A DNA stretch of 64,000 nucleotides, taken from the NCBI GenBank assembly GCA_002422525.1, contig DIWA01000077.1, forward strand, positions 62,096 through 126,095, written 5' to 3'. The notes under the pieces were generated by a model. It was not told where the DNA came from and ran no database searches. It worked only from the letters and a program-made list of their open reading frames with translations. Position numbers and translations under genes: made by a program. This DNA comes from Candidatus Hydrogenedentes bacterium UBA6118. Its GTDB lineage: Bacteria > Hydrogenedentota > Hydrogenedentia > Hydrogenedentales > SLHB01. Shown here piece after piece: positions 1 through 64,000 of this stretch. Position 1 is the stretch's first letter. Each line of letters begins with the position of its first letter.

Positions 1-34
1 GGCCGGAGACGCCGCGAAGACGACGCAAGCCGCG

Positions 35-2047
35 TCATGTCGGCGAGGCCTCGGGCGGGGTATCCGCCGCGTTGTCGCCGGCGCTGAACTGGGTTCGGTA
101 CAGGCGGCGATAGATGCCGTCGCGGGCGAGCAGCTCGGCGTGCGCGCCTTGTTCGGCGATGCGGCCGCGGTCCAGCACGACGATGCGGTCGGCGCGGAGC
201 ACGGTCGAGAGTCGATGCGCGATGACGATGGTGGTGCGGCCGACGACGAAGCGGTCGATGGCCTCCTGAATCGCGCGTTCGCTCTCGGAGTCCAGGCTGG
301 ATGTGGCTTCGTCGAGGATGAGGATGGCGGGATCCTTGATGATGGCGCGGGCGATTGCGAGGCGCTGGCGCTGTCCGCCGGAGAGCGCGCCGCCGGACTC
401 GCCGATCACGGTGTCGTACTTCTCCGGGAGGGCTTCGATGAACGCGTGGGCCTGGGCGGCTTTGGCGGCGTTGCGCACGCGGTCGTCGGGGATGTCGTCG
501 CGGCCGAAGGCGATGTTCTCGCGAACGGAGTCGTTGAACAGCAGGGTCTCCTGGGTGACGAGGCCGATCTGTTCGCGCAGGCTGCGCAGGGTGACGTCGC
601 GTATGTCGACGCCGTCGATGAGGACCGCGCCTTCGTCCGGGTCGTAGAAGCGGGGCACGAGCTTGGCGAGGGTGCTTTTGCCCGCGCCGCTGAACCCGAC
701 GAGCGCGACCATCTCGCCTTTGCGGATCTCGAGGTCGATGCCGTCGAGCACTTTCGTGTCGCCGTCGTAGGAGAACCCGATGCCGCGGAAGGTCAGGGAC
801 TGATGCAGGGGCGGCAGCTCGATCGCGTCGGGCCGCTCGACGACTTCGGAGCGCGCGTCGATGAACTCGAAGACGCGCTCGGCGCTGGCGACGCTGCCCA
901 TGATCATGTTGTTGACCGCAGAGAGCTTGCGGACGGGGTCGAGGATCATCGCCAGGGGGACGATGAGGCGGACAAGCGTGCCGGCGTCCATGCCTTGCTC
1001 GATGCGGTAGCCCATGAACAGGACGAAGCCGACGACGCCGGACACGAGGACGACTTCGACAAGCGGGCCGATGGAGGCGTCGGCGCGGACCATGCGGCGG
1101 AGGTGCCGGCGGAGCATGTCGAGTTCGGCGTCGGTGCGGCGCAGCTCGTACTCCTCCATGCAGTAGCCCTGCACGACCGCGATTCCGGAGAAGACCTCCT
1201 TGCCGAGGGCGGCGAGGGAGGCGATTTTCTGGAGCGAGCGGCGGACGCTGGTCTTGAAGGTCTGGCCGACCTTCACGATCACGAAGGCGACGGGAGGCAG
1301 CACGGCGAGACCGGCCAGGGTGAGCTGCCAGTCGGCGGAGAGCGCCAGGCCGAGGAAGAAGAGCATGCGGATGGGTTCGCGGACGATCTTGACGAAGACG
1401 CTCGAGAGGCCGCGGTTGACCTGGAAGACGTCGTTGGTGAGGCGCGCGATGATCTCGCCGGTGGGGTGCTTCTGGAAAAAGCGGAAAGAGCAGCCGAGGA
1501 TGTTGGCGATCATCTCGCGGCTGAGCGTGACGGAGATGTTCGCGCCGACCGTGCCGGCGAGGTACTCCTGCAGGAAGCGGAACGCGCCGGTGACGAAGAC
1601 GAGGACGAGCACGATGGTGCAGGCGATGTAGAGCGCGGGCATGCGGTTTTCGCGCATGGCGCGGACGAGGAGGAGAAGGCGGTCGCCCGCGGAGGCGTCG
1701 GGGGGGACGTCCTGGCCGAACAGCGGCATCCACGTGACGACGCGCCCGGCGGTTCGGTAGGCGAGGTCGGTCGCGCCGGCGCCGTCGCGCTCGAACTCCT
1801 TTGCGTACTGCGCGACCGTCCGGTAGACTTCCGCCTCGTCGCCGAAAACGACCTGAACGACGCCCGCGACGGCGAGGATCATCGAGGTGGACGAGGCGGC
1901 GACGATGACCGCGAAAAGGATCGACACGGCGAGGCGGCCCTTGTAGGGCCAGGCATAGCCGAGCAGGCGGCGATAGACGGCCCAGGCGCTGCCGGGCTTT
2001 GCGCGACCGGACGGGGATGCGCCGTTCTGAAGGCCGAGTTCGATCAC
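35..2047 (-). CDS. ABC exporter, fused permease/ATP-binding protein (MsbA-like)
   Basis: 670 aa; six TM segments N-terminal, then Walker A GAGKST, signature LSGGQRQRLAIARAI and Walker B ILDEATSSLD. Confidence 0.85.
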   Translation of the reverse strand: MIELGLQNGASPSGRAKPGSAWAVYRRLLGYAWPYKGRLAVSILFAVIVAASSTSMILAVAGVVQVVFGDEAEVYRTVAQYAKEFERDGAGATDLAYRTAGRVVTWMPLFGQDVPPDASAGDRLLLLVRAMRENRMPALYIACTIVLVLVFVTGAFRFLQEYLAGTVGANISVTLSREMIANILGCSFRFFQKHPTGEIIARLTNDVFQVNRGLSSVFVKIVREPIRMLFFLGLALSADWQLTLAGLAVLPPVAFVIVKVGQTFKTSVRRSLQKIASLAALGKEVFSGIAVVQGYCMEEYELRRTDAELDMLRRHLRRMVRADASIGPLVEVVLVSGVVGFVLFMGYRIEQGMDAGTLVRLIVPLAMILDPVRKLSAVNNMIMGSVASAERVFEFIDARSEVVERPDAIELPPLHQSLTFRGIGFSYDGDTKVLDGIDLEIRKGEMVALVGFSGAGKSTLAKLVPRFYDPDEGAVLIDGVDIRDVTLRSLREQIGLVTQETLLFNDSVRENIAFGRDDIPDDRVRNAAKAAQAHAFIEALPEKYDTVIGESGGALSGGQRQRLAIARAIIKDPAILILDEATSSLDSESERAIQEAIDRFVVGRTTIVIAHRLSTVLRADRIVVLDRGRIAEQGAHAELLARDGIYRRLYRTQFSAGDNAADTPPEASPT

Positions 2048-2161
2048 AGGAAATGCACCTCAGTGCGGGGAGTTGCGGACAAGGGAGCACGATAGCACAG
2101 GGCGCGGCGAGGGGTAAAGATGAGGGGGATGCGTAGGGGGAGCGGGATGTATGGGACCAAT

Positions 2162-2219
2162 GGGGTGGACGGGGTGGACGGGGCGGACGGGGTGGACGGG
2201 GTGGACGGGGTGGACGGGG
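2162..2219. repeat. tandem 9-mer (GGGGTGGAC)x7 microsatellite
   Basis: seven head-to-tail copies, one variant GGGGCGGAC, read directly from sequence; intergenic upstream of ABC exporter. Confidence 0.8.
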
Positions 2220-2312
2220 CAGCGGTAGGAGGCGGGGGATGGCGAAGCGGCGGCAAGCCGCCGCAGTCCAAAGGCGCTGCGCGCCTGGCGCGGGAGCGGC
2301 CTGAGGCGGAAT

Positions 2313-2708
2313 GACCGGCGAGGGGGCCGGTCCCACACTGACCGGCGAGGGCGCCGGTCCCACACAGAGGAGGCGGGACGGATCGGGGAAAGCGCGGAAT
2401 GACCGGCGAGGGCGCCGGTCCCACACACGGGTGCGGGACGGATCGGGGTAGGGGTAGGAGGTCGGGGAAGGCAAAGCGGCGGCAAGCCGCCGCAGTCCAA
2501 AGGCGCTGCGCGCCTGGTGCGGGAGCGGCCTGAGGCGGAATGACCGGCGAGGAGGCCGGTCCCACACTGACCGGCGAGGGCGCCGGTCCCACACACGGGT
2601 GCGGGACGGATCGGGGAAAGCGCGGAATGACCGGCGAGGGCGCCGGTCCCACACTGACCGGCGAGGGGGCCGGTCCCACACTGACCGGCGAGGGCGCCGG
2701 TCCCACAC
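2313..2708. repeat. composite array of eight 26-27 bp hairpin units (t)GACCGGCGAGGGCGCCGGTCCCACAC with two larger duplicated blocks
   Basis: units at about 2313, 2339, 2401, 2542, 2568, 2629, 2655 and 2682; each has an 8-bp stem GACCGGCG/CGCCGGTC with loop AGGG or AGGA; blocks about 2245-2340 vs 2475-2567 and 2366-2426 vs 2594-2654 are near-identical; intergenic between GH5 stop and ABC exporter start. Confidence 0.8.
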
Positions 2709-2760
2709 AAGGGGTGCGGGGCGGCCGGTTGACCGCCCCGCATGCGCAGGATCGTCGGGG

Positions 2761-3981
2761 CTACTGGTCGGCGTGTTTGGCGTTGAAGGCCGCGACGCGG
2801 GCGATCAGCTCGGGGCGGCTGTCGGAGGTCATGGTGTGCTCCGGCTGCCACGTGAAATGCCAGACCCACAGCGCGATGAGCGAGACTTCCTCGTCTTCGA
2901 GGCGGTCGATGGTCTCGATGAGGGAGTCGGCCCGCGGGTCGCGTTCGTGGCTGTCCGCGTCCTGTCCGAACTCGCCGATGAACACGGGCACGCGCGCCGC
3001 GTGGGTGGCGCGCACGAGCGAGATCAGGGTGTCGACGGTATGACCGCCGAGGGGTTCGGGGTCCTCGAATCTGTGGTACCAGTGGTAGCTGGCTACATCG
3101 AGGGGCTCGGGTTGGGAGAGCAGGTTGTTGGCGATCCACTCGCGCAGGGTGTCGTTGCGGTACTTGAAGTCGGGGAAGGTCTCGCGGCGGCTGGTGCACT
3201 CGGGGCGCACGCAGGCGTCGCCGCTGGTGACGAGATGGTTCGGGTCGATGTCCTTGATGAACGCGGTCTGGTCGCGGTAGATGCGCAGGAGCATGTCGAA
3301 GGTGAGCGAGTCTTCGCGCGTGTACTCGGCGCGCGGCTCGACGCCGTCGGAGAAGCAGCCGGGCGGCAGGGCCTGCTGACCCGCGCGGTCGACGTCGGCC
3401 CCGAGCATGGCCTCGTTCCCCAGCTCCCACATGAGCACGGTCGGGTCGTCCTTGTAGCGGGAGACGAAGTCGCGGATGTAGTTGTAGCAGGCTTGGTAGG
3501 TCTTGGTGTCCGGGTCGAGGATGGCCTGCTTCGGCTCCTGGTAGTAGTCGGCGAAGAAGTTCGGCATGGCGTTGAGGCTCGGGATGAGCTTCACGCCGTG
3601 TTCGCGACACAGGGCGAAGATCTCGTCCATCCGCGCCCAGTAGCGCTCCGGATCGGGGATGAACAGGAGGTCCATGTCGCGCGGGTAGCCGGGATTGGCG
3701 AAGAACCGGATGAAGGCGACGTTGGATTCGCCCGCATCGCGGATCGCCTCGACCATCGTCGCGCGGGCGGCCTCGTTGGAGCCGTACATCTGATCGATGT
3801 GCAGCCACGTGCCCATGTAGGCTTGATGCAGGTGCGGCACGTTCACGCCGATGGCGCGATACTCCGCGCCGTTGAGGAGCAGCCGCGGACCGTCCGCCGT
3901 GACGAACCCCTCGGCGGACGCGGCCAGCGCGCTCATGGCGGCCATGCACGCCAAGCCAATGCCTAACCCATACTTCGTCAT
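2761..3981 (-). CDS. secreted glycoside hydrolase family 5 (mannanase/cellulase-like)
   Basis: signal peptide MTKYGLGIGLACMAAMSALAASA; acid/base motif WELGNE and nucleophile motif IGEFG typical of GH5. Confidence 0.7.
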   Translation of the reverse strand: MTKYGLGIGLACMAAMSALAASAEGFVTADGPRLLLNGAEYRAIGVNVPHLHQAYMGTWLHIDQMYGSNEAARATMVEAIRDAGESNVAFIRFFANPGYPRDMDLLFIPDPERYWARMDEIFALCREHGVKLIPSLNAMPNFFADYYQEPKQAILDPDTKTYQACYNYIRDFVSRYKDDPTVLMWELGNEAMLGADVDRAGQQALPPGCFSDGVEPRAEYTREDSLTFDMLLRIYRDQTAFIKDIDPNHLVTSGDACVRPECTSRRETFPDFKYRNDTLREWIANNLLSQPEPLDVASYHWYHRFEDPEPLGGHTVDTLISLVRATHAARVPVFIGEFGQDADSHERDPRADSLIETIDRLEDEEVSLIALWVWHFTWQPEHTMTSDSRPELIARVAAFNAKHADQ

Positions 3982-4040
3982 TACAGATACGCCTCCTTGT
4001 GCGTGGTTGCGGGTGTGGACACGGTCGGTCGCGTCCCAGC

Positions 4041-4355
4041 CTATTCGTAGAACAGTGTAGCATCCTCCGTCACTGCCAGCCAGACCTCGTCCTGGTCGAT
4101 GTCGAAGTAGGCGTGAACCAGCCGATTCCTCATTCCCACGATTTGATGCCAGGGAACAGAAGCGTCACATGCGCGAGCCTCCGGCGATAGGTGCGCGGCT
4201 GCTTCACCCACGACGGCGAGGCAGCTGACCAGCGCGCGCGATAGCATGGCATCGCTATCCAGTTCGGCCCGCGTACGTCCCGAGGCGAAGTCCATGGCTT
4301 CCCGCGCGGCGTCAATCATGTGACGCAGGCGAATGCAGTCATCCCTCGATAGCAT
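4041..4355 (-). CDS. hepT: HepT-like toxin (DUF86, nucleotidyltransferase substrate-binding family), copy 1
   Basis: 104 aa with RNRLVHAY (Rx4HxY) motif; overlaps upstream MNT gene by 17 nt. Confidence 0.75.
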
Positions 4356-4647
4356 ATTGGGGAGCCGCTGCTTTCACGACTTCCTCCCGAAAGTACCGGC
4401 TCAGGTCGCCCGGCGTGCGTAGATCCACCTTCCGGCCCAGCTTTTCTGACAACTCGAGCTCCAGCCCGGCCATCGTCAGCAGACTGGGGGTCTTTCCCGG
4501 CTCGAACTCAACGAGGAAATCCACGTCGCTGTCCGGCCCGAAATCGTCGCGCAGAATCGAGCCGAAAAGCGACAGGCGGCGGACGTGATTGCGCCGGCAG
4601 AAGTCCGCCAGCCACTCTTTGGGCATCTCGATGTCATGGTACGGCAT
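4339..4647 (-). CDS. mntA: MNT-type minimal nucleotidyltransferase antitoxin (MntA-like), copy 1
   Basis: start MPYHDIEMP at 4647 after GGAGA RBS; [22 protein letters not shown] = GSx10DxD nucleotidyltransferase motif; the 172-aa ORF-track start is an upstream Arg-rich extension. Confidence 0.75.
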
Positions 4648-4990
4648 GGCTGATCTCCGTGGATATTCTACTTCACCTCGATCTCGGCGGTCCACAGCCC
4701 TTCGCCGCCCATGTCGTCCCGCACCTTGCAGGCAATGCGCTTCGTGCCGCTGGCGGGAAACTCGTACTGCGCCACGAGCGCCACTTCCTTCTTGCTCCCG
4801 CGCACGAACGAATACCCCGGCGTGCTGCTGAAATGCTTCCCGTAGTCGAAGTCCCACTGCACGTTGATGATTTTCGCCCCGGCGTTCATCACCACCGTCT
4901 CGCTCACGTCAAATACATAAATCCTTGAGCCGATGCGCTTGTAGCCTACCTCGACCTTTGGCGGCTGCACGAAGGTCAGGAAGTTCTCGT
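4486..4990. repeat. near-identical block copy A (PKD-like 3' half + promoter + MNT 5' half)
   Basis: matches 5821-6215 with only scattered substitutions, whereas flanking HepT and MNT 3' halves are only about 50 percent identical at protein level. Confidence 0.8.
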
Positions 4991-5040
4991 AGTCCGCGTG
5001 GTGCGTCGAGAGCGCCGTCACATGCTCGCGGAAGCGCCGA
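4668..5040 (-). CDS. small PKD-like beta-sandwich protein associated with MNT/HepT cassette, copy 1 (start uncertain)
   Basis: C-terminal 75 aa [66 protein letters not shown] resembles the PKD WDFGDG motif; paralogue at 5999-6229 differs by 2 synonymous and 2 nonsynonymous changes, consistent with minus-strand coding; first ATG at 4889, and protein-like sequence continues upstream to about 5040, so an alternative start is likely. Confidence 0.5.
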
Positions 5041-5294
5041 CGAATCCCGCGGGATCGCTGCTGTTCGGCGTCTACGTGTTCGCGGTGCATGGATCCGCCG
5101 CGAGGCTGGCGCTGGTCCCCGTGCTGCATCGGTTCGACGCGCCGGGACGATCGGAGCGATGGCTGCGGTATCCGGCGGCGGTCGCGCTGATGGTCGGGTG
5201 CGCGTTCGTCGGCGCATGGCTGGCCGCCGTCGCGATGCTTCCGTTCGGCGGCTTGCCGCCGGAGCAGTCGATAGTCGCGCATCCGTTCTGGTAG
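4998..5294 (+). CDS. possible small membrane-protein gene or gene fragment between the two cassettes
   Basis: 98 aa with hydrophobic stretches GSLLFGVYVFAVHG and AVALMVGCAFVGAWLAAVAMLPFGG, not Arg/Pro-rich like antisense artefacts; no recognisable family. Confidence 0.25.
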   Translation: MVRRERRHMLAEAPTNPAGSLLFGVYVFAVHGSAARLALVPVLHRFDAPGRSERWLRYPAAVALMVGCAFVGAWLAAVAMLPFGGLPPEQSIVAHPFW

Positions 5295-5329
5295 GCGGCC
5301 TCGTGTTTGGCGAATTGATTGAACATCGG

Positions 5330-5686
5330 TCAGGCTTCGCCTTCTGGGTCGTTCGCGAGCAATTCCTCGATGCGCGCCAGGAACGGAGGCAGGTCTTCCG
5401 TCAGTGTCTTCCATAACAGGTCGTAGTCAATTTCGTAGTAGGCGTGCACCAGGCGGTTGCGCATGCCGATGATCGCGGCCCACGGCAAGTCTGAATGTTG
5501 CGCCCGGAACTCCGGGCTGAGACATCCGGCAGCCTCGCCCACGATTTCCAGGCACTTGACCAGACCGAGCGTTCTGACTGAGTCCGCTCGCAGCGCTGCT
5601 ACGTCTCGACCGGCGATCGTTGCAACGGCCATCCCCCCCGCTTCGCGCATGTCCATCAACAATGCCCGCCGGCTACGTCTCGACAT
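5330..5686 (-). CDS. hepT: HepT-like toxin (DUF86), copy 2
   Basis: 118 aa; [16 protein letters not shown] motif; about half identical to copy 1. Confidence 0.75.
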
Positions 5687-5978
5687 ACTGGGCCTGCGCT
5701 TCTCGCAGCACCTCGTCGCGGAAATAGCGGCTCAACTCGGCTGCCGTACGCAAGTCAGCCTTGCGCCCGATCATCTCCGAAAGCTCGATCTCCATGCTTG
5801 CGATTCCGAACAGGCCCGGGGTCTTTCCCGGCTCGAACTCAACGAGGAAATCCACGTCGCTGTCCGGGCCGAAATCGTCGCGCAGGATCGAGCCGAAAAG
5901 CGAGAGGCGGCGGATGTGATTGCGCCGGCAGAACTCGGCCAGCCACTCTTTGGGCATCTCGATGTCATGGTACGGCAT
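5673..5978 (-). CDS. mntA: MNT-type nucleotidyltransferase antitoxin (MntA-like), copy 2
   Basis: start MPYHDIEMP at 5978; N-terminal 60 aa nearly identical to copy 1, C-terminal 40 aa diverged. Confidence 0.75.
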
Positions 5979-6215
5979 GGCTGATCTCCGTGGGTATTCT
6001 ACTTCACCTCGATCTCGGCGGTCCACAGCCCTTCGCCGCCCATGTCGTCCTGCACCTTGCAGGCAATGCGCTTCGTGCCGCTGGCGGGGAATTCGTACTG
6101 CGCCACGAGCGCCACTTCCTTCTTGCTCCCGCGCACGAACGAATACCCCGGCGTGCTGCTGAAACGCTTCCCGTAGTCGAAGTCCCACTGCACGTTGATG
6201 GTTTTCGCCCCGGCG
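5821..6215. repeat. near-identical block copy B
   Basis: see copy A at 4486-4990; similarity ends inside the PKD-like ORF, and copy B has a new ATG ([10 protein letters not shown]) at the breakpoint. Confidence 0.8.
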
Positions 6216-6229
6216 TCGGGATATCCCAT
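5999..6229 (-). CDS. small PKD-like protein, copy 2 (N-terminally shortened)
   Basis: 76 aa [26 protein letters not shown]...AEIEVK; same C-terminus as copy 1. Confidence 0.5.
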
Positions 6230-6499
6230 TCGTTGTTGGAACTGCCGATGGCCTTCACGCCGCGCGCACTTCAGCGTAGTCAGTAGCGAACCGTTTGTCA
6301 ACGGCTCTTTCCCGTGCTTCCGTAGCTTGCGTCGTACGCTCTCGCTTGCCCGCCCGGAGGACAGAGCAACGAGGGGACGCGACCCGAGCGGCGTGAGAAG
6401 CGCTTTCGATCGGTCGGCGGGATGGGGTATGATTCCGGCCTTGCAGCCGGGCGTCCGGTGCGGGGCCGTGAACTTGACCAGCAGGGAGCGACCGTGAGT

Positions 6500-7690
6500 A
6501 TGTTTGAGCAACTCGATGTGGCTCCGCCCGATGCGATTCTCGGGCTGAGCGAAGCCTTCCAGAAGGACCCGACCCCGGGGAAGATCAATCTGAGCGTGGG
6601 CGTGTACAAGGACGCAGACGGGAAGACGCCGGTGCTGTCGGTGGTCAAGGAGGCGGAGCGGCGTCTGCTGGCTGAGGAGGCGACGAAGTCGTACCTGGGG
6701 ATCGACGGGTCGGCGGCGTACGGCGCGTCGGTGCAGGAGTTGGTGTTCGGCGCCGGCCATGAGGCGGTGACGTCGCGGCGGTGCGCGGTCGTGCAGACGC
6801 CGGGCGGGACGGGCGCGCTGCGGGTGGCGGCGGACTTTCTGAAGGCGAAGCTGGGCGGCCCGACGGTGTGGATGAGCGATCCGACGTGGGCGAATCACGG
6901 GAGCGTGTTCGCGGCGGCGGGGCTGACGTGCCAGACCTACCCGTATTACGATCACGCGAGCCATTCGCTTGATTTCGAGGGCATGACGGAGGCGTTGCGC
7001 GAGGTTCCCGCGGGGGATGTCGTGCTGTTGCATGGCTGTTGTCACAATCCCACGGGGATGGACCCGGATCTCAGCCAGTGGAAGGCGCTGGCGGCGTTGT
7101 CGGCGGAGCGGGGCTGGATCCCGCTGGTGGATTTCGCCTATCAGGGGTTCGCGGAGGGGCTCGAGGCGGACGCGCTGGGTGCGCGCGAGTTCGTCGCGAC
7201 GGGCCGGGAGATGTTCATCTGCTCGTCGTTCTCGAAGAACTTCGGGTTGTATAATGAGCGCGTGGGCGCGCTGTTGATCGTGGGGGCGTCGGAGGACGGC
7301 GCGCAGAAGGCGCTGGGGCATGTGAAGCGGGTGATCCGGGCGAACTATTCGAACCCGCCGGCGCACGGCGCGCTGATCGTGCGCACGACGTTGGCCGACG
7401 CGGAGCTGCGCGTGCAGTGGGAGGCGGAGGTGACGGGGATGCGGGATCGCATCAACGAGATGCGCCGCCTCTTCGTGGAGACGCTCAAGGCGAAGGGCGT
7501 GACGCGGGACTTCTCGTTCATCTCGCGTCAACGGGGGATGTTCTCGTTCTCCGGGCTGACGCCGGAGCAGGTGAAGCGGTTGCGTGATGAATACGCCATC
7601 TATATCGTTGGAAGCGGGCGCATTAATGTGGCCGGCATGACGCGAGGTAATATGGATCGGTTGTGCGAGGCCGTCGCGAGCGTGTTGTAG
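6500..7690 (+). CDS. aspC: aspartate/aromatic-amino-acid aminotransferase (class I, AspC/TyrB-like)
   Basis: start MFEQLD at 6500; PLP-lysine motif SFSKNFGLYNERVGAL; overall AspC architecture. Confidence 0.85.
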   Translation: MFEQLDVAPPDAILGLSEAFQKDPTPGKINLSVGVYKDADGKTPVLSVVKEAERRLLAEEATKSYLGIDGSAAYGASVQELVFGAGHEAVTSRRCAVVQTPGGTGALRVAADFLKAKLGGPTVWMSDPTWANHGSVFAAAGLTCQTYPYYDHASHSLDFEGMTEALREVPAGDVVLLHGCCHNPTGMDPDLSQWKALAALSAERGWIPLVDFAYQGFAEGLEADALGAREFVATGREMFICSSFSKNFGLYNERVGALLIVGASEDGAQKALGHVKRVIRANYSNPPAHGALIVRTTLADAELRVQWEAEVTGMRDRINEMRRLFVETLKAKGVTRDFSFISRQRGMFSFSGLTPEQVKRLRDEYAIYIVGSGRINVAGMTRGNMDRLCEAVASVL

Positions 7691-7728
7691 GGCGGTTTGC
7701 GTCGACCTCGCCCGAGGAGGAATGCAGT

Positions 7729-8220
7729 ATGGATGCGATTGAGGCGCTGAAGACGCGCAGGTCAGTAAGGAGCTACAAGAGCGACCCGGTGTCGCGGGAG
7801 GTGATCGCGGATATCGTGGACTGCGGCCGGCTGGCCGCGAGCGCGATCAACATCCAGCCGTGGGAGTTCGTTGTGGTGACGGACCAGACGATGCGCAGCC
7901 GCATCGCGGATGCGACGGACCACGGCAAGCACATCGCGGAAGCGGCGGTGTGCGTCGCGGTTTTCTGCAAGGAAGGCGCGTACTACCTGGAGGATGGGTG
8001 CGCCGCGACGCAGAACATTCTGGTGGCCGCGCGGGCGCATGGACTGGGTTCGTGCTGGGTGGCCGGCGACCGGAAGGCGTACACGGGGGAGATCGCGAAG
8101 TTGCTCGGGGCGCCGGCGGACTACAAGCTGGTCAGCCTGATCGCGATCGGTCACCCGGTGCAGGCGGACGAACCGCCGAAGCGGCCGCTTGAAGAGGTGT
8201 TGCACTGGGAGAAGTTCTGA
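7729..8220 (+). CDS. nitroreductase family protein
   Basis: GAGGAGG RBS then ATG at 7729; RRSVRSYKSDPV and SAINIQPWEFVVV motifs. Confidence 0.75.
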   Translation: MDAIEALKTRRSVRSYKSDPVSREVIADIVDCGRLAASAINIQPWEFVVVTDQTMRSRIADATDHGKHIAEAAVCVAVFCKEGAYYLEDGCAATQNILVAARAHGLGSCWVAGDRKAYTGEIAKLLGAPADYKLVSLIAIGHPVQADEPPKRPLEEVLHWEKF

Positions 8221-8259
8221 GGGGAACCGCCTCGGACGCACTGGTTGGGTTGGATAGAC

Positions 8260-8297
8260 GGGCCCGCACTCCGGATGACGGCGTGCGGGCCTTTTCG
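8260..8297. terminator. bidirectional intrinsic terminator between convergent genes
   Basis: 9-bp perfect stem GGCCCGCAC / GTGCGGGCC with 13-nt loop, followed by TTTTCG; between nitroreductase stop (8220) and PsiE-like stop (8324). Confidence 0.55.
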
Positions 8298-8323
8298 ATC
8301 GCGCGCGGGGCGGCCGGCGGGGG

Positions 8324-8836
8324 CTACTCGATGGAGCCGGCGCGGTGCTCGTCTTCGGCGGCGCCGCTGTCGCGGACCACGACGAGCCAGTAGCCGATGC
8401 CCATGGCGAGGACGACGGCGGCGATGGCGAAGATCATCTCGTGGGTGGTCTCTTTGAGGTCGAGGATGATGACCTTTCGCGCGATGGCCATCATGGCGGT
8501 GGCCATGACGATCTTGACGTGGATGACGTTTTCCTCGAGGTAGATCGCGATGTTGACGAAGATCTCGATGGCGATGAGGACCGCCATGAACGCGCCGAAG
8601 GTGTTGAGGATGTCCTCGATCTTGAGGAGCATGAAGGGGGGCGTGCTCAGGTGCTCGTAGAGGACATAGACGACGTCGAGGACGCCCCACATGATGACGC
8701 CCGTCATGAGGACCGCGAGGATGCGGACGGCGATGCGGTTGATCCGTTTCAGGAAGCGGATGGTCGGGTCTTCCTGGTGGGCGATTGTGTAGCCGACGTC
8801 GCGGGTCGTCTCTTTGAGTTCGCTGTCCCGGCCCAT
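8324..8836 (-). CDS. PsiE-family (phosphate-starvation-inducible E-like) membrane protein
   Basis: 170 aa, 4 TM; FMAVLIAIEIFVNIAIYL and MATAMMAIARKVIILD segments parallel conserved PsiE helices. Confidence 0.5.
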   Translation of the reverse strand: MGRDSELKETTRDVGYTIAHQEDPTIRFLKRINRIAVRILAVLMTGVIMWGVLDVVYVLYEHLSTPPFMLLKIEDILNTFGAFMAVLIAIEIFVNIAIYLEENVIHVKIVMATAMMAIARKVIILDLKETTHEMIFAIAAVVLAMGIGYWLVVVRDSGAAEDEHRAGSIE

Positions 8837-8904
8837 ATACCTCCTTCTGCTTGCGCCTCGGCGCGGTGAGAGTATATCACCGGCGCGGGGATGGTTGGAA
8901 GCGG

Positions 8905-9513
8905 CTAGAGGAAGACGGCCTTGGCGGCGTCCATGCGCTCGAAGAGGGAGTGGCCGAAGGCGCGGAGCATGGTGTCGAGGCGGACGAGGGGAAGGCCGAG
9001 CACGTTCTGGTAGCAGCCTTCGTACCGTGCGATGAGGAGGCTGCCGGGTCCGTCGACGGTGTAGGCGCCGGCGCGGTCGGTGGGGCGGACGGCGAGGACG
9101 AAGGCGTTGATCTCGTCGTCGCTGAGCTCGCGGAACGTGACGCGCGTGGTCTCGCTGTCTTCGGCATGGCGGCCTGACGCGGCGTCGATGAGGGCGATGC
9201 CGGTGACGACCTCGTGGGTGCGGCCGGAAAGTCGGCGCAGCATGGCGCGGGCCTCATCGAGGTCGGCCGGTTTGCTCAGGGGGACGCGGTCGAGGAAGAC
9301 GAGGGTGTCGGCGGCGATGACGAGCTTGTCGCCGTGGAGTCGGGAGGCGACGGCGGCGGCTTTGGCGCGGGCATTGGCGCAGACGACGGCGGCGGGGTCG
9401 TCGCCGTGGTCGACCTCGGGGGCGTCGCTGACGATGACGTCGAAGTCGAGTCCGAGGGCGGCGAGCAGGGCGCGGCGTCGGGGCGACTGGGAGGCGAGAA
9501 CGATCCGGCTCAC
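8905..9513 (-). CDS. maf: Maf-like nucleoside triphosphate pyrophosphatase / septum formation protein
   Basis: IVLASQSPRRRALL N-terminal Maf signature. Confidence 0.85.
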   Translation of the reverse strand: MSRIVLASQSPRRRALLAALGLDFDVIVSDAPEVDHGDDPAAVVCANARAKAAAVASRLHGDKLVIAADTLVFLDRVPLSKPADLDEARAMLRRLSGRTHEVVTGIALIDAASGRHAEDSETTRVTFRELSDDEINAFVLAVRPTDRAGAYTVDGPGSLLIARYEGCYQNVLGLPLVRLDTMLRAFGHSLFERMDAAKAVFL

Positions 9514-10247
9514 GGGGCGGGCTCGACGGGAGCGGCGGGCGTGATGGCCTCGGGCATGCGCTCGACGCGGGCGGTGACTTTGCGGAAGCTCTCCTCGTTC
9601 TCGATCACCTTGGTGTCGCGCGGCACGGCGAGTTGCGTGTCTTCGGGCTTGACGTCGCCGTTCACTTCGAAGTCGTCGAAGTTGAGGATCACCTGCGACT
9701 CGGCGTCGTTGAAGATGTGGATGCGCGTGGGGATGTAGTCGCCGTCGCGCAGGAAGATGCGGACGCGCTCGAACAGGCGCGGGGCGGCGTCGTCGGTCTC
9801 GATGGGGGTGAGCATGAGCCCGTAGGCGGCGCGATCCGATTCGTCGCCGGGGTCGAAGAGGTCGAGCTGGTAGGCTTGGCGAAGCTCGGCCGGATCGCTT
9901 TCGAATGCCGCGAAGAGGGCCTCCATGTCGGGGTCTTTGCCTCGGTCGTATATTTGGACCTGCTCGAGTTCGCGGTCGTGTTCGTAGACGCGCGAATGGT
10001 CGATGAGGATCTCGTGGACCGGGTCCATCGTGTCGGGGTCGAGGATGCGGAAGACGATGCGACGGGGGCGGACGAAGAGGAGGCGTCCGACGGATTGCAG
10101 GCTCTCGTCGGGCGTGCGGTTCTCCATGATGAAGCGGGCCTCGAGCGAGACGACGTCTTGCCGTTGCTGGGCGAGTTCGTCGAGGAATGCGTCGACGGAT
10201 TCCGGCAGCGCGGCGCAGCCGGCGATCAGCAGTGCGATGGAGAGCAT
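9510..10247 (-). CDS. lipoprotein, LolA-like/outer-membrane lipoprotein-sorting fold (tentative)
   Basis: lipobox LLIAGC at N-terminus; 4-bp overlap with maf; fold assignment is from weak pattern only. Confidence 0.4.
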   Translation of the reverse strand: MLSIALLIAGCAALPESVDAFLDELAQQRQDVVSLEARFIMENRTPDESLQSVGRLLFVRPRRIVFRILDPDTMDPVHEILIDHSRVYEHDRELEQVQIYDRGKDPDMEALFAAFESDPAELRQAYQLDLFDPGDESDRAAYGLMLTPIETDDAAPRLFERVRIFLRDGDYIPTRIHIFNDAESQVILNFDDFEVNGDVKPEDTQLAVPRDTKVIENEESFRKVTARVERMPEAITPAAPVEPAP

Positions 10248-10300
10248 GCTCTATGACTCCCTTGGGGGTTGCGGCGGGGTTCGGCCGGCGAACGCGCCGA

Positions 10301-11218
10301 TCAATCCGCCTCGCGACGATCGGGGTCGGATGCGTCCGTCGCGTCCGCGTCCTCCGGATCGGCTGCGTCTTGAGGCTTCTCCGCGGTTGCGTTCTCCGCG
10401 GGGCGGTCTTCCGATACGTGGGCGATCAGGGCGTTGAGCTCGGCCTCTGTGTCCGGGTGGAGCTCCACCTTGCCGGGACGGTCGCGGGGCGGTTGCTCCG
10501 CGGGGTCGGGCCGCGCCGGAGCCATGCCGATCAGGTCGGCGTAGTCAGAGGACTGGTCGCGTTTTGGGGCGTCGGCCCGCGGCGTGTCGTCCGTATGTAT
10601 ATCCCCATCTTCGGCGTTGGGTTCCGCCGCGTCGGGGGTGTCCGCGTCGGCATCCTCGCCGGTTGCGGGGCGCGCGGCATACGAGACGGCGGCGGGCTCG
10701 GAGATCGATGACGACGCGGCGTCTGGCGGCGGGATGAGGTCATCGAGAAGGCGGCGGTGGGTCTCGAGGACGGAGATGAACTGCGTGCGGAAGCGTTCGC
10801 GCTGTTGTCGCAGCAGGCGGATCTCGTTTTCGATGAGTTCGGGGACGCGGGTCTGGTCGGCGCGGATGCGGGCGCGCTCGGCCTTGGCTTCCTCGATGAT
10901 GGCGTCGGCCTGGCGGCGGGCGGCCTCGATGATGGATTCGCTGGTGCGCTGCGTGGAGACGAGGGCTTCGCGCATGACGTTCTCAGAGGCGCGTTGCTCG
11001 GCGAGGCGCTCGCGCAGGGACTCGTTCTCGATCTTGAGCCGACGGACCTGTTCGTTGAGGCTCTCCATCACATCGGCGACGCGTTCGAGGAGCTGGTCGA
11101 CGTCCTCGGGCCGATAGCCGCCCATGGTGACGCGTTTGAACTCGTGATGGCACAGGTCGCTGGGGGTGATTACGTTCTCGTCGCCCAGCACCTCCTGGAC
11201 AACCTTGTCGCGTCTCAT
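10301..11218 (-). CDS. divIVA: DivIVA-domain protein with long acidic low-complexity tail
   Basis: ITPSDLCHHEFKRVTMGGYRPEDVDQLLERV matches DivIVA N-terminal domain; coiled-coil middle; D/E/A/P-rich C-terminus. Confidence 0.7.
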   Translation of the reverse strand: MRRDKVVQEVLGDENVITPSDLCHHEFKRVTMGGYRPEDVDQLLERVADVMESLNEQVRRLKIENESLRERLAEQRASENVMREALVSTQRTSESIIEAARRQADAIIEEAKAERARIRADQTRVPELIENEIRLLRQQRERFRTQFISVLETHRRLLDDLIPPPDAASSSISEPAAVSYAARPATGEDADADTPDAAEPNAEDGDIHTDDTPRADAPKRDQSSDYADLIGMAPARPDPAEQPPRDRPGKVELHPDTEAELNALIAHVSEDRPAENATAEKPQDAADPEDADATDASDPDRREAD

Positions 11219-11257
11219 GGCTGGGTGATCCTTCGGAGGCGTCGCGCGTCGCGTCGG

Positions 11258-12076
11258 CTACCGGCCGAGCTCGCGTGATCGCGCCGCGGCCGCGGCTACG
11301 CCCTGGTGGATGACTCGTTCGAACCCGTCGTTCTGGAGCTGTTTGAGGGCGGCTTCGGTTGTGCCGCCTTTCGAAGTGACGCGCGCGCGGAGGGTTCCGG
11401 GACCGTCCGCGCTGTCCGCGAGCAGCTTGCCGGCGCCGTAGAGGGTCTGCGCGGCAAGGCGCGCGGCGGCATCCTCGGGCAGGCCGGAAGCGACGCCGGC
11501 GGCGGTGAGGCTTTCGACCATGAGGAAGAAGTAGGCCGGTCCGCTGCCGCTCACGGCGGTGACGGCGTCGATCTGCGTTTCTTCGACGAAGACGCAGATG
11601 CCCACGGCCTCGAACACGGCGCGGACGACGGCGCGGTCGGCATCGGTGCAGCCGGGGCCCATGGCGACGCCCGCGGCGCCGGCGCCGACAAGCGCGGGCG
11701 TGTTGGGCATGGCGCGGGCGATGCGGATGGCGGAGCCGAGGCGGTCGCGAACGCGGTCGATGGAGATGCCCGCGGCGATCGAGATGACGAGCGTCTCGGG
11801 GCGGATGTGCGCGCGCAGGCCGGCCAGCGCCTCGTCCATGGTCTGCGGTTTCACGGCGAGGACCAGCGTGTCGGCGCGGGCGGCGAGTTCGGCGACCGAA
11901 GCGACGGGGGTCATGCCGATCTGTTCCGCATCGCGCAGGCGCTCGGGGTCGACGTCGCAGGCGAGCACTGACTCGGGGGCGATGACGCCGGTCTGGACGA
12001 GGCCCGAGGCGATGGCGCGGCCCATGTTGCCGAAGCCGAGGAAGCCGAGGGTCCCTTCGATGCGTCGGTCGTCCAT
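11258..12076 (-). CDS. proC: pyrroline-5-carboxylate reductase
   Basis: start MDDRRIEG after GGAGG; LGFLGFGNMGRAIASGL NADP-binding site and KGGTTEAAL motif. Confidence 0.85.
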   Translation of the reverse strand: MDDRRIEGTLGFLGFGNMGRAIASGLVQTGVIAPESVLACDVDPERLRDAEQIGMTPVASVAELAARADTLVLAVKPQTMDEALAGLRAHIRPETLVISIAAGISIDRVRDRLGSAIRIARAMPNTPALVGAGAAGVAMGPGCTDADRAVVRAVFEAVGICVFVEETQIDAVTAVSGSGPAYFFLMVESLTAAGVASGLPEDAAARLAAQTLYGAGKLLADSADGPGTLRARVTSKGGTTEAALKQLQNDGFERVIHQGVAAAAARSRELGR

Positions 12077-12609
12077 TAGGCCTCCGCGTCGGCCGCGGCG
12101 TTGCGCAGATCGATGAGCAGGGCGGTCTCGTCGCACTCGGGGAACGACGGACAGCGGACGCAGTCGCGGAAGACCTTGTGGGGCAAGGTCTGCTTGTCGA
12201 CGATGTGGAACCCGATGCGCTGGAAGAACCGCACCGATCGTGTGAGCGCGTAGAGGCGGGGGATGCCCAGTTCATGGGCCTCAAACAGGCATGATCGTAC
12301 GAGCGTTCCGCCGATCCCGCGGTCGCGCCGGCCGGGCCGGACGATGAGGGAGCGCAGTTCCGCGAGATCCTCGAGATCGACGTGGAGGGCGCAACAACCG
12401 ATGGGGGCCCCGTCCTCCTCGACGATGTGGAAATCGCGTACGTTTTCGTAGAGCTCGGCCGTGGTGCGGGCCAGCACGGCGCCGCCGCGCACTTCGGCGT
12501 CGATCATCTGTTTGATCGCCGGAATGTCGGCGATCCGCGCCTTCCGAACGGCGCACGCCTGTATGGCGGCGCACATCTCGAACGGCTCTGTAGCGGTGCA
12601 GTTTTCCAT
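12076..12609 (-). CDS. GNAT family N-acetyltransferase (short ArgA-like)
   Basis: RPGRRDRGIGGTLV acetyl-CoA binding motif; 177 aa. Confidence 0.65.
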   Translation of the reverse strand: MENCTATEPFEMCAAIQACAVRKARIADIPAIKQMIDAEVRGGAVLARTTAELYENVRDFHIVEEDGAPIGCCALHVDLEDLAELRSLIVRPGRRDRGIGGTLVRSCLFEAHELGIPRLYALTRSVRFFQRIGFHIVDKQTLPHKVFRDCVRCPSFPECDETALLIDLRNAAADAEA

Positions 12610-12780
12610 AGGGGATCCTCGCGATTATCGGGGAAGTTTACCACAAAACGGAGCTGTATTGAAGCGTGGATTCGGCGGTTGCGGCGGCGAACGGACGGTG
12701 GAATCGGCCTCGGGCGGCGGAGTACCATCGAATGGCCGGGGCGGTTGGTGCGCCGGCGCAGGGTGCAGCGAAGGGTAACG

Positions 12781-14829
12781 ATGCGAATGAACACGACTCG
12801 GTGTCCCCATTGCGGCTTTGTCGGTTCGCACGAGACGGGCGTGTGCAGCCAGTGCGGCAAGAGCCTGCGGTCGTCGGGGGAAGCTGCGTCGGAGGGAGCC
12901 GCGTCGGGGGGAGCTGCGTCGGGTTCCGGGGGAGGGGCGCGCAAGGCGGCTCCTGAGGCGACGGTGTTCCGGCGGGGTCAGGTGGTGGCGGGTCGGTATC
13001 AGGTGGTGGACCTGATCGGCCGGGGCGGCATGGGGGCGATCTACCGGGTGCACGACCGGGTGCTGAACGAGCAGGTGGCGTTGAAGACGCTGTTGCCGCA
13101 GTTGGCCCGGAACCAGACGGTGGTGCAGCGGTTCTTCAACGAAGCGCGGATCGCGCGGCAGCTTTCGCATCCGAACATTGTGCGGGTGCACGACATCGGG
13201 ATGGCGGACGGGGTGCTGTACATCTCGATGGAGTTCGTCGAGGGGCAGTCGCTGCGGGCGCTGATGGAAAGCCGGGGCGACGGTCGGATGGATCCGCGCA
13301 CGTTGCTGGGCATCCTGGACCAGATCTGCGCGGCGCTGGACTATGCGCATCAGCACACGGTCCATCGGGATATCAAGCCGGAGAACATCATGGTCGCGGC
13401 GAACGGCGCGGCGAAGCTGATGGATTTCGGGATTTCGAAGCTGATGGCGCATACGCGGATGACGATGACGTCGGTGGTGATGGGGACGCCGCAGTACATG
13501 TCGCCGGAGCAGTTTCGCGACAGCGGGGCGGTGGATGCGCGGGCGGATATCTACAGCATCGGGGTGCTGCTGTACGAGGCGTTGACGGGGAGCCTTCCGT
13601 CGGGCATGTCGCGGCCGGTGTCGACGATGACGAGCCAAGTCCCGGCGGCGGTGGACCCGATCGTTGCGCGGTGTCTCGAAGTCAACCCGGAGCACCGGTT
13701 CCAGAGCGCGGCGGAGCTGCGCGCGGCGCTGGCGGAGGTGCGGACCGCGTTGGAGGGGGATGCGCCGGCCGTCGCCGTGGAACAGGCGACCCCGGCGCGG
13801 CGGCGGTCGCGATCGGCGGCGGTGCGTGCGGTAGGGGCGTTGCTGGCGCTGGCGCTGTTGGCGGGCGCGGGGTTCGCGGCGCGGCGCGTGCTCGAGGCGG
13901 GCGGCGCCGATGCGGAAGGCGTCGGCGAGACTTGGGAGGCGGCGGAGACCGGCGACGGAACGACGGGAACCGGAGCGGCGACGGGGGTGTCGGCGGACGT
14001 GTTGGAGCAGGCGCGGTCCGTCGCGGAAGGGCTGGTCGCCGGGTCGGAGTCGGCGGATAAGCAACGCGTGTTCGCGTACGGCGCGATGCTGGAGGAGCAG
14101 GCGGCCACGTTGGCGCCGCAATATGCGGCGACGGCGCGACATCGCGCGTTGCAGTGCTACGTGGGGATCATCGCGTGGCCCGAGGACGACGCGATGGTGT
14201 TCGTTCCGCCCGGAGAGACGGCGCTTCCGGAGACGGGGATGACGTACGTGCACGGGTTCTACATGGATCGACGCGAGGTGACGAACCGGGCGTTCCTGGA
14301 GTTCTGCGCACGGGTTCCGCAGGGGTGGCCGTATCCGACGTCGATCGCGGCCGGTGTCGGGGATGGGTCAGAGGTCGCCGAGCTGCCCGTGACGGGGCTG
14401 CCGTTCTATTATGCGCAGGGGTACGCTGTGTTCTACGCAGACGCCTTCCCGGATCGGTATGCGGCGCTTTTCGGGGCCTGGGGCGAGCCGGCTGGGGCGC
14501 AGGGGCTGCGGTTGCCCTCGGAGGCGCAGTGGCAGCATGCGGCGGCGTTGGCGGCGGAAGGCAGCCTGGAGATCGAGGGGCTCGACGCGGCGCCCGCGGA
14601 GTGGACGCGTTCGCGATATGGGCCGGCGCCCTACGGGACGGCATCCAGCCGGGAAGACCCGGCGGGGATAGGGTTCGGCGTGTCGCTGGTGGTGCGCGGG
14701 GGCGGCGCGGCGCCACTGACGACACGGGTCGCGGGAGACTACGCGCTTGCGGATCCGGGGATCGGGTTCCGGTGCGTCAAAGAGCTGCCGCGGTCGACGG
14801 AGAAGCTGGTGCAGATGGCGGCGCCGTGA
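12781..14829 (+). CDS. Ser/Thr protein kinase with N-terminal zinc ribbon and C-terminal formylglycine-generating-enzyme (FGE-sulfatase) domain
   Basis: start MRMNTTRCPHCG at 12781 (CxxC...CxxC); kinase motifs GRGGMGAIY, HRDIKPENIM, DFGISK; C-terminus FYMDRREVTNRAFLEF...GFRCV is FGE-like. Confidence 0.8.
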   Translation: MRMNTTRCPHCGFVGSHETGVCSQCGKSLRSSGEAASEGAASGGAASGSGGGARKAAPEATVFRRGQVVAGRYQVVDLIGRGGMGAIYRVHDRVLNEQVALKTLLPQLARNQTVVQRFFNEARIARQLSHPNIVRVHDIGMADGVLYISMEFVEGQSLRALMESRGDGRMDPRTLLGILDQICAALDYAHQHTVHRDIKPENIMVAANGAAKLMDFGISKLMAHTRMTMTSVVMGTPQYMSPEQFRDSGAVDARADIYSIGVLLYEALTGSLPSGMSRPVSTMTSQVPAAVDPIVARCLEVNPEHRFQSAAELRAALAEVRTALEGDAPAVAVEQATPARRRSRSAAVRAVGALLALALLAGAGFAARRVLEAGGADAEGVGETWEAAETGDGTTGTGAATGVSADVLEQARSVAEGLVAGSESADKQRVFAYGAMLEEQAATLAPQYAATARHRALQCYVGIIAWPEDDAMVFVPPGETALPETGMTYVHGFYMDRREVTNRAFLEFCARVPQGWPYPTSIAAGVGDGSEVAELPVTGLPFYYAQGYAVFYADAFPDRYAALFGAWGEPAGAQGLRLPSEAQWQHAAALAAEGSLEIEGLDAAPAEWTRSRYGPAPYGTASSREDPAGIGFGVSLVVRGGGAAPLTTRVAGDYALADPGIGFRCVKELPRSTEKLVQMAAP

Positions 14830-14851
14830 GGGGCTGCGCGCGGCGGACGGT

Positions 14852-14880
14852 TTGACAGCCTCCGGATGCCCTCCTAGAAT
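14852..14880 (+). promoter_or_regulatory. sigma-70-type promoter TTGACA-N17-TAGAAT
   Basis: TTGACA 14852-14857, 17-nt spacer, TAGAAT 14875-14880; 75 nt upstream of the zinc-ribbon gene. Confidence 0.55.
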
Positions 14881-14954
14881 GGACGAAGCGGAACGCGGGA
14901 CCGGCTCCCGCTGGGTCCGACGGAGCGTCGGCATCGTTTTCGCGCGAGGTAGTC

Positions 14955-15383
14955 ATGAGAATCGACGCGTGTCCCCATTGCGGCAAGAACCGTATCATCA
15001 CCGCGGACGTCCCCCGCGACGTGGTTGTGGTTGTGCCGTGTCCTGAGTGCAAGGAGTTCGTGGTGCTTTTCCGGGACAAGACGGCGGGGCTGAGCCGGCG
15101 GATCCTGGAGCACGGCAGCCGGGAGGAGCGCACGGCGCATCTGGCTGAGGTGATCGAGGCGTTGATCGATCCGGGCATGTTCTCCGGCGACGACGCGGCG
15201 TCGCGCATCGAAGGCGCGGAAGTGTCGCCGGCTGGCGAGGACGCGGATGAAGATGCGGATGCGGGGGAAGCGGAGAGCGAGTACGAGGCGGAGCCGATCA
15301 CGCAGGACGAGGTCGACCGGTTCGTGCGGATCGACCTGAAGCGGATCGACAACGCACGCTATTTCCGACGTCACTTCGGCTGA
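14955..15383 (+). CDS. small zinc-ribbon protein with acidic C-terminus
   Basis: CPHCG...CPEC pair; N-terminal motif parallels the kinase N-terminus; tail-to-tail 13-nt overlap with rlmB. Confidence 0.55.
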   Translation: MRIDACPHCGKNRIITADVPRDVVVVVPCPECKEFVVLFRDKTAGLSRRILEHGSREERTAHLAEVIEALIDPGMFSGDDAASRIEGAEVSPAGEDADEDADAGEAESEYEAEPITQDEVDRFVRIDLKRIDNARYFRRHFG

Positions 15384-16117
15384 GCCGTCAGGGCGCCGTG
15401 GGCGTTCGCCGCGGCGAACAGGGCGATGCCCGCGGATACGGCGACGTTGAGGCTCTCGAGGCGCGGGTCGATCGGGATCCGCAGGAAGGCGTCGCACACC
15501 CGGCGCACGCCGGGGCGCAGTCCCTTTGATTCGTTCCCCATCACGAGGACGACGCGGTCCGGCCAGGGCGCGTCGAAGAGGGATTGCTCCGCGTCGCCGT
15601 CGAGTCCGAAGATCCAGAACCCTTCGTCGCGCAAGGCGCGCAAGGCGTTCGCGAGGTTTCCCGCGTTGACCACGGGCATGTGGAACACGGCGCCGGCGCT
15701 GGATCGGACGACTTCCTCGTCGACGAGCGCGCCGCCGCGCTCGGGGAGGAGGGCGGCGTGTGCGGCCGCGCCGAGGGCGGTGCGGAGGATCATGCCGAGG
15801 TTGCGGGGGTGCTGGACCTGGTCGAGGGCGAGGAGGACGGCCTTGGGCGGGCAGGTGGCGAGGCAGGCTTCGAGGGAGACGTAGTCGATGGGGCTGACGG
15901 CGGCGACGACGCCCTGATGCTCGCGGGTGTCGGCCAGCTCGTTGAGTTTGGCCTGGGGGGCGAAGTCGAAGCGCACGCCGCGTTCGCGGGCGAGGTCGAT
16001 CAGCTCGGCGGCTTCCTTGGCGCGCGACTCCTTGGCCAGGTACAGGCGGCTGACGCGATTCCCGGCGAGCAGGGCCTCGCGGACGCCGTGGACGCCGTAT
16101 ACGTACTTGCGGCTCAC
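15371..16117 (-). CDS. rlmB: 23S rRNA 2'-O-methyltransferase, SpoU/TrmH family (RlmB-like)
   Basis: YGVHGVREAL N-terminus and LVMGNESKGL...LNVAVSAGIALF SPOUT motifs. Confidence 0.8.
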   Translation of the reverse strand: MSRKYVYGVHGVREALLAGNRVSRLYLAKESRAKEAAELIDLARERGVRFDFAPQAKLNELADTREHQGVVAAVSPIDYVSLEACLATCPPKAVLLALDQVQHPRNLGMILRTALGAAAHAALLPERGGALVDEEVVRSSAGAVFHMPVVNAGNLANALRALRDEGFWIFGLDGDAEQSLFDAPWPDRVVLVMGNESKGLRPGVRRVCDAFLRIPIDPRLESLNVAVSAGIALFAAANAHGALTAQPK

Positions 16118-16331
16118 AGATTCTCCTCAGTTCGTCTCTCGGCCGCGGCCCGCGGTGCGTTTGCGCGGGGGGCACGCCGCGGCTACCATGGCGGACGCAC
16201 GCGCCGTCAGCCGGGCGGGGGGATGCATTTGCGTGTGATCCGGCGTTGTCTCCAAGAGGAGGGGCCGGTTTCGTCGTGTCCGACAGTCGACCGCGTTCCG
16301 CGCCCGAACACCAACCAGGGAGCAGTTCCTC

Positions 16332-17660
16332 ATGATCACGGAAGCACAGGTGCTGGATTCCATGCGCCACATCCTCGACCCCGACCTGGGACGGGACATC
16401 GTCTCGCTGGGGTTCATCAAAGACATCCAGATCGACGGCGGCAAGGTGTCGTTCCGGGTGGAGCTTACCACGCCGGCGTGTCCGGTGAAAGAGAAGTTCC
16501 GCGAGGCGTGTCAGCAGGCGGTGTCGCAGTTGCCGGGCGTGACGGAGGTGTCGGTGTCGCTAACGGCGCAGGACCGATCGGCGCGGCGGGCTGGACAGGC
16601 GGCGGGGCAGACCAGCGGGCTGGCCAAGGTGAAGACGGTCGCGGCGGTGTCGTCGTGCAAGGGCGGGGTCGGGAAGTCGACGGTGGCGGGCCTGCTGGCG
16701 CGGGCGATGCAGCGGGAAGGCCTGCGGGTCGGCCTGCTCGATGCGGACGTGTATGGGCCGTCGGCGCCGACGTTGTTCAACCTGCGCCTGCCGGGCGTGG
16801 CCGTGCGCGACAACATGATCTTGCCGGTCGACTCGGACGGGCTGCAGGTGATGTCGCTGGGGTTCCTGCTCGGGGATTCGCCGGCGGTGCTGCGCGGACC
16901 GATCGTGTCGAACTACACGCAGCAGGTGTTGCATCAGACGGACTGGGGCGAGCTGGATTATCTGCTGATCGACCTGCCCCCGGGTACGGGCGACATCCAG
17001 TTGACGATCGTGCAGCAGGCGTCGTTGGACGGGGCGATCATCGTGACGACGCCGCAGGCGCTGTCGCTGGTGGACGTGGCGCGGGGCATCCTGATGTTCG
17101 AGAAGGTCGAGGTGCCGGTGCTGGGCGTGGTGGAGAACATGTGTTCGTTCACGTGCAGCGAGTGCAAGGCGGTGCATTATCCGTTCGGTCGCAGCCGGGG
17201 CGCGTTGCAGGAGCGTTTCGGGCTGCCGACGTTGGCGGAGCTGCCGATCGTGCCGGGCGTGTGGGACTTGTCGCGGCAGGACGCGGGCGCGGACCTGGAT
17301 GCGCTGGCGGCGTTGAGCGACGGCGTGCACCGGGCGATGGGGAAGAGCCGGGTGTCCGGCGGAACGCCGCCGGGGGTGAAGGTGGGGCCGCACACCGTCA
17401 CGATAGAATGGCCGGAAGGCGGCGAGACCGTGTTCGACAATCATCGGCTGCGGTGCGCGTGCCCGTGCGCGGTGTGCGTGGATGAGCACACGGGCGAGCA
17501 GTTGCTGAAGCCGGAGGAAGTGCCGACGGACGTGCATGCCGAGGATTTCACGCGGCTGGGCAACTATGCGGTGGCGTTCAGTTGGAGCGATGGGCACACG
17601 TCGGGGATCTACGCGTGGCAGTTCCTGCGGGAGCTGGCGGAGGATTTCGCGCGAAGCTGA
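16332..17660 (+). CDS. apbC: Mrp/ApbC-family Fe-S cluster carrier ATPase with N-terminal MIP18/DUF59 and C-terminal DUF971-like domain
   Basis: CKGGVGKST deviant Walker A; N-terminal DUF59-like segment; C-terminal CxC...CxxC cluster. Confidence 0.8.
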   Translation: MITEAQVLDSMRHILDPDLGRDIVSLGFIKDIQIDGGKVSFRVELTTPACPVKEKFREACQQAVSQLPGVTEVSVSLTAQDRSARRAGQAAGQTSGLAKVKTVAAVSSCKGGVGKSTVAGLLARAMQREGLRVGLLDADVYGPSAPTLFNLRLPGVAVRDNMILPVDSDGLQVMSLGFLLGDSPAVLRGPIVSNYTQQVLHQTDWGELDYLLIDLPPGTGDIQLTIVQQASLDGAIIVTTPQALSLVDVARGILMFEKVEVPVLGVVENMCSFTCSECKAVHYPFGRSRGALQERFGLPTLAELPIVPGVWDLSRQDAGADLDALAALSDGVHRAMGKSRVSGGTPPGVKVGPHTVTIEWPEGGETVFDNHRLRCACPCAVCVDEHTGEQLLKPEEVPTDVHAEDFTRLGNYAVAFSWSDGHTSGIYAWQFLRELAEDFARS

Positions 17661-17741
17661 GCGTCCGCGGGCGGAACGCCATACCTTTGGCGAGGGGCGG
17701 GTCGGCATGGGTCGGCTCGCCCTTCTGCACGTTCGAGGGCG

Positions 17742-18650
17742 TCAGGTTGCGTCGGGAACGTGGGGGCGCGGGGCCGCTTCCGTGCGCGACCACGCGGCGG
17801 CGCGGACGTGTTGGAACACACGGAAGCCGTCGGGGATGGCGTGGATCTCGGTGAACGCGCCGTCGGTCTGTTGTCGCGGGCGGCGCTGAACCAAGGCGGC
17901 GGTCGAGAGGTGCTGGAGGTTGGGCCAGCGGTCGTCCTGTTCGTAGCTGAACCGGTGGACGTGGCCGCAGACGTAGAGGATGCGCTTGCCCGTGGCGCCG
18001 AGAGCGTCGCGCAGGCGGTCGGCGCCGATGAGGCGTCGGGACCAGCTCGTGGCGTAGCCGTGGGTCGTGGTAAGCAGGGGGTAGTGGCCGGCGACGATGA
18101 GGGGGTCGGGGGCGGCTTCGACGAGCGCGCGCGTTTTCGCGACCGTGTCCGCGTCGACCTCGCCGCGGGACGAGAGGATGTTCGGGCGGACGGTCGGGAC
18201 GAGGATCAGCGGCGTGCCGCCGGGCAGGGTGCGTCGCGCGGGAAGGTCGTCCGCGGGGATGAGGCCGTCGAGATGGCGCGCGATGCGGCGCTTGCGCACG
18301 CTTTCGAAGGTGTAGACGTCGTGGTTGCCGGGAATGGCGATGACGTCGGGCCCGAGGTCGCGCAGCCGGCGGAGGAAGCGGGCCGCGCGGAGGAACTCGT
18401 CGTCGAGGGCGGTGGAGGTGAGGTCGCCGGTCTGCAGGACGATGGGGAACGCGAGCTCGGCGACATGGTCGGCGTAGGCGTCGACGATCTCGGTGCGGTA
18501 CTCGCGGCGTCGGCGCAGGAGGACGTTGAGGTTGCCGAGGAAGCGCTTGTTGAGCAGGCGCAGCGGATTGCGCTCGACGGTCCAGAAATGGACGTCGGCG
18601 ATATGGCAGAGACGGTCGACCGGCTCCGGGGTCTCGGGACGGGCATCCAT
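17742..18650 (-). CDS. metallophosphoesterase (calcineurin-like)
   Basis: IADVHF, GDLTS, GNHD and GHVH motifs. Confidence 0.7.
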   Translation of the reverse strand: MDARPETPEPVDRLCHIADVHFWTVERNPLRLLNKRFLGNLNVLLRRRREYRTEIVDAYADHVAELAFPIVLQTGDLTSTALDDEFLRAARFLRRLRDLGPDVIAIPGNHDVYTFESVRKRRIARHLDGLIPADDLPARRTLPGGTPLILVPTVRPNILSSRGEVDADTVAKTRALVEAAPDPLIVAGHYPLLTTTHGYATSWSRRLIGADRLRDALGATGKRILYVCGHVHRFSYEQDDRWPNLQHLSTAALVQRRPRQQTDGAFTEIHAIPDGFRVFQHVRAAAWSRTEAAPRPHVPDAT

Positions 18651-18658
18651 ATGATGCG

Positions 18659-20677
18659 CTACTCCGCCGGGGTGCGGGCGAGGTCGGCCATCGCCGCGAC
18701 GATGCCGTCGGCAGACAGGGCGGTCTGGGTGAAGCGGATGCGACCGTCGGAGAAAGGCGCGGCGCAGGCGTCACGATCGAAGCCGTAGGGCAGGTGCGCG
18801 AGCCAGAGGGGGCGCGGCGCGACCAGCGCGAGGGCCGTGGGCACGTCGCCGACAGCGCGGATGCACGGGATGTAGTGGCGTTCGACCCAGGCCGCGTCGT
18901 CGTCGATCGGGAACTGGTTCATGTCGATGAACGCGCCGGCGAGCTGGGGGTCGAGGGCGGCGGCGAAGAGGGTCCAGAGACCGGCCTCGCCGAGTCCGGC
19001 GGCGTAGATGGGCTTGGGGTAGCGGGTGCGCAGCCAGGCGAGCGCGGTGAGGATGTCCTGCACGCGATAGCCGGCGTTGGTGGGCATGAAGGTGTCGGGG
19101 AAGGCGCCGTAGGTGCGGGCGTCGGGCTGTCCGGCGAGGAACGGCGTGAGTACGGCGACGGTGTGCCCTTCGCGCTGGAGGGCCTGGATGAGCGGCTCCG
19201 CGTCGACGACGCCGTCTCGGACGAGCAAGGTGACGGGGCCGGATTCGGGCGTGGTGCGGAAGATCATGCGCAGCTCGACGCGTTCGCCCTGACCCGCGCG
19301 GGTAAGCACGATGCGTTCGCCGGCGAGGACATCCTCGGGGACGAGCGCGCGTGTGACGACTTCGACCTCGCTCGGGTCGGGCGGCGCGGCGCCGACGGCG
19401 TCGGCGAAGGCGGGCGCGGCGGTCTCGCGGAAGGCCTCGACGGCATCCGGGGACGTCGGCAGGATGCGCGACCAGTTCTCGCGGACGCGCGCGATGAAGG
19501 TCGCGCGGACGCCATCGGCGGACAGGGCGCCCTCGGGGAGTCGGGCGTCGGGGAACACGCGGAGGGTTTCTACGGGCTCGACGGCGTAGGGCGGCTCGGT
19601 GAAGTGGGCGTACTTCTCAGGCTCGCCGAGCAGATGCGCGCCGAAGAAGCGGTAGACAGCTTCGCGGCTGGCGCGGTTGTAGTTGTGATCGGCGTCTTCC
19701 TGATGGGTCTCGAGGAGGTTGCTCGCGCCGTATAGGGCGTAGACGCTGCGGATCGCGGGATACTCGACGGCGGGCGTGTCGCGGGTCCAGTCGCCAGTGG
19801 CGGAGACCATGAGCATGGGGCGGGGCGCGGCGAGGGCGCTGATCTCCATGTTGGAGGCGTCGCGGCGGATGAGCGGGGCGTTTTCGCAGACGCATCCGCC
19901 CTGCATGGTGTGGGAGATCATGTTGACGGGCGCGGCGACCTTGATGCGCGGGTCGACGGCGGTGAGGATGAAGGTCTGCGTGCCGCCGCCCGAGGCGCCG
20001 GTGCAGCCGATGCGTTCGGGGTCGACGCAGGCGAGACTCTCGAGGTAGTCGACGACGTACAGGCCGCCGACCAGTTGGAGCGCGAAGGGGTGGAATCCCC
20101 AGAGGGCTTCGAGGCGGCGCTGCGACTCGGGGACGCCTTCAGGGCGGTGCGCCCATTCGAAGGGCATCTGCAGGCTGTCGTTGTGGCCGACCATGTCGTA
20201 GGTGAACGCGACGATCCCCATGCGGGCGAAGGTGATGGCGCGGGCGGGCACGGAGCCGCGCTCGCCGTCTTCGAAGCGGCCGCGCTCCCAGTGGCCGTGG
20301 GGGCAGGCGACGGCGGGGAAGGGGCCGTCGCCGACGGGGCGGTAGACGTTGCCCGTGACGTAGTAGCCCGGAAAGGCCTCGATGTAGACGTTCTCGATGA
20401 TGTAGTCGTCTCGGTAGATGCGGCCGGTGATGCGCGCGTTGACCGGAGCGCGGTCCTGGCGCGGCCAGAGTCCGCAGGCGACGAGGATCCGACGGCGGAG
20501 GTCTTCGGCGTAGGCTTCCCAGCCGTGGCGTTCGGTGAACACGCCCATCTCGAACACGGTGTCCGTGTCGCGCACGCGCGTGAGGCGGGCGTCGGGACCG
20601 GGATCGGAGGAGATGGAACTGGAGATCGCGTCCTCCGCGGAGAGGGCGCTCATGAGGCAGAGGGTGAGGGTGAGCAT
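18659..20677 (-). CDS. secreted tandem alpha/beta-hydrolase (acetyl-xylan-esterase/dienelactone-hydrolase-like)
   Basis: signal peptide; nucleophile elbow GCTGASGGG; second hydrolase-like domain with GLGEAG. Confidence 0.5.
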   Translation of the reverse strand: MLTLTLCLMSALSAEDAISSSISSDPGPDARLTRVRDTDTVFEMGVFTERHGWEAYAEDLRRRILVACGLWPRQDRAPVNARITGRIYRDDYIIENVYIEAFPGYYVTGNVYRPVGDGPFPAVACPHGHWERGRFEDGERGSVPARAITFARMGIVAFTYDMVGHNDSLQMPFEWAHRPEGVPESQRRLEALWGFHPFALQLVGGLYVVDYLESLACVDPERIGCTGASGGGTQTFILTAVDPRIKVAAPVNMISHTMQGGCVCENAPLIRRDASNMEISALAAPRPMLMVSATGDWTRDTPAVEYPAIRSVYALYGASNLLETHQEDADHNYNRASREAVYRFFGAHLLGEPEKYAHFTEPPYAVEPVETLRVFPDARLPEGALSADGVRATFIARVRENWSRILPTSPDAVEAFRETAAPAFADAVGAAPPDPSEVEVVTRALVPEDVLAGERIVLTRAGQGERVELRMIFRTTPESGPVTLLVRDGVVDAEPLIQALQREGHTVAVLTPFLAGQPDARTYGAFPDTFMPTNAGYRVQDILTALAWLRTRYPKPIYAAGLGEAGLWTLFAAALDPQLAGAFIDMNQFPIDDDAAWVERHYIPCIRAVGDVPTALALVAPRPLWLAHLPYGFDRDACAAPFSDGRIRFTQTALSADGIVAAMADLARTPAE

Positions 20678-20849
20678 GCGCGTCTTCCCATGGGTTCAAT
20701 CAAACCCTGTAAGCATACCGAGCCGAGGACGGTTACGCCAACCTTTGGCGGCGCGCGGGGAAGAGAGGGATCGCGCGCGGGGAGGCGCTTCCCTGTTTCG
20801 TATATTTCCGTTAGAATGTAAAGGAATTCCCTGGAAGGCGGAGGAGAGC

Positions 20850-21590
20850 ATGATGGACGGGACGGGATCACGGGTCGCCGCGGCGGTCTTGCCGTGGATG
20901 GCGGCGTTGATGTTGATGCTTGCGCCGTGTGCGTTCGCGGGGGGCGTGCTGGAGGTGCGGGTGACGGATGGCGACGGCCCGACGGCGGCGCGGGTGTTGT
21001 ATGGCCGGTGGGACGAGGCCGCGGGGTCGTACGTTCATGTGCACAGCCGGGCGCTGTCGGCGGGGAAAGACCGCATCGCGTTGGCGCCGGGGCGGTACCG
21101 CGTGCGCGCGGTCTACACGAAGACGCTGACGCCGCAGGAGCGGACGATCGAGGGGATCGAGCTGGCGGACGGCGTGGAGGTCGTGCATGAGGTGCGGTTC
21201 GAGAAGGCGACGGCGGTGATCCAGGCGCGGGACAGCGACTGGGACTGGCGGGCGGACGCGCGGATCCGGCTGCACCGCTGGGACGAGACGGCCGGCGGCT
21301 GGACGCTGGTGCGGTCGCGGCGGCTGTCGCACCGCGAGACGCGGGAGCGGTTTGCGTTGGCGCCGGGCGAGTACAAGGCGCAGGTGACGTACCTGGAGAC
21401 GCAGCCGGAGACGGAGTCGGCGGAGACGACGTTCGCGGCGGCGGACGGCGAGACGGTGTCCGTGCTGGCGCTGTTCCGGCATGGGCCGATGCCGCGGCGG
21501 CGGAAGCATGACCCGCTGGCGCGGCGCGGCAGTCGACCGGCTCTGACGCCGAACGAGACGCTGACGGAGCGCACGGACAACCGGGGCTGA
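20850..21590 (+). CDS. secreted hypothetical protein with internal duplication
   Basis: start MMDGTG after GGAGGAGAG; signal peptide; two homologous about 90-aa modules (RVLYGRWDEAAGSYVHVHSRALSAGKDRIALAPGRYRVRAVY vs RIRLHRWDETAGGWTLVRSRRLSHRETRERFALAPGEYKAQVTY); TAGAAT hexamer at 20812-20817, 32 nt upstream. Confidence 0.55.
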   Translation: MMDGTGSRVAAAVLPWMAALMLMLAPCAFAGGVLEVRVTDGDGPTAARVLYGRWDEAAGSYVHVHSRALSAGKDRIALAPGRYRVRAVYTKTLTPQERTIEGIELADGVEVVHEVRFEKATAVIQARDSDWDWRADARIRLHRWDETAGGWTLVRSRRLSHRETRERFALAPGEYKAQVTYLETQPETESAETTFAAADGETVSVLALFRHGPMPRRRKHDPLARRGSRPALTPNETLTERTDNRG

Positions 21591-21614
21591 GCGCGGCGGA
21601 GGGGGCCTGCGAGC

Positions 21615-22957
21615 CTACTGTTCGGGTTCCGGCGCGGGTTCGAGGCGGCGCCAGCCGTCGTCGACGGCGAACACGACCGCGTCGGGTTGCAGCGTGAGGG
21701 TGTGCAGCTCTGGGTAGCGCTCGAGGAGTTGCGCGAAGGCTTCGCTGTCGCGGGCGATGGAGGGGGCCTCCTCGCCGGCGTATCCGCGCTGCCGCCACTC
21801 ATCGCCTACGCGCTCGAAGGCGCGGGGTCCGGCGAGGAGACGCAGGGGCGCGGCGACCGGCGCGGGGGCGTCGGTCTCGGCCTCGGGTGCGCCGGCGGCG
21901 TTGTCGTCGCTTTCCCTGCCAATAGTTATGCCCGCCGTAGCACGGCCCATCGGCTCGTCCGCACTGCCGGGCATACCGCCCATACCGCTCATACCTGCCA
22001 TGCCTCCGGCCATGCCTCCGGTCATGTCGCCAGGGGCGCCGGGCACGCCTCCCGGTACTCCGGTCCCGCCGCCTCCGAACCCGCCCATCGCCCCGCCGGG
22101 CGGCGCGGGCGGGAGGTCCTCGGGGGACACCTGCTGCGCGGCGTCGGCCCCTTCGGCGCGGAAGTCCTCTTCGCCGTATGCCATGGCTTGCGGCGCCGGC
22201 ATGTCGTTCGCGGGTTCAGGAGCGGGCACGGGTTCCGGTTCGGGCGGGGGTTCGGGCGCGCGTTCAGGCGCGGGCTCGGCGGGCGCCGCTGCAGGTGCGG
22301 GCGACGCAGGGGGCGCCGTGGTACGCCGCCTTATCACGAGTCTCTCAGCTTCAGTTGGGGCGGCGTCGGGCTCGGCTTCCGCGGGCGCCTGAAGCGCATC
22401 CGCCTGCATGGAGAGATCCGCGGCCGCCTCGTCTTTCGCACGCCGTTCGGGCGCGTTCTCCTCGGCGGCCTTCTCGGCGGCGGGGGGCTCGGACGCCGCG
22501 AGCGGAGCGATGGCTTCCTCGCGCAGCTCCATCATCTGGACCTCGTGGTATCCGTCCGGCATCGGTCGCTCGGGTTCGGCGAGGCCGGCGATATCGCGGC
22601 GGGCGAGGTCGGGCTGGCTGGCGAACTGGTAGATCACCACGCCGATGACCACGAGGAGCACGGCGGCGGATGCGAGCAACGGGGTTGCGGCGCGGGGCTG
22701 GAGGCGACGCCGGAACCGGATCGGCTCGGGGCGCTCGTCGGCGTCGTCGAGGGCGTTGTGCACGCGACGGAGCAGGTCCGAGGGCGCGTCCTCGCGCGGG
22801 AGGGCCCAGAACAGCGCGTCTACGCCGCGGCAGTCCTCGACCTCGCGCTGGAGGGCGGCGTCTTCGGCCATGGCCTTCTCAAACGCGATTCGCTCGTCCT
22901 CGGGGAGTTCGCCGTCGAGGTAGGCGGAGATTCGCTCTCGCTGTGTTCGGTTGCTCA
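21615..22957 (-). CDS. anti-sigma factor (single TM; Pro/Ala- and Gly/Met-rich extracytoplasmic region)
   Basis: starts 4 nt after sigma gene stop; N-terminal ISAYLDGELPEDER anti-sigma (zf-HC2-like) motif; TM PLLASAAVLLVVIGVVIY. Confidence 0.7.
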
Positions 22958-22960
22958 TCG

Positions 22961-23611
22961 TTATATCAGGGACTGTTCGGCGAGGCGCTTGCGCAGGGTG
23001 CGCCGGGCCTGGTTCAACCGCGATTTGACGGTGCCCTGCGGGCAGTCGAGGACGCGGGCGATTTCCTCGTAGGTCATGCCGTCGATCACGCGAAACACGA
23101 ACGCGGCGCGCAGCGTCTCGGGCAGTTCGTCGAGACATTTCTGCAGCGCGTCCTCGAGTTCGCGTCCGATGGCGACGGCGTCGGGCCGATCGGTCTGCGC
23201 CGCGGCGTCGGCGAGTTGCGGCGCGTTCTCGGAGAGCGTCTCGATCGAGGAGACGCGGTCGCGGCCCTTGCGGGATCCGTCGCGGAATCGGTTCCGGGCG
23301 ACGTTCGTCGCGATGCGGTAGAGCCAGGTGGAGAGCTGGGCCTCGCCCCGGAATTGCTCGATGCCGCGATAGGCGCGCACGAAGGTCTCCTGTGCCGCAT
23401 CGTAGGCGTCTTCCCGGTTGCCCAGGAGACGCAGCAGGGTGTTGACGATGCGGTCGCCGTAGCGTCGGACGATTTCGTCGAATGCCGTTCGGTCGCCGTC
23501 CCGGCAGCGCACGACCAGATCCGCGTCGGATTGCTCCGGGATCTCTTTCACTTGCGCCACCGTCTTGCGGCGTTCCGTTCGTTCGCCATGACCTGCCACC
23601 TTGTTGGACAC
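22961..23611 (-). CDS. ECF (sigma-70 family group IV) RNA polymerase sigma factor
   Basis: region 2 (FDEIVRRYGDRIVNTLLR...AQETFVRAY) and region 4 (MTYEEIARVLDCPQGTVKSRLNQAR). Confidence 0.85.
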   Translation of the reverse strand: MSNKVAGHGERTERRKTVAQVKEIPEQSDADLVVRCRDGDRTAFDEIVRRYGDRIVNTLLRLLGNREDAYDAAQETFVRAYRGIEQFRGEAQLSTWLYRIATNVARNRFRDGSRKGRDRVSSIETLSENAPQLADAAAQTDRPDAVAIGRELEDALQKCLDELPETLRAAFVFRVIDGMTYEEIARVLDCPQGTVKSRLNQARRTLRKRLAEQSLI

Positions 23612-23802
23612 CGAATACGCGTTCGCGTTCGATGATCGTCGCGGGAGGAGGCGGAGTCAAGTCGGCCGCGGGGGGAATGGGCGGCAGGGCGAAACGCGGC
23701 GTTGCTTGTACCCGATGCGGGCTTGCGCTAACGTAGGGCGCTTTCAGGGATGCCTCCCGTCGCATGGGTCGCGTGCGACGGGGATAGCCACGCCAGAGGA
23801 GG

Positions 23803-26256
23803 ATGAGGATGAGCGCGCCGACGGCTGTCGTGCACATGATCGGCCATGGCCATATCGACCCGACGTGGCTGTGGCGTTGGACGGAGGGGTACGAGGAGGT
23901 CCGGGCGACGTTCCGGAGCGCGCTGGAGCGTATGGAGGAGGAGCCGGAGCTGCGGTTCACGGCGAGCAGCGCGCAGTTCCATGCCTGGGTGGAGCGGTGC
24001 GACCCGGAGCTTTTCGCGGCGATTCAGCGGAAGGTGGCGGAGGGGCGCTGGGAGATCGCGGGCGGCTGGTGGGTGGAGCCGGACTGCAACCTGCCATGCG
24101 GCGAGTCCTTCGTGCGACAGGGGTTGTATGCGCAGCGGTATTTTCAGCGCGCGTTCGGGGTGCGGGCGCGCGTCGGGTTCAACCCGGACAGTTTCGGGCA
24201 TGCGGGCACGTTTCCGCAGATCTACCGCAAGCTGGGGATCGCGTACTACGCGTACATGCGGCCGGGACCTCCGGGCGAGCGGGACTACCCGGGCGGCTGC
24301 ACGTTTCAGTGGGAGGCGGGCGACGGGTCGCGGGTGCTTGCGGCGCTGATCCCGTATACGTACAACTCGGACGGCGAGGGCACGCGGCAGGTGATCCGGG
24401 CGTTGCCGACGTTTGCCTGGAACACGCCGGGCGTGCGGCATCTGCTGGGATTCTTCGGCGTGGGGAACCACGGCGGCGGGCCGACGCGGGCGGCGATGGC
24501 GGCGATTCGCACGGAACAAAACGCCGAGGGCGGGCCGGAGGTGCGGTATTCGACGTTGTCGGAGTTCTTCGACGCGGTCGAGGCGGACGCGGACCCGGGG
24601 GCGTTTCCCGTGGCGCGGGGCGATCTGCAGCACCATGCACGGGGTTGCTACACGGCGCACGCGGGCATCAAGGCGTGGAACCGGCGCGCGGAGCATGCGC
24701 TGATGTCGGCGGAGCGCTGGGCGGCCGCGCGGTGGTGGCTGGATGCGGCGGCGTATCCGGGGGCGGAGATCGAGGAGGCGTGGAAACTGGTGTGCTACAA
24801 CCAGTTCCACGATATCCTGGCGGGATCGAGCATCGCGTCGGCGTATGAGGACGCGCGAGATCAGCTCGGGGCCGTGCGGCATCTTGGCGCGACCGTGACG
24901 AACGAGGCGATTCAGACGCTCGCGCGGGACATCGACACGACGACGGAGGGCAACACGATCGTTGTGGCGAACCCGTTGCCGTGGGCGGTGCGGCAGCCGG
25001 TGCGCGTGTCGGCGATCGCGGGGCGGACACTGAGCGAGCCGGTCGGGTTGGTCGATGACGAGGGCGCGGCCGTCGCGGTGCAGGCGGTGAAGGGCGAACG
25101 GATCGGCCACACGGACTACGTGTTTCTCGCCGAACCGCCTGGGCTGGGCTATCGGTGCTACCACCTGCGGTCGGGCGGGGAGCAGCCGGCGTCGGACGAA
25201 CCGCTGCACGCGGGCCGGGATTTCCTCGAGAACGCGTGGTGGCGGCTCGAGCTGGACCCGGACACGGGCGCGATCTCGCGATTGCTGGACCGCAAGTACG
25301 GCGTGGACGTGCTGGAGTGCGGGAACGTGTTGGCGTGTCTGGTGGACGGCACGGACACGTGGAGCCACGACATGGTGGAGTGGCGCGTCGAGGCGGGGCG
25401 GTTCGCGGCGGTGCGTCGGGCGGTGGAAGAGCAGGGGCCGGTGCGGGCGACGCTTCGGGTCGACGCGACATACGGGCGATCGCAGGCGCATCAATTCATC
25501 TCGTTGTACCGCGATATCCCCGCGATTGACCTGACGCTGCACGTGAACTGGCAGGAACGGTACACGTTCTTGAAGCTGCTGTTCGAGACGCGGATCCGAA
25601 ACGCGCACGCGACGAACGGGATCGCGTATGGGTATCAGGAGCGGCCGTTGTCGGGCGGCGAGGAACCGTTCCAGCAGTGGGTGGATCTTACAGGGAACGT
25701 GGAGGAGACGCCGTACGGGGTGGCGCTGCTGAGCGACGGGAAGTACGGGTTCGACGTGCGGGACGGCGTGGTGCGGATCTCGCTGCTGCGGTCGCCGGCG
25801 TATGGATACCATGACCCGTCGCGCCACAACAGCGATGAGTACTGGCCGGTGATGGACCAGGGCGAGCACGTGATGCGGTTCCGGCTGACGCCGCATGCGC
25901 AGCCGTGGCGGGATGCGTCGGTGGCGCGGAGCGCGTGGGAGCTGGACGCGCCGTGCATCGCGCACGTGGAGTCGGCGCATCCGGGGACGCGGCCGCAGCG
26001 GGCGTCGTTCGTGTCGGTGGACGCGGAGAGCGTGGTGTTGTCGGTCGTGAAGAAGAGCGAGGACGGCGACGATCTGGTGTTGCGGGGCTATGAGAGCACG
26101 GGCCACCGGACGGCGGCGCGGATCACGGTGGCGGGGCTGGACCAGCCGATCAGCACGGTGTTCGGTCCGCACGAGATCAAGACGTTGCGGATCCGTCGGG
26201 ACGGGGAGGTCTCGGAGGCCAACCTGCTGGAGGAGAGCGAGGGGAGCGAAGCGTGA
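23803..26256 (+). CDS. glycoside hydrolase family 38 alpha-mannosidase
   Basis: HMIGHGHIDPTWLW and GGWWVEPDCNLPCGES GH38 N-terminal signatures; 817 aa. Confidence 0.85.
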   Translation: MRMSAPTAVVHMIGHGHIDPTWLWRWTEGYEEVRATFRSALERMEEEPELRFTASSAQFHAWVERCDPELFAAIQRKVAEGRWEIAGGWWVEPDCNLPCGESFVRQGLYAQRYFQRAFGVRARVGFNPDSFGHAGTFPQIYRKLGIAYYAYMRPGPPGERDYPGGCTFQWEAGDGSRVLAALIPYTYNSDGEGTRQVIRALPTFAWNTPGVRHLLGFFGVGNHGGGPTRAAMAAIRTEQNAEGGPEVRYSTLSEFFDAVEADADPGAFPVARGDLQHHARGCYTAHAGIKAWNRRAEHALMSAERWAAARWWLDAAAYPGAEIEEAWKLVCYNQFHDILAGSSIASAYEDARDQLGAVRHLGATVTNEAIQTLARDIDTTTEGNTIVVANPLPWAVRQPVRVSAIAGRTLSEPVGLVDDEGAAVAVQAVKGERIGHTDYVFLAEPPGLGYRCYHLRSGGEQPASDEPLHAGRDFLENAWWRLELDPDTGAISRLLDRKYGVDVLECGNVLACLVDGTDTWSHDMVEWRVEAGRFAAVRRAVEEQGPVRATLRVDATYGRSQAHQFISLYRDIPAIDLTLHVNWQERYTFLKLLFETRIRNAHATNGIAYGYQERPLSGGEEPFQQWVDLTGNVEETPYGVALLSDGKYGFDVRDGVVRISLLRSPAYGYHDPSRHNSDEYWPVMDQGEHVMRFRLTPHAQPWRDASVARSAWELDAPCIAHVESAHPGTRPQRASFVSVDAESVVLSVVKKSEDGDDLVLRGYESTGHRTAARITVAGLDQPISTVFGPHEIKTLRIRRDGEVSEANLLEESEGSEA

Positions 26257-26699
26257 ACCTGGAAGCGATTGAGCAGCGTTGCCTGAAGTACCTGGAAGGC
26301 GTCGCGAACCCGGTGGTTCCGTTTGAGACCTTGCTGCGGCACGTTCAGGAGGACGAGGACTGCGGCGAGGTCTCGCGGGCGGAGCTGCTGGCGTTCGTGC
26401 GCGATCATGATCTGTTCCGCGTGCTGGACCCGACGGGGGCGGCGGCGGACCCGGAGGGCGCGGCGCGGCTGACGGCGGCGGGCCTGCCTGCCGGACCGTT
26501 CGTGGTGTTGGACACGCGGATTCCGTCGCGGGATGAGCTGGGGATGATGCTGGCGGCGCAGGCGGACATGCTGATCGAGGCGCTGACGACCGCGGCCAAG
26601 GAGGCGCACGACGCGGGGGACACGGAGCGGATGAACCAGGTCACCCGGCTGATGTTCACGGCGCGGCGACTGCGGGATCAGTTGAGCAAGCACATCTGA
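26253..26699 (+). CDS. hypothetical protein
   Basis: GTG start overlapping GH38 stop; 148 aa, no recognisable motif. Confidence 0.4.
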   Translation: MNLEAIEQRCLKYLEGVANPVVPFETLLRHVQEDEDCGEVSRAELLAFVRDHDLFRVLDPTGAAADPEGAARLTAAGLPAGPFVVLDTRIPSRDELGMMLAAQADMLIEALTTAAKEAHDAGDTERMNQVTRLMFTARRLRDQLSKHI

Positions 26700-26712
26700 G
26701 GGGGCGGCGCGG

Positions 26713-29328
26713 CTAACCGGCTCCCGCGGGCGACGGGGCGGCAAGGCGGAGGGAGACCTCGTGGGGCGCGAGGTCGAGGATGAAGCCGCGACGGGGCACG
26801 GTGCGGATGCAGTCGGCGCGCTGGGGCGCGGCGGCGCGGATCCGCCGCACAAGTTCGCCCTTCTGCACTTGGATCTGCGCCGGTTCGACCACGACGTCGG
26901 CCCAGAGTTCGTCGTAGATCTCGGCGTAGGATCGCATCTCGCCGGGACGCTGGGCGAGGAGTCGGATCAGGCGGTATTGCTTCTCCTGCAGCGGAATGTG
27001 CGCGCCGTCGAGTTCGATGCGGTCGGGCCGGGCGTCGTCGATGATCAGAACGGGTCGCGGTTCGGCGGGGGGCGCGTCGCATCGGGCGTCGGCTTGGGAT
27101 GCCGTGCGGCAGGCGCGCGCGGCCCACGCGATGAGGGCGCGGGCATCGTCCATGGCCAACCAACGGGCGAGGCGTTCGGGCGCGGCGGAGGCCAGGCGCT
27201 CGCGGGTGTCCAGGCGCTCGCGGGCGAGGGCGATCACGGCGCGACGGCTGAGGCGGGGGCGGCCGAGTCGCAGCAGGGGCAAATGGGCGGGGAGGGATCC
27301 CCGCGCGACCCGCTCGGCGAGTTCCGAAAGCCGGACGGCGAGGGCGTCGTCGGCGCCGCAGGCGTGCGCGATGCCCGCGGCGGCGTCGAGCAGCCAGGCG
27401 GCCTGCTGGGATGCGGCGAGGATCTGGCCGTGGAACACGCCGTAGCGCTCCTCGATGTCGAACACGGGGGTCTCGTCGATCCAATCGGCGAGGAGCAACG
27501 CGCCTTTGATCGCGCGGACTTCCTCGAAGAACGGCGCGGCCTTGCTGTCGCGGATGCGGTTGAGGGGGACGTCGCCGCGGTTCTCCGCGTCGGCGGCCTC
27601 CGCGCGCAAGCGGTTCGGGTAGTCGGCGTGCTCGTACTCGCGCACGGTGAGGGCGAGTTGCACGGCGCGTCCGTCGGGGGTGAGCAGGGCGGCGAGGAGG
27701 GGGTCGAGGGGGATCCAGTCGCGGGTCTCTGACTCGTGGATCCAGGCGGCGAGGTCGCGGGCGGTCGCGGGGGCGACGCCCTTGACGGCGGCGGTCCAGC
27801 CGAGGGGCGTGGCTTCGAGGCGGCCGGATGCGGCGACGGCGATCATGCCGAGATCCATGGCGCGGTGCACGGCGGCCTGGATGCGTTCCTCGATCTCGTC
27901 GGGCGTCAACGTGCGCGCCCAGACCCACCTGCCCGTCGGGGTGCGGCCGAGGAACCGGACGAGGTCGCCGAGGGTGCGACAGGCGTTCGAGGCGACCAGG
28001 CGCACGACATGGTCTTCGAGGGGGGCGCGGCCGAGTTGCGGTTCGGTGGGTTCGCGGTCGCCGTTCACGTAGCGTTGCCAGAGCGTGTCCTGGTCGAAGG
28101 GGGTCGGGGCGACGAGGATGGACCGTCCGAAGGGCTTGCCGGCGCCGAAGCGGCCGGCGCGTCCGCCCATGTTCTCGTACTCGCCGCGCAGGATGGGCGC
28201 TTTCCAGGGCGTGCCGAAGCGGGCGTCGTACTGCCACTTGTCGGCGGCGACGAAGACGTTCTGCGCGGGCAGGTTGAGCCCGGCGGCGAGGGTGCTGGTG
28301 GAGACGAGGATGCGGACCTCGCCGTCGCGGAACGCTTGCTCGACGACGTCGCGTTCCTCGGGGGCGAGATCGGCGTTGTGGAACGCGACGCCATGGGTCA
28401 TGAGGTCGGTGAGCAGGTCGCGGGCGTGGGTGGGTTCGAGCGTGCGGAGGCGTTCGAGGGCGCGGTCGGCGGCGGGCAAATCGATGCGGTCGGCGAGGCG
28501 TTGCGCGCCGAACCGCGATTCGTAGCGATCCTTCACGAAGATGAGGCAGGGTTCGCCGCGGTCAGCCAGAACCGCGGCGTTTTCGCGGATGACTTCCCAG
28601 GGCGACTCGGCGGGGCAGTCGACCATCGTCTCGGAGGCTTCGGCGAGGTCGTTGTAGCTGCGGTAGCGGAACTCGCCGTTGTGCAGCACGCCGTAGCGGA
28701 GGTCGACGGGGCGGCGGTCGAACTGGAGCAGCTCGGCCTGCATCCATTCGGCGAGCGCGTCGGCGTCGCCCAGCACGGCCGACATGCCGACGAGCCGTAC
28801 GCCCGCGTCGAGCAGGCGCGTCAGGACGATCTCGACGAGGGGGCCGCGTTCCGGGTCGGAGAGGATCTCGAGTTCGTCCGCGATGACAAGCTCGAGCTGG
28901 CGGATGCGTTCGGGGCGGCGCACGAGGAGTTGGGCGAGCTTCTCGTAGACGACCACGGCGAGGTCGAACTCGCCGCGTTCGAAGGCGGCGTCGAACTCGC
29001 GGTGGTCGCGGCTGGACACGAGCACGCGCAGGCCGTAGGGGGCGTACTTGCGCTGAAAGTCGGCCCACTTCTCCGCGGCGAGCGCCTTGAGGGGCACGAG
29101 GTAGACGGCCTTGCGGCGGCGGAGGGCGGCGTGGGCGGCGGCCATCTCGCCGACGAAGGTCTTGCCGGAGGTGGTGGGGGCCTGGATGAGCAGGTTGCCC
29201 TTGCCGAAGAGGCCGAACTTGCGTACGGCGCGTTCCTGAAGGGGCAGGAGCGTGTCGCTTTCCTCGGCGTTCCAGAGGCGGATGAGTTCCGCGGGCAACC
29301 CGAACTGGAGGAGTTCATGCATGTTCAT
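26713..29328 (-). CDS. Ski2/Hel308-like DExH helicase fused to C-terminal OmpR/PhoB-type winged-helix DNA-binding domain
   Basis: start MNMHELL after GGAGG; motif I APTTSGKT, motif II DELE, motif VI GRAGRFG; Hel308-like ratchet/HhH region; last about 100 aa match trans_reg_C (QEKQYRLIRLLAQRPGEMRSYAEIYDELW...VRRIR...IRTVPRRGFIL). Confidence 0.7.
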   Translation of the reverse strand: MNMHELLQFGLPAELIRLWNAEESDTLLPLQERAVRKFGLFGKGNLLIQAPTTSGKTFVGEMAAAHAALRRRKAVYLVPLKALAAEKWADFQRKYAPYGLRVLVSSRDHREFDAAFERGEFDLAVVVYEKLAQLLVRRPERIRQLELVIADELEILSDPERGPLVEIVLTRLLDAGVRLVGMSAVLGDADALAEWMQAELLQFDRRPVDLRYGVLHNGEFRYRSYNDLAEASETMVDCPAESPWEVIRENAAVLADRGEPCLIFVKDRYESRFGAQRLADRIDLPAADRALERLRTLEPTHARDLLTDLMTHGVAFHNADLAPEERDVVEQAFRDGEVRILVSTSTLAAGLNLPAQNVFVAADKWQYDARFGTPWKAPILRGEYENMGGRAGRFGAGKPFGRSILVAPTPFDQDTLWQRYVNGDREPTEPQLGRAPLEDHVVRLVASNACRTLGDLVRFLGRTPTGRWVWARTLTPDEIEERIQAAVHRAMDLGMIAVAASGRLEATPLGWTAAVKGVAPATARDLAAWIHESETRDWIPLDPLLAALLTPDGRAVQLALTVREYEHADYPNRLRAEAADAENRGDVPLNRIRDSKAAPFFEEVRAIKGALLLADWIDETPVFDIEERYGVFHGQILAASQQAAWLLDAAAGIAHACGADDALAVRLSELAERVARGSLPAHLPLLRLGRPRLSRRAVIALARERLDTRERLASAAPERLARWLAMDDARALIAWAARACRTASQADARCDAPPAEPRPVLIIDDARPDRIELDGAHIPLQEKQYRLIRLLAQRPGEMRSYAEIYDELWADVVVEPAQIQVQKGELVRRIRAAAPQRADCIRTVPRRGFILDLAPHEVSLRLAAPSPAGAG

Positions 29329-29359
29329 GGGGGGCCTCCTGGTCGACGGGGGCAGAATA

Positions 29360-29375
29360 CTGAATATATATTCAG
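29360..29375. promoter_or_regulatory. AT-rich perfect palindrome CTGAATATATATTCAG
   Basis: 16-bp perfect inverted repeat, 32 nt upstream of the helicase-wHTH start on the minus strand. Confidence 0.5.
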
Positions 29376-29485
29376 AAGTCAAGCGGAAAACGGCGGGAGT
29401 GGAAGACGGGCGTCGCGGAGATGGGAAACGCGCCCTCCCCTCGACGGGAGGAGAGGGCGCGCGGGAAGACAGGCGGACGAGCCGC

Positions 29486-32400
29486 CTACGGCGTGGTCAC
29501 GGTGAGCCGGGCCTCGGCGGCGTGTTCGACGCCTTGGGCCAGATCGACGGCCTCGCCGTCCAGCAGGGCGAGGAAGACGCGGACGCGGCCGTCGCCGTTG
29601 TCGATGAGGAACGCGCTCTGGAACGCGTCGAGGTTGTCGAGGCGGAGCGTGGACCCGGCGAGGTCGACTTCGAGCCAGGGGGCATCGAGTCCGAGGCGTT
29701 CGCCGACGAGGTCGCCGGCGACGCCGGAGGCATCAGGGCCGCGCCAGCCTTCGAAGCCGTCGAGCAGAAAGGACATGGCGTAGAAGGCGCTGCGTTCGGG
29801 CATGTCGACGGTCGGGCGGATGCCGACGGTGAGGGCGAGGCCGTCGTCGGTCGCGGCGTAGCGCTGGATAGCGTGGACGACGGGGTTGCGGCGCGGGGGC
29901 GTCTGCACGCCGTTCCAGGGGGAGGCATGGAGGGCGGCCGAGAAGCCGATGCCGGGATGGTCTTCGGCGAGGTCGAGGCGCGGGGTGTTGGCCCATTGCG
30001 TGGACGACAGCGTCTTGTCGTCGTAGAGGCCCCAGTCGGAGTAGACGCGGCCGACCTCGGCGATGCGGTTGCGCGGGTCGCCGTCGATGTAGAGTCCGGC
30101 GAGTCCGCCGCCTTGGCGACGCGCGGCGGTCGCGGTGATGCGGGGCGCGCGGACGGTGACGAACAGCGGGGAGATCGCGAGGTCGTCGCGTTCGATGGGC
30201 CGCCATGCGGGCGTGTAGGGCTCGTCGGGACCGATCCTGCGCACGGTTGCGATGTCGGCGGGCTCGACGATCAGGCGCACGCCGTCGCCGTCGACGTCGG
30301 GATCGTCGATGCAGGCGGCCGTCGCGCGGCGCGGATCGAACTCGACGGCCACGACGCCGTCGGGGGTGGTGAGGCCGAAGCTGACCAGGGAGGCGCCGTC
30401 GAAGCGGGCGGATTCGAGCGGATTCCACGCGCGTTCCAGCACGGGTAGCGCGCTGAGGACGTCGCCGATGTCCGAGGCGACGGCGCCGAGGTTGTTGAAG
30501 TCGCCTTCGAGGAAGCCTTCGGCGGTCTGGACGAACCAGCCCGTCGCGCCGTCGACCTGGAGCCAGCCCTCCGGGGTGATGTCGACGGAGGTCTCCGCGC
30601 TCTCGGGTGCGGGAGGCGCGGGCGGTTCGAACGTGTCGGTCCAGTTTTCGGGCTTAAGGAGCAGCACGGCGGGACGCCACGGCGCGATGCGGATGCGGGC
30701 GGCGGCCGGTTCGCGGGTGAAGCCGTCGATGGCTTGGGGGAAGCGCTGGGACAGCGCGTCCGGCCAGGACAGGTCGACGGTCAGGGGTGCGCCGGTCAGG
30801 TTGACGGCGACGATGGCCGCGCCGTCGTCCGCCTCGCGCAGGAACGCGAAGACGTGGTCGTGCGAGGCGTTCACGGTGAGGAAGTCGGCCGCGCCGGTGC
30901 GGAAGCAGGCCTCGGCGTTGCGGACGGCCATCCACCGGGCGAGGTCTTGGGCGAATCCCGTCTCCTGTTCCTGGTAGAGCATGGGGATGCCGGGGATGAA
31001 GGTGTTGAGGGCTTGCAGGGCCTGCGACAGGCCGACGCCGAAGAAGTCGGAGGGCTCGACGACGTCGTGGTTCTGGAGGAAGCGTACGAGGCCGCGCAGG
31101 CCGTCGTTGGGATAGCCGATGCACTCGAGCTGGAGCCAGTCGCGGGTCTGTCGGATCCAGCGGGCGAGGTCCGGTTCGCCGGTGATGTCGCGCTGGGCGA
31201 GGTAGAGCGGGTAGTCGAACAGCATGTCGGCGTTGCGGAACACGAGGGGCTTGCCGCCTTCGGGCAGCGTGACGCCGTGGGGGTTGTCCTCGCGGAAGCC
31301 GTCGCGGATGACCTTGTTGAGTTGGAGGCCGCCGTAGGCGATCGGGTCGCTGGCGCGGTCCGGGTTGGCCCAGTTGAGGGTCTGTCCCCAGCCGATGCAA
31401 TCGAGGCGCGCGCCGTCGAAGCCGAAGGCGTCGCGCCAATGGGCGACGACCTGTGCGATCCGGTTCTGCCAGACCGGGTTGCTGCAGTCGGCGGCCTGCA
31501 CGGTGTCGCCCCACACGAGGACGGGCTCGCCCTGCTCGTTCCGGCACCAGACCTCCGGGGGCAGCTTCTCGATCTCGCTGCTCGAGGGGTTGATGCCGTA
31601 GACGACGAGGTCGATGAGGATGCGCATGTCGTGGGCGTGGGTCGCGTCGACAAGGGCCCTGAGTTGCTCCGGGTCGCCGTTCTCGGGCGCGATGCGGTCG
31701 AACTCGGGCAGCGTGTAGACCCAGGGCGGGGGCCAGCTCACGGGGAGGACCCAAAGGGTCTGCATGCCGAGGGCGCGGTAGTAGGGCATGCATGCGGCGA
31801 GCCGGGGGTAACGCATGCCGCGGTCGCCCTCGGACCAGATCTCGAGACGGCCCCATGGGTGGAACTCGTAGAGGCCGCCTTCCGTCATGCTGAGCGGCGA
31901 ATCGGGCGGCGGGCCCAGTTCGAGGCTCTCGACCAGGGCGTCGAGGCCGCGCAGGCCGTCGCGTTCGACGCCGTCCGTGACGCGGACGACCTGGTCGCCG
32001 ATCTCGATCGTGCGGCCGGGCTGCATGACGGTGACGGCGCTGAACCGATGGGCCGGCGTGACGCGGTCCGCGCTTTCGTAGACATGGACGGTCGCTTCGT
32101 CGTGCGTGAAGACGTAGCCGACGGACAGGGAGCGTCGGGCGGCGGGCGCGTGGAGGAAGGCGAGGGCGTAGTCGCCGCGGGTCCAGCCTTGCTCGCGCAC
32201 GTGGCGGCCGTCGCGGAGGGCGTCGAAGCGGCGGCGATCGGGCGGGTAGTTGCCGGGGATCAGGTAGAAGTCGTCGGGTTCGGCGGAGAGGCGCACGCCG
32301 GGGACGCGCAGGCCGACGTTCCAGAGCTTGACGGGTTCGTCGCCATGGTAGGCGATGCGCACGCGACGCCGTAGTTGCGGTCCGGCGACGGCGTAGGTCC

Positions 32401-32710
32401 AGTCGAGGGTCCAGACGCCGGCCTGTTGGGAGACGCGCCAGACGCCGGCGTCGGCGTCGTGTTCGAGGGCGCGGAGCTTGCGTTCGGCGGGGTCGGGGAG
32501 ACCGAAGCCCTCGACGTCCAGGTCGATGTCGGCGTCGCCGGCGGCGAGCAGCTCGACCCCGTTCCAGACGAGGCCGGTCCAGCAACCGGTGTCCGGGTCG
32601 AAGCGGGGTTCAAGCGAGGCCGGCGCGGCCAGGGCGTGGTCCATGGCGAATCCCAGTCCTATACAGGTTGCGGCGAGCAGCGGGACGAGTCCGTGCATCT
32701 GCGATCGCAT
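29486..32710 (-). CDS. large secreted multidomain glycoside hydrolase, alpha-amylase superfamily (GH13-like)
   Basis: signal peptide MRSQMHGLVPLLAATCIGLG; GFDGARLDCIGW resembles GH13 region II, FLQNHDV region IV; about 1075 aa. Confidence 0.5.
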   Translation of the reverse strand: MRSQMHGLVPLLAATCIGLGFAMDHALAAPASLEPRFDPDTGCWTGLVWNGVELLAAGDADIDLDVEGFGLPDPAERKLRALEHDADAGVWRVSQQAGVWTLDWTYAVAGPQLRRRVRIAYHGDEPVKLWNVGLRVPGVRLSAEPDDFYLIPGNYPPDRRRFDALRDGRHVREQGWTRGDYALAFLHAPAARRSLSVGYVFTHDEATVHVYESADRVTPAHRFSAVTVMQPGRTIEIGDQVVRVTDGVERDGLRGLDALVESLELGPPPDSPLSMTEGGLYEFHPWGRLEIWSEGDRGMRYPRLAACMPYYRALGMQTLWVLPVSWPPPWVYTLPEFDRIAPENGDPEQLRALVDATHAHDMRILIDLVVYGINPSSSEIEKLPPEVWCRNEQGEPVLVWGDTVQAADCSNPVWQNRIAQVVAHWRDAFGFDGARLDCIGWGQTLNWANPDRASDPIAYGGLQLNKVIRDGFREDNPHGVTLPEGGKPLVFRNADMLFDYPLYLAQRDITGEPDLARWIRQTRDWLQLECIGYPNDGLRGLVRFLQNHDVVEPSDFFGVGLSQALQALNTFIPGIPMLYQEQETGFAQDLARWMAVRNAEACFRTGAADFLTVNASHDHVFAFLREADDGAAIVAVNLTGAPLTVDLSWPDALSQRFPQAIDGFTREPAAARIRIAPWRPAVLLLKPENWTDTFEPPAPPAPESAETSVDITPEGWLQVDGATGWFVQTAEGFLEGDFNNLGAVASDIGDVLSALPVLERAWNPLESARFDGASLVSFGLTTPDGVVAVEFDPRRATAACIDDPDVDGDGVRLIVEPADIATVRRIGPDEPYTPAWRPIERDDLAISPLFVTVRAPRITATAARRQGGGLAGLYIDGDPRNRIAEVGRVYSDWGLYDDKTLSSTQWANTPRLDLAEDHPGIGFSAALHASPWNGVQTPPRRNPVVHAIQRYAATDDGLALTVGIRPTVDMPERSAFYAMSFLLDGFEGWRGPDASGVAGDLVGERLGLDAPWLEVDLAGSTLRLDNLDAFQSAFLIDNGDGRVRVFLALLDGEAVDLAQGVEHAAEARLTVTTP

Positions 32711-32989
32711 CGATCTTCCTCCGTCTTCCTCCGTGATTCCAGGCGGTTCGGCGCGTGCGTGTGGAATGCGCTGTGCCAAGGGGGGCATGATAGGAGGCGG
32801 CGGGGGACAAGGCAAGCGAAGGTGAACGCTTGCGGCGTGACGTTGACGCCGGGCCGTCGCTTACACTAGGGTAGGCGGTCGAGGGGATGGGCGTCGTTCC
32901 GCCGACGTCGGGCAGGGGGTGCGGTCGGCAAGCGAAGCGAGGGCGAGGCGCCGCGTCGGCGACGCAGCGCAACTGCGAAGGAGGGGCTT

Positions 32990-33412
32990 GTGCAGGCGGA
33001 TTCTGTTGCACCTGGCGGCTCGGAGCGGGTGTTGTTGGTGGACGACGAGGAGAGCATCGTTCGCGTGATGACGCGGATGCTCGAGCGTCTGGGGTTCCGT
33101 GCGACGGGGTGCGAATCGGCCGACGAGGCGCTCGACAAGCTGCGGGAGGATCCGGGAGGCGGCTTCGACGTGGTGGTGACCGATCTGACGATGCCGGACA
33201 TGACGGGGCTGGAGCTTGCGCTGCGGATCCAGGAGGCGTGGCCGCGTATGCCGGTGATCCTGTGCACGGGATACGGCGACGGCGAGCTGCCGGATCTGGA
33301 CACGACGCCGCCGGGGATCCACAAGATTCTGCATAAACCGGTGCGGGTGCAGCACCTTGTGGCGGCGATCCGCGAGGTTGTGCGCGACGTGCGTTCGGCT
33401 GAGACGGGGTAG
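32990..33412 (+). CDS. stand-alone response-regulator receiver domain (CheY-like)
   Basis: GGAGG then GTG start; VLLVDDEESI, VVTDLTMPDMTG, ILCTGYG receiver motifs. Confidence 0.75.
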   Translation: MQADSVAPGGSERVLLVDDEESIVRVMTRMLERLGFRATGCESADEALDKLREDPGGGFDVVVTDLTMPDMTGLELALRIQEAWPRMPVILCTGYGDGELPDLDTTPPGIHKILHKPVRVQHLVAAIREVVRDVRSAETG

Positions 33413-33482
33413 CCGAGCGGGTCAGCGGATCGGCGTCGGCAGTTGGCGGGTCGACGTGCGAATAGCGGCAGATGATGTCTGA

Positions 33483-33510
33483 CGGCGAACGGGGCGGTTC
33501 GCCGTTTTTC
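33483..33510 (+). terminator. intrinsic terminator after receiver gene
   Basis: stem CGGCGAAC / GTTCGCCG with 6-nt loop, followed by TTTTTC. Confidence 0.55.
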
Positions 33511-33671
33511 TGTGTCGGTCGGAGGCGGCGGGGCCGCTTCGGCGGCGGGTCCGTTGCGCGCGGGGCGGGGGACGCTGTATAAGGGCTCCCTAGCTGCATG
33601 CCTCAGGGGAAAAGGGGAGTGAACGCTCCGCCGAACCCGGCAGGGCGCGATCCGTGAGAGGGCCCGCGAGC

Positions 33672-36600
33672 ATGTTTTCGGTGGAGTTGGTGAACAACAT
33701 CGCGCTGTTGCTGGCGCTGGCGTTGTTCCATGTGCTGCTCACGCCGCTCCGTCCGAGCCGGCCGTGGCTCGTGCGGGCGGCAAGCGGTGTGGCGATCGGG
33801 GCCATCGGCGTCGCGGTGATGATGAACCCGTGGTGGATGAGCCCGGGCCTTTTCTTTGACACGCGGACCGTGCTGCTGTCCATCTCGGGCCTGTTCATGG
33901 GGCACGTGCCCACGATGATTGGGATCGCGATTACGGCGCTGTATCGCGCGATCGTCGGCGGCGAGGGCATCGTGCCCGGGCTGGGGACGATCGCGACGGC
34001 GGGGTTCGTGGGGATGCTATGGCGGCGGGTGCGCCGGGGCGACCTGGCCGACATCGGCGCGGGCGAGCTGGCGCTGATGGGCGTGATCGTGAACGTCGCC
34101 ATGGTTCTGTGGATGCTCACCCTGCCGTGGCCGCTGGCGCTGGACGTGGTGCAGCGGATCTCGGTTCCTGTACTGGTTCTCTATCCCGCGGCGACGGTGT
34201 TCATGGGGAAGCTGTTCGCGTTGCACTTGGCGAAGGCGCGGGGCGACGCGAAGGTGGCGCAGAGCGAGCAGCAGTACCGCGAGCTGGTCGAAGGGGTAAG
34301 CGCGGTTTTCCTGCGATTGCAGCCCGACGGCGCCGTCACGTTTCTCAACGAGTTTGGGCGCGCGTTTTTCGGGCGGGCGTCGGACGAGGCGCTGGAGGGG
34401 GTGACCATCGATGCGTTGACGCGGGCGGACGGTCTGAGCGCGGAGGAGATCGTGTCTTGCCTGCGAGCGGCGGGGATGGAGCGGCGTCCGCGTGAGCTCG
34501 AGGTGCGGAAGGCGGACGGCGAGGCGGCGTGGATCGCGTGGCGCGTGCGGGCGGCGGACGCGGAGGACGCGGCGCTTGCTGGGGAATTGGTGTGCGTCGG
34601 CACGGACATTACGATTGCGAAGCGCATCGAGCGGACGTTGCGGGAGTCCGAGCAACGGTACCGGGCGCTGTTCGAGGAGAACCCCCACCCGATGTGGGTG
34701 TGGGATCTGGAGACGCTGGCGTTCGTGGATGTGAACGAGGCGGCGGTCTCGAACTACGGCTACACGCGCGAGGAGTTCCTCGGGATGACGTTGCGGGACA
34801 TTAGTCCTGCCGAGGAGCTTGACCGATTCGACGCGTACGTGCGGGCCGTGCCGGAAGGGACGGACCATGCGGGGATATGGCGCCACCGGCGCAAGGACGG
34901 TTCGGAGCTGCTGGCCGAGGTCGTGTCGCATCCGCTCGTGATCGGCGGACGGCGTGTGCGGTTGGCGCTCTGCGAGGACGTGACGGAACGGGAGCGGACC
35001 GAGGCGGAACTGCGGCGGCGGCGGGAGATCATGTCGTCTCTGTTCGCGAACGCGCCGATCATGATCATGCAGCAGGCCCCGGACGGCCGGATCGAGTGGG
35101 TGAACCGGCATCTGGAGGAGACGCTGGGATGGACGCTCGAAGAGTTGCAGTCGCGCGATATGCTGGCGGACATCTACCCCGATCCGGCGTATCGGGCGAA
35201 GGTGGCGAGATTCATCGAGGACGCGGAAGGGCGGTGGGCGCATTTCCGGGCGCGCCGGCGGGACGGGGAGTTCCTGGACACGCTGTGGGCGGACTTGGCG
35301 TTGTCGGACGGTACGCGGGTGGGCGTGGGGCAGGACGTGACGGAGCTGAACCGGGCGAAGGCGGACCGGGATCTGTTCTTTAGCCATTCGGTGGACATGT
35401 TCGCGATCGCGTCGGTGGACGGGACGTACCGGCAGGTGAACCCAGCGTGGGAGCGGACGCTGGGGTGGACGCCGGAGGAGGTGCTGGGCAAGTCGTGGCT
35501 TCAGTTCGTGCATCCGGACGACCGGGAGGCGACCGCGGCGGCGGGCGAACGGTTGGCGCTGGGGATCCCCGTGACCTCGCTTGAGAACCGGTTGCGCTGC
35601 AGCGACGGGTCGTACCGGCTGCTGTCGTGGAACGTGTGGCCGCAGCCGGAGCAGGCGTTGGTATTCAGCATCGCGCGGGACGTGACGCGGCGCGCGGCGC
35701 TGGAGTCGCGGCTGCGGCAGGCCCAGAAGATGGAGGCGATCGGGCAGCTTGCGGGCGGAGTGGCGCACGACTTCAACAACATCCTGCAGGCGATACTGGG
35801 GTATGTGGATCTGGTGATCTCGGAGATGCCGGCGGATGCGCCGTACCGGGAGGATCTGGTCGAGGTGCGGCGTGCCGCGGAGCGGGCGGCGGATCTGACG
35901 CACCAGTTGCTGGCGTTCAGTCGGCGGCAGGTGTTGGATCCAAATGATATTGACTTGAACGACGTCGTCGCGGAGGCGTCGCGGATGATCCGCCGGGTTA
36001 TCGGGGAACACGTTGAGCTTGAGGTGATTCCCGGGCACAATCTGGGAACAGTGCACGCGGACCGCGGGCAGCTCTTGCAGGTGATCCTCAATCTATGCAT
36101 CAACGCGCGCGACGCGATGCCGGACGGCGGCAAGATCACGCTTGAGACCGAGAACGTGGTGTTCGACACGGCGTACTGCCGTTCGCACGACTGGGCGATC
36201 CCGGGGCGGTTTGTGCTGTTGAGCGTGACGGATACGGGGTGCGGGATCGCGCCGGAGGATCTGGAGCGGGTGTTCGATCCGTTCTACACGACGAAGGGTC
36301 CCGGGAAGGGGACGGGGCTGGGGCTCTCGACGGTGTACGGGATCGTGCGGCAGCACGGGGGGATGGTGCAGGTGTACAGCGAGGTGGGTTCGGGGACGCT
36401 GTTCAAGGTGTACCTGCCGATGACGGAGCGTCGGGCGAGCGGCGTGGGGCGGACGATAGAGGGTCGACCGCGGGGCGGATACGAGACGATTCTGGTGGCG
36501 GAGGATGACGAGATCGTGCGTCGGCTGGCGGTGCGCGTGCTGGAGGACGCGGGCTACACGGTGTTGGCCGCGGAGGACGGAAAGGGGGCGCTGGAGCTGT

Positions 36601-36869
36601 TCCGGGCCGGACCAGGGCGGGTGGACCTGGCGCTGGTGGATGTGGTGATGCCGCAGATGGGCGGGTATGAGCTCATGGCGGAGATGCGGCGGGTGCGGCC
36701 GGACGTGCGGGTGCTGTTCACGAGCGGGTATTCGGAGAACGCCGTGCACACGGACTTCGTGCTGAAGGAGGGCATCCGGTTGCTGCAAAAGCCGTATGAG
36801 CGGGATCAGTTGCTGCGGCGGGTGCGCGAGGCGCTGGATGGCGCGGCGTCGCCGTCCCGGGAGGCATGA
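33672..36869 (+). CDS. hybrid sensor histidine kinase: 5TM (LytS-type) receptor domain, multiple PAS domains, HisKA-HATPase, C-terminal receiver
   Basis: five N-terminal TM helices; H-box VAHDFNNILQAI; G-boxes DTGCGI and GTGLGLS; receiver ILVAEDDE...DVVMPQMGG. Confidence 0.85.
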   Translation: MFSVELVNNIALLLALALFHVLLTPLRPSRPWLVRAASGVAIGAIGVAVMMNPWWMSPGLFFDTRTVLLSISGLFMGHVPTMIGIAITALYRAIVGGEGIVPGLGTIATAGFVGMLWRRVRRGDLADIGAGELALMGVIVNVAMVLWMLTLPWPLALDVVQRISVPVLVLYPAATVFMGKLFALHLAKARGDAKVAQSEQQYRELVEGVSAVFLRLQPDGAVTFLNEFGRAFFGRASDEALEGVTIDALTRADGLSAEEIVSCLRAAGMERRPRELEVRKADGEAAWIAWRVRAADAEDAALAGELVCVGTDITIAKRIERTLRESEQRYRALFEENPHPMWVWDLETLAFVDVNEAAVSNYGYTREEFLGMTLRDISPAEELDRFDAYVRAVPEGTDHAGIWRHRRKDGSELLAEVVSHPLVIGGRRVRLALCEDVTERERTEAELRRRREIMSSLFANAPIMIMQQAPDGRIEWVNRHLEETLGWTLEELQSRDMLADIYPDPAYRAKVARFIEDAEGRWAHFRARRRDGEFLDTLWADLALSDGTRVGVGQDVTELNRAKADRDLFFSHSVDMFAIASVDGTYRQVNPAWERTLGWTPEEVLGKSWLQFVHPDDREATAAAGERLALGIPVTSLENRLRCSDGSYRLLSWNVWPQPEQALVFSIARDVTRRAALESRLRQAQKMEAIGQLAGGVAHDFNNILQAILGYVDLVISEMPADAPYREDLVEVRRAAERAADLTHQLLAFSRRQVLDPNDIDLNDVVAEASRMIRRVIGEHVELEVIPGHNLGTVHADRGQLLQVILNLCINARDAMPDGGKITLETENVVFDTAYCRSHDWAIPGRFVLLSVTDTGCGIAPEDLERVFDPFYTTKGPGKGTGLGLSTVYGIVRQHGGMVQVYSEVGSGTLFKVYLPMTERRASGVGRTIEGRPRGGYETILVAEDDEIVRRLAVRVLEDAGYTVLAAEDGKGALELFRAGPGRVDLALVDVVMPQMGGYELMAEMRRVRPDVRVLFTSGYSENAVHTDFVLKEGIRLLQKPYERDQLLRRVREALDGAASPSREA

Positions 36870-36920
36870 TCTATACTTGGGGCGTGTTCCATACGATAGC
36901 GAACAGGAGGCGCCGATACC

Positions 36921-37694
36921 TTGAAGAACGGGTTCCCAATCCGGCGGATGCTTATTGCGGTTGACGTGCTTCTCGCGGGTCTGATCATTGCGACCGCGTA
37001 TCTGGCCGTGGCGCGCGTCTTGCGGGATGAGTCGGCGGCGGCGTCGGCGGCGCTGGAGGCGGCCGATGCGGAGGGCGCGTTGTTGCGGGCGCCGGCGGCG
37101 GATCGCGCGACGTATGACCCGATCGTCGCGGCGAACCTGTACGGGACGGCGGGACGGCTGACGGGTCCGCCGATTGCGCGGACGGCGGGGGGAGAGCTGT
37201 TCAGCGGTTCGGAGCCGTTGTCGGAGGCGGAGTTGGCCGCGTTGCGTCGAGAGCTTGACGCACGGCGGCAGTCGCCGCGGGACAGGCTCGGGGGAATCTC
37301 CGCGCCGGTTCCTGGGGAGGTCGAGGCGGAGGAAGCGCCGCTGGCGGATGTGGATGCGGAACGCGCGCGGCGGCGGGTGGTTGATCGGCGCGAGGCGGAG
37401 CGTGAGCTGCGTTCGGTGAACACGGCGGAGGTGTTTGCGGAGGCGAGTCCGCAGTTGGTTCAGGATGAGGCGGGGAACGTGCGGGGGATCACGTCGTCGA
37501 ACATCGACAAGATCCCGATGGCGCGGCAGCTTGGGTTTCAGCAGGGGGATGTGCTGCGGATGATCAACGGGGTGCAGATCGACAGCGAGCAGGCGGCGAT
37601 CGACGCGATCAAGCGGTTCAGGGACTCGCCGACGCACTGGGTGACGATCGAGCGGCAGGGCAGGGTGCAGACGCTCGTGGTGCAGTTGGAGTGA
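36921..37694 (+). CDS. membrane-anchored PDZ-domain protein (GspC/PilP-like)
   Basis: TTG start (alternative ATG at 36948); single TM; C-terminal GITSSNIDKIPMARQLGFQQGDVLRMINGVQID PDZ-like fold. Confidence 0.45.
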   Translation: MKNGFPIRRMLIAVDVLLAGLIIATAYLAVARVLRDESAAASAALEAADAEGALLRAPAADRATYDPIVAANLYGTAGRLTGPPIARTAGGELFSGSEPLSEAELAALRRELDARRQSPRDRLGGISAPVPGEVEAEEAPLADVDAERARRRVVDRREAERELRSVNTAEVFAEASPQLVQDEAGNVRGITSSNIDKIPMARQLGFQQGDVLRMINGVQIDSEQAAIDAIKRFRDSPTHWVTIERQGRVQTLVVQLE

Positions 37695-37704
37695 CGCGCG
37701 GGGG

Positions 37705-39510
37705 TTAGAGTGCGAACGGCCAGACGCGGGGGATGAGCAGGGTGGCGACGGTGAGCAGGATGAGGTTGAGGGGGAGGCCGATGCGGACGAAGTCGCTGAA
37801 GCGGTAGCCGCCGGGGCCGAAGACCATGAGGTTGGTCTGGTAGCCGAGGGGGGTGACGAAGCTGGCGGAGGCGGCGAAGGCGACGGCCATGACGAGGGGG
37901 CGGGGGTTGACGCCGAGTTCGTTGGCCATGGCGACGGCGAAGGGGAAGATGAGGGCGGCCGCGGCGTTGTTGGTGACGACTTCGGTGAAGATGCTGGTGA
38001 CGATGTAGACGCCGGCGAGGAGGGCGTAGGGGCCGTAGGCGCCGGCGACGTCGACGACGGCGGAGGTGACGCCGCGGACGCAGCCGGAGGCTTCGAGGGC
38101 GGTGGCGAGGCCGAAGGCCGTGCCGATGGTGATGAGGGTCTGCATGTCGAGGCTGTTGCGGGCGTCGGCGACGGAGATGCAGCGGGTGAGGACCATCATG
38201 CCGGCGATGACGAAGGCCGCGGTGACGACCTCGATGACGCCGGACGCCATGAGGGCGATGAGGACGGCGAGGAGAACGAGGGACGTGACGGCCTTGTCGT
38301 GGCGAACGGGGCGGTAGTCCTGCAGGCCGCTGGCGAGGAGAAAGTCCGGGTTGTTGCGGTGGGCGCGGTCGAAGTGGGGGCCGGCCTGGACGAGCAGGGT
38401 GTCGCCGGGCTGAAGGACGATGTCGCCGACCTTGCCTGAGAGTCGTTCGCCGGCGCGATGGATGGCGACGACGGCTGCGTTGTAGGCGGCGCGGAACTCG
38501 GCGTCGCGGACGGTCTTGCCGACGCAGGCGGCGGTGGCGGAGATGACGACCTCGCAGAGCGTGCGTTCGCGCTGCTTGTCGGCGCGGGATTCGTAGCCGT
38601 CGTCGGCGACGGGGACGAGGCCGGGGATGCGCTTGAGGTCGACGATGGTGTCGACGACGCCGGTGAACGTGAGGGTGTCGCCGGCATGCAGGGTCTGGTC
38701 GGGCCGCACGGGGGAGATGACCTCGCCGTTGCGCTGTATCTCGAAAAGGAAGAGTCCGGGGAGCTTGCGGAGTGCGGCGGCGTCGACGGTCTGGCCGACG
38801 AGGGGGCAGTCGGGCTGGATTTCGAGATTGATCAGGAAGTCCCGATTCGAGTCCGAAAGGCGTTCGAGGAAGGTCCTGCGCGTGGGGAGCAGCCAGCGAC
38901 CCACGACGAAGAGGTAGATCACCCCGACGACAGCGTAGGGCAGCCCGACGTATCCGAGTTCGAAGAAGCCCATGGGGTGGAGGGTCGCTTCGAGATCCGG
39001 GTTGGCCTTCACGGCGTCGATCATCAGACCGTTCACGACAAGGTTGGTGCTGGTGCCGATGAGGGTGCAGGTGCCGCCGAGGATGCTCAGGTAGGACAGG
39101 GGCAGAAGCAGTCGCGACGGGGAGATGCTGTTCTTCTTGCACCAGTTCAAGATGATGGGGATGAACATCGCGACGATCGGGGTGTTGTTGAGGAAGGCGG
39201 AGATCGTCGTGACGGAGATGGAGAGCCGGGCCATTACGCCGGTCTCGGTGCGGGCGCCGCCGAGGACGATGCGTCCGAGGGAATCGAGGGCGCCGGTCTC
39301 GCGCAGGGCGGCGCCGACGACATAGAGCGCGGCGACGGTGAGCATGCCGGTGTTGGCGAAACCGGCGAAGGCCTGTCTGGGGGTGATGACGCCGGCGAGC
39401 ATGACGATGACGACGCCGCCGACGAGTACGGCGTCGGGCGGCCGGTTGCGGACGAGTCCGACGAAGACGAGGACGATAACGCTCAGAGTCAGGTAGGCTT
39501 CCCAGCCCAT
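37705..39510 (-). CDS. SLC13/DASS-family anion permease with two central TrkA-C domains
   Basis: start MGWEAYLTL at 39510; N- and C-terminal TM bundles flank two TrkA_C-like segments. Confidence 0.7.
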   Translation of the reverse strand: MGWEAYLTLSVIVLVFVGLVRNRPPDAVLVGGVVIVMLAGVITPRQAFAGFANTGMLTVAALYVVGAALRETGALDSLGRIVLGGARTETGVMARLSISVTTISAFLNNTPIVAMFIPIILNWCKKNSISPSRLLLPLSYLSILGGTCTLIGTSTNLVVNGLMIDAVKANPDLEATLHPMGFFELGYVGLPYAVVGVIYLFVVGRWLLPTRRTFLERLSDSNRDFLINLEIQPDCPLVGQTVDAAALRKLPGLFLFEIQRNGEVISPVRPDQTLHAGDTLTFTGVVDTIVDLKRIPGLVPVADDGYESRADKQRERTLCEVVISATAACVGKTVRDAEFRAAYNAAVVAIHRAGERLSGKVGDIVLQPGDTLLVQAGPHFDRAHRNNPDFLLASGLQDYRPVRHDKAVTSLVLLAVLIALMASGVIEVVTAAFVIAGMMVLTRCISVADARNSLDMQTLITIGTAFGLATALEASGCVRGVTSAVVDVAGAYGPYALLAGVYIVTSIFTEVVTNNAAAALIFPFAVAMANELGVNPRPLVMAVAFAASASFVTPLGYQTNLMVFGPGGYRFSDFVRIGLPLNLILLTVATLLIPRVWPFAL

Positions 39511-39744
39511 ATCGGCGCCTCGATGGTTGTGCGTATCGCGCGGCGGCCCTCGGCGACGGCAGGCGAAGGCCCGGACGCGCGTCGAACGGGGACCCCGGGT
39601 TATAATGGAGCGCATTCAGTGCAATCAAGCGCGCGGCGCCGCGCGGCGTTGAAGCGGCGGGGCCAAGCGCGTCTCCCGTCGACGCGTCGGGATGCCGACG
39701 CGTTCAGCTATGCCCGCTTCAGCCAACCAGGTGGAGAATGCCGC

Positions 39745-40596
39745 ATGAGCCGGAACTATGTGTATGGCACGCAGATCGAGGTCGTGGCGGAGCCCGAGGC
39801 GCGGGGAGGTTTCAGGCATGTGCTGCTTGACTTCGACGGGACGGTGAGTCTGCTGCGCGAGGGCTGGCCGAAGATCATGGCGCCGGTGATGGTGGAGATG
39901 ATCTGCGGCGATGCGGCGCCGACGGAGGCGATCCGGGCGCGCGTGGACGAGGTGATCGCCGAGACGACGGGCGTGCAGACGATCGTGCAGATGGAGCGGC
40001 TCGTGGAGCTGGTGCGGGAGTACGGGCTGGTTCCGCCGGACCAGATCCGCGACGCGATGTATTACAAGCAGGTGTACAATGACCGGCTGATGGTTCCGGT
40101 GCGGGAACGGATCGCGCGGATTGAATCGGGTGAGACGCCTCGCGACGACATGATGCTACGGGGGGCGCGTCGGTTTCTGGACGAACTCGCGGCGCGGCGC
40201 GGCGTGACGATGTACATCTTCAGCGGCACGGACCGGGAGGACGTCCGCCATGAGGCGTCCGTCTTGGGGGTGGACCACTACTTCGATGGCGGGATCTGGG
40301 GTTCCGTCGGCACGCTGGAGGACTACTCGAAGGAGAAGGTGCTGCGGGAGCTGTTCGCGGAACACGGGCTGCACGGCACGGAAGTGCTGGTGATCGGCGA
40401 CGGGCCGGTGGAGATCCAGAACGGACGGGATATCGGCTGCGTGACGGTCGGGGTGGCGTCGGACGAAGCGAGGGGCTTCGGCTGGGACGCGCGGAAGCGG
40501 GAACGGCTGATTCGCGCGGGGGCGAACGTGCTCGTGTCGGACTTCTCGGAGGCGGAGGCGCTGGCGGCGTATCTGTTTCCGGCCGAGGAGGACTGA
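39745..40596 (+). CDS. HAD-superfamily hydrolase
   Basis: start MSRNYVYG at 39745; motif I LLDFDGTV, motif IV GDGPVE. Confidence 0.7.
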   Translation: MSRNYVYGTQIEVVAEPEARGGFRHVLLDFDGTVSLLREGWPKIMAPVMVEMICGDAAPTEAIRARVDEVIAETTGVQTIVQMERLVELVREYGLVPPDQIRDAMYYKQVYNDRLMVPVRERIARIESGETPRDDMMLRGARRFLDELAARRGVTMYIFSGTDREDVRHEASVLGVDHYFDGGIWGSVGTLEDYSKEKVLRELFAEHGLHGTEVLVIGDGPVEIQNGRDIGCVTVGVASDEARGFGWDARKRERLIRAGANVLVSDFSEAEALAAYLFPAEED

Positions 40597-40689
40597 CGGA
40601 GGCGGCGGTCTGCCTGGAGGGCGGCGCGTGGATGCGGCAGGGGACTCGCGGCGGGACAAGGTTCCTTGCATATGGCCCGGCATCCGGCG

Positions 40690-40714
40690 CATGTTAAACC
40701 TTGCCTTTAACATG
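40690..40714. promoter_or_regulatory. AT-rich palindrome CATGTTAAA-N7-TTTAACATG upstream of fic
   Basis: perfect 9-bp arms; 38 nt upstream of Fic ATG at 40752. Confidence 0.45.
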
Positions 40715-40751
40715 GAGCCGGAATCCGCGTGTACTAAAGCGAGCGCAACGT

Positions 40752-41939
40752 ATGGAAGCAGGCAACGAGAGGGCGGCCCGCCGCGCGCGCGCCGGACGCT
40801 ATATCGAGCAGGTCGGCGGCTACCGCGCCTTCATCCCGAGTCCGCTGCCGCCCGACCCGCCGGTGGACCCGCGGGGGCTGCACGCCCTGCTCTCACGGGC
40901 TGACCGCGCCCTTGGACGGCTCGACGGGTCCATCTACACGCTCCCGAACCCCGACCTTTTCGTCGCCATGTATGTCCGTAAGGAGGCCGTCCTCTCGAGC
41001 CAGATCGAGGGGACTCAGAGTTCCCTCCAGGATGTCTTGGCTGCCGAGGCCAAGGTGCTGGACCCCGAGCGCCCCAGCGACGTGGACGAGGTGTTCAACT
41101 ACGTGGCCGCGATGAACTACGGCCTGGAGCGCCTGGCATCCTTGCCCCTATCCGTGCGCCTCATTCGCGAGATCCACGAGCGATTGCTGCGAGGCGTCCG
41201 AGGTTCCCACGCGACCCCCGGGGAGCTCCGCAACAGCCAGAACTGGATCGGCGCCAGCGGATGCACGCTCAGCGAAGCCGTCTTCGTCCCGCCTCCGCCT
41301 CACGAGGTCCCTAAGCTGCTTTCAGACCTTGAACGCTTTCTGCACCGCGAGACCGACTTGCCCCTGCTGGTCAAGATCGGCCTCGCGCACGCGCAGTTCG
41401 AGACGATCCACCCGTTCCTGGATGGCAACGGGCGAGTCGGTCGCCTGCTTATCACTTTCCTGCTCTGCAATGAGCACGTTTTGCAGAAGCCCGTCCTGTA
41501 TCTGTCGTGGTATTTCAAACGGCATCGCCAGGAGTACTACGACCGTCTCCAAGCGGTTCGCGATGATGGAGACTGGGAAGCCTGGATCGCCTTCTTCCTG
41601 CGAGGCGTCGCGGATGTCAGCGGACAGGCCACGGAGACGGCGCGCCGACTGCTGACCATGCGCGAGGAGCACCGCGACCGGGTGACCCAGTCCCTCGGCC
41701 GCGCCGCGGGGAACGGCCATCGCACCCTCGAGTATCTCTACGAACACCCGATTGTGACTGTCAATGACGTGAAGAGACTGGTCGGTTCCACCTATCCCGC
41801 AGCGAACGACCTGGTTGCTCGGTTGGTTGAGGAGGGGATTCTCAGCGAGATGACCGGCCAGAAGCGAAACCGACGGTTTGTCTACCGTGAGTACCTCGCT
41901 GTGTTCCACGACGGCGATTCGCAGGAGTCCCCGGATTAG
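40752..41939 (+). CDS. fic: Fic-family AMP-transferase (class II, N-terminal inhibitory motif) with C-terminal winged helix
   Basis: HPFLDGNGRVGR canonical Fic motif; SSQIEG fits the (S/T)xxxE(G/N) inhibitory helix motif; SoFic-like architecture. Confidence 0.85.
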   Translation: MEAGNERAARRARAGRYIEQVGGYRAFIPSPLPPDPPVDPRGLHALLSRADRALGRLDGSIYTLPNPDLFVAMYVRKEAVLSSQIEGTQSSLQDVLAAEAKVLDPERPSDVDEVFNYVAAMNYGLERLASLPLSVRLIREIHERLLRGVRGSHATPGELRNSQNWIGASGCTLSEAVFVPPPPHEVPKLLSDLERFLHRETDLPLLVKIGLAHAQFETIHPFLDGNGRVGRLLITFLLCNEHVLQKPVLYLSWYFKRHRQEYYDRLQAVRDDGDWEAWIAFFLRGVADVSGQATETARRLLTMREEHRDRVTQSLGRAAGNGHRTLEYLYEHPIVTVNDVKRLVGSTYPAANDLVARLVEEGILSEMTGQKRNRRFVYREYLAVFHDGDSQESPD

Positions 41940-42012
41940 CGGCCCGCTCCGCGATCTGGTCTGGCGTGCATGCACGAGACTACGCGCGCGGGGCGTCCCT
42001 GGCTCAAATCGA

Positions 42013-42041
42013 TTGACAGTTCCGGGGGCGGGGACTAGAAT
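42013..42041 (+). promoter_or_regulatory. sigma-70 consensus promoter TTGACA-N17-TAGAAT for nfeD-flotillin operon
   Basis: TTGACA 42013-42018, TAGAAT 42036-42041; 70 nt upstream of nfeD ATG. Confidence 0.6.
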
Positions 42042-42110
42042 CAGGGCGCGATTCGGGTTCATCGGGGTATCTGGGCTGCGGTCCCTCCTCGGGAGGAAAG
42101 GCGGTCCTCT

Positions 42111-42677
42111 ATGTTCGTGTTCTACGTTGTCTGTGCCGTGGTCGGCGGAGCGCTCATGATCTTCCAGTTCGTGATGCTCTTGCTCGGCCTCGAGCACGAC
42201 GCCGGGGACTTGGATGTGATCGATGCAGGCGATCTGCACGACGGGTCTGAGTTTTTCGGCGTTCTCTCCATTCGGACGGTCACCACGGCCGTCGCATTCT
42301 TCGGCATCGCGGGCATGGCCGGCACGGCGGCGCGGTTGGGGACGTATGTCTCTTTCCTGCTGGCCGTTGCGGTCGGGATGTGCGCGTTGCTGCTCATCGC
42401 ATGGCTGATGCGGATGCTTTTCCGTTTGCAGAGCGCAGGTAATGTGCGCATCGACAACGCGTTGGGCGCGTCGGGCACGGTGTACCTGGGGATCCCGGGG
42501 CATCGCCGCGGGCACGGCAAGGTGACGGTGTCGGTGCAGCGGCGCACGATGGAGTATCCCGCGGTGACGGCGGGCGAGACGTTGGCGACGGGCACGCCCG
42601 TGACGGTGGTTGGGATTGTGGGCTCCGACACGCTCGAGGTGGCGGCGGAGGAAGACGACCAGGGGGTTGAGCGATGA
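42111..42677 (+). CDS. NfeD-like membrane protein (YqiJ-type)
   Basis: two hydrophobic segments plus C-terminal OB-like beta region; 4-bp ATGA overlap with flotillin gene. Confidence 0.65.
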   Translation: MFVFYVVCAVVGGALMIFQFVMLLLGLEHDAGDLDVIDAGDLHDGSEFFGVLSIRTVTTAVAFFGIAGMAGTAARLGTYVSFLLAVAVGMCALLLIAWLMRMLFRLQSAGNVRIDNALGASGTVYLGIPGHRRGHGKVTVSVQRRTMEYPAVTAGETLATGTPVTVVGIVGSDTLEVAAEEDDQGVER

Positions 42678-44335
42678 ACGAGGCGGTGATCTATGTGGGG
42701 TTGGGGCTGATCCTGGCGTTCTTCGCGCTGGTCAGTCTGCTCATGCTGTTGGTGAAGCGGTACAAGCGGTGCCCGAGCAACGCGGTGCTGGTGATGTACG
42801 GCAAGGTGGGGGGCGGCGGCAGCGCGAAGTGCATCCATGGCGGGGCGGCGTTCGTGTGGCCGCTGATCCAGGACTACGCGTTCTTGAGCCTGGAGCCGAT
42901 CCAGATCGAGGTGCCGCTGAAGGACGCGCTGTCGTTCGAGAACATCCGGGTGAACGTGCCGAGCGTGTTCACGGTGGCGATCGGCACGGAGCCGGAGCTG
43001 ATGCAGAACGCGGCGATTCGCCTGCTGGGCTTGCAGACGCCGGATATCAAGAAGCAGGCGGAGGACATCATTTTCGGACAGATGCGGCAGGTGATTGCGT
43101 CGATGGGGATCGAGGAGATCAACCGCGACCGGGAAGTGTTTCTGCATAACATTCAGAACTCGCTCGAACCGGAGCTGCTGAAGATCGGGCTCGTGCTGAT
43201 CAATGTGAACATCACGGACATCACGGATGAGTCCGGGTATATCGAAGCGATCGGGCAGAAGGCGGCGTCGCAGGCGGTGCAGCAGGCGCGCGGCGATGTG
43301 GCGGAGCAGGAGAAGCTGGGCGAGGTTCGCGTGGCGGAGGCTGAGCGCGACAAGCTCGTGCAGGTGGCGGAGGCGACGAAGCAGCGCGAAGTGGGCGTGC
43401 GGTTGGCGCAACGCGACCAGGCGGTGCGCGTGGCGGAGCTGGAGCGCGATCAGCAGGTCGGAGAGCGGGCCGCGGGGTTCGAGCGCGACGCGCAGGTGAA
43501 AGACCGCGAGCGGCAGATGCGCATCGAGGTGGCCGCGGCGAACGCGCGCGCGGAGCAGGGCGAGAAGGAGGCGGAACGCGATCGGCGTGTGGCGGTGGCC
43601 GTGGCGGAGGCGACGGCGATCGAGGGCGAGAACACGTCGCAGGCGTCGGTCGTGGCGTCCAATGCGGACCTGCAAGTGAAGGAAGCGGAGGCGTACCAGC
43701 TTGCGGAGACGCGGCGTCGCGAGGCGGAGGCGTCGGTGCAGGAGGCGCAGAACCTGGCGATGGCCAAGGCGGCGCTGGCGGAAGCCGAACGCGTGGAGGC
43801 CGAGCAGCGGGCGAAGCTGGAAGCGCCGGCGAAGGCGCAGAAGGCGCAGACGATCGTGGCGGCCGAGGCGGTGAAGGAGCGGCGGCGGATCGAGGCCGAA
43901 GGGGAGGCGTCGGCCATCTTCGCGCGGCTCGAGGCGGAGGCCAAGGGCGAATACGAGAAGCTGGCGCGGAAAGCGGATGGTCTGCGGCAAATCGTCGAGG
44001 CGTGCGGCGGGTCGAACCAGGCGTTCCAGATGTTGATGCTGGAGCATCTGGAGCATCTCGCGGACGCGTCGGCGCGGGCGATCTCGAACATCAAGTTCGA
44101 CAAGGTGGTCGTGTGGGAGACCGGCGGGGCGAACGGCGCGAGCAGCACGGCGAAGTTCCTGCAGGGGCTCGCGCATTCGTTGCCTCCGATGATGCAGGTG
44201 ATGCGGGATATCGGCGGCGTGGAGATGCCGGACTACCTGGCGAAGCTGCAACCGGCGCCGATGGACGGGTCGGAGGAGAAGGCGGAACCGGGGGAACCGG
44301 CGGCGGCGGCGACGCCGGAGGGGCCGCAGGAATAG
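42674..44335 (+). CDS. flotillin / SPFH (band-7) family protein (YqiK-like)
   Basis: N-terminal TM, SPFH domain, long E/A/R/Q-rich coiled-coil (EAERDKLVQVAEATKQRE...), C-terminal flotillin tail. Confidence 0.85.
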   Translation: MNEAVIYVGLGLILAFFALVSLLMLLVKRYKRCPSNAVLVMYGKVGGGGSAKCIHGGAAFVWPLIQDYAFLSLEPIQIEVPLKDALSFENIRVNVPSVFTVAIGTEPELMQNAAIRLLGLQTPDIKKQAEDIIFGQMRQVIASMGIEEINRDREVFLHNIQNSLEPELLKIGLVLINVNITDITDESGYIEAIGQKAASQAVQQARGDVAEQEKLGEVRVAEAERDKLVQVAEATKQREVGVRLAQRDQAVRVAELERDQQVGERAAGFERDAQVKDRERQMRIEVAAANARAEQGEKEAERDRRVAVAVAEATAIEGENTSQASVVASNADLQVKEAEAYQLAETRRREAEASVQEAQNLAMAKAALAEAERVEAEQRAKLEAPAKAQKAQTIVAAEAVKERRRIEAEGEASAIFARLEAEAKGEYEKLARKADGLRQIVEACGGSNQAFQMLMLEHLEHLADASARAISNIKFDKVVVWETGGANGASSTAKFLQGLAHSLPPMMQVMRDIGGVEMPDYLAKLQPAPMDGSEEKAEPGEPAAAATPEGPQE

Positions 44336-44462
44336 CGAGTGACCATGGAGACCGCCCCGCCCCGGGTTCGACCTGGGGAACGGGGCGGCGTGATGATGCG
44401 CGGGGCGGCGGGGTCGGGAGATCCCGCCGCAACGATGCAGGCGCGGCGATACGCAGGAGCCT

Positions 44463-44945
44463 ATGAAGCAGCAGAGCGGACAGAAGATCGTGACCGAGAA
44501 CCGCCGGGCGCGGCATGACTACCACGTGTTGGAGCGGTTCGAGGCGGGCATCGCGTTGCGCGGCACGGAGGTGAAGTCGCTGCGGGACGGCAAGATGATG
44601 TTGAAGGACAGCTATGCGGAGGTGCGGCAGGGCGAGATGTACCTGGTCGGGGCGCACATCAGTCCGTATGAGCAGGGGAACCTGTATAACCACGAGCCGG
44701 AGCGGGCGCGCAAGCTGCTGCTGCACAAGCGGGAGATCCTGCGGTTGGGGGCGCAGGTCGCGGAGAAGGGGCTGACGGTCGTGCCGCTGCGGGTGTATTT
44801 CACGAAGGGCATCGCGAAGGTGGAGCTGGGGCTGTGTCGCGGCAAGCAGAGCATCGACAAGCGGGCGACCGTGCGCGAACGCGATGCGAAGCGCGAGTTG
44901 GACCGGGCGGTGAAGCAGTTCACGCGGCGGAAGGCGGACGACTGA
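44463..44945 (+). CDS. smpB: SsrA-binding protein
   Basis: NRRARHDYHVLERFEAGIALRGTEVKSLR and HKREI SmpB signatures. Confidence 0.9.
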   Translation: MKQQSGQKIVTENRRARHDYHVLERFEAGIALRGTEVKSLRDGKMMLKDSYAEVRQGEMYLVGAHISPYEQGNLYNHEPERARKLLLHKREILRLGAQVAEKGLTVVPLRVYFTKGIAKVELGLCRGKQSIDKRATVRERDAKRELDRAVKQFTRRKADD

Positions 44946-44960
44946 CTGGGGACTTGACGG

Positions 44961-45812
44961 CTACGCTTTGAGGGCGCCGCTGGTGATGCCCTTCATGAAC
45001 AGACGGGTGCAGGTCATGAAGAGGATGCCCAGGGGGATCGCGGACACGGTGTAGCCGGCGAACATGCGGCCGTACATGCCGCCGACGCGGTTGGTGTAGC
45101 GCAGCATGCCGACGGTGAGGACGATGACGTCCTCGCTGGAGGTGGTGACCAGCGGCCAGAGGAACTGGTTCCAGACGCCGAGGGCGCTGACGATGGCCAC
45201 GACGCCGAAGACGGGCCTGGCGAGGGGCAGGCCGACGTGCCAGAGCTGGCGGAGCAGGCCGGCGCCGTCGACCTCAGCGGCCTCGAACAGGCCGTTGTCG
45301 ATCTGCCCGAAGAATCCCCGCAAGAGATAGATGCCGAGGACCTGTCCGCCGGCGATGTAGGGCAGGATCATGACGAAGTAGGTGTCGGTGAGCTTGAGCT
45401 GGTTCACCCAGACGAACGAGGGCACGAGGGTCAGGGCCGGGGGGATCATCATGAGGGCGATGATGGCGTAGTAGAGGGTCTCGCGTCCGGGGAACTCGTA
45501 GCGGGCGAAGATGAAGCCGCCGAGGGCCGAGAAGGTGAGGATGCCGACGATGCTGATGGCGGTGACGAAGAGGCTGTTCCAGATGTAGGCCTTCATGTCG
45601 TCGAAGGCGTGGTAGTAGTTGGCCCATTCGGGGGGCCAACTGGGCAGCCAGAACGAGTGGTAGAACTGGTGGGTGTCCTTGAGGGAGGTCATGACCATGA
45701 AGATGAAGGGGTAGAACGTCAGGATCAGGATCGCCGCGAGGCCGACCCGCCATGCGATGGCGCCGACGGAGATGCGTCGTCGGGAATGGGGAACGCTTTG
45801 GAGTGGGGCCAT
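44961..45812 (-). CDS. carbohydrate ABC transporter permease (MalG-like)
   Basis: 6 TM; binding-protein-dependent transporter inner-membrane EAA-type loop region. Confidence 0.8.
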   Translation of the reverse strand: MAPLQSVPHSRRRISVGAIAWRVGLAAILILTFYPFIFMVMTSLKDTHQFYHSFWLPSWPPEWANYYHAFDDMKAYIWNSLFVTAISIVGILTFSALGGFIFARYEFPGRETLYYAIIALMMIPPALTLVPSFVWVNQLKLTDTYFVMILPYIAGGQVLGIYLLRGFFGQIDNGLFEAAEVDGAGLLRQLWHVGLPLARPVFGVVAIVSALGVWNQFLWPLVTTSSEDVIVLTVGMLRYTNRVGGMYGRMFAGYTVSAIPLGILFMTCTRLFMKGITSGALKA

Positions 45813-45815
45813 GGG

Positions 45816-46793
45816 TCAGCCTCCGGATGCGTAGTCGCTGCGGACCAGCCGGTTCATGAGGAGGGTAAAGGTGAGCAGGAAGGCGAGCATGACGAGGCCG
45901 ATCGCGCAGGCATAGCCCATGCGCTGATACGAGAAGCCGTTGAAGAACATGTGCAGTCCGGGGACCATGGTGGCGTAGCCCGGGCCGCCGTCCTGGGTGA
46001 GGATGTATATCGACTCGAACCCGTTGACGACGGTGATGGCGGTGAAGATGACGAGCAGCTTGACCTGCTCGAGGATGAGCGGGATGTGTATGCGGAAGAT
46101 GCGGCCGAGCGGTCCGAGTCCGTCGAGGTCGGCGGCTTCGATGATGCCTTGGGGGATGTTGGCGAGACCGGCGTAGTAGATGAGCACGTGGAAGCCGGAG
46201 GCGAAGGGGAAGCCGACGAAGGCGACGGCCCAGAGGGCGGTCTTGGGATGGGAGAGCCAGCCGTAGATCCAGTCGTGCAGGCCGAGGGCGGTGAGCAGCT
46301 CGGTGAGGATGCCGGCGTCGCTGTAGATGTAGCGCCAGATCATGAAGACGACGACGCCGGGGACGATCATGGGGAGGACGACGGCCACGCGGCAGAGGTA
46401 GCTGGCGCGATCCGACTTCAGGTGGTAGATCATCTCGGCGACGATGAACGGGACGGTGAGGAGGGCGATGAACATGAACGAGCCGAGGCGCGCGAGGTTA
46501 TAGACGCTCTGGATCAGCACGGGGTCGGTGAGCATTTCGCGGAAATTCGCGAGACCGATCCACTCGCTCTCGGCGCCGACGTCCCAGCGGGTGAACGCGT
46601 GGTAGAGCGCGGATATGGCGGGGACGTAGTTAAAGACGACGAGGAACGCGACCGGCCCGAGGAGCAGGAGGTAGATGAGCGCGAGCGGGGCCTGCCCGCG
46701 GCGGGCGCTGGGTTTGCGGGTGCGCCGCGGCTCGGGCTTCGTGCTCACGGGGAGCGTCGGGACGGGCAGCTCAGGGGATGGGCTCGAGTTCAT
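45816..46793 (-). CDS. carbohydrate ABC transporter permease (MalF-like)
   Basis: 6 TM permease; adjacent to MalG-like gene and the solute-binding protein. Confidence 0.8.
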   Translation of the reverse strand: MNSSPSPELPVPTLPVSTKPEPRRTRKPSARRGQAPLALIYLLLLGPVAFLVVFNYVPAISALYHAFTRWDVGAESEWIGLANFREMLTDPVLIQSVYNLARLGSFMFIALLTVPFIVAEMIYHLKSDRASYLCRVAVVLPMIVPGVVVFMIWRYIYSDAGILTELLTALGLHDWIYGWLSHPKTALWAVAFVGFPFASGFHVLIYYAGLANIPQGIIEAADLDGLGPLGRIFRIHIPLILEQVKLLVIFTAITVVNGFESIYILTQDGGPGYATMVPGLHMFFNGFSYQRMGYACAIGLVMLAFLLTFTLLMNRLVRSDYASGG

Positions 46794-48297
46794 GCAGCAG
46801 CAACTCCTCGCGTTGGGCCCACGTCTTTTCCATGGCCTCGAAGTCCCATCCCATGTCGTCCTGGTGGTCGGTCACCCATGCGGCGAAGTTCTCTTCGAGC
46901 ATGACGAGAAACTCGTCGAGGGTGCAGCCGTCGTTGAGGTAGTAATCGAGCATCCGGCGCCAGAACTTCTTGTACTCGCCGTCCATGGACTCGAGCCATT
47001 TGATGGCGCAGTACTGACGCTCGAAGATGTCCTGGAAGGGGGCCAGGCGTTCGTCCGTCTTTGCGCCGACGACGTTGGGGATGTAGACGAGGGCCTCGGA
47101 AGCGAGGCGCTCGATGTTCTGCGGCGCGGTGAGGAACATGAGCCAGTCGATGCAATCCTCGACGTTGTCGTTCAGGAGGGCGCTGTTGGTGACGTGAAGC
47201 TGGACCGCGGCGCCGCCGATGACGGTGGCGGGCGTGCCTGCGCCGTAGGGGCTGGTCTCTTGCGTGATGGTGGGGATGTAGCCCACGCCCCACTCGAAGT
47301 CGATGAAGGGGTCGGTGGCCATACGGCGCACGAACCAGGAGCCGTTCCAGTACATGGCGAGGCGTTCGGTGAGGAAGAGGCGGTCGGGGTCGGTGTTCTT
47401 GAGTTCCTGGGCCCAGCCCTCACGCCACTCGCGGAGCATGCGGTTCATTTCGCGCCAGCGGGGGTCGCGTCGCGTGAAGAAGCCCTTGGTGAAAAGGAAC
47501 CCTGCCTCGGCGGCCTCGAGGTAGTGGCCGAGGTAGCCTTGGGCGTCGGCGCGCGAGGCGACGAGGTCCATCTGGGGGAGAATGTCGTGATAGAGGAGCT
47601 CGAAGATGATGTCCTGGCCCCAGTCTGAGGCGAGATTGCCGCCGGCGGTGAAGGGGATGGTTCCGTCTTCCTTGATCCGCGCGTTGAGCTCGAGCATCTC
47701 GTCCCAGGTATCGGGCGGCTCTTCATAGCCGTAGGTGCGCAGGATGTCCTTGTTGTAGAAGACGCCGGTCTCGACGATGTCGATGGGGACGCAGTAGAGC
47801 TTGCCGTCGGGGGCGCGCTTGGCGCCGACGAGGGCCTGATTCTTGAAGGAGTCGATCCAACGTTCGTTGCCGGGAATGTAGGGGTTGGGGCGTTCCATGT
47901 ATTCGTCGAGGGGCACGAACCAGCCCTTATCGACGTCGGGCCATGCGACCTCGGCGTTCATGCTGACGATCTCGGGGGCCATGCCGCCGATGAGCTGCGT
48001 CTTGAGCCACTCGCCCTCGCTGCTGCCGGTGTTGATGAGCTGCTGGAAGACGATGTCGCGGCCGCCGCGTTGGGCGCGCCACTCCTTGGCGAGTTCGGAG
48101 GCCATCTTGACCGGGTCGCCGATGCCCTGGGGGATGGTGCCGGGCGTGTAGAGGTTGAGATCGACGCGGAGCGCGCGTCCGGAGGACGGCCGGCCAGACA
48201 GGGCCGCGCCGTCGGACTCGTCGGACGAGCATCCGACCAGACATGCGGCGGTTGCGGCGATGATGATGATGATGATGAAGATGGAGCGAATTCTCAT
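46771..48297 (-). CDS. extracellular solute-binding lipoprotein of sugar ABC transporter
   Basis: start MRIRSIFIIIIIIAATAACLVGCSS (lipobox) after GGAGGG; the 1044-aa ORF-track extension upstream is artefact. Confidence 0.8.
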   Translation of the reverse strand: MRIRSIFIIIIIIAATAACLVGCSSDESDGAALSGRPSSGRALRVDLNLYTPGTIPQGIGDPVKMASELAKEWRAQRGGRDIVFQQLINTGSSEGEWLKTQLIGGMAPEIVSMNAEVAWPDVDKGWFVPLDEYMERPNPYIPGNERWIDSFKNQALVGAKRAPDGKLYCVPIDIVETGVFYNKDILRTYGYEEPPDTWDEMLELNARIKEDGTIPFTAGGNLASDWGQDIIFELLYHDILPQMDLVASRADAQGYLGHYLEAAEAGFLFTKGFFTRRDPRWREMNRMLREWREGWAQELKNTDPDRLFLTERLAMYWNGSWFVRRMATDPFIDFEWGVGYIPTITQETSPYGAGTPATVIGGAAVQLHVTNSALLNDNVEDCIDWLMFLTAPQNIERLASEALVYIPNVVGAKTDERLAPFQDIFERQYCAIKWLESMDGEYKKFWRRMLDYYLNDGCTLDEFLVMLEENFAAWVTDHQDDMGWDFEAMEKTWAQREELLLHELEPIP

Positions 48298-48449
48298 TTT
48301 CCCTCGGAGAGGCGGCGTCGGACAGGGCCGACAGGCCGTTGAGATGCGCGGGATTCTCCCCGGAATGACCGCGCTCGAACGCACATATGATGGGGCAAGC
48401 GGGCGGCCCGGGTCAAATGGACGCAGATCGCGGCGGCATCGCGGGGCGG

Positions 48450-49565
48450 TCAGTCGAGGGTTTTGTGGAAGCGGGACGCGGCGAGGCCGAGGAGGAAGAT
48501 CCCCATGCCGGTGAGGATGATGACCTGGGGGAGGAGGTCGTAGAAGCCGGCGCCGCGCAGGATGATGCCGCGAAGGATGCGGATGTAATAGGTGGCGGGC
48601 AGGGCTTGGCCGAGCCAGTAGATCGGGGTGGGCATGGACTCGAGGGGGAACATGAAGCCGGACAGGAGCACGGACGGCAGGATGAAGATGAAGGCGAACT
48701 GAACGGCCTGGATCTGGTTGGAGGCGAGGGTGGAAGTGAGCAGGCCCATGCCGAGCGCCGTGAAGAGGAACGAGAGGGAGAACAGGGCGAGGAGCGTGAT
48801 GCTGCCGGCGATGGGCACCTGGAACAGGCCGACCATGATGACGAGGGTGATGGCGGTTTCGAGGACGCCGATGACGGCGTAAGGGATGAGTTTGCCCAGG
48901 AGGAGCCCGAGGCGGGACACGGGGGTGACCATGAGCTGTTCGAGGGTGCCGGCCTCTTTCTCGCGGACGATGGCGAGGGCGGTGAGCATGAGGGTGACCT
49001 GTTGCATGGTAACGGCGACGAGGCCGGGGATCATGAAGTTCGGGGTCTTCATGTCGGGGTTGAAGAGCACGCGGGGGCGGATCTCGACGGGCGGCTTGCT
49101 GGGGGCGTCGAGCGATTTGGCGATGATGCTGAGGGATTTCTGGAGGGCGATGGCGTTGACGACTTGCAGGGCCTGCATGGCGACGGTCGAGTCGCTGCCG
49201 TCCAGGAGGACCTGCACGGTGGCGCTGCCGCCGCGGACGAGCTGGTCGGTGTAGTCCGGGGGGATCTTGACGGCGACGCTGCACCGGCCGCGAACGATGG
49301 CCTCGTTGAGCGCGACGTCGGAGTGGACGAACTCCTTGAGGGTGAAGAAGCCGGAGTTCTGGAGCATGTCCTCGAACTCGCGGCTGTCGCGGCGGCCGTC
49401 GAGGTTGTACACGGCCGTGGGGATGTTGCTGACTTCGAGATCGATGGCGTAGCCGAAGATGGTCATGTCCATGCCGGGGATGAGGAGCATGAGGAACAGG
49501 GTCTTCGGGTCGCGGATGATGTGGAACATCTCTTTGTAGATGATGGATGTGAGGCCTCGGAACAT
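48450..49565 (-). CDS. ABC-2 type transporter permease
   Basis: N-terminal TM, large extracytoplasmic loop, five C-terminal TM (YhhJ/YbhR-like). Confidence 0.75.
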   Translation of the reverse strand: MFRGLTSIIYKEMFHIIRDPKTLFLMLLIPGMDMTIFGYAIDLEVSNIPTAVYNLDGRRDSREFEDMLQNSGFFTLKEFVHSDVALNEAIVRGRCSVAVKIPPDYTDQLVRGGSATVQVLLDGSDSTVAMQALQVVNAIALQKSLSIIAKSLDAPSKPPVEIRPRVLFNPDMKTPNFMIPGLVAVTMQQVTLMLTALAIVREKEAGTLEQLMVTPVSRLGLLLGKLIPYAVIGVLETAITLVIMVGLFQVPIAGSITLLALFSLSFLFTALGMGLLTSTLASNQIQAVQFAFIFILPSVLLSGFMFPLESMPTPIYWLGQALPATYYIRILRGIILRGAGFYDLLPQVIILTGMGIFLLGLAASRFHKTLD

Positions 49566-50504
49566 CTAGCGGGCATCCCTGTTTCGGGTGAGGGTGACGA
49601 AAACGTCCTCGAGAGAGGGGCTGATCTCGGCGGCGGCGGCGGGGCCGAAGTCCGCGGCGTCGAGGTCGCGGACGAGCTGGCGTTCGTGTCCGGCCAGCAC
49701 GAGCGCATGGAGCGAGTCGCCGAAGATGGTGGCGTCCTGAACATAGGGCAGCGCGTTCATGTGGCGCATGGCGGCGGCGAGCATTCGGCAGCGGACCTCG
49801 AGACGGATGGTCGCCTCTGGGGTGACTTCGGGGAGGGTCTTGAGTTCGTTCGGCGTGCCGCAGACGATCAGCTTCGAGAAGTGGATGTAGGCGATGTGGC
49901 TGCACCGCTCGGCTTCGTCCATGTAATGAGTGGTGACGAAGAACGTGACGCCGCGGCCGGAGAGGTCGAAGAGCAGGTTCCAGAGCTCGCGTCGGGCGAC
50001 CGGGTCGATGCCGGCGGTGGGCTCGTCGAGGAAGAGCAGGCGCGGGCGGTGGACGAGGGCGCAGGCGAGGGCGAGGCGCTGTTTCCAGCCGCCGGAGAGG
50101 TGGCGCGCAAGGCGCTTGCGGTAGGCGCCGATGCCGACGATGTCGATGACTTCCTCGATGCGGTTGCGCATTTCGCGGCGGGGAATGGCGTAGATGCGGG
50201 CGTAGAAGTTGAGGTTCTCCATGACGGAGAGGTCGGCGTAGAGGCTGAACTGTTGCGACATGTAGCCGATGCTGCGTTTGACGGTCTCGACCTCGCGTTC
50301 GATGTCGTGGCCGAGGACCGAGGCGGATCCGCGCGAGGGGCGCAGGAGGCCGCAGAGCATGCGGATGACGGTGGACTTGCCGGATCCGTTGGGGCCGAGG
50401 AAGCCGAAGATGCTGCCCTGGTCGATGGAGAAGCTGACGTCGTCGACGGCGGTGAAGGAGCCGAACCGTCGGGTGAGGCCCTCTGCGGCGATCACGGGGC
50501 TCAC
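49566..50504 (-). CDS. ABC transporter ATP-binding protein (ABC-2 subfamily)
   Basis: Walker A GPNGSGKST, signature LSGGWKQRLALA, Walker B LLFLDEPTAGID. Confidence 0.85.
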   Translation of the reverse strand: MSPVIAAEGLTRRFGSFTAVDDVSFSIDQGSIFGFLGPNGSGKSTVIRMLCGLLRPSRGSASVLGHDIEREVETVKRSIGYMSQQFSLYADLSVMENLNFYARIYAIPRREMRNRIEEVIDIVGIGAYRKRLARHLSGGWKQRLALACALVHRPRLLFLDEPTAGIDPVARRELWNLLFDLSGRGVTFFVTTHYMDEAERCSHIAYIHFSKLIVCGTPNELKTLPEVTPEATIRLEVRCRMLAAAMRHMNALPYVQDATIFGDSLHALVLAGHERQLVRDLDAADFGPAAAAEISPSLEDVFVTLTRNRDAR

Positions 50505-51661
50505 TGGACGGGTTCCGTGAGGTCGAGGTGGGCGGTGGCGGTCATGCCGGCGCGCAGGCGGCCTTCGGCGGCGTCGAGGGCGATCTTGACGGCGAACATC
50601 TGCTGCACGCGCTCCTCCTGGGTCTGGAGGTTGCGCGGGGTGTATTCGCCCGTGGAGGCGATGTAGATGATCCGGCCTTCGAAGGTCTCGGCGCCGTGGG
50701 AGTCGGCGGTGATGGGCACGACGTCGCCCACCTGGATGAATCCGAGGGCGTGGGCGCTGACGTAGACGCGGAGTTCGAGTTCGTCGGGGCTGGCGACGCG
50801 CACGACGGGGCCGGGTTTGACGATATCGCCGGGGAGGACGTCGAGCGACTCGATGACGCCGTCCATGGGGGCGTAGATGCGCATCTCATCGGCGGAGGCT
50901 TCGGCCAGGGCAAGGGCGGCGGCGGCTTCGTCGCGCAGGGCGCGGGCCACGTCGACATCCTCGACGCGGGCGCCGTTGACCACCTCCTCGAGCAGGGCGG
51001 CGGTCTGGTCGCGGTTCGCCTTGGCGACGGCGATCTCTTCGGAGCGGGCGCCTTCGACGAGGGCATCGAGCTGTTCGCGCGCGGCGGTGAGTTCAGCCTG
51101 CGCCAGCTCGCGGGCCGTGCGGGCGGCATCCAGCATCTGCGCGGCGATCGCGCCCTCGGCGAAAAGGCGATCGGCGCGGCGGAAGTCGGCTTCGGCGTTG
51201 TCGAGCGCGGCCTGGGCGCCGCGGACCGCGGCGCGAGCGGCCTCGATCTCCTGCGATCGGGAGCCGGCAAGGGCCATGCGATACTGTTCCTCGGCGGCGG
51301 CGTGGGCGGCCTCGGCCTGGGAGATCTCCTCGGCGCGGGCGCCCGTCTCGATCTTGGCGAGGTTCGCCTCGGCCTGCGCCAGCTTGGCGCGGGCGGCGCT
51401 GACCTGGGCCTCGATCTCGCGGCCGTCCAGCTCGATGATCAGGTCGCCCTCGCGCACGGCGTCGCCTTCATCGGCATGCACGCGCAGGACGCGGCCGCCG
51501 ACCTTGGAGCCCGCGTCGACATAGACGCCTTCGATCTGGCCGGCGACTTCGAGATGGGTCGGCGGGCCCGACGGGCAGGCGACGAGGGCGGCCGCGAGGA
51601 TCCCGACGAGGAGGAGCGCCGCGGCGCGATTGCGGCGGGAAGGGGCGAGCGGGTACGTCAT
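50501..51661 (-). CDS. HlyD-family membrane-fusion (periplasmic adaptor) protein
   Basis: start MTYPLAPS at 51661; N-terminal TM, long Ala-rich coiled-coil, C-terminal beta-barrel; 4-bp overlaps with flanking genes. Confidence 0.75.
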   Translation of the reverse strand: MTYPLAPSRRNRAAALLLVGILAAALVACPSGPPTHLEVAGQIEGVYVDAGSKVGGRVLRVHADEGDAVREGDLIIELDGREIEAQVSAARAKLAQAEANLAKIETGARAEEISQAEAAHAAAEEQYRMALAGSRSQEIEAARAAVRGAQAALDNAEADFRRADRLFAEGAIAAQMLDAARTARELAQAELTAAREQLDALVEGARSEEIAVAKANRDQTAALLEEVVNGARVEDVDVARALRDEAAAALALAEASADEMRIYAPMDGVIESLDVLPGDIVKPGPVVRVASPDELELRVYVSAHALGFIQVGDVVPITADSHGAETFEGRIIYIASTGEYTPRNLQTQEERVQQMFAVKIALDAAEGRLRAGMTATAHLDLTEPVQ

Positions 51662-52342
51662 GCCTGCGCCTCCGCGGTGAGCATGCCGTGCGCGTAGATG
51701 TCGACGATCGTCTCGACGATTTCTTCCGGGTCCATCGGGGTGAACTCCTTTGCGCCGAAGACTTCTTGGGTGAGGGCGAACATGAAGAACGCGCCGAGCA
51801 GGCACCGAGCGGCGATGGCGGGGTTCATGGGGCGGAGCAGCCCCATGGCCTGGCCCATCTCGATCAGGCGGGCGGCTTGCAGGTCGGACTTGGTGAGGAT
51901 TTCCTCGAAATAGAGCTGTTTCAGCTCGGGCATGTGCGGGTACTCGCCGATCACGAGGGGGAGGGCTTGGGTGACCTCCGGGCTCATCAGCACGCGCAGG
52001 GACTGGATGCCGACGCGGCGGGTCAGCTCCTCGACGTTCTGGCCCTGATCGAGGCGGATCTCGGCGAAGAGGTCGAGAACCGCCTGGAACTGGGTGCGGA
52101 GCGTGGCGACAAACAGGTCCATCTTGCTCTCGAAGTAGAGGTAGATGGCGCCTTTGCTGATGCCGGCCTCCTCTGCGATCTCCTGCATGGTGGCGGCGCG
52201 GTAGCCCTTTTGCGAGAAGACGGCGAGGGCCGCGCGGGTGATCTGATGGGGGCGCTCGTCGGGTTGACGGCGCCACTTGGGTTCATTGTTGGGCAAGGTC
52301 ACGGGGGCGCTCCAAGTAACTGACTGGTCAGTTATATACCAC
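51658..52342 (-). CDS. TetR/AcrR-family transcriptional repressor of the efflux operon
   Basis: HTH ITRAALAVFSQKGYRAATMQEIAEEAGISKGAIYLYF; start taken at GTG 52342 just downstream of the palindromic operator (an ATG at 52362 is also possible). Confidence 0.75.
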
Positions 52343-52345
52343 GCG

Positions 52346-52363
52346 AGCCGGCTGTACGTCAAG
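52346..52363. promoter_or_regulatory. perfect palindrome TAACTGAC-TG-GTCAGTTA, probable TetR operator
   Basis: 8-2-8 inverted repeat immediately 5' of the TetR gene on the minus strand. Confidence 0.55.
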
Positions 52364-52450
52364 GAATGCGGGCGGATCGGGCGGGGGCGCTTGGCGCGAC
52401 ATCGTTCTTAGCCAAGACTCTGTTAGTATGGGAGTCAACCCACAGAGGGG

Positions 52451-52684
52451 ATGGCGATGCGCAAACGTCTGGTCAGACATGGGAACAGCCTGGCGCTGGT
52501 GATCGAGAAGCCGATTCTGGATCTGCTCGGCGTTGATGCGGAGACCGCGTCTGAGATCACAACCGATGGGCAGGCGCTGGTGTTGACGCCGGACCGCGAC
52601 CCGGAGCGCGGCGAGGCGTTTCGGTCGGCGCTGGAACAGGCGAACCGCACGTACGCCGAGGACTTGAAGCGGCTGGCGGAGTAG
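52451..52684 (+). CDS. AbrB/MazE/SpoVT-family antitoxin-like DNA-binding protein (orphan)
   Basis: 77 aa; VRHGNSLALVIEKPILDLLGV swapped-hairpin motif; followed only by a 13-codon ORF. Confidence 0.65.
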   Translation: MAMRKRLVRHGNSLALVIEKPILDLLGVDAETASEITTDGQALVLTPDRDPERGEAFRSALEQANRTYAEDLKRLAE

Positions 52685-52775
52685 CCAATGTTGGTGAGGT
52701 TCCTGCGCGAACACGGCAAGCGGGGCTGAGTCGGGGCCGGGGCCTGCCGTGTCCGCGCAGGGCGCGTGTGTGCGG

Positions 52776-54536
52776 CTATTGCGCTGAGGCGGCGCCGTTG
52801 GCGTCGAAGAGGGGGATGTCCCCGGGCGCATCAGCGGCGCGCATCTCGATGCGGGAGCAGTTCGCCGTGAGGGTGCGGGAATCGCCGTTGCCGGGCATGA
52901 CGTCGCAGGGCCGCCAGGACGCCGCGCGCAGCTCGAGCGTGACCTCGGAGGCGTCGGTCGCGGGGATGACGCCCGTGACGACGGCGGGTCCGGCGGTCTC
53001 GGGGAAGGCCGCGATGCGCTCGTCGCCCAGGTAGAGGCCCGCGGCGGCGTCGACGGCGTGCTCGGGGATGCCGACGTGGACCGTCACATTGTAGGCGACG
53101 CCCGGTGTGACGGGCAGCAGGAACCGCGAGCCGACCGTCGCCCAGCGCATCGTGGACTCGGGGTCGTCCGGGTCTTGCCCCTTCTCGCGACCGTACCAGC
53201 GGGTGAGGTAGGCGCGGTCGCCGGCGGCGCCGATGTCGATCGCGTAGGCTTTCGCGGCGCCGTCGGGCCAGGCGACGATGAACTCCTCGTTCAGGCCGGC
53301 CTGGGTGCGCGCGCCGGCCTGGTTCGTGAAGCGGAACCCGCCTTCGGCCTGGTTGGCGGTGAGGATCGCGGAGCGCACGGCGGGCCCGACCGCGACATGG
53401 GTGTCGCCGTCGAGGAAGGTGCAGCCTTGGATGATGGCCTTGCCGGCGTCGATCTCGATGGCGGGGCGTCCGGTGAAGCTGAAGTCCCAGTCGCAGAAGT
53501 GGCAGGCGTTCGCGGTGACCTGCGCCGCCTTGCTGCGCATCCAGATGCAGCGGTCGATCGGGCCCCAGAACGAGCAGTTGTTCAGGCTGACCTTGCCCCC
53601 CGAGACGGATTCGGCGATCTCGACGCAGACGGAGTCGGTGCTGGACCAGCGGCCGACGAATTCGCCGTTGGTGATGAGCAGGCCCGAGAGCTGGCATTGC
53701 TCGACGAGCACGGCCCGCTGGCAGGAGTCCGCCCCGATGCCGAGGAAGTTGCCGTTGCAGGCGCCCTTGTCCGACTGGGAGAACTTGTAGCCGACGCCGT
53801 AGCCGAAGCAGAAGGTGTTCGTGACGTACTGCCAGTCGGTGCGGGCGAACTCGAACGCGACGCCGTTGACGTTGACCCATTTGCAGAAGGGGTCGTCGGG
53901 CTTGTAGGCCACGCCGAACGGCCAGAAGTGGACGTTCTCGACGCGGCCGATGTCCATGCAGCCGTCCACGTAGAGCCCGCGCATGAGGGGATAGCCGTAG
54001 ACGTTGCGCACGAGATGGCGGTGGGCCGTGTCAAAGTGGATGCCTTCGTAGCAGGGCATCAGGCAGACGTCCTGCACGCTGACGTTCTCCGTGCCGTGCG
54101 AGTAGATCGTGGGCGGATAGGGGATGGGCGGCACGTCCTCCGTGCTGATCTCGGGGTAGCCGATGGTGATGCCCTTGATCGTGGCGCCCGTGCCCGCCAG
54201 CGTGATGAACGGGGCGCTGTCCGGGGCGCCGCGTCCCGCGAACGCATACAGCGAGGTCCCCTCGCCGGCTTCCCCGCCCTGTCGCCAACCGTTCGCCGGG
54301 GTGCGGAACACGCCCTCGAGCGTGACCGCCGCCGGGATGCGGAGCGTCCCGTCGATACGGTAGACCCCCGCCGGGATGCGTACGACGCCGCCGCCGGCGT
54401 CGCCCGCCGCGTCCAAAGCCTGTTGAAACGCCTCCGTGCAGTCCGCGGCGCCGTCGCCCACCGCGCCGTAATCCACGACGGACCAGTCCGCGGCGGCCGC
54501 CGCGGCGCACACCATGCCAATCACCAAGTGCAACAT
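52776..54536 (-). CDS. secreted right-handed beta-helix protein, pectate-lyase superfamily (GH28/GH55-like)
   Basis: start MLHLVIGMV after GAGGGAGG; signal peptide; DYGAVGDGAADCTEAFQQALDAAGDAGGGVVRIPAGVYRI is the Pectate_lyase_3 N-terminal signature. Confidence 0.7.
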   Translation of the reverse strand: MLHLVIGMVCAAAAAADWSVVDYGAVGDGAADCTEAFQQALDAAGDAGGGVVRIPAGVYRIDGTLRIPAAVTLEGVFRTPANGWRQGGEAGEGTSLYAFAGRGAPDSAPFITLAGTGATIKGITIGYPEISTEDVPPIPYPPTIYSHGTENVSVQDVCLMPCYEGIHFDTAHRHLVRNVYGYPLMRGLYVDGCMDIGRVENVHFWPFGVAYKPDDPFCKWVNVNGVAFEFARTDWQYVTNTFCFGYGVGYKFSQSDKGACNGNFLGIGADSCQRAVLVEQCQLSGLLITNGEFVGRWSSTDSVCVEIAESVSGGKVSLNNCSFWGPIDRCIWMRSKAAQVTANACHFCDWDFSFTGRPAIEIDAGKAIIQGCTFLDGDTHVAVGPAVRSAILTANQAEGGFRFTNQAGARTQAGLNEEFIVAWPDGAAKAYAIDIGAAGDRAYLTRWYGREKGQDPDDPESTMRWATVGSRFLLPVTPGVAYNVTVHVGIPEHAVDAAAGLYLGDERIAAFPETAGPAVVTGVIPATDASEVTLELRAASWRPCDVMPGNGDSRTLTANCSRIEMRAADAPGDIPLFDANGAASAQ

Positions 54537-54633
54537 GTCTCGATCCTCCCTCGTTGACCATCGCGATTCGACATTGTGCCACGAATGCCCCGCGATCGCC
54601 ACCCCGTTGAGTGAGAGGGGGGAGGGGGGGGGA

Positions 54634-54870
54634 TCAGAACCCCAGGTCGCCGTCCTCAATCCCAAGCGCGATCGCCACGGCCAGCGCGTTCCGGAGCATG
54701 AACGCGCCGTAGTTCCTCGCAAGCGCAACCAGATGCTCGGATGCGTCCGGCGTCCAGTCGCCGCCGTCCTGGAGCGCGCGCGTCAGGGATTCGGAATCAT
54801 CGGAGGCGATTCCGTCTAAGGTTGAACGATACTCCTCAACAAGCAGACCGACGTTTTCCATTGTCGCCAA
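54634..54870 (-). CDS. small acidic hypothetical protein
   Basis: 78 aa, 24-nt gap downstream of HNH gene on same strand; stop followed by C9 homopolymer on coding strand. Confidence 0.4.
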   Translation of the reverse strand: MATMENVGLLVEEYRSTLDGIASDDSESLTRALQDGGDWTPDASEHLVALARNYGAFMLRNALAVAIALGIEDGDLGF

Positions 54871-54893
54871 TGCTCATCCTCCTTCCCATGTGA

Positions 54894-55685
54894 TCACTCA
54901 CGGAAAACATTGGATTGATGCCACTCAAGGTAGCGTTGGTCCGGCAGAAATCTGTGCGGACGGATCACGGGCGCGTCGTGGTAAACGCAGATCAGATCCC
55001 GGATGCGTGTGTCCGCGCTGGCGCGCAACGATCCGCATATCGCGACCCTGAGTTCGGTGGTGAGGGTCAGCAGTCCGCGGTCAAAGAGCCGATCGAATGT
55101 CGCGCTCAGGCAGAGCCCGTTGCGCGGGTCCGTTCGGGACTGCTCCGAGACGCTCCAGGGAACAATGTGGCTCGCGACAAGAGCCTCGCGAACCCGAAGC
55201 CCCGTGACGCAGCAGGTCTGTTCGTAGCTGCTCAGGACGGCGTCTCTGAAGAACGCCTGGTGGATTCTGGCCTTCCGCGCGGCGATCTGTTCGGAAGGGC
55301 CCGTCGGGAGCGTCAGTTCTGAGCGCGACTCGCGACCCTGCCCTGCCGGAGCGCCCAATGCTTCGGGCAGTCTGCAGGCCTCGAGTGCGAGGCTGTTCCA
55401 GTCGTTGCTGAACGCGTCCCAGATCTCCGCATCCAGCTTGCTCGCATGAACGAGCCCGGAGACGCCGCGCTTCTGCAGCTCCGGGTCAAAGGCGCCGAAG
55501 TTGCCGAGTTTGCGGGCGACCCCGGCGGGCGACCGGCCGATGAGCTGCGCCAGGGAGACGACCCGCGGGTTGGTCGCCTTGGTTTGTCGGAAGGGGATCC
55601 GGCAGTAGAGATCCAACGCCAGGACCAATTCGTCTCGGGTCCAAGGAGCGCCGTAGTTCTTAGGATCAGGTTCAGATGTCGTCAT
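54894..55685 (-). CDS. HNH endonuclease family protein (HNH_2/PF13391-like; putative restriction or defence nuclease)
   Basis: C-terminal FRDAVLSSYEQTCCVTGLRVREALVASHIVPWS HNH core; N-terminal recognition-like domain. Confidence 0.65.
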   Translation of the reverse strand: MTTSEPDPKNYGAPWTRDELVLALDLYCRIPFRQTKATNPRVVSLAQLIGRSPAGVARKLGNFGAFDPELQKRGVSGLVHASKLDAEIWDAFSNDWNSLALEACRLPEALGAPAGQGRESRSELTLPTGPSEQIAARKARIHQAFFRDAVLSSYEQTCCVTGLRVREALVASHIVPWSVSEQSRTDPRNGLCLSATFDRLFDRGLLTLTTELRVAICGSLRASADTRIRDLICVYHDAPVIRPHRFLPDQRYLEWHQSNVFRE

Positions 55686-55729
55686 GGCGTCTTCATTCGC
55701 GTTCGACTAGACAAAAGTCGCCGGTTTTC

Positions 55730-55768
55730 TGATGGCATACTCCAGCATGGGGCGCGTTGTCCAGCAGG
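55730..55768. repeat. 39-bp direct repeat, copy 1 (TGATGGCATACTCCAGCATGGGGCGCGTTGTCCAGCAGG)
   Basis: identical to 59592-59630; lies 44 nt upstream of the HNH gene start and 87 nt downstream of gajB end. Confidence 0.9.
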
Positions 55769-55854
55769 TTGCGGCGCGGAGGAGCTGCGGTTTGTTCGCG
55801 GGAACGGGGGTGCGGCGGGGCGCTCCAGCCGACGTCGAAGCGATCAGCATCTGG

Positions 55855-57595
55855 TCACAGCTTATACTGGGAGAGAATCGGACAAGCAGGATAGGCCTCC
55901 CTCAGAACAAGCGTATGGACTCGCGCCCGCGTGATGGCGACACGCAGAATCTTACGGCTTCGCGGGTACGGCAGTGGGTCGTTCGGCCAAACGAGAGGTG
56001 AGGAATGTCGGCATCCAAAGATGATGACCGCATCGAATTGCTTGCCCTTTGATTTGTGTATAGTCATCACGTGAGTCCCCGTCAGGTCTTCCCCGCCCGA
56101 GAGGATCTGGTCCTCGGCTAACGCGGCGTCGAGTGCCCGGCGGGCCCCTAGGTATTGGCCGTGCTCTTCCCACAGCGAAGACAGGTTGGCTGCGATGCGC
56201 TTCCCCCGGTTGAAGGTGACAAGGTGTTCGACCTCACGGTCTACCGATAGGAGTTCGTCGACGTTCGTGCCACGCAGTATAGTTCTCATGTGCTCCCAGT
56301 CTTTTCGAGGGTTTCCGCTGAGTGGCGTGGTCCTGAGGTTTCGGACCAGTGCGTCCAGGCCCCTGTAGAGGGCTGCGGTGGTAGCTTTCCCCCCCCAGAC
56401 GAGTCTCGGACGCCCAATTCCGTAACTTCTCTGCACGCTCAAGAGAGGTCTTAGTGCCGTTGGCGCGGAACAGGGATGATAGCAGCTCCAAGGCCACCGC
56501 AAGATCTTCTGCTTCATTGCCCCGGATCTTCGGCTCCATCAGGAAGGCAACGAGTCGACTGGAGAGGAGCGTCTTCGAATCATCGAAGAGCACCTTGTGC
56601 GCTATGGGGTTAGGTGCTGCTCGCAACGCATTAGAGACGATCTTCGCGCCCCTGTCGAAACTAGTGAGGAAAGCAATGCTCTGCGGCGACTTTCCAGTAG
56701 CCTGCCTCACACGGGAGCACACGACTCCAACACTCTGCCTGATGCTGTGGTCGCGCTTGGCGGCTTCCGACTGAAACAAGAGCTGAGAGACTCCCGCATA
56801 GCCTCCCGGCCGACCTCTGGCAGCCAGAACGTCCGCCCCAAACGCAGCGATCTCGTTATCTGGACTGCGGTGATTCTCCGCGCCTAGATCCACGCGAACG
56901 GGCCTCAGGTCGGACTCGATCTGAGTAACCCGTTTCGGCCCAATTCCTGGAAGAAAATCGTAGATCTGTTGTTCTAGATCCGCGAGACATAGCAGTTGTG
57001 AGTGCTGAGCCAGCATCTTAACACACGTCCATTGCTCCGGTCCTGTATCTTGAGCTTCGTCGACAATAATCAGGGGATAATGCGCAGAAAGAATGCGCCG
57101 AATTCGCTCGCACCGGACTAACAGCTGTGCCGTTTTTGGCGCGAACAGGTCAAAAGCAGTCCGGCCTTCCTCTGCAAACAGTCGTTCGCGTTCTGTCGTC
57201 CAGTTGCGCCAGGCATCGGTCTTGCGCCGGGTAACGCCGCCCGACAGGGCCCGTTCATCGTGCGGGGCCAGAAGAGTGAGCCTCTTTGGAGCGCCAAGCA
57301 GATAGGCGTGAGTGCGCAGGATCTCCCAGAAGAAGGAGTGAAACGTCTGGATGGCGAGAAGCCCCTGATCCGCTCGTGGGATTCGCTCGCTAGCGGTTTC
57401 GGCGATTCGTGCAACGGCGGCGCGTGAGAAACTCAGGAAGAGCACCGCCTGACCCCTATTAAGGCCAGCTTCAATTCGATGCAGTGCCTTTAGAAGCGCA
57501 ATGGTCGTCTTGCCACTTCCGGGACCTCCCGTGACAAGGAGATGCCGTTGCTCGTGAAGTATCAGCTGGCGTTTTGGGCAGAGATCGAGCATCAC
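55855..57595 (-). pseudogene. gajB: GajB-like UvrD/Rep-family helicase, reading frame interrupted at G8 homopolymer
   Basis: ORF 56234-57595 has Walker A GGPGSGKT, motif II IIVDEAQD, motif III QQIYDF; ORF 55855-56517 in another frame carries the helicase C-terminal motifs (VMTIHKSKGKQFD, ITRAR); the two frames join at C8 run 56389-56396. Confidence 0.75.
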
Positions 57596-59430
57596 GCGTG
57601 AGGTCCCGCATCGGCCTGAAGTGTCCCATTTGTCTGGTCCTTGGTACCGGAATCATGCTCGAGAGCCCGTGGAATGGCAGCGGGTTCCGGCCTTGGGAAA
57701 TCGGCATAGACCTTCTGAAGGAAGCCCTTGATGCTCACAGGTAGTTCGGAATAGTGGCACATGTCAATGAGCCGTCCAGCGGTTCCGTCGCCCTTGCGAC
57801 CTTTCAGGAGGCGATGGCACAGGCCCTTCACGCTATCATCGTTTGGCCGTTGCGTTGGGATGCTGACGTTTCCCTGTTGACCGAGTTCCCGAATCTCATC
57901 CAGAAGCTGCCACTGACGGTCAATAGGCACCTCGGCAACGAGCAGAGCCTCCGCGCCCGGGTAATTGGTCTCATATGGCAAGTGGAAAGCGCCTTGCAGG
58001 TCTGTGGTCTCATCAGTGGATCGATGCTTCCTGTCGTAGAACGCGTAGGTCGAGAGGCCTAGGCTCTTGAAGAACTGGCCGAAGGCCGGTAGCGCCCCAT
58101 CGCCGTCCGAGGAGAACACCGTCACACCAGACAGATCCAGCGGATAGTACGCCTCATCCGCAGCCTCCATTTTCTCCGAGACGGCCCACAGGGCGATCTG
58201 TTCCGTGAGTCCTTCTGCGACGATAACTGCTCGGCCCAGCATAGCCTCGCAGAGACCTCGTCGCGCATGCTTACGGTAGGTCTTGGGCTTGATGGCTTCA
58301 CCAAGGAAGATCGGTGCTGCTATGAGACCAGCCTCGTCGGAACGCCGCAGGATCTGGATCTGCGAAGGCTCAAACTGCTCAATGACGTAGGGGGAGTGAG
58401 ATGTCACCAGACACTGGCTGGTTCTGTTTACCAGGTAGTTGACGATCCGCCTCTGCGTATGCGGCGGCAACGCAATCTCTGGCTCCTCCATGGCAAAGAT
58501 GACGTTGCTCCTCTTCAACTCGGCGACAAAGGAAAGGAGGGCTAGAACTAACGTGTTCAACGTGCCCGCCCCAACATGCTGAAACGGCACGGGTTCCTGG
58601 TCCGGAAACATGGTGAGAAAAAAGGACAACGTCTTGCGCAGATGCTCCCGCGTCAATTGTGAAACAAAGAGTTTGGCGCCCGATTCCTTACCTTGGGTGG
58701 GAATGTACTGACCAAGACGTTCCTGAAGAGACGCTAGTACTGGTTGCAGACCAACTGCGTCGTCGTCGATTGGCGGATCAAGGTCGTGCAGCCGCTCGAT
58801 GGTCTGTTCCCAGAGACCTGTCCGAATGCTTCCGAGGCGCAGAATGGTATCCAGAAGAGAACCCCGCTCAAGGCTGAGCGCCCGCGAGCCAGTTCGTAAC
58901 GCGCGCAAGTAGAGGAATCCGAACATGCGCTTGACGGTCCGGCTTACCACCTTTCGCTCGCCTTCCGGTGCGTCTGGGCTGTGGGAGAAGTAGGTCTTTG
59001 CCTCGAACTCATCTTCCTCCGGGTCGTATCTGCCAATGCTCTCCAGGCGGAGGCACGTCTCAACTTCCGATGCGTCCACCAGATCGGCCTCGCCCTCAGC
59101 CAAGAGGCGGTGCTCCGTGGTGTGCCAGAACTCAAGATGGGTACCGCAGGTGCTGGTGACTTCATCCGTGAGGCCGGTCAAGACAACCTCAACGCTAAGC
59201 CGCCGAGGCGTTTCCTGGTCCTCCTCAAGGTAGCGAGCGTTGTAGAAGTCAAACTCCTCGACTGGAGGGGACTTGGCAAGACGGTCAGGGCCGAGGACGA
59301 GGTCAAGAGCCTCGCAGACCGTGGATTTGCCCACGTTGTTTGTGCCGACGAGGAGAGCATGTCCACTGAAATGAAGAGTGGCATCAGCGATGCCTCGGTA
59401 GTTGGTGATCTTCAGTCGTGCGACACGCAT
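57592..59430 (-). CDS. gajA: GajA-like OLD-family ATP-dependent endonuclease (ABC ATPase + Toprim)
   Basis: N-terminus RLKITNYRGI...LLVGTNNVGKSTVCEAL (AAA_15/AAA_21); D-loop AMEEPEIALPP; C-terminal Toprim VIVAEGLTE and SSDGDG; 4-bp overlap with gajB. Confidence 0.8.
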   Translation of the reverse strand: MRVARLKITNYRGIADATLHFSGHALLVGTNNVGKSTVCEALDLVLGPDRLAKSPPVEEFDFYNARYLEEDQETPRRLSVEVVLTGLTDEVTSTCGTHLEFWHTTEHRLLAEGEADLVDASEVETCLRLESIGRYDPEEDEFEAKTYFSHSPDAPEGERKVVSRTVKRMFGFLYLRALRTGSRALSLERGSLLDTILRLGSIRTGLWEQTIERLHDLDPPIDDDAVGLQPVLASLQERLGQYIPTQGKESGAKLFVSQLTREHLRKTLSFFLTMFPDQEPVPFQHVGAGTLNTLVLALLSFVAELKRSNVIFAMEEPEIALPPHTQRRIVNYLVNRTSQCLVTSHSPYVIEQFEPSQIQILRRSDEAGLIAAPIFLGEAIKPKTYRKHARRGLCEAMLGRAVIVAEGLTEQIALWAVSEKMEAADEAYYPLDLSGVTVFSSDGDGALPAFGQFFKSLGLSTYAFYDRKHRSTDETTDLQGAFHLPYETNYPGAEALLVAEVPIDRQWQLLDEIRELGQQGNVSIPTQRPNDDSVKGLCHRLLKGRKGDGTAGRLIDMCHYSELPVSIKGFLQKVYADFPRPEPAAIPRALEHDSGTKDQTNGTLQADAGPHA

Positions 59431-59591
59431 CGGCTATGGCCTCCTACCTCCTCTCTCGGAATGCAGAGAGACGTCAGCGCCCCTATTGCCTGAACACGGA
59501 ACGGCAATGGCGAGGCGGATCTAGCCACGCTGTGCACCGGGTGTCAGTGGCACATGGGTAGCTGCTTGTCCGTCAACTCCAGGCGGTTCCT

Positions 59592-59630
59592 TGATGGCAT
59601 ACTCCAGCATGGGGCGCGTTGTCCAGCAGG
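59592..59630. repeat. 39-bp direct repeat, copy 2
   Basis: identical to 55730-55768; 161 nt upstream of gajA start. Confidence 0.9.
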
Positions 59631-59784
59631 GGCCAGTGCCTGGTTCCACGTCGATGTGCCGATCGTGCCGACCTCCGTGCTCGCCTTGTCGCTGCCGAGG
59701 CTGTGGTATGCTCGCGGGGAACGGCACGGGGGCTCTGTGGAGCACGGCGCCGGGCGGGGCGAACTGTGAGGAGGGGTTGCGCGG

Positions 59785-60933
59785 ATGGCGGGGTTGAGGT
59801 GGACGACGCATGGGGATTTGGCGATCCGGAGGACGCCGACGGTGGGGCGGGAGGAGTTTTTGGATTTCATGACGTTCCGCCGGAATGACCGTCCGCTGTT
59901 CACGGAGATCTTCGGGCCGTTGATCGGGTTGAAGGAGGAGTGGGAGGCGCAGGGGGCGACGCCGGAGGAGTTGGGTTTTTCGGCGTTCCGGTATCGGTGC
60001 GAGGGGCGGGGGATGGTCCCGGTGAACACGGGGCGGAACGGGGGGTATCCGGAGGAGGCGATCGCGGAGACGGATGATCTGAAGGTGTGGCGGGACGGTC
60101 TGGGGCGGGTGATGACGCTGGCGAAGGGGCGGTCGACGTTGCCGATTCCGAAGTCGCATCCGGTGCGGACGATGGAGGACTGGCTGCGGATCAAGCCGTG
60201 GTATGGGTTTTCGGAGGAGCGGCTGGCGGGGGATTGGGAGGCGGCGGCGCGGCGGATGCGCGCGGAGGATCGGGTGGTGTGCGCGGCGATTCCGGGAGGC
60301 TTTGATGAGCCGCGGCAGTTGCTGGGGGAGGAGGGGTTGTGCATGGCGTATTGTGAGCAGCCGGAGCTGGTGCATGACATTGTGCGGACGATCGGGGACA
60401 CGGCGGCGGCGGTGCTGGACCGGGTGTCGGCGACGGTTCCGATCGACATGTTGTGCGTGCATGAGGACATGGCGGGGCGCACGGGGCCGTTGGCGGGGCC
60501 GGAGCAGGTGCGGGAGTTCATTGCGCCGTACTATCGCCGGGTGTGGGATATGCTGGCGGATCGGGGCGCGCGGCTGTTCGACCAGGACAGCGACGGCGAC
60601 ATGAACGCGGTGATCGATGCGTTTCTGGAGGCGGGGGTGAATTGCATGCACCCGATGGAGCCGGCGGCGAACATGGATATCGTGGCGGTGCGCGAGAAGT
60701 ATGGGCAACGGCTGGCGATGTATGGGGGCATTGATAAGCATGTGCTGCGGCGGTCGCGGGAGGAGATCACGGCCGAGCTTGCGTATAAGATCCCGCCGAT
60801 GGTGCGGACGGGCGGCTGCGAGCTGGCGCTGGACCACCGCATCCCGAACGGGACGCCGCTGGCGGCTTACCGGTTCTATATCGCGAAGGCGTGGGAGATC
60901 ATGGAGCGGGAGGGGGGATCAATCCGCGAATGA
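59785..60933 (+). CDS. uroporphyrinogen-decarboxylase (URO-D)-family protein (MtaA/CmuA-like)
   Basis: 382 aa; overall URO-D-like layout; weak assignment. Confidence 0.45.
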   Translation: MAGLRWTTHGDLAIRRTPTVGREEFLDFMTFRRNDRPLFTEIFGPLIGLKEEWEAQGATPEELGFSAFRYRCEGRGMVPVNTGRNGGYPEEAIAETDDLKVWRDGLGRVMTLAKGRSTLPIPKSHPVRTMEDWLRIKPWYGFSEERLAGDWEAAARRMRAEDRVVCAAIPGGFDEPRQLLGEEGLCMAYCEQPELVHDIVRTIGDTAAAVLDRVSATVPIDMLCVHEDMAGRTGPLAGPEQVREFIAPYYRRVWDMLADRGARLFDQDSDGDMNAVIDAFLEAGVNCMHPMEPAANMDIVAVREKYGQRLAMYGGIDKHVLRRSREEITAELAYKIPPMVRTGGCELALDHRIPNGTPLAAYRFYIAKAWEIMEREGGSIRE

Positions 60934-60952
60934 ACGCGAGTGGACGCGAATG

Positions 60953-60973
60953 GGGAATGGGGAATGGGGAATT
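60953..60973 (+). repeat. (GGGAATG)x3 microsatellite
   Basis: three tandem 7-mers just after the URO-D-like stop, preceded by two CGCGAATG copies. Confidence 0.7.
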
Positions 60974-61111
60974 GCAGGGGCGCGGGTTCTCCGCGCCCGG
61001 CGGGGAGTGGGGCGGAGTTTGCTTCCGTCTTGGCGTTGCGCGGATCATGGGAGCGGAGCGCCGACGTCCGTCGCGCGCGTGAGTCATCGTGCGGGCATGT
61101 GAGGATTTGTA

Positions 61112-63805
61112 ATGCAGGAACCGCATCGCCAGAGCGCCGAAGAGGTGCTGAAGGAGCATGGAACATCCGCGGCGCAGGGCCTGTCGACGTCCGAGGCGAC
61201 GCGCCTGCTGAAGGAGCATGGGCCGAACGAGCTGATCGAGAAGGGGAGGAAGAAGGCCTGGCAGATTCTGTTGGCCCAGGTGCGGGAGGTCATGATCCTG
61301 ATTCTGGTGGGCGCGGCGGTCGTTTCGGCGGCGCTGCATGAGTACATCGATGCCATCGTGATTCTCGTCATCGTGGCGCTCAACACGCTGCTGGGGTTCT
61401 GGCAGGAATTCAAGGCCGAGAACGCGATGGCGGCGCTGAAGCGCATGGCGACGCCGCATGTGCGGGTGCGGCGCGACGGCGCGGAGCGGGAGATTTCGGC
61501 GAAGGAGCTGGCGCCGGGGGACATCCTGATCATCGAGGCGGGAAACATCGTGCCGGCGGATGCGCGGTTGATCGCGGCTGCGAATCTGAAGGTTCAGGAG
61601 GCGGCGCTGACCGGCGAATCCGAATCGGTGGACAAGGATGCGGCCGCCCTGCCGGACGGCGATCTGGCCCTGGCCGACCGCAAGAACATGATCTACCGGG
61701 GCACGGTGGTGACCTACGGGCGCGGCGAGGCGGTGGTGACGGGCACGGGCATGCGGACCGAACTGGGCAAGATCGCCGCGATGCTTCAGGACGTTGAGGA
61801 TGAACAGACCCCGCTGCAGCGGCGGTTGGCGAAGCTGAGCCGATCGCTGGCCATGGCGGCCGGGGTGCTGGTCATCATCGTTGCGGGCATGAACTATCTG
61901 CAGGGCGCGGGCCTGAAGGGAATCTTCATGACGGCCATCAGCATGGTGGTGGCGGCCATCCCCGAGGGGCTGCCGGCCGTCGTGACCATCGCGCTGGCCC
62001 TGGGCGCCCAGCAGATGCTGAAGCGGAACGCGCTGATCCGGCGTCTTCCGGCTGTGGAGACCCTGGGCAGCGTGACGGTGATCTGTTCCGACAAGACCGG
62101 CACCCTGACGCAGAACAAGATGACGGTAACGGAGGCGGTGCTGCCGAATCGGCGCCACGCCCTTGATGAAGGGGCGGACGAGCTCGGCGGGGACGCCGAT
62201 CTCCGCCTGCTGTTGCTGGCCGGGACGCTGTGCAACGACGCGGTCATTGATGAGGAGGCGCAGAACGGCGTTCTCGGCGATCCCACGGAAGGCGCGCTCG
62301 TGCTTGCGGCCCAACAGGCGGGACTGGTGCAGGGCGATCTGCAGACCTTGTTGCCGCGCGTTCGCGAGCTGCCCTTCGATTCCGAGCGCAAGCGCATGTC
62401 CACGGTGCACGCGCTGCCATCGTCCTCCGAGGCGACGACGTTGCACCCGGCGCTCGCCGCTGAAGGCGAGGGGCGCGCGGAGTATCTGGTGCTGACCAAG
62501 GGGGCGACCGATGGTTTGATCGAGGTGTGCAGCCGGATTCTGGTGGACGGCGCCGTGGAACCGCTCAGCGAGGAAAGAAGCGCGGAGATATTGGCCGAAA
62601 ACACCGCGATGGCGAAGCGCGGCATACGGGTGCTGGGTCTGGCCTATCGGTTGTTGGACGCCGACGAGCTGGACCAGCCGCAGCGTTACGAGCGGGAGCT
62701 GGTCTTTCTGGGCATGGCGTGCATGCTCGATCCGGTGCGTCCTGAAGCGATCGAGTCCGTTCGGCTGTGCAAAGAGGCCGGGATTCGCCCGATCATGATC
62801 ACCGGGGATCATCCCCTGACGGCTCTCGCCATCGCCAGGGAGCTGGGGCTCACGACTTCCGATGCGGTGCTGACCGGGCAGGATCTCGACAGGATGACCG
62901 CGGATGCGCTCAGCGCCCGCATCAACGAGGTGTCCGTTTTCGCGCGCGTGTCGCCCAAGCACAAGATGGTCCTCATCGACGCCCTGCAGGCGCAGCATGA
63001 GATCGTCTCGATGACAGGCGACGGCGTGAACGATGCGCCGGCGCTGAAATCGGCCGACATCGGCGTGGCGATGGGGATCACCGGCACGGACGTCAGCAAG
63101 GAATCGTCCGACATGGTCTTGCTGGACGACAACTTCGCGACCATCGTCGCCGCTGTCAAGGAAGGGCGCCGCATCTACGACAACATCCGCAAATTCGTCA
63201 GATACATCCTCACGGGAAATGCGGGCGAAATCGTTGTCATGCTCACCGGCCCGTTGATGGGCATGCCGCTGCCGCTGCTGCCGATTCAGATTCTGTGGAT
63301 CAACCTGGTGACCGATGGCGCGCCGGCGGTCGCCCTGGGCTTCGAGGAAGCCGAGCGCGATGTGATGAAGCGCCCGCCGTACGATCCGCGGGAAGGCATC
63401 TTCGCGCGCGGGCTGGGCTGGCGGATTCTGATCATGGGCCTGATCATCGGCCTGATCTCCGTCGGGACGGGGTACTGGTTCTGGGACGGCGAGACCGGTT
63501 CGAACGCCTGGCAGACCATGGTGTTCACCACGCTGACGTTCTGCCAGATGGCCTATGCGCTGTGCGTACGCAAACAGACGCAGTCGCTGCTCGCGCAGTC
63601 CTGGTTCAGCAACCCGATGCTGCTGCTGGCCGTTGGCGTCACGCTCGTCCTGCAGTTGATCCTCATCTATGTTCCCTTCTTCAACACCGTGTTCCGCACC
63701 ACGCCCCTGCGCCCGATGGAACTCGCCGTCTGCGCGGCTGGCGCGCTGGTCATTGTCCTGATTTCCGAGTTGGAGAAGCTGTTCGTGCGCATTCGGCAAC
63801 GGTGA
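61112..63805 (+). CDS. cation-transporting P-type ATPase (P2-type, Ca2+/Mg2+)
   Basis: DKTGTLT phosphorylation site, [15 protein letters not shown], 10 TM layout; cation-ATPase N-terminal domain. Confidence 0.9.
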
Positions 63806-63884
63806 TGCGGTCTGGGGCAGGGAGGCGTCCGCGAACAAGCGCGAACGCACGCGAATGCGAGGGCGACTCGTGAATAGGGCGATT

Positions 63885-63907
63885 GGGGCGATTCGTGAAT
63901 CGCCCCT
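63885..63907. repeat. 10-bp perfect hairpin GGGGCGATTC-GTG-GAATCGCCCC
   Basis: 80 nt after P-type ATPase stop; no U-tract. Confidence 0.5.
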
Positions 63908-63970
63908 ACGCCGGGGCGGCGCAGGGGGGTGCTGGGGATGCCTGGGCGGGGGCGGCGCGGCCGTGCCGAC

Positions 63971-64000
63971 GCCATTCGCCATTCGCCATTCGCCATTCGC
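63971..64000 (-). repeat. (GCGAATG)x4 microsatellite running into window edge
   Basis: GCCATTC repeated four times on plus strand, i.e. GAATGGC on minus, opposite in orientation to the 60953-60973 copy. Confidence 0.7.

What the first reader, a model, noticed from the sequence alone, without database searches (positions are those of the whole stretch)
56380..56405. gajB reading frame is split inside a G8/C8 homopolymer: phase-variable switch, decay or assembly error
The helicase N-terminal motifs (56234-57595 ORF) and C-terminal motifs (55855-56517 ORF) are in different frames. They join at an 8-nt C run (56389-56396 on plus, G8 on the coding strand): ...ETRLGG | KATTAALYRGLDALVRNL.... A single G insertion or deletion would restore one 580-aa helicase.

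A second long tract (G6-A-G9, 54617-54632) sits 88 nt upstream of the pectate-lyase-like gene, just after the small ORF next to the HNH nuclease. Homopolymer slippage is a classic phase-variation mechanism. Reversible on/off switching of a costly defence system would be notable, but homopolymers are also the commonest sequencing error.
Basis: partly seen in the sequence, partly recalled or inferred. Interest (0 to 1): 0.55.

Follow-up and report, generated by a model that had tools for sequence, protein, structure and literature searches.

The report
Frameshifted Gabija helicase gene (gajB)
One extra G in a run of Gs has broken the helicase gene of a Gabija anti-phage system in an uncultured bacterium; the break is real and recent, but nothing shows it acts as an evolved on/off switch, so it is most likely an ordinary inactivating mutation.

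Summary
Window 56389-56396 is C8 (G8 on the coding minus strand), and gajB changes frame exactly there. Only G7 (-1) or G10 (+2) restores the frame; a +1 insertion does not. The G7 reconstruction matches a PADLOC GajB model end to end (E 1e-184) and aligns without gaps to homologues. gajA, just upstream, is intact.

- **Assembly error is unlikely.** Four other public assemblies from different pipelines are 100% identical over 3.9-12.4 kb and all carry G8. No other gene in the window looks frameshifted.
- **Phase variation is unsupported.** No G6, G7, G9 or G10 allele product exists among about 15 billion public proteins. The syntenic orthologue (about 90% nt identity) has an intact gajB with no run at this site (GGGAAAGAG). 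None of 26 intact homologues has a G/C run of 7 or more. The tract lies at 69% of the gene.
- **The lesion is recent.** The downstream frame has no further defect, dN/dS is 0.29 downstream against 0.33 upstream, and lineage-specific replacements are 7 against 7.

Best reading: a recent +1 slippage frameshift in a lineage-specific G run. It switches Gabija off in one clonal Hydrogenedentota population, inside a defence hotspot where relatives carry other, irreversible lesions. Reversion is physically possible but not shown. The second tract (G6AG9) is a variable pyrimidine-rich spacer with no evidence of switching.

The parts
57592..59430 (-). gajA, intact, 612 aa (ABC ATPase plus OLD-type TOPRIM nuclease)
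   Evidence: PADLOC GajA PDLC00086, E 1.4e-223, residues 1-595 against model 1-592 of 600. Pfam AAA_15, AAA_21 and OLD-like_TOPRIM. Its stop overlaps the gajB start as TGATG.
56397..57592 (-). gajB 5' part in the original frame. It holds about 400 codons of native sequence: helicase domains 1A/1B, Walker A and the DEAQD motif.
   Evidence: Pfam UvrD-helicase and AAA_19. Forms the N-terminal part of the single-stretch PADLOC GajB match. Public gene calls give a 452-aa product.
56389..56396 (-). G8 homopolymer (C8 on the + strand): site of the +1 frameshift
   Evidence: The orthologue L005 reads CGTCT-GGGAAAGAGAGCTACC against CGTCTGGGGGGGGAAAGCTACC in the window. G8 is identical in L001-L004.
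56234..56388 (-). Out-of-frame tail read after the tract in the G8 allele (about 51 codons, then the stop)
   Evidence: ORF 56234-57595 ends ...ETRLGGESYHRSPLQ...PIGRP*.
55855..56388 (-). gajB 3' part, now one base out of register with the 5' part. It is 177 codons, has no further defect, and carries SF1 helicase motifs V (THVMTIHKSKGKQF) and VI (VAITRAR).
   Evidence: Gapless alignment to homologues. Pfam UvrD_C and UvrD_C_2 at residues 505-559. Aligns to UvrD1 residues 594-653. dN/dS 0.29.
59584..59630 (.). Direct repeat copy upstream of gajA
   Evidence: 47 nt, 94% identical to the other copy, with a 38-nt identical core. 0 of 100 shuffles gave 2 matches. Also present in L005.
55722..55768 (.). 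Direct repeat copy downstream of gajB
54894..55685 (-). Stand-alone HNH_2 nuclease gene next to the Gabija cassette, outside the direct repeats
   Evidence: Pfam HNH_2 E 1.9e-13; PADLOC HNH PDLC04132 E 3e-79. Deleted in L005, internally deleted in L036, and replaced in L037.
54634..54870 (-). 78-aa ORF of unknown function
   Evidence: No Pfam or PADLOC hit. Conserved at 83-85% in L005 and L036.
54617..54632 (-). Second tract: C9-T-C6 on the coding strand (G6-A-G9 on the + strand), intergenic
   Evidence: Relatives carry C6TC5TC5TC3 (L005) or C5TC5TC3 (L036, L037). Identical in the three of L001-L004 that reach it (L001-L003).
52776..54536 (-). Pectate-lyase-like gene (586 aa) downstream of the second tract
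   Evidence: Pfam Pect-lyase_RHGA_epim E 2.5e-10. 93-95% identical in six related loci.

Best explanation
A two-gene Gabija operon (gajA then gajB, with TGATG start/stop overlap) sits in a low-GC, low-skew island of an uncultured Candidatus Hydrogenedentota genome.

In this lineage the gajB codons for ...Leu-Gly-Gly-Lys... became a run of seven Gs. Slipped-strand mispairing during replication then added one G (G7 to G8).

Translation now leaves the helicase frame after residue about 401 and stops about 51 codons later. The product keeps domains 1A/1B but lacks SF1 motifs V and VI, so it cannot work as an ATPase or helicase. Gabija defence needs the GajA-GajB complex, so the system is most likely off.

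The lesion is genuine, fixed in the sampled clonal population, and recent. It is one of several independent lesions in this defence hotspot among related strains. A G8 to G7 reversion is physically possible, but nothing indicates that the tract is maintained as a switch.

- **Shown:** the tract, the frame change, reproducibility across assemblies, absence of other alleles, absence of the tract in orthologues, and no relaxed constraint.
- **Inferred:** slippage as the cause, loss of function, and loss of defence.
For: - **Identity.** The G7 reconstruction matches PADLOC GajB PDLC00104 in one stretch (3-575 against 2-573 of 574, E 1.2e-184). gajA matches at E 1.4e-223.
- **Ancestral length.** The alignment to six homologues is gapless across the junction only with G7.
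- **Reproducibility.** L001-L004 are 100.000% identical to the window over 3.9-12.4 kb, including G8.
- **No general homopolymer problem.** The G7 run at 1700 and the C7 run at 5633 lie in intact ORFs, and neighbouring overlapping ORFs are different genes.
- **Orthologue.** The syntenic locus L005 (88.5% nt identity in gajB) has an intact 572-aa gajB with GGGAAAGAG at the site.
- **Family survey.** None of 26 intact gajB homologues has a G/C run of 7 or more.
- **Other alleles.** The predicted products of G6, G7, G9 and G10 alleles are absent from about 15 billion proteins; only the 452-aa and 144-aa G8 products are present.
- **Recency.** dN/dS is 0.29 downstream and 0.33 upstream. Lineage-specific replacements are 25 in the window against 20 in L005, and 7 against 7 downstream.
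- **Missing motifs.** Motifs V and VI lie at residues 507-564, downstream of the shift.
- **Requirement for the complex.** The GajA-GajB complex is required for defence in vivo (PMC10781630).
- **Hotspot turnover.** The HNH gene is deleted in L005 and internally deleted in L036, and the whole cassette is replaced in L037.
- **Source.** At least one of the samples is a long-term toluene-degrading methanogenic enrichment culture (PMC5029510).
Against: - No read-level data were available, so a minority of G7 cells cannot be excluded.
- The assemblies are probably not independent populations. All are 100% identical, and two JGI records appear to be the same culture. Their agreement argues against error more strongly than it argues against switching.
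- The intact downstream frame and unrelaxed dN/dS are equally expected for a reversible switch.
- The perfect G run differs from the orthologue at four positions. It lies within 1.8 kb of the only other run of 8 or more in 64 kb, in a genome where such runs are depleted.
Confidence: 0.7

Rival explanations
1. Evolved contingency locus. The G run is kept because slippage between G7 (ON) and G8 (OFF) lets the population switch a costly Gabija system on and off, as poly-G tracts do for restriction-modification genes in Neisseria, Haemophilus and Campylobacter.
For: - The G8 tract lies inside the ORF and one step from the in-frame length.
- The downstream frame is fully intact, with dN/dS 0.29.
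- The only two runs of 8 or more in 64 kb both lie in the 5-kb defence region, while such runs are depleted overall.
- G/C runs of 7-8 undergo reversible frameshifts in another high-GC group, the M. tuberculosis complex (PMC10334774).
Against: - No length variant is seen in five assemblies or among about 15 billion proteins.
- The tract is absent from the syntenic orthologue, and none of 26 homologues carries a G/C run of 7 or more.
- The tract is at 69% of the gene, whereas homopolymer tracts used for gene inactivation are reported to lie preferentially at the 5' end (PMC2831843).
- The measured +1 rate for a 7G tract in M. smegmatis is only about 3e-8 per generation.
- Other lesions in the same hotspot are irreversible deletions.
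- No paper on homopolymer-switched Gabija was found.
Confidence: 0.12
2. Sequencing or assembly artefact. The true sequence is G7 and gajB is intact.
For: Homopolymers are error-prone. The JGI toluene-culture assembly included 454 reads (PMC5029510). All assemblies may derive from one culture.
Against: - G8 appears in the NCBI, ENA (k141 contig naming), two JGI and Logan assemblies, made with different pipelines, within 100%-identical flanks.
- The G9 tract is equally reproducible in the three assemblies that reach it.
- No other gene in 64 kb shows a frameshift, and the G7 and C7 runs lie in frame.
Confidence: 0.06
3. Recoding. Some full-length GajB is still made from the G8 allele, either by +1 ribosomal slippage of tRNA-Gly on GGG-GGG-G or by RNA polymerase slippage on the G run. 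This would give low, tuned expression.
For: In CTG GGG GGG GAA, a P-site tRNA-Gly can re-pair one base forward and then read AAA GCT, which is the correct frame (from the sequence). The downstream frame is intact.
Against: - The site is not conserved in the orthologue or in any homologue.
- There is no stimulatory structure downstream: the fold z-score is +0.33.
- There is no rare or stop codon in the A site (GAA).
- Known programmed sites are conserved across orthologues (established knowledge of prfB and dnaX).
Confidence: 0.05
4. Functional split gene. The N-terminal fragment of about 450 aa and a separately translated C-terminal fragment reassemble into an active helicase.
For: Gene callers predict a 144-aa C-terminal ORF starting at 56289.
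Against: - No convincing ribosome-binding site lies before either candidate start.
- The 144-aa fragment would lack about 33 native residues between the shift and its start.
- All 26 homologues surveyed at the DNA level are single intact genes, and nearly all of the 120 listed protein homologues are single chains of 555-601 aa.
Confidence: 0.02

Closest known systems
Gabija anti-phage system (GajA/GajB, Bacillus cereus VD045 type)
   Same: Same two-gene architecture. gajA encodes an ABC ATPase plus TOPRIM nuclease and is followed by a UvrD-like SF1 helicase gene. Both match PADLOC models over their full length, and 24 distant loci show the same gene pair.
   Different: gajB is frameshifted here, so the 4:4 GajAB complex shown to be needed for defence (PMC10781630) cannot form with an active helicase. 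The host is an uncultured Hydrogenedentota. The operon is bracketed by 47-nt direct repeats.
Poly-G/C contingency loci in Neisseria, Haemophilus, Campylobacter and Helicobacter (for example phase-variable restriction-modification genes)
   Same: A G/C homopolymer inside a defence-gene ORF, where +/-1 slippage changes the reading frame.
   Different: Those tracts are conserved among strains, polymorphic in length within and between isolates, and usually lie near the 5' end (my own knowledge; not checked against a paper here). Here the tract is lineage-specific, invariant in all data, and at 69% of the gene.
Homopolymer frameshifts in high-GC Mycobacterium tuberculosis (glpK 7C and others)
   Same: A 7-8 nt G/C run in a high-GC genome, with frameshifts that can revert (PMC10334774).
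   Different: In M. tuberculosis the case rests on repeated independent gains and losses across thousands of isolates. Here there is one allele in one clonal population.
Listeria monocytogenes inlA 5' poly(A) frameshift
   Same: A gene inactivated by a homopolymer indel that can be restored by slippage (PMC2831843).
   Different: That tract is at the 5' end, recurs in several lineages, and its switching frequency was measured. None of this is shown here.

Membership tests
Gabija (GajAB) | GajA: ABC-type ATPase fused to an OLD-family TOPRIM nuclease | tested here: met
   Pfam AAA_15, AAA_21 and OLD-like_TOPRIM; PADLOC GajA E 1.4e-223 over the full length.
Gabija (GajAB) | GajB: UvrD-like SF1 helicase encoded immediately downstream in the same operon | tested here: met
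   PADLOC GajB E 1.2e-184 in one stretch after removing one G. TGATG overlap with gajA.
Gabija (GajAB) | Both genes intact, so that the GajA-GajB complex can form (needed for defence, PMC10781630) | tested here: not met
   gajB is frameshifted at G8. The product lacks motifs V and VI.
Gabija (GajAB) | Protects against phage | not testable with these tools
Repeat-mediated phase-variable (contingency) locus | Hypermutable simple repeat within the ORF or promoter, where a unit change switches expression | tested here: met
   G8 lies in the ORF; G7 and G10 are in frame.
Repeat-mediated phase-variable (contingency) locus | Tract-length polymorphism, with both ON and OFF alleles, within a strain or among close relatives | tested here: not met
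   All five assemblies carry G8. G6, G7, G9 and G10 products are absent from about 15 billion proteins. Read-level minority variants could not be examined.
Repeat-mediated phase-variable (contingency) locus | Tract retained across related strains or orthologues | tested here: not met
   L005 has GGGAAAGAG at the site. None of 26 homologues has a G/C run of 7 or more.
Repeat-mediated phase-variable (contingency) locus | Measured high-frequency reversible switching | not testable with these tools
   Needs read pile-ups, single-cell data or reporter assays.
Programmed frameshift or transcriptional slippage (prfB or dnaX type) | Slippery site conserved among orthologues | tested here: not met
   The site is absent from L005 and from all homologues surveyed.
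Programmed frameshift or transcriptional slippage (prfB or dnaX type) | Stimulatory element (upstream Shine-Dalgarno-like sequence, slow A-site codon, or downstream structure) | tested here: not met
   The downstream 131 nt fold at z +0.33. The A-site codon is GAA.
Recent pseudogene by slippage | Disrupted relative to intact orthologues, with the lesion inside a repeat | tested here: met
Recent pseudogene by slippage | Signs of relaxed constraint (further stops or indels, raised dN/dS) | tested here: not met
   There is a single lesion. dN/dS is 0.29 against 0.33, and replacements are 7 against 7. The event is therefore recent, which is also compatible with a switch.

The most novel reading that the evidence does not exclude
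The G run in gajB is a true contingency locus. A Hydrogenedentota population would switch Gabija between ON (G7) and OFF (G8) by slippage, and the sampled enrichment culture happens to be dominated by OFF cells. This would be the first homopolymer-switched Gabija, found in a phylum with no known phase variation. The nearby variable C-rich tract upstream of the pectate-lyase-like gene might be a second switch.
Probability: 0.1. Interest if true: 0.55.

Novelty: new member of a known kind. Interest (0 to 1): 0.2.

Why it matters
As it stands, this is a well-documented natural gajB-null Gabija locus inside a fast-changing defence hotspot of an uncultured phylum. It is useful as an annotation caveat: the system should be scored as disrupted, not active. 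It also illustrates how defence genes are lost, by slippage in one lineage and by deletion of the neighbouring HNH gene in others.

If read-level data showed mixed tract lengths, homopolymer phase variation would extend from restriction-modification systems to Gabija and to environmental bacteria. That would bear on how the cost of defence is managed.

Tried and rejected
- **Metagenome scans for more alleles.** One used the tract pattern allowing G6-G11. The other used a 23-nt flank conserved with the orthologue. Both found nothing, so the collection does not hold these contigs.
- **Genome scan.** The genome-contig scan returned 24 distant Gabija loci but not the source genome.
- **Direct repeat in viral contigs.** 0 hits.
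- **Direct repeats as integron attC-like hairpins.** Rejected: the single-strand DNA folds are weaker than shuffles, z +1.0 to +1.8.
- **RNA structure downstream of the G8 tract** (frameshift stimulator). z +0.33.
- **RNA structure linking the C-rich second tract to the downstream ribosome-binding site.** z -0.46, not significant.
- **Sigma-70 promoter scan around the second tract.** None found.
- **Other same-strand overlapping ORF pairs in the window, as possible further frameshifts.** They are different genes: an ORF with no family match next to HepT, P5C reductase next to GNAT, and a phosphoesterase next to an esterase-like protein.
- **An apparent 26-nt difference between L002 and the window.** It is a scaffold gap of Ns.
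- **Association of the HNH gene and the 78-aa ORF with Gabija elsewhere.** They are absent from the 24 distant Gabija loci.
- **Literature searches for homopolymer-switched Gabija or gajB frameshifts.** Nothing specific was found.

Full report
**What is in the sequence**

Window 56389-56396 is C8 on the + strand, which is G8 on the coding minus strand. ORF 56234-57595(-) is 453 aa and ORF 55855-56517(-) is 220 aa. They lie in frames that differ by one base.

On the coding strand the site reads ...GAG ACT CGT CTG GGG GGG GAA AGC... (E T R L G G E S). In the other frame it reads ...GGG GGG AAA GCT ACC ACC (G G K A T T).

Removing one G gives a 578/579-aa protein, and adding two gives 579/580 aa. 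Adding one G or removing two gives a third frame that stops after about 33 codons.

**Gene identity**

- The G7 reconstruction matches PADLOC GajB model PDLC00104 in one uninterrupted stretch (residues 3-575 against model 2-573 of 574, E 1.2e-184).
- It carries Pfam UvrD-helicase and AAA_19 in the N-terminal part and UvrD_C and UvrD_C_2 at residues 505-559.
- The upstream ORF 57592-59430(-) is a full-length GajA (PADLOC E 1.4e-223; AAA_15, AAA_21, OLD-like_TOPRIM).
- The gajA stop overlaps the gajB ATG as TGATG.
- An alignment with six homologues is gapless across the junction with G7: window ETRLGGKATTAALY, closest relative GTRLGKRATTAALY. G7 is therefore the ancestral in-frame length, and G8 is a +1 insertion located within four codons of the run.

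**Is it an assembly error?**

Exactly the same GajA protein is encoded on five public contigs. They are an NCBI contig of 127 kb, ENA ERZ27315036 (k141 contig naming), JGI 3300002498, JGI 3300001567 and Logan SRR5323146.

The four that could be read (L001-L004) are 100.000% identical to the window over 3.9-12.4 kb. All have G8, and those that reach it also have the G9 tract. Gene callers on all of them produced the same 452-aa truncated GajB.

Elsewhere in the window the G7 run at 1700 lies in an intact ABC-transporter ORF and the C7 run at 5633 lies in an intact HepT-like ORF. The window is packed with long intact ORFs, and overlapping same-strand ORF pairs proved to be different genes. A systematic homopolymer problem is therefore not visible.

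One caveat applies. JGI 3300001567 is a toluene-degrading methanogenic enrichment culture assembled from 454, Illumina and fosmid data (PMC5029510). 'TOLCLC' (3300002498) is probably the same culture. Because all the assemblies are 100% identical, they probably sample one clonal population. They are good evidence against error but weak evidence about population dynamics.

**Is it a switch?**

I looked for any other tract length in four ways.

- The predicted products of G6, G7, G9 and G10 alleles are all absent from a collection of about 15 billion proteins. The two G8 products (452 aa and 144 aa) are present in the NCBI, JGI, Logan and ENA sources.
- A homology search with the reconstructed protein found no full-length relative closer than 85% identity.
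- That 85% relative (P0001, locus L005, Logan SRR19237660) is a true syntenic orthologue. Its gene order is URO-D, gajA, gajB, 78-aa ORF, pectate-lyase-like gene, TetR, at about 90% nucleotide identity. Its gajB is intact at 572 aa. The site reads CGTCT-GGGAAAGAGAGCTACC against CGTCTGGGGGGGGAAAGCTACC in the window. There is no homopolymer, and the window sequence is one base longer.
- Among 26 intact gajB genes from diverse phyla, none has a G or C run of 7 or more.

The tract is therefore specific to this lineage and invariant in all available data. It also lies at 69% of the gene, whereas homopolymer tracts used for gene inactivation are reported to lie preferentially at the 5' end (PMC2831843).

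G8 runs are also no more common than composition predicts. There are 3 overlapping matches against 10.3 +/- 4.6 expected in shuffles.

**How old is the lesion?**

- The 177 codons downstream of the shift have no further stop or indel.
- They keep helicase motifs V and VI.
- dN/dS between the window and L005 is 0.29 downstream and 0.33 upstream. For comparison, gajA is 0.21 and the flanking genes are 0.15-0.16.
- With P0002 as outgroup, replacements specific to the window lineage number 25 against 20 for L005, and 7 against 7 downstream.

There is no sign of relaxed constraint, so the frameshift is recent relative to a divergence of dS about 0.23. This fits a new pseudogene and a reversible switch equally well, so it does not discriminate between them.

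**Context**

The host is Candidatus Hydrogenedentota. Every named close homologue of the window's Mrp/ApbC protein comes from that phylum.

gajAB lies in a segment with GC about 0.58-0.59 and almost no GC skew. The rest of the window has GC of roughly 0.64-0.70 and a strong skew of +0.15 to +0.27 regardless of gene orientation. The operon is therefore of foreign origin and not yet ameliorated. It is bracketed by a 47-nt direct repeat at 55722-55768 and 59584-59630, and the repeat is also present on both sides in L005.

The site is a variable defence hotspot.

- The adjacent HNH_2 nuclease gene (54894-55685) is cleanly deleted in L005, which retains about 34 nt of its 5' end.
- The same gene is internally deleted in L036.
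- In L037 the whole segment between URO-D and the small ORF is replaced by a Bro-N gene plus a different, inverted HNH_2 gene.

Independent, irreversible lesions in relatives make simple loss of function the default expectation for the gajB frameshift as well.

**Consequence for function (inferred)**

The G8 product keeps about 401 native residues. These include the region corresponding to the 1B domain, through which B. cereus GajB docks on GajA (PMC10781630). It loses motifs V and VI of domain 2A, which SF1 helicases need to couple ATP hydrolysis (established knowledge of PcrA and UvrD).

The GajA-GajB complex is required for defence in vivo, although GajA alone cuts DNA in vitro (PMC10781630). 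The system is therefore most likely non-protective in this population.

**Alternatives considered**

- *Recoding.* A +1 tRNA-Gly slip on GGG-GGG-G, or RNA polymerase slippage, is mechanically possible. However, the site is not conserved, and no stimulatory structure follows it (z +0.33).
- *Split functional gene.* It has no convincing ribosome-binding site and no precedent among the homologues examined.
- *Integron cassette.* The direct repeats do not fold like attC sites.

**The second tract**

G6-A-G9 at 54617-54632 is C9-T-C6 on the coding strand. It begins one base after the stop of the 78-aa ORF and lies 80-96 nt upstream of the pectate-lyase-like ATG.

Relatives carry C6TC5TC5TC3 (L005, same total length) or C5TC5TC3 (L036 and L037, 6 nt shorter). 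It is therefore a fast-evolving (C5-6 T)n-like pyrimidine spacer.

It is identical in all assemblies of the window strain that reach it. It shows no significant RNA structure and no consensus promoter around it. There is no evidence that it switches anything.

**Verdict**

Assembly error is very unlikely. The most economical reading is a recent +1 slippage frameshift that inactivates gajB, and hence Gabija, in one clonal Hydrogenedentota population (confidence about 0.7). An evolved phase-variable switch remains possible at about 0.1 and can be tested directly with read pile-ups. Homopolymer frameshifts in defence genes are a known kind of event, so interest is low to moderate.

Noticed in passing
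window 55722-55768 and 59584-59630; L005 about 2700-2750 and about 6480-6530: A 47-nt direct repeat (38-nt identical core) brackets exactly the gajA-gajB operon, both in the window and in the 90%-identical orthologous locus. It does not fold like an attC site, no integrase is nearby, and there is no match in viral contigs. The Logan contig L004 starts and ends inside the two copies. Its origin (target duplication or cassette boundary) is unexplained. It could mediate loop-out deletion of the operon.
   Followed up: partly
window 54894-55685; L005 6573-6610; L036 89-551; L037 812-2970: The HNH_2 nuclease gene next to Gabija is a hotspot of independent lesions. L005 has a clean 765-nt deletion that keeps the first about 34 nt. 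L036 has an internal deletion of about 450 nt. L037 has a different cassette (Bro-N plus an inverted 277-aa HNH_2 gene, 43% identical). So one lineage has lost gajB and others have lost the HNH gene.
   Followed up: partly
window 54617-54632; L005 about 6837-6860; L036 about 816-835; L037 about 3010-3030: The C-rich tract after the 78-aa ORF varies among relatives as (C5-6 T)n units: C9TC6, C6TC5TC5TC3 and C5TC5TC3. Some Logan contigs (L033-L035) begin about 108 nt upstream of the pectate-lyase-like ATG and carry different upstream sequence there.
   Followed up: partly
whole window; island 55.8-59.5 kb; also 4-8 kb: The + strand has a very strong GC skew: +0.17 overall, 0.15-0.27 per 4 kb, and up to 0.42 locally. 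The sign is the same in genes on either strand. G6 runs number 24 against 1 C6 run. The Gabija island (skew about 0.01-0.04, GC 0.59) and the 4-8 kb segment (skew 0.065, containing a HepT-like toxin gene at 5333-5731) stand out as compositionally foreign.
   Followed up: partly
L006-L008, 5006-6004 (uncultured Nitrospiraceae MAG and two JGI metagenomes): In the next-closest Gabija locus (GajB 73% identical, intact at 580 aa), gajA is called at only 332 aa instead of about 600. This may be another partly decayed Gabija, this time in gajA.
   Followed up: no
window 57590-57595: The gajA stop and gajB start overlap as TGATG, which suggests translational coupling. A GTG one codon upstream explains the difference between the 453-aa and 452-aa ORF calls.
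   Followed up: yes
window 40698-41936, 12295-14826 and 26716-29496: Other defence-like or mobile-like genes occur elsewhere in the window: a Fic/SoFic-type adenylyltransferase, a Ser/Thr kinase with similarity to defence-associated kinases, and a Hel308-like helicase. None was examined further.
   Followed up: no
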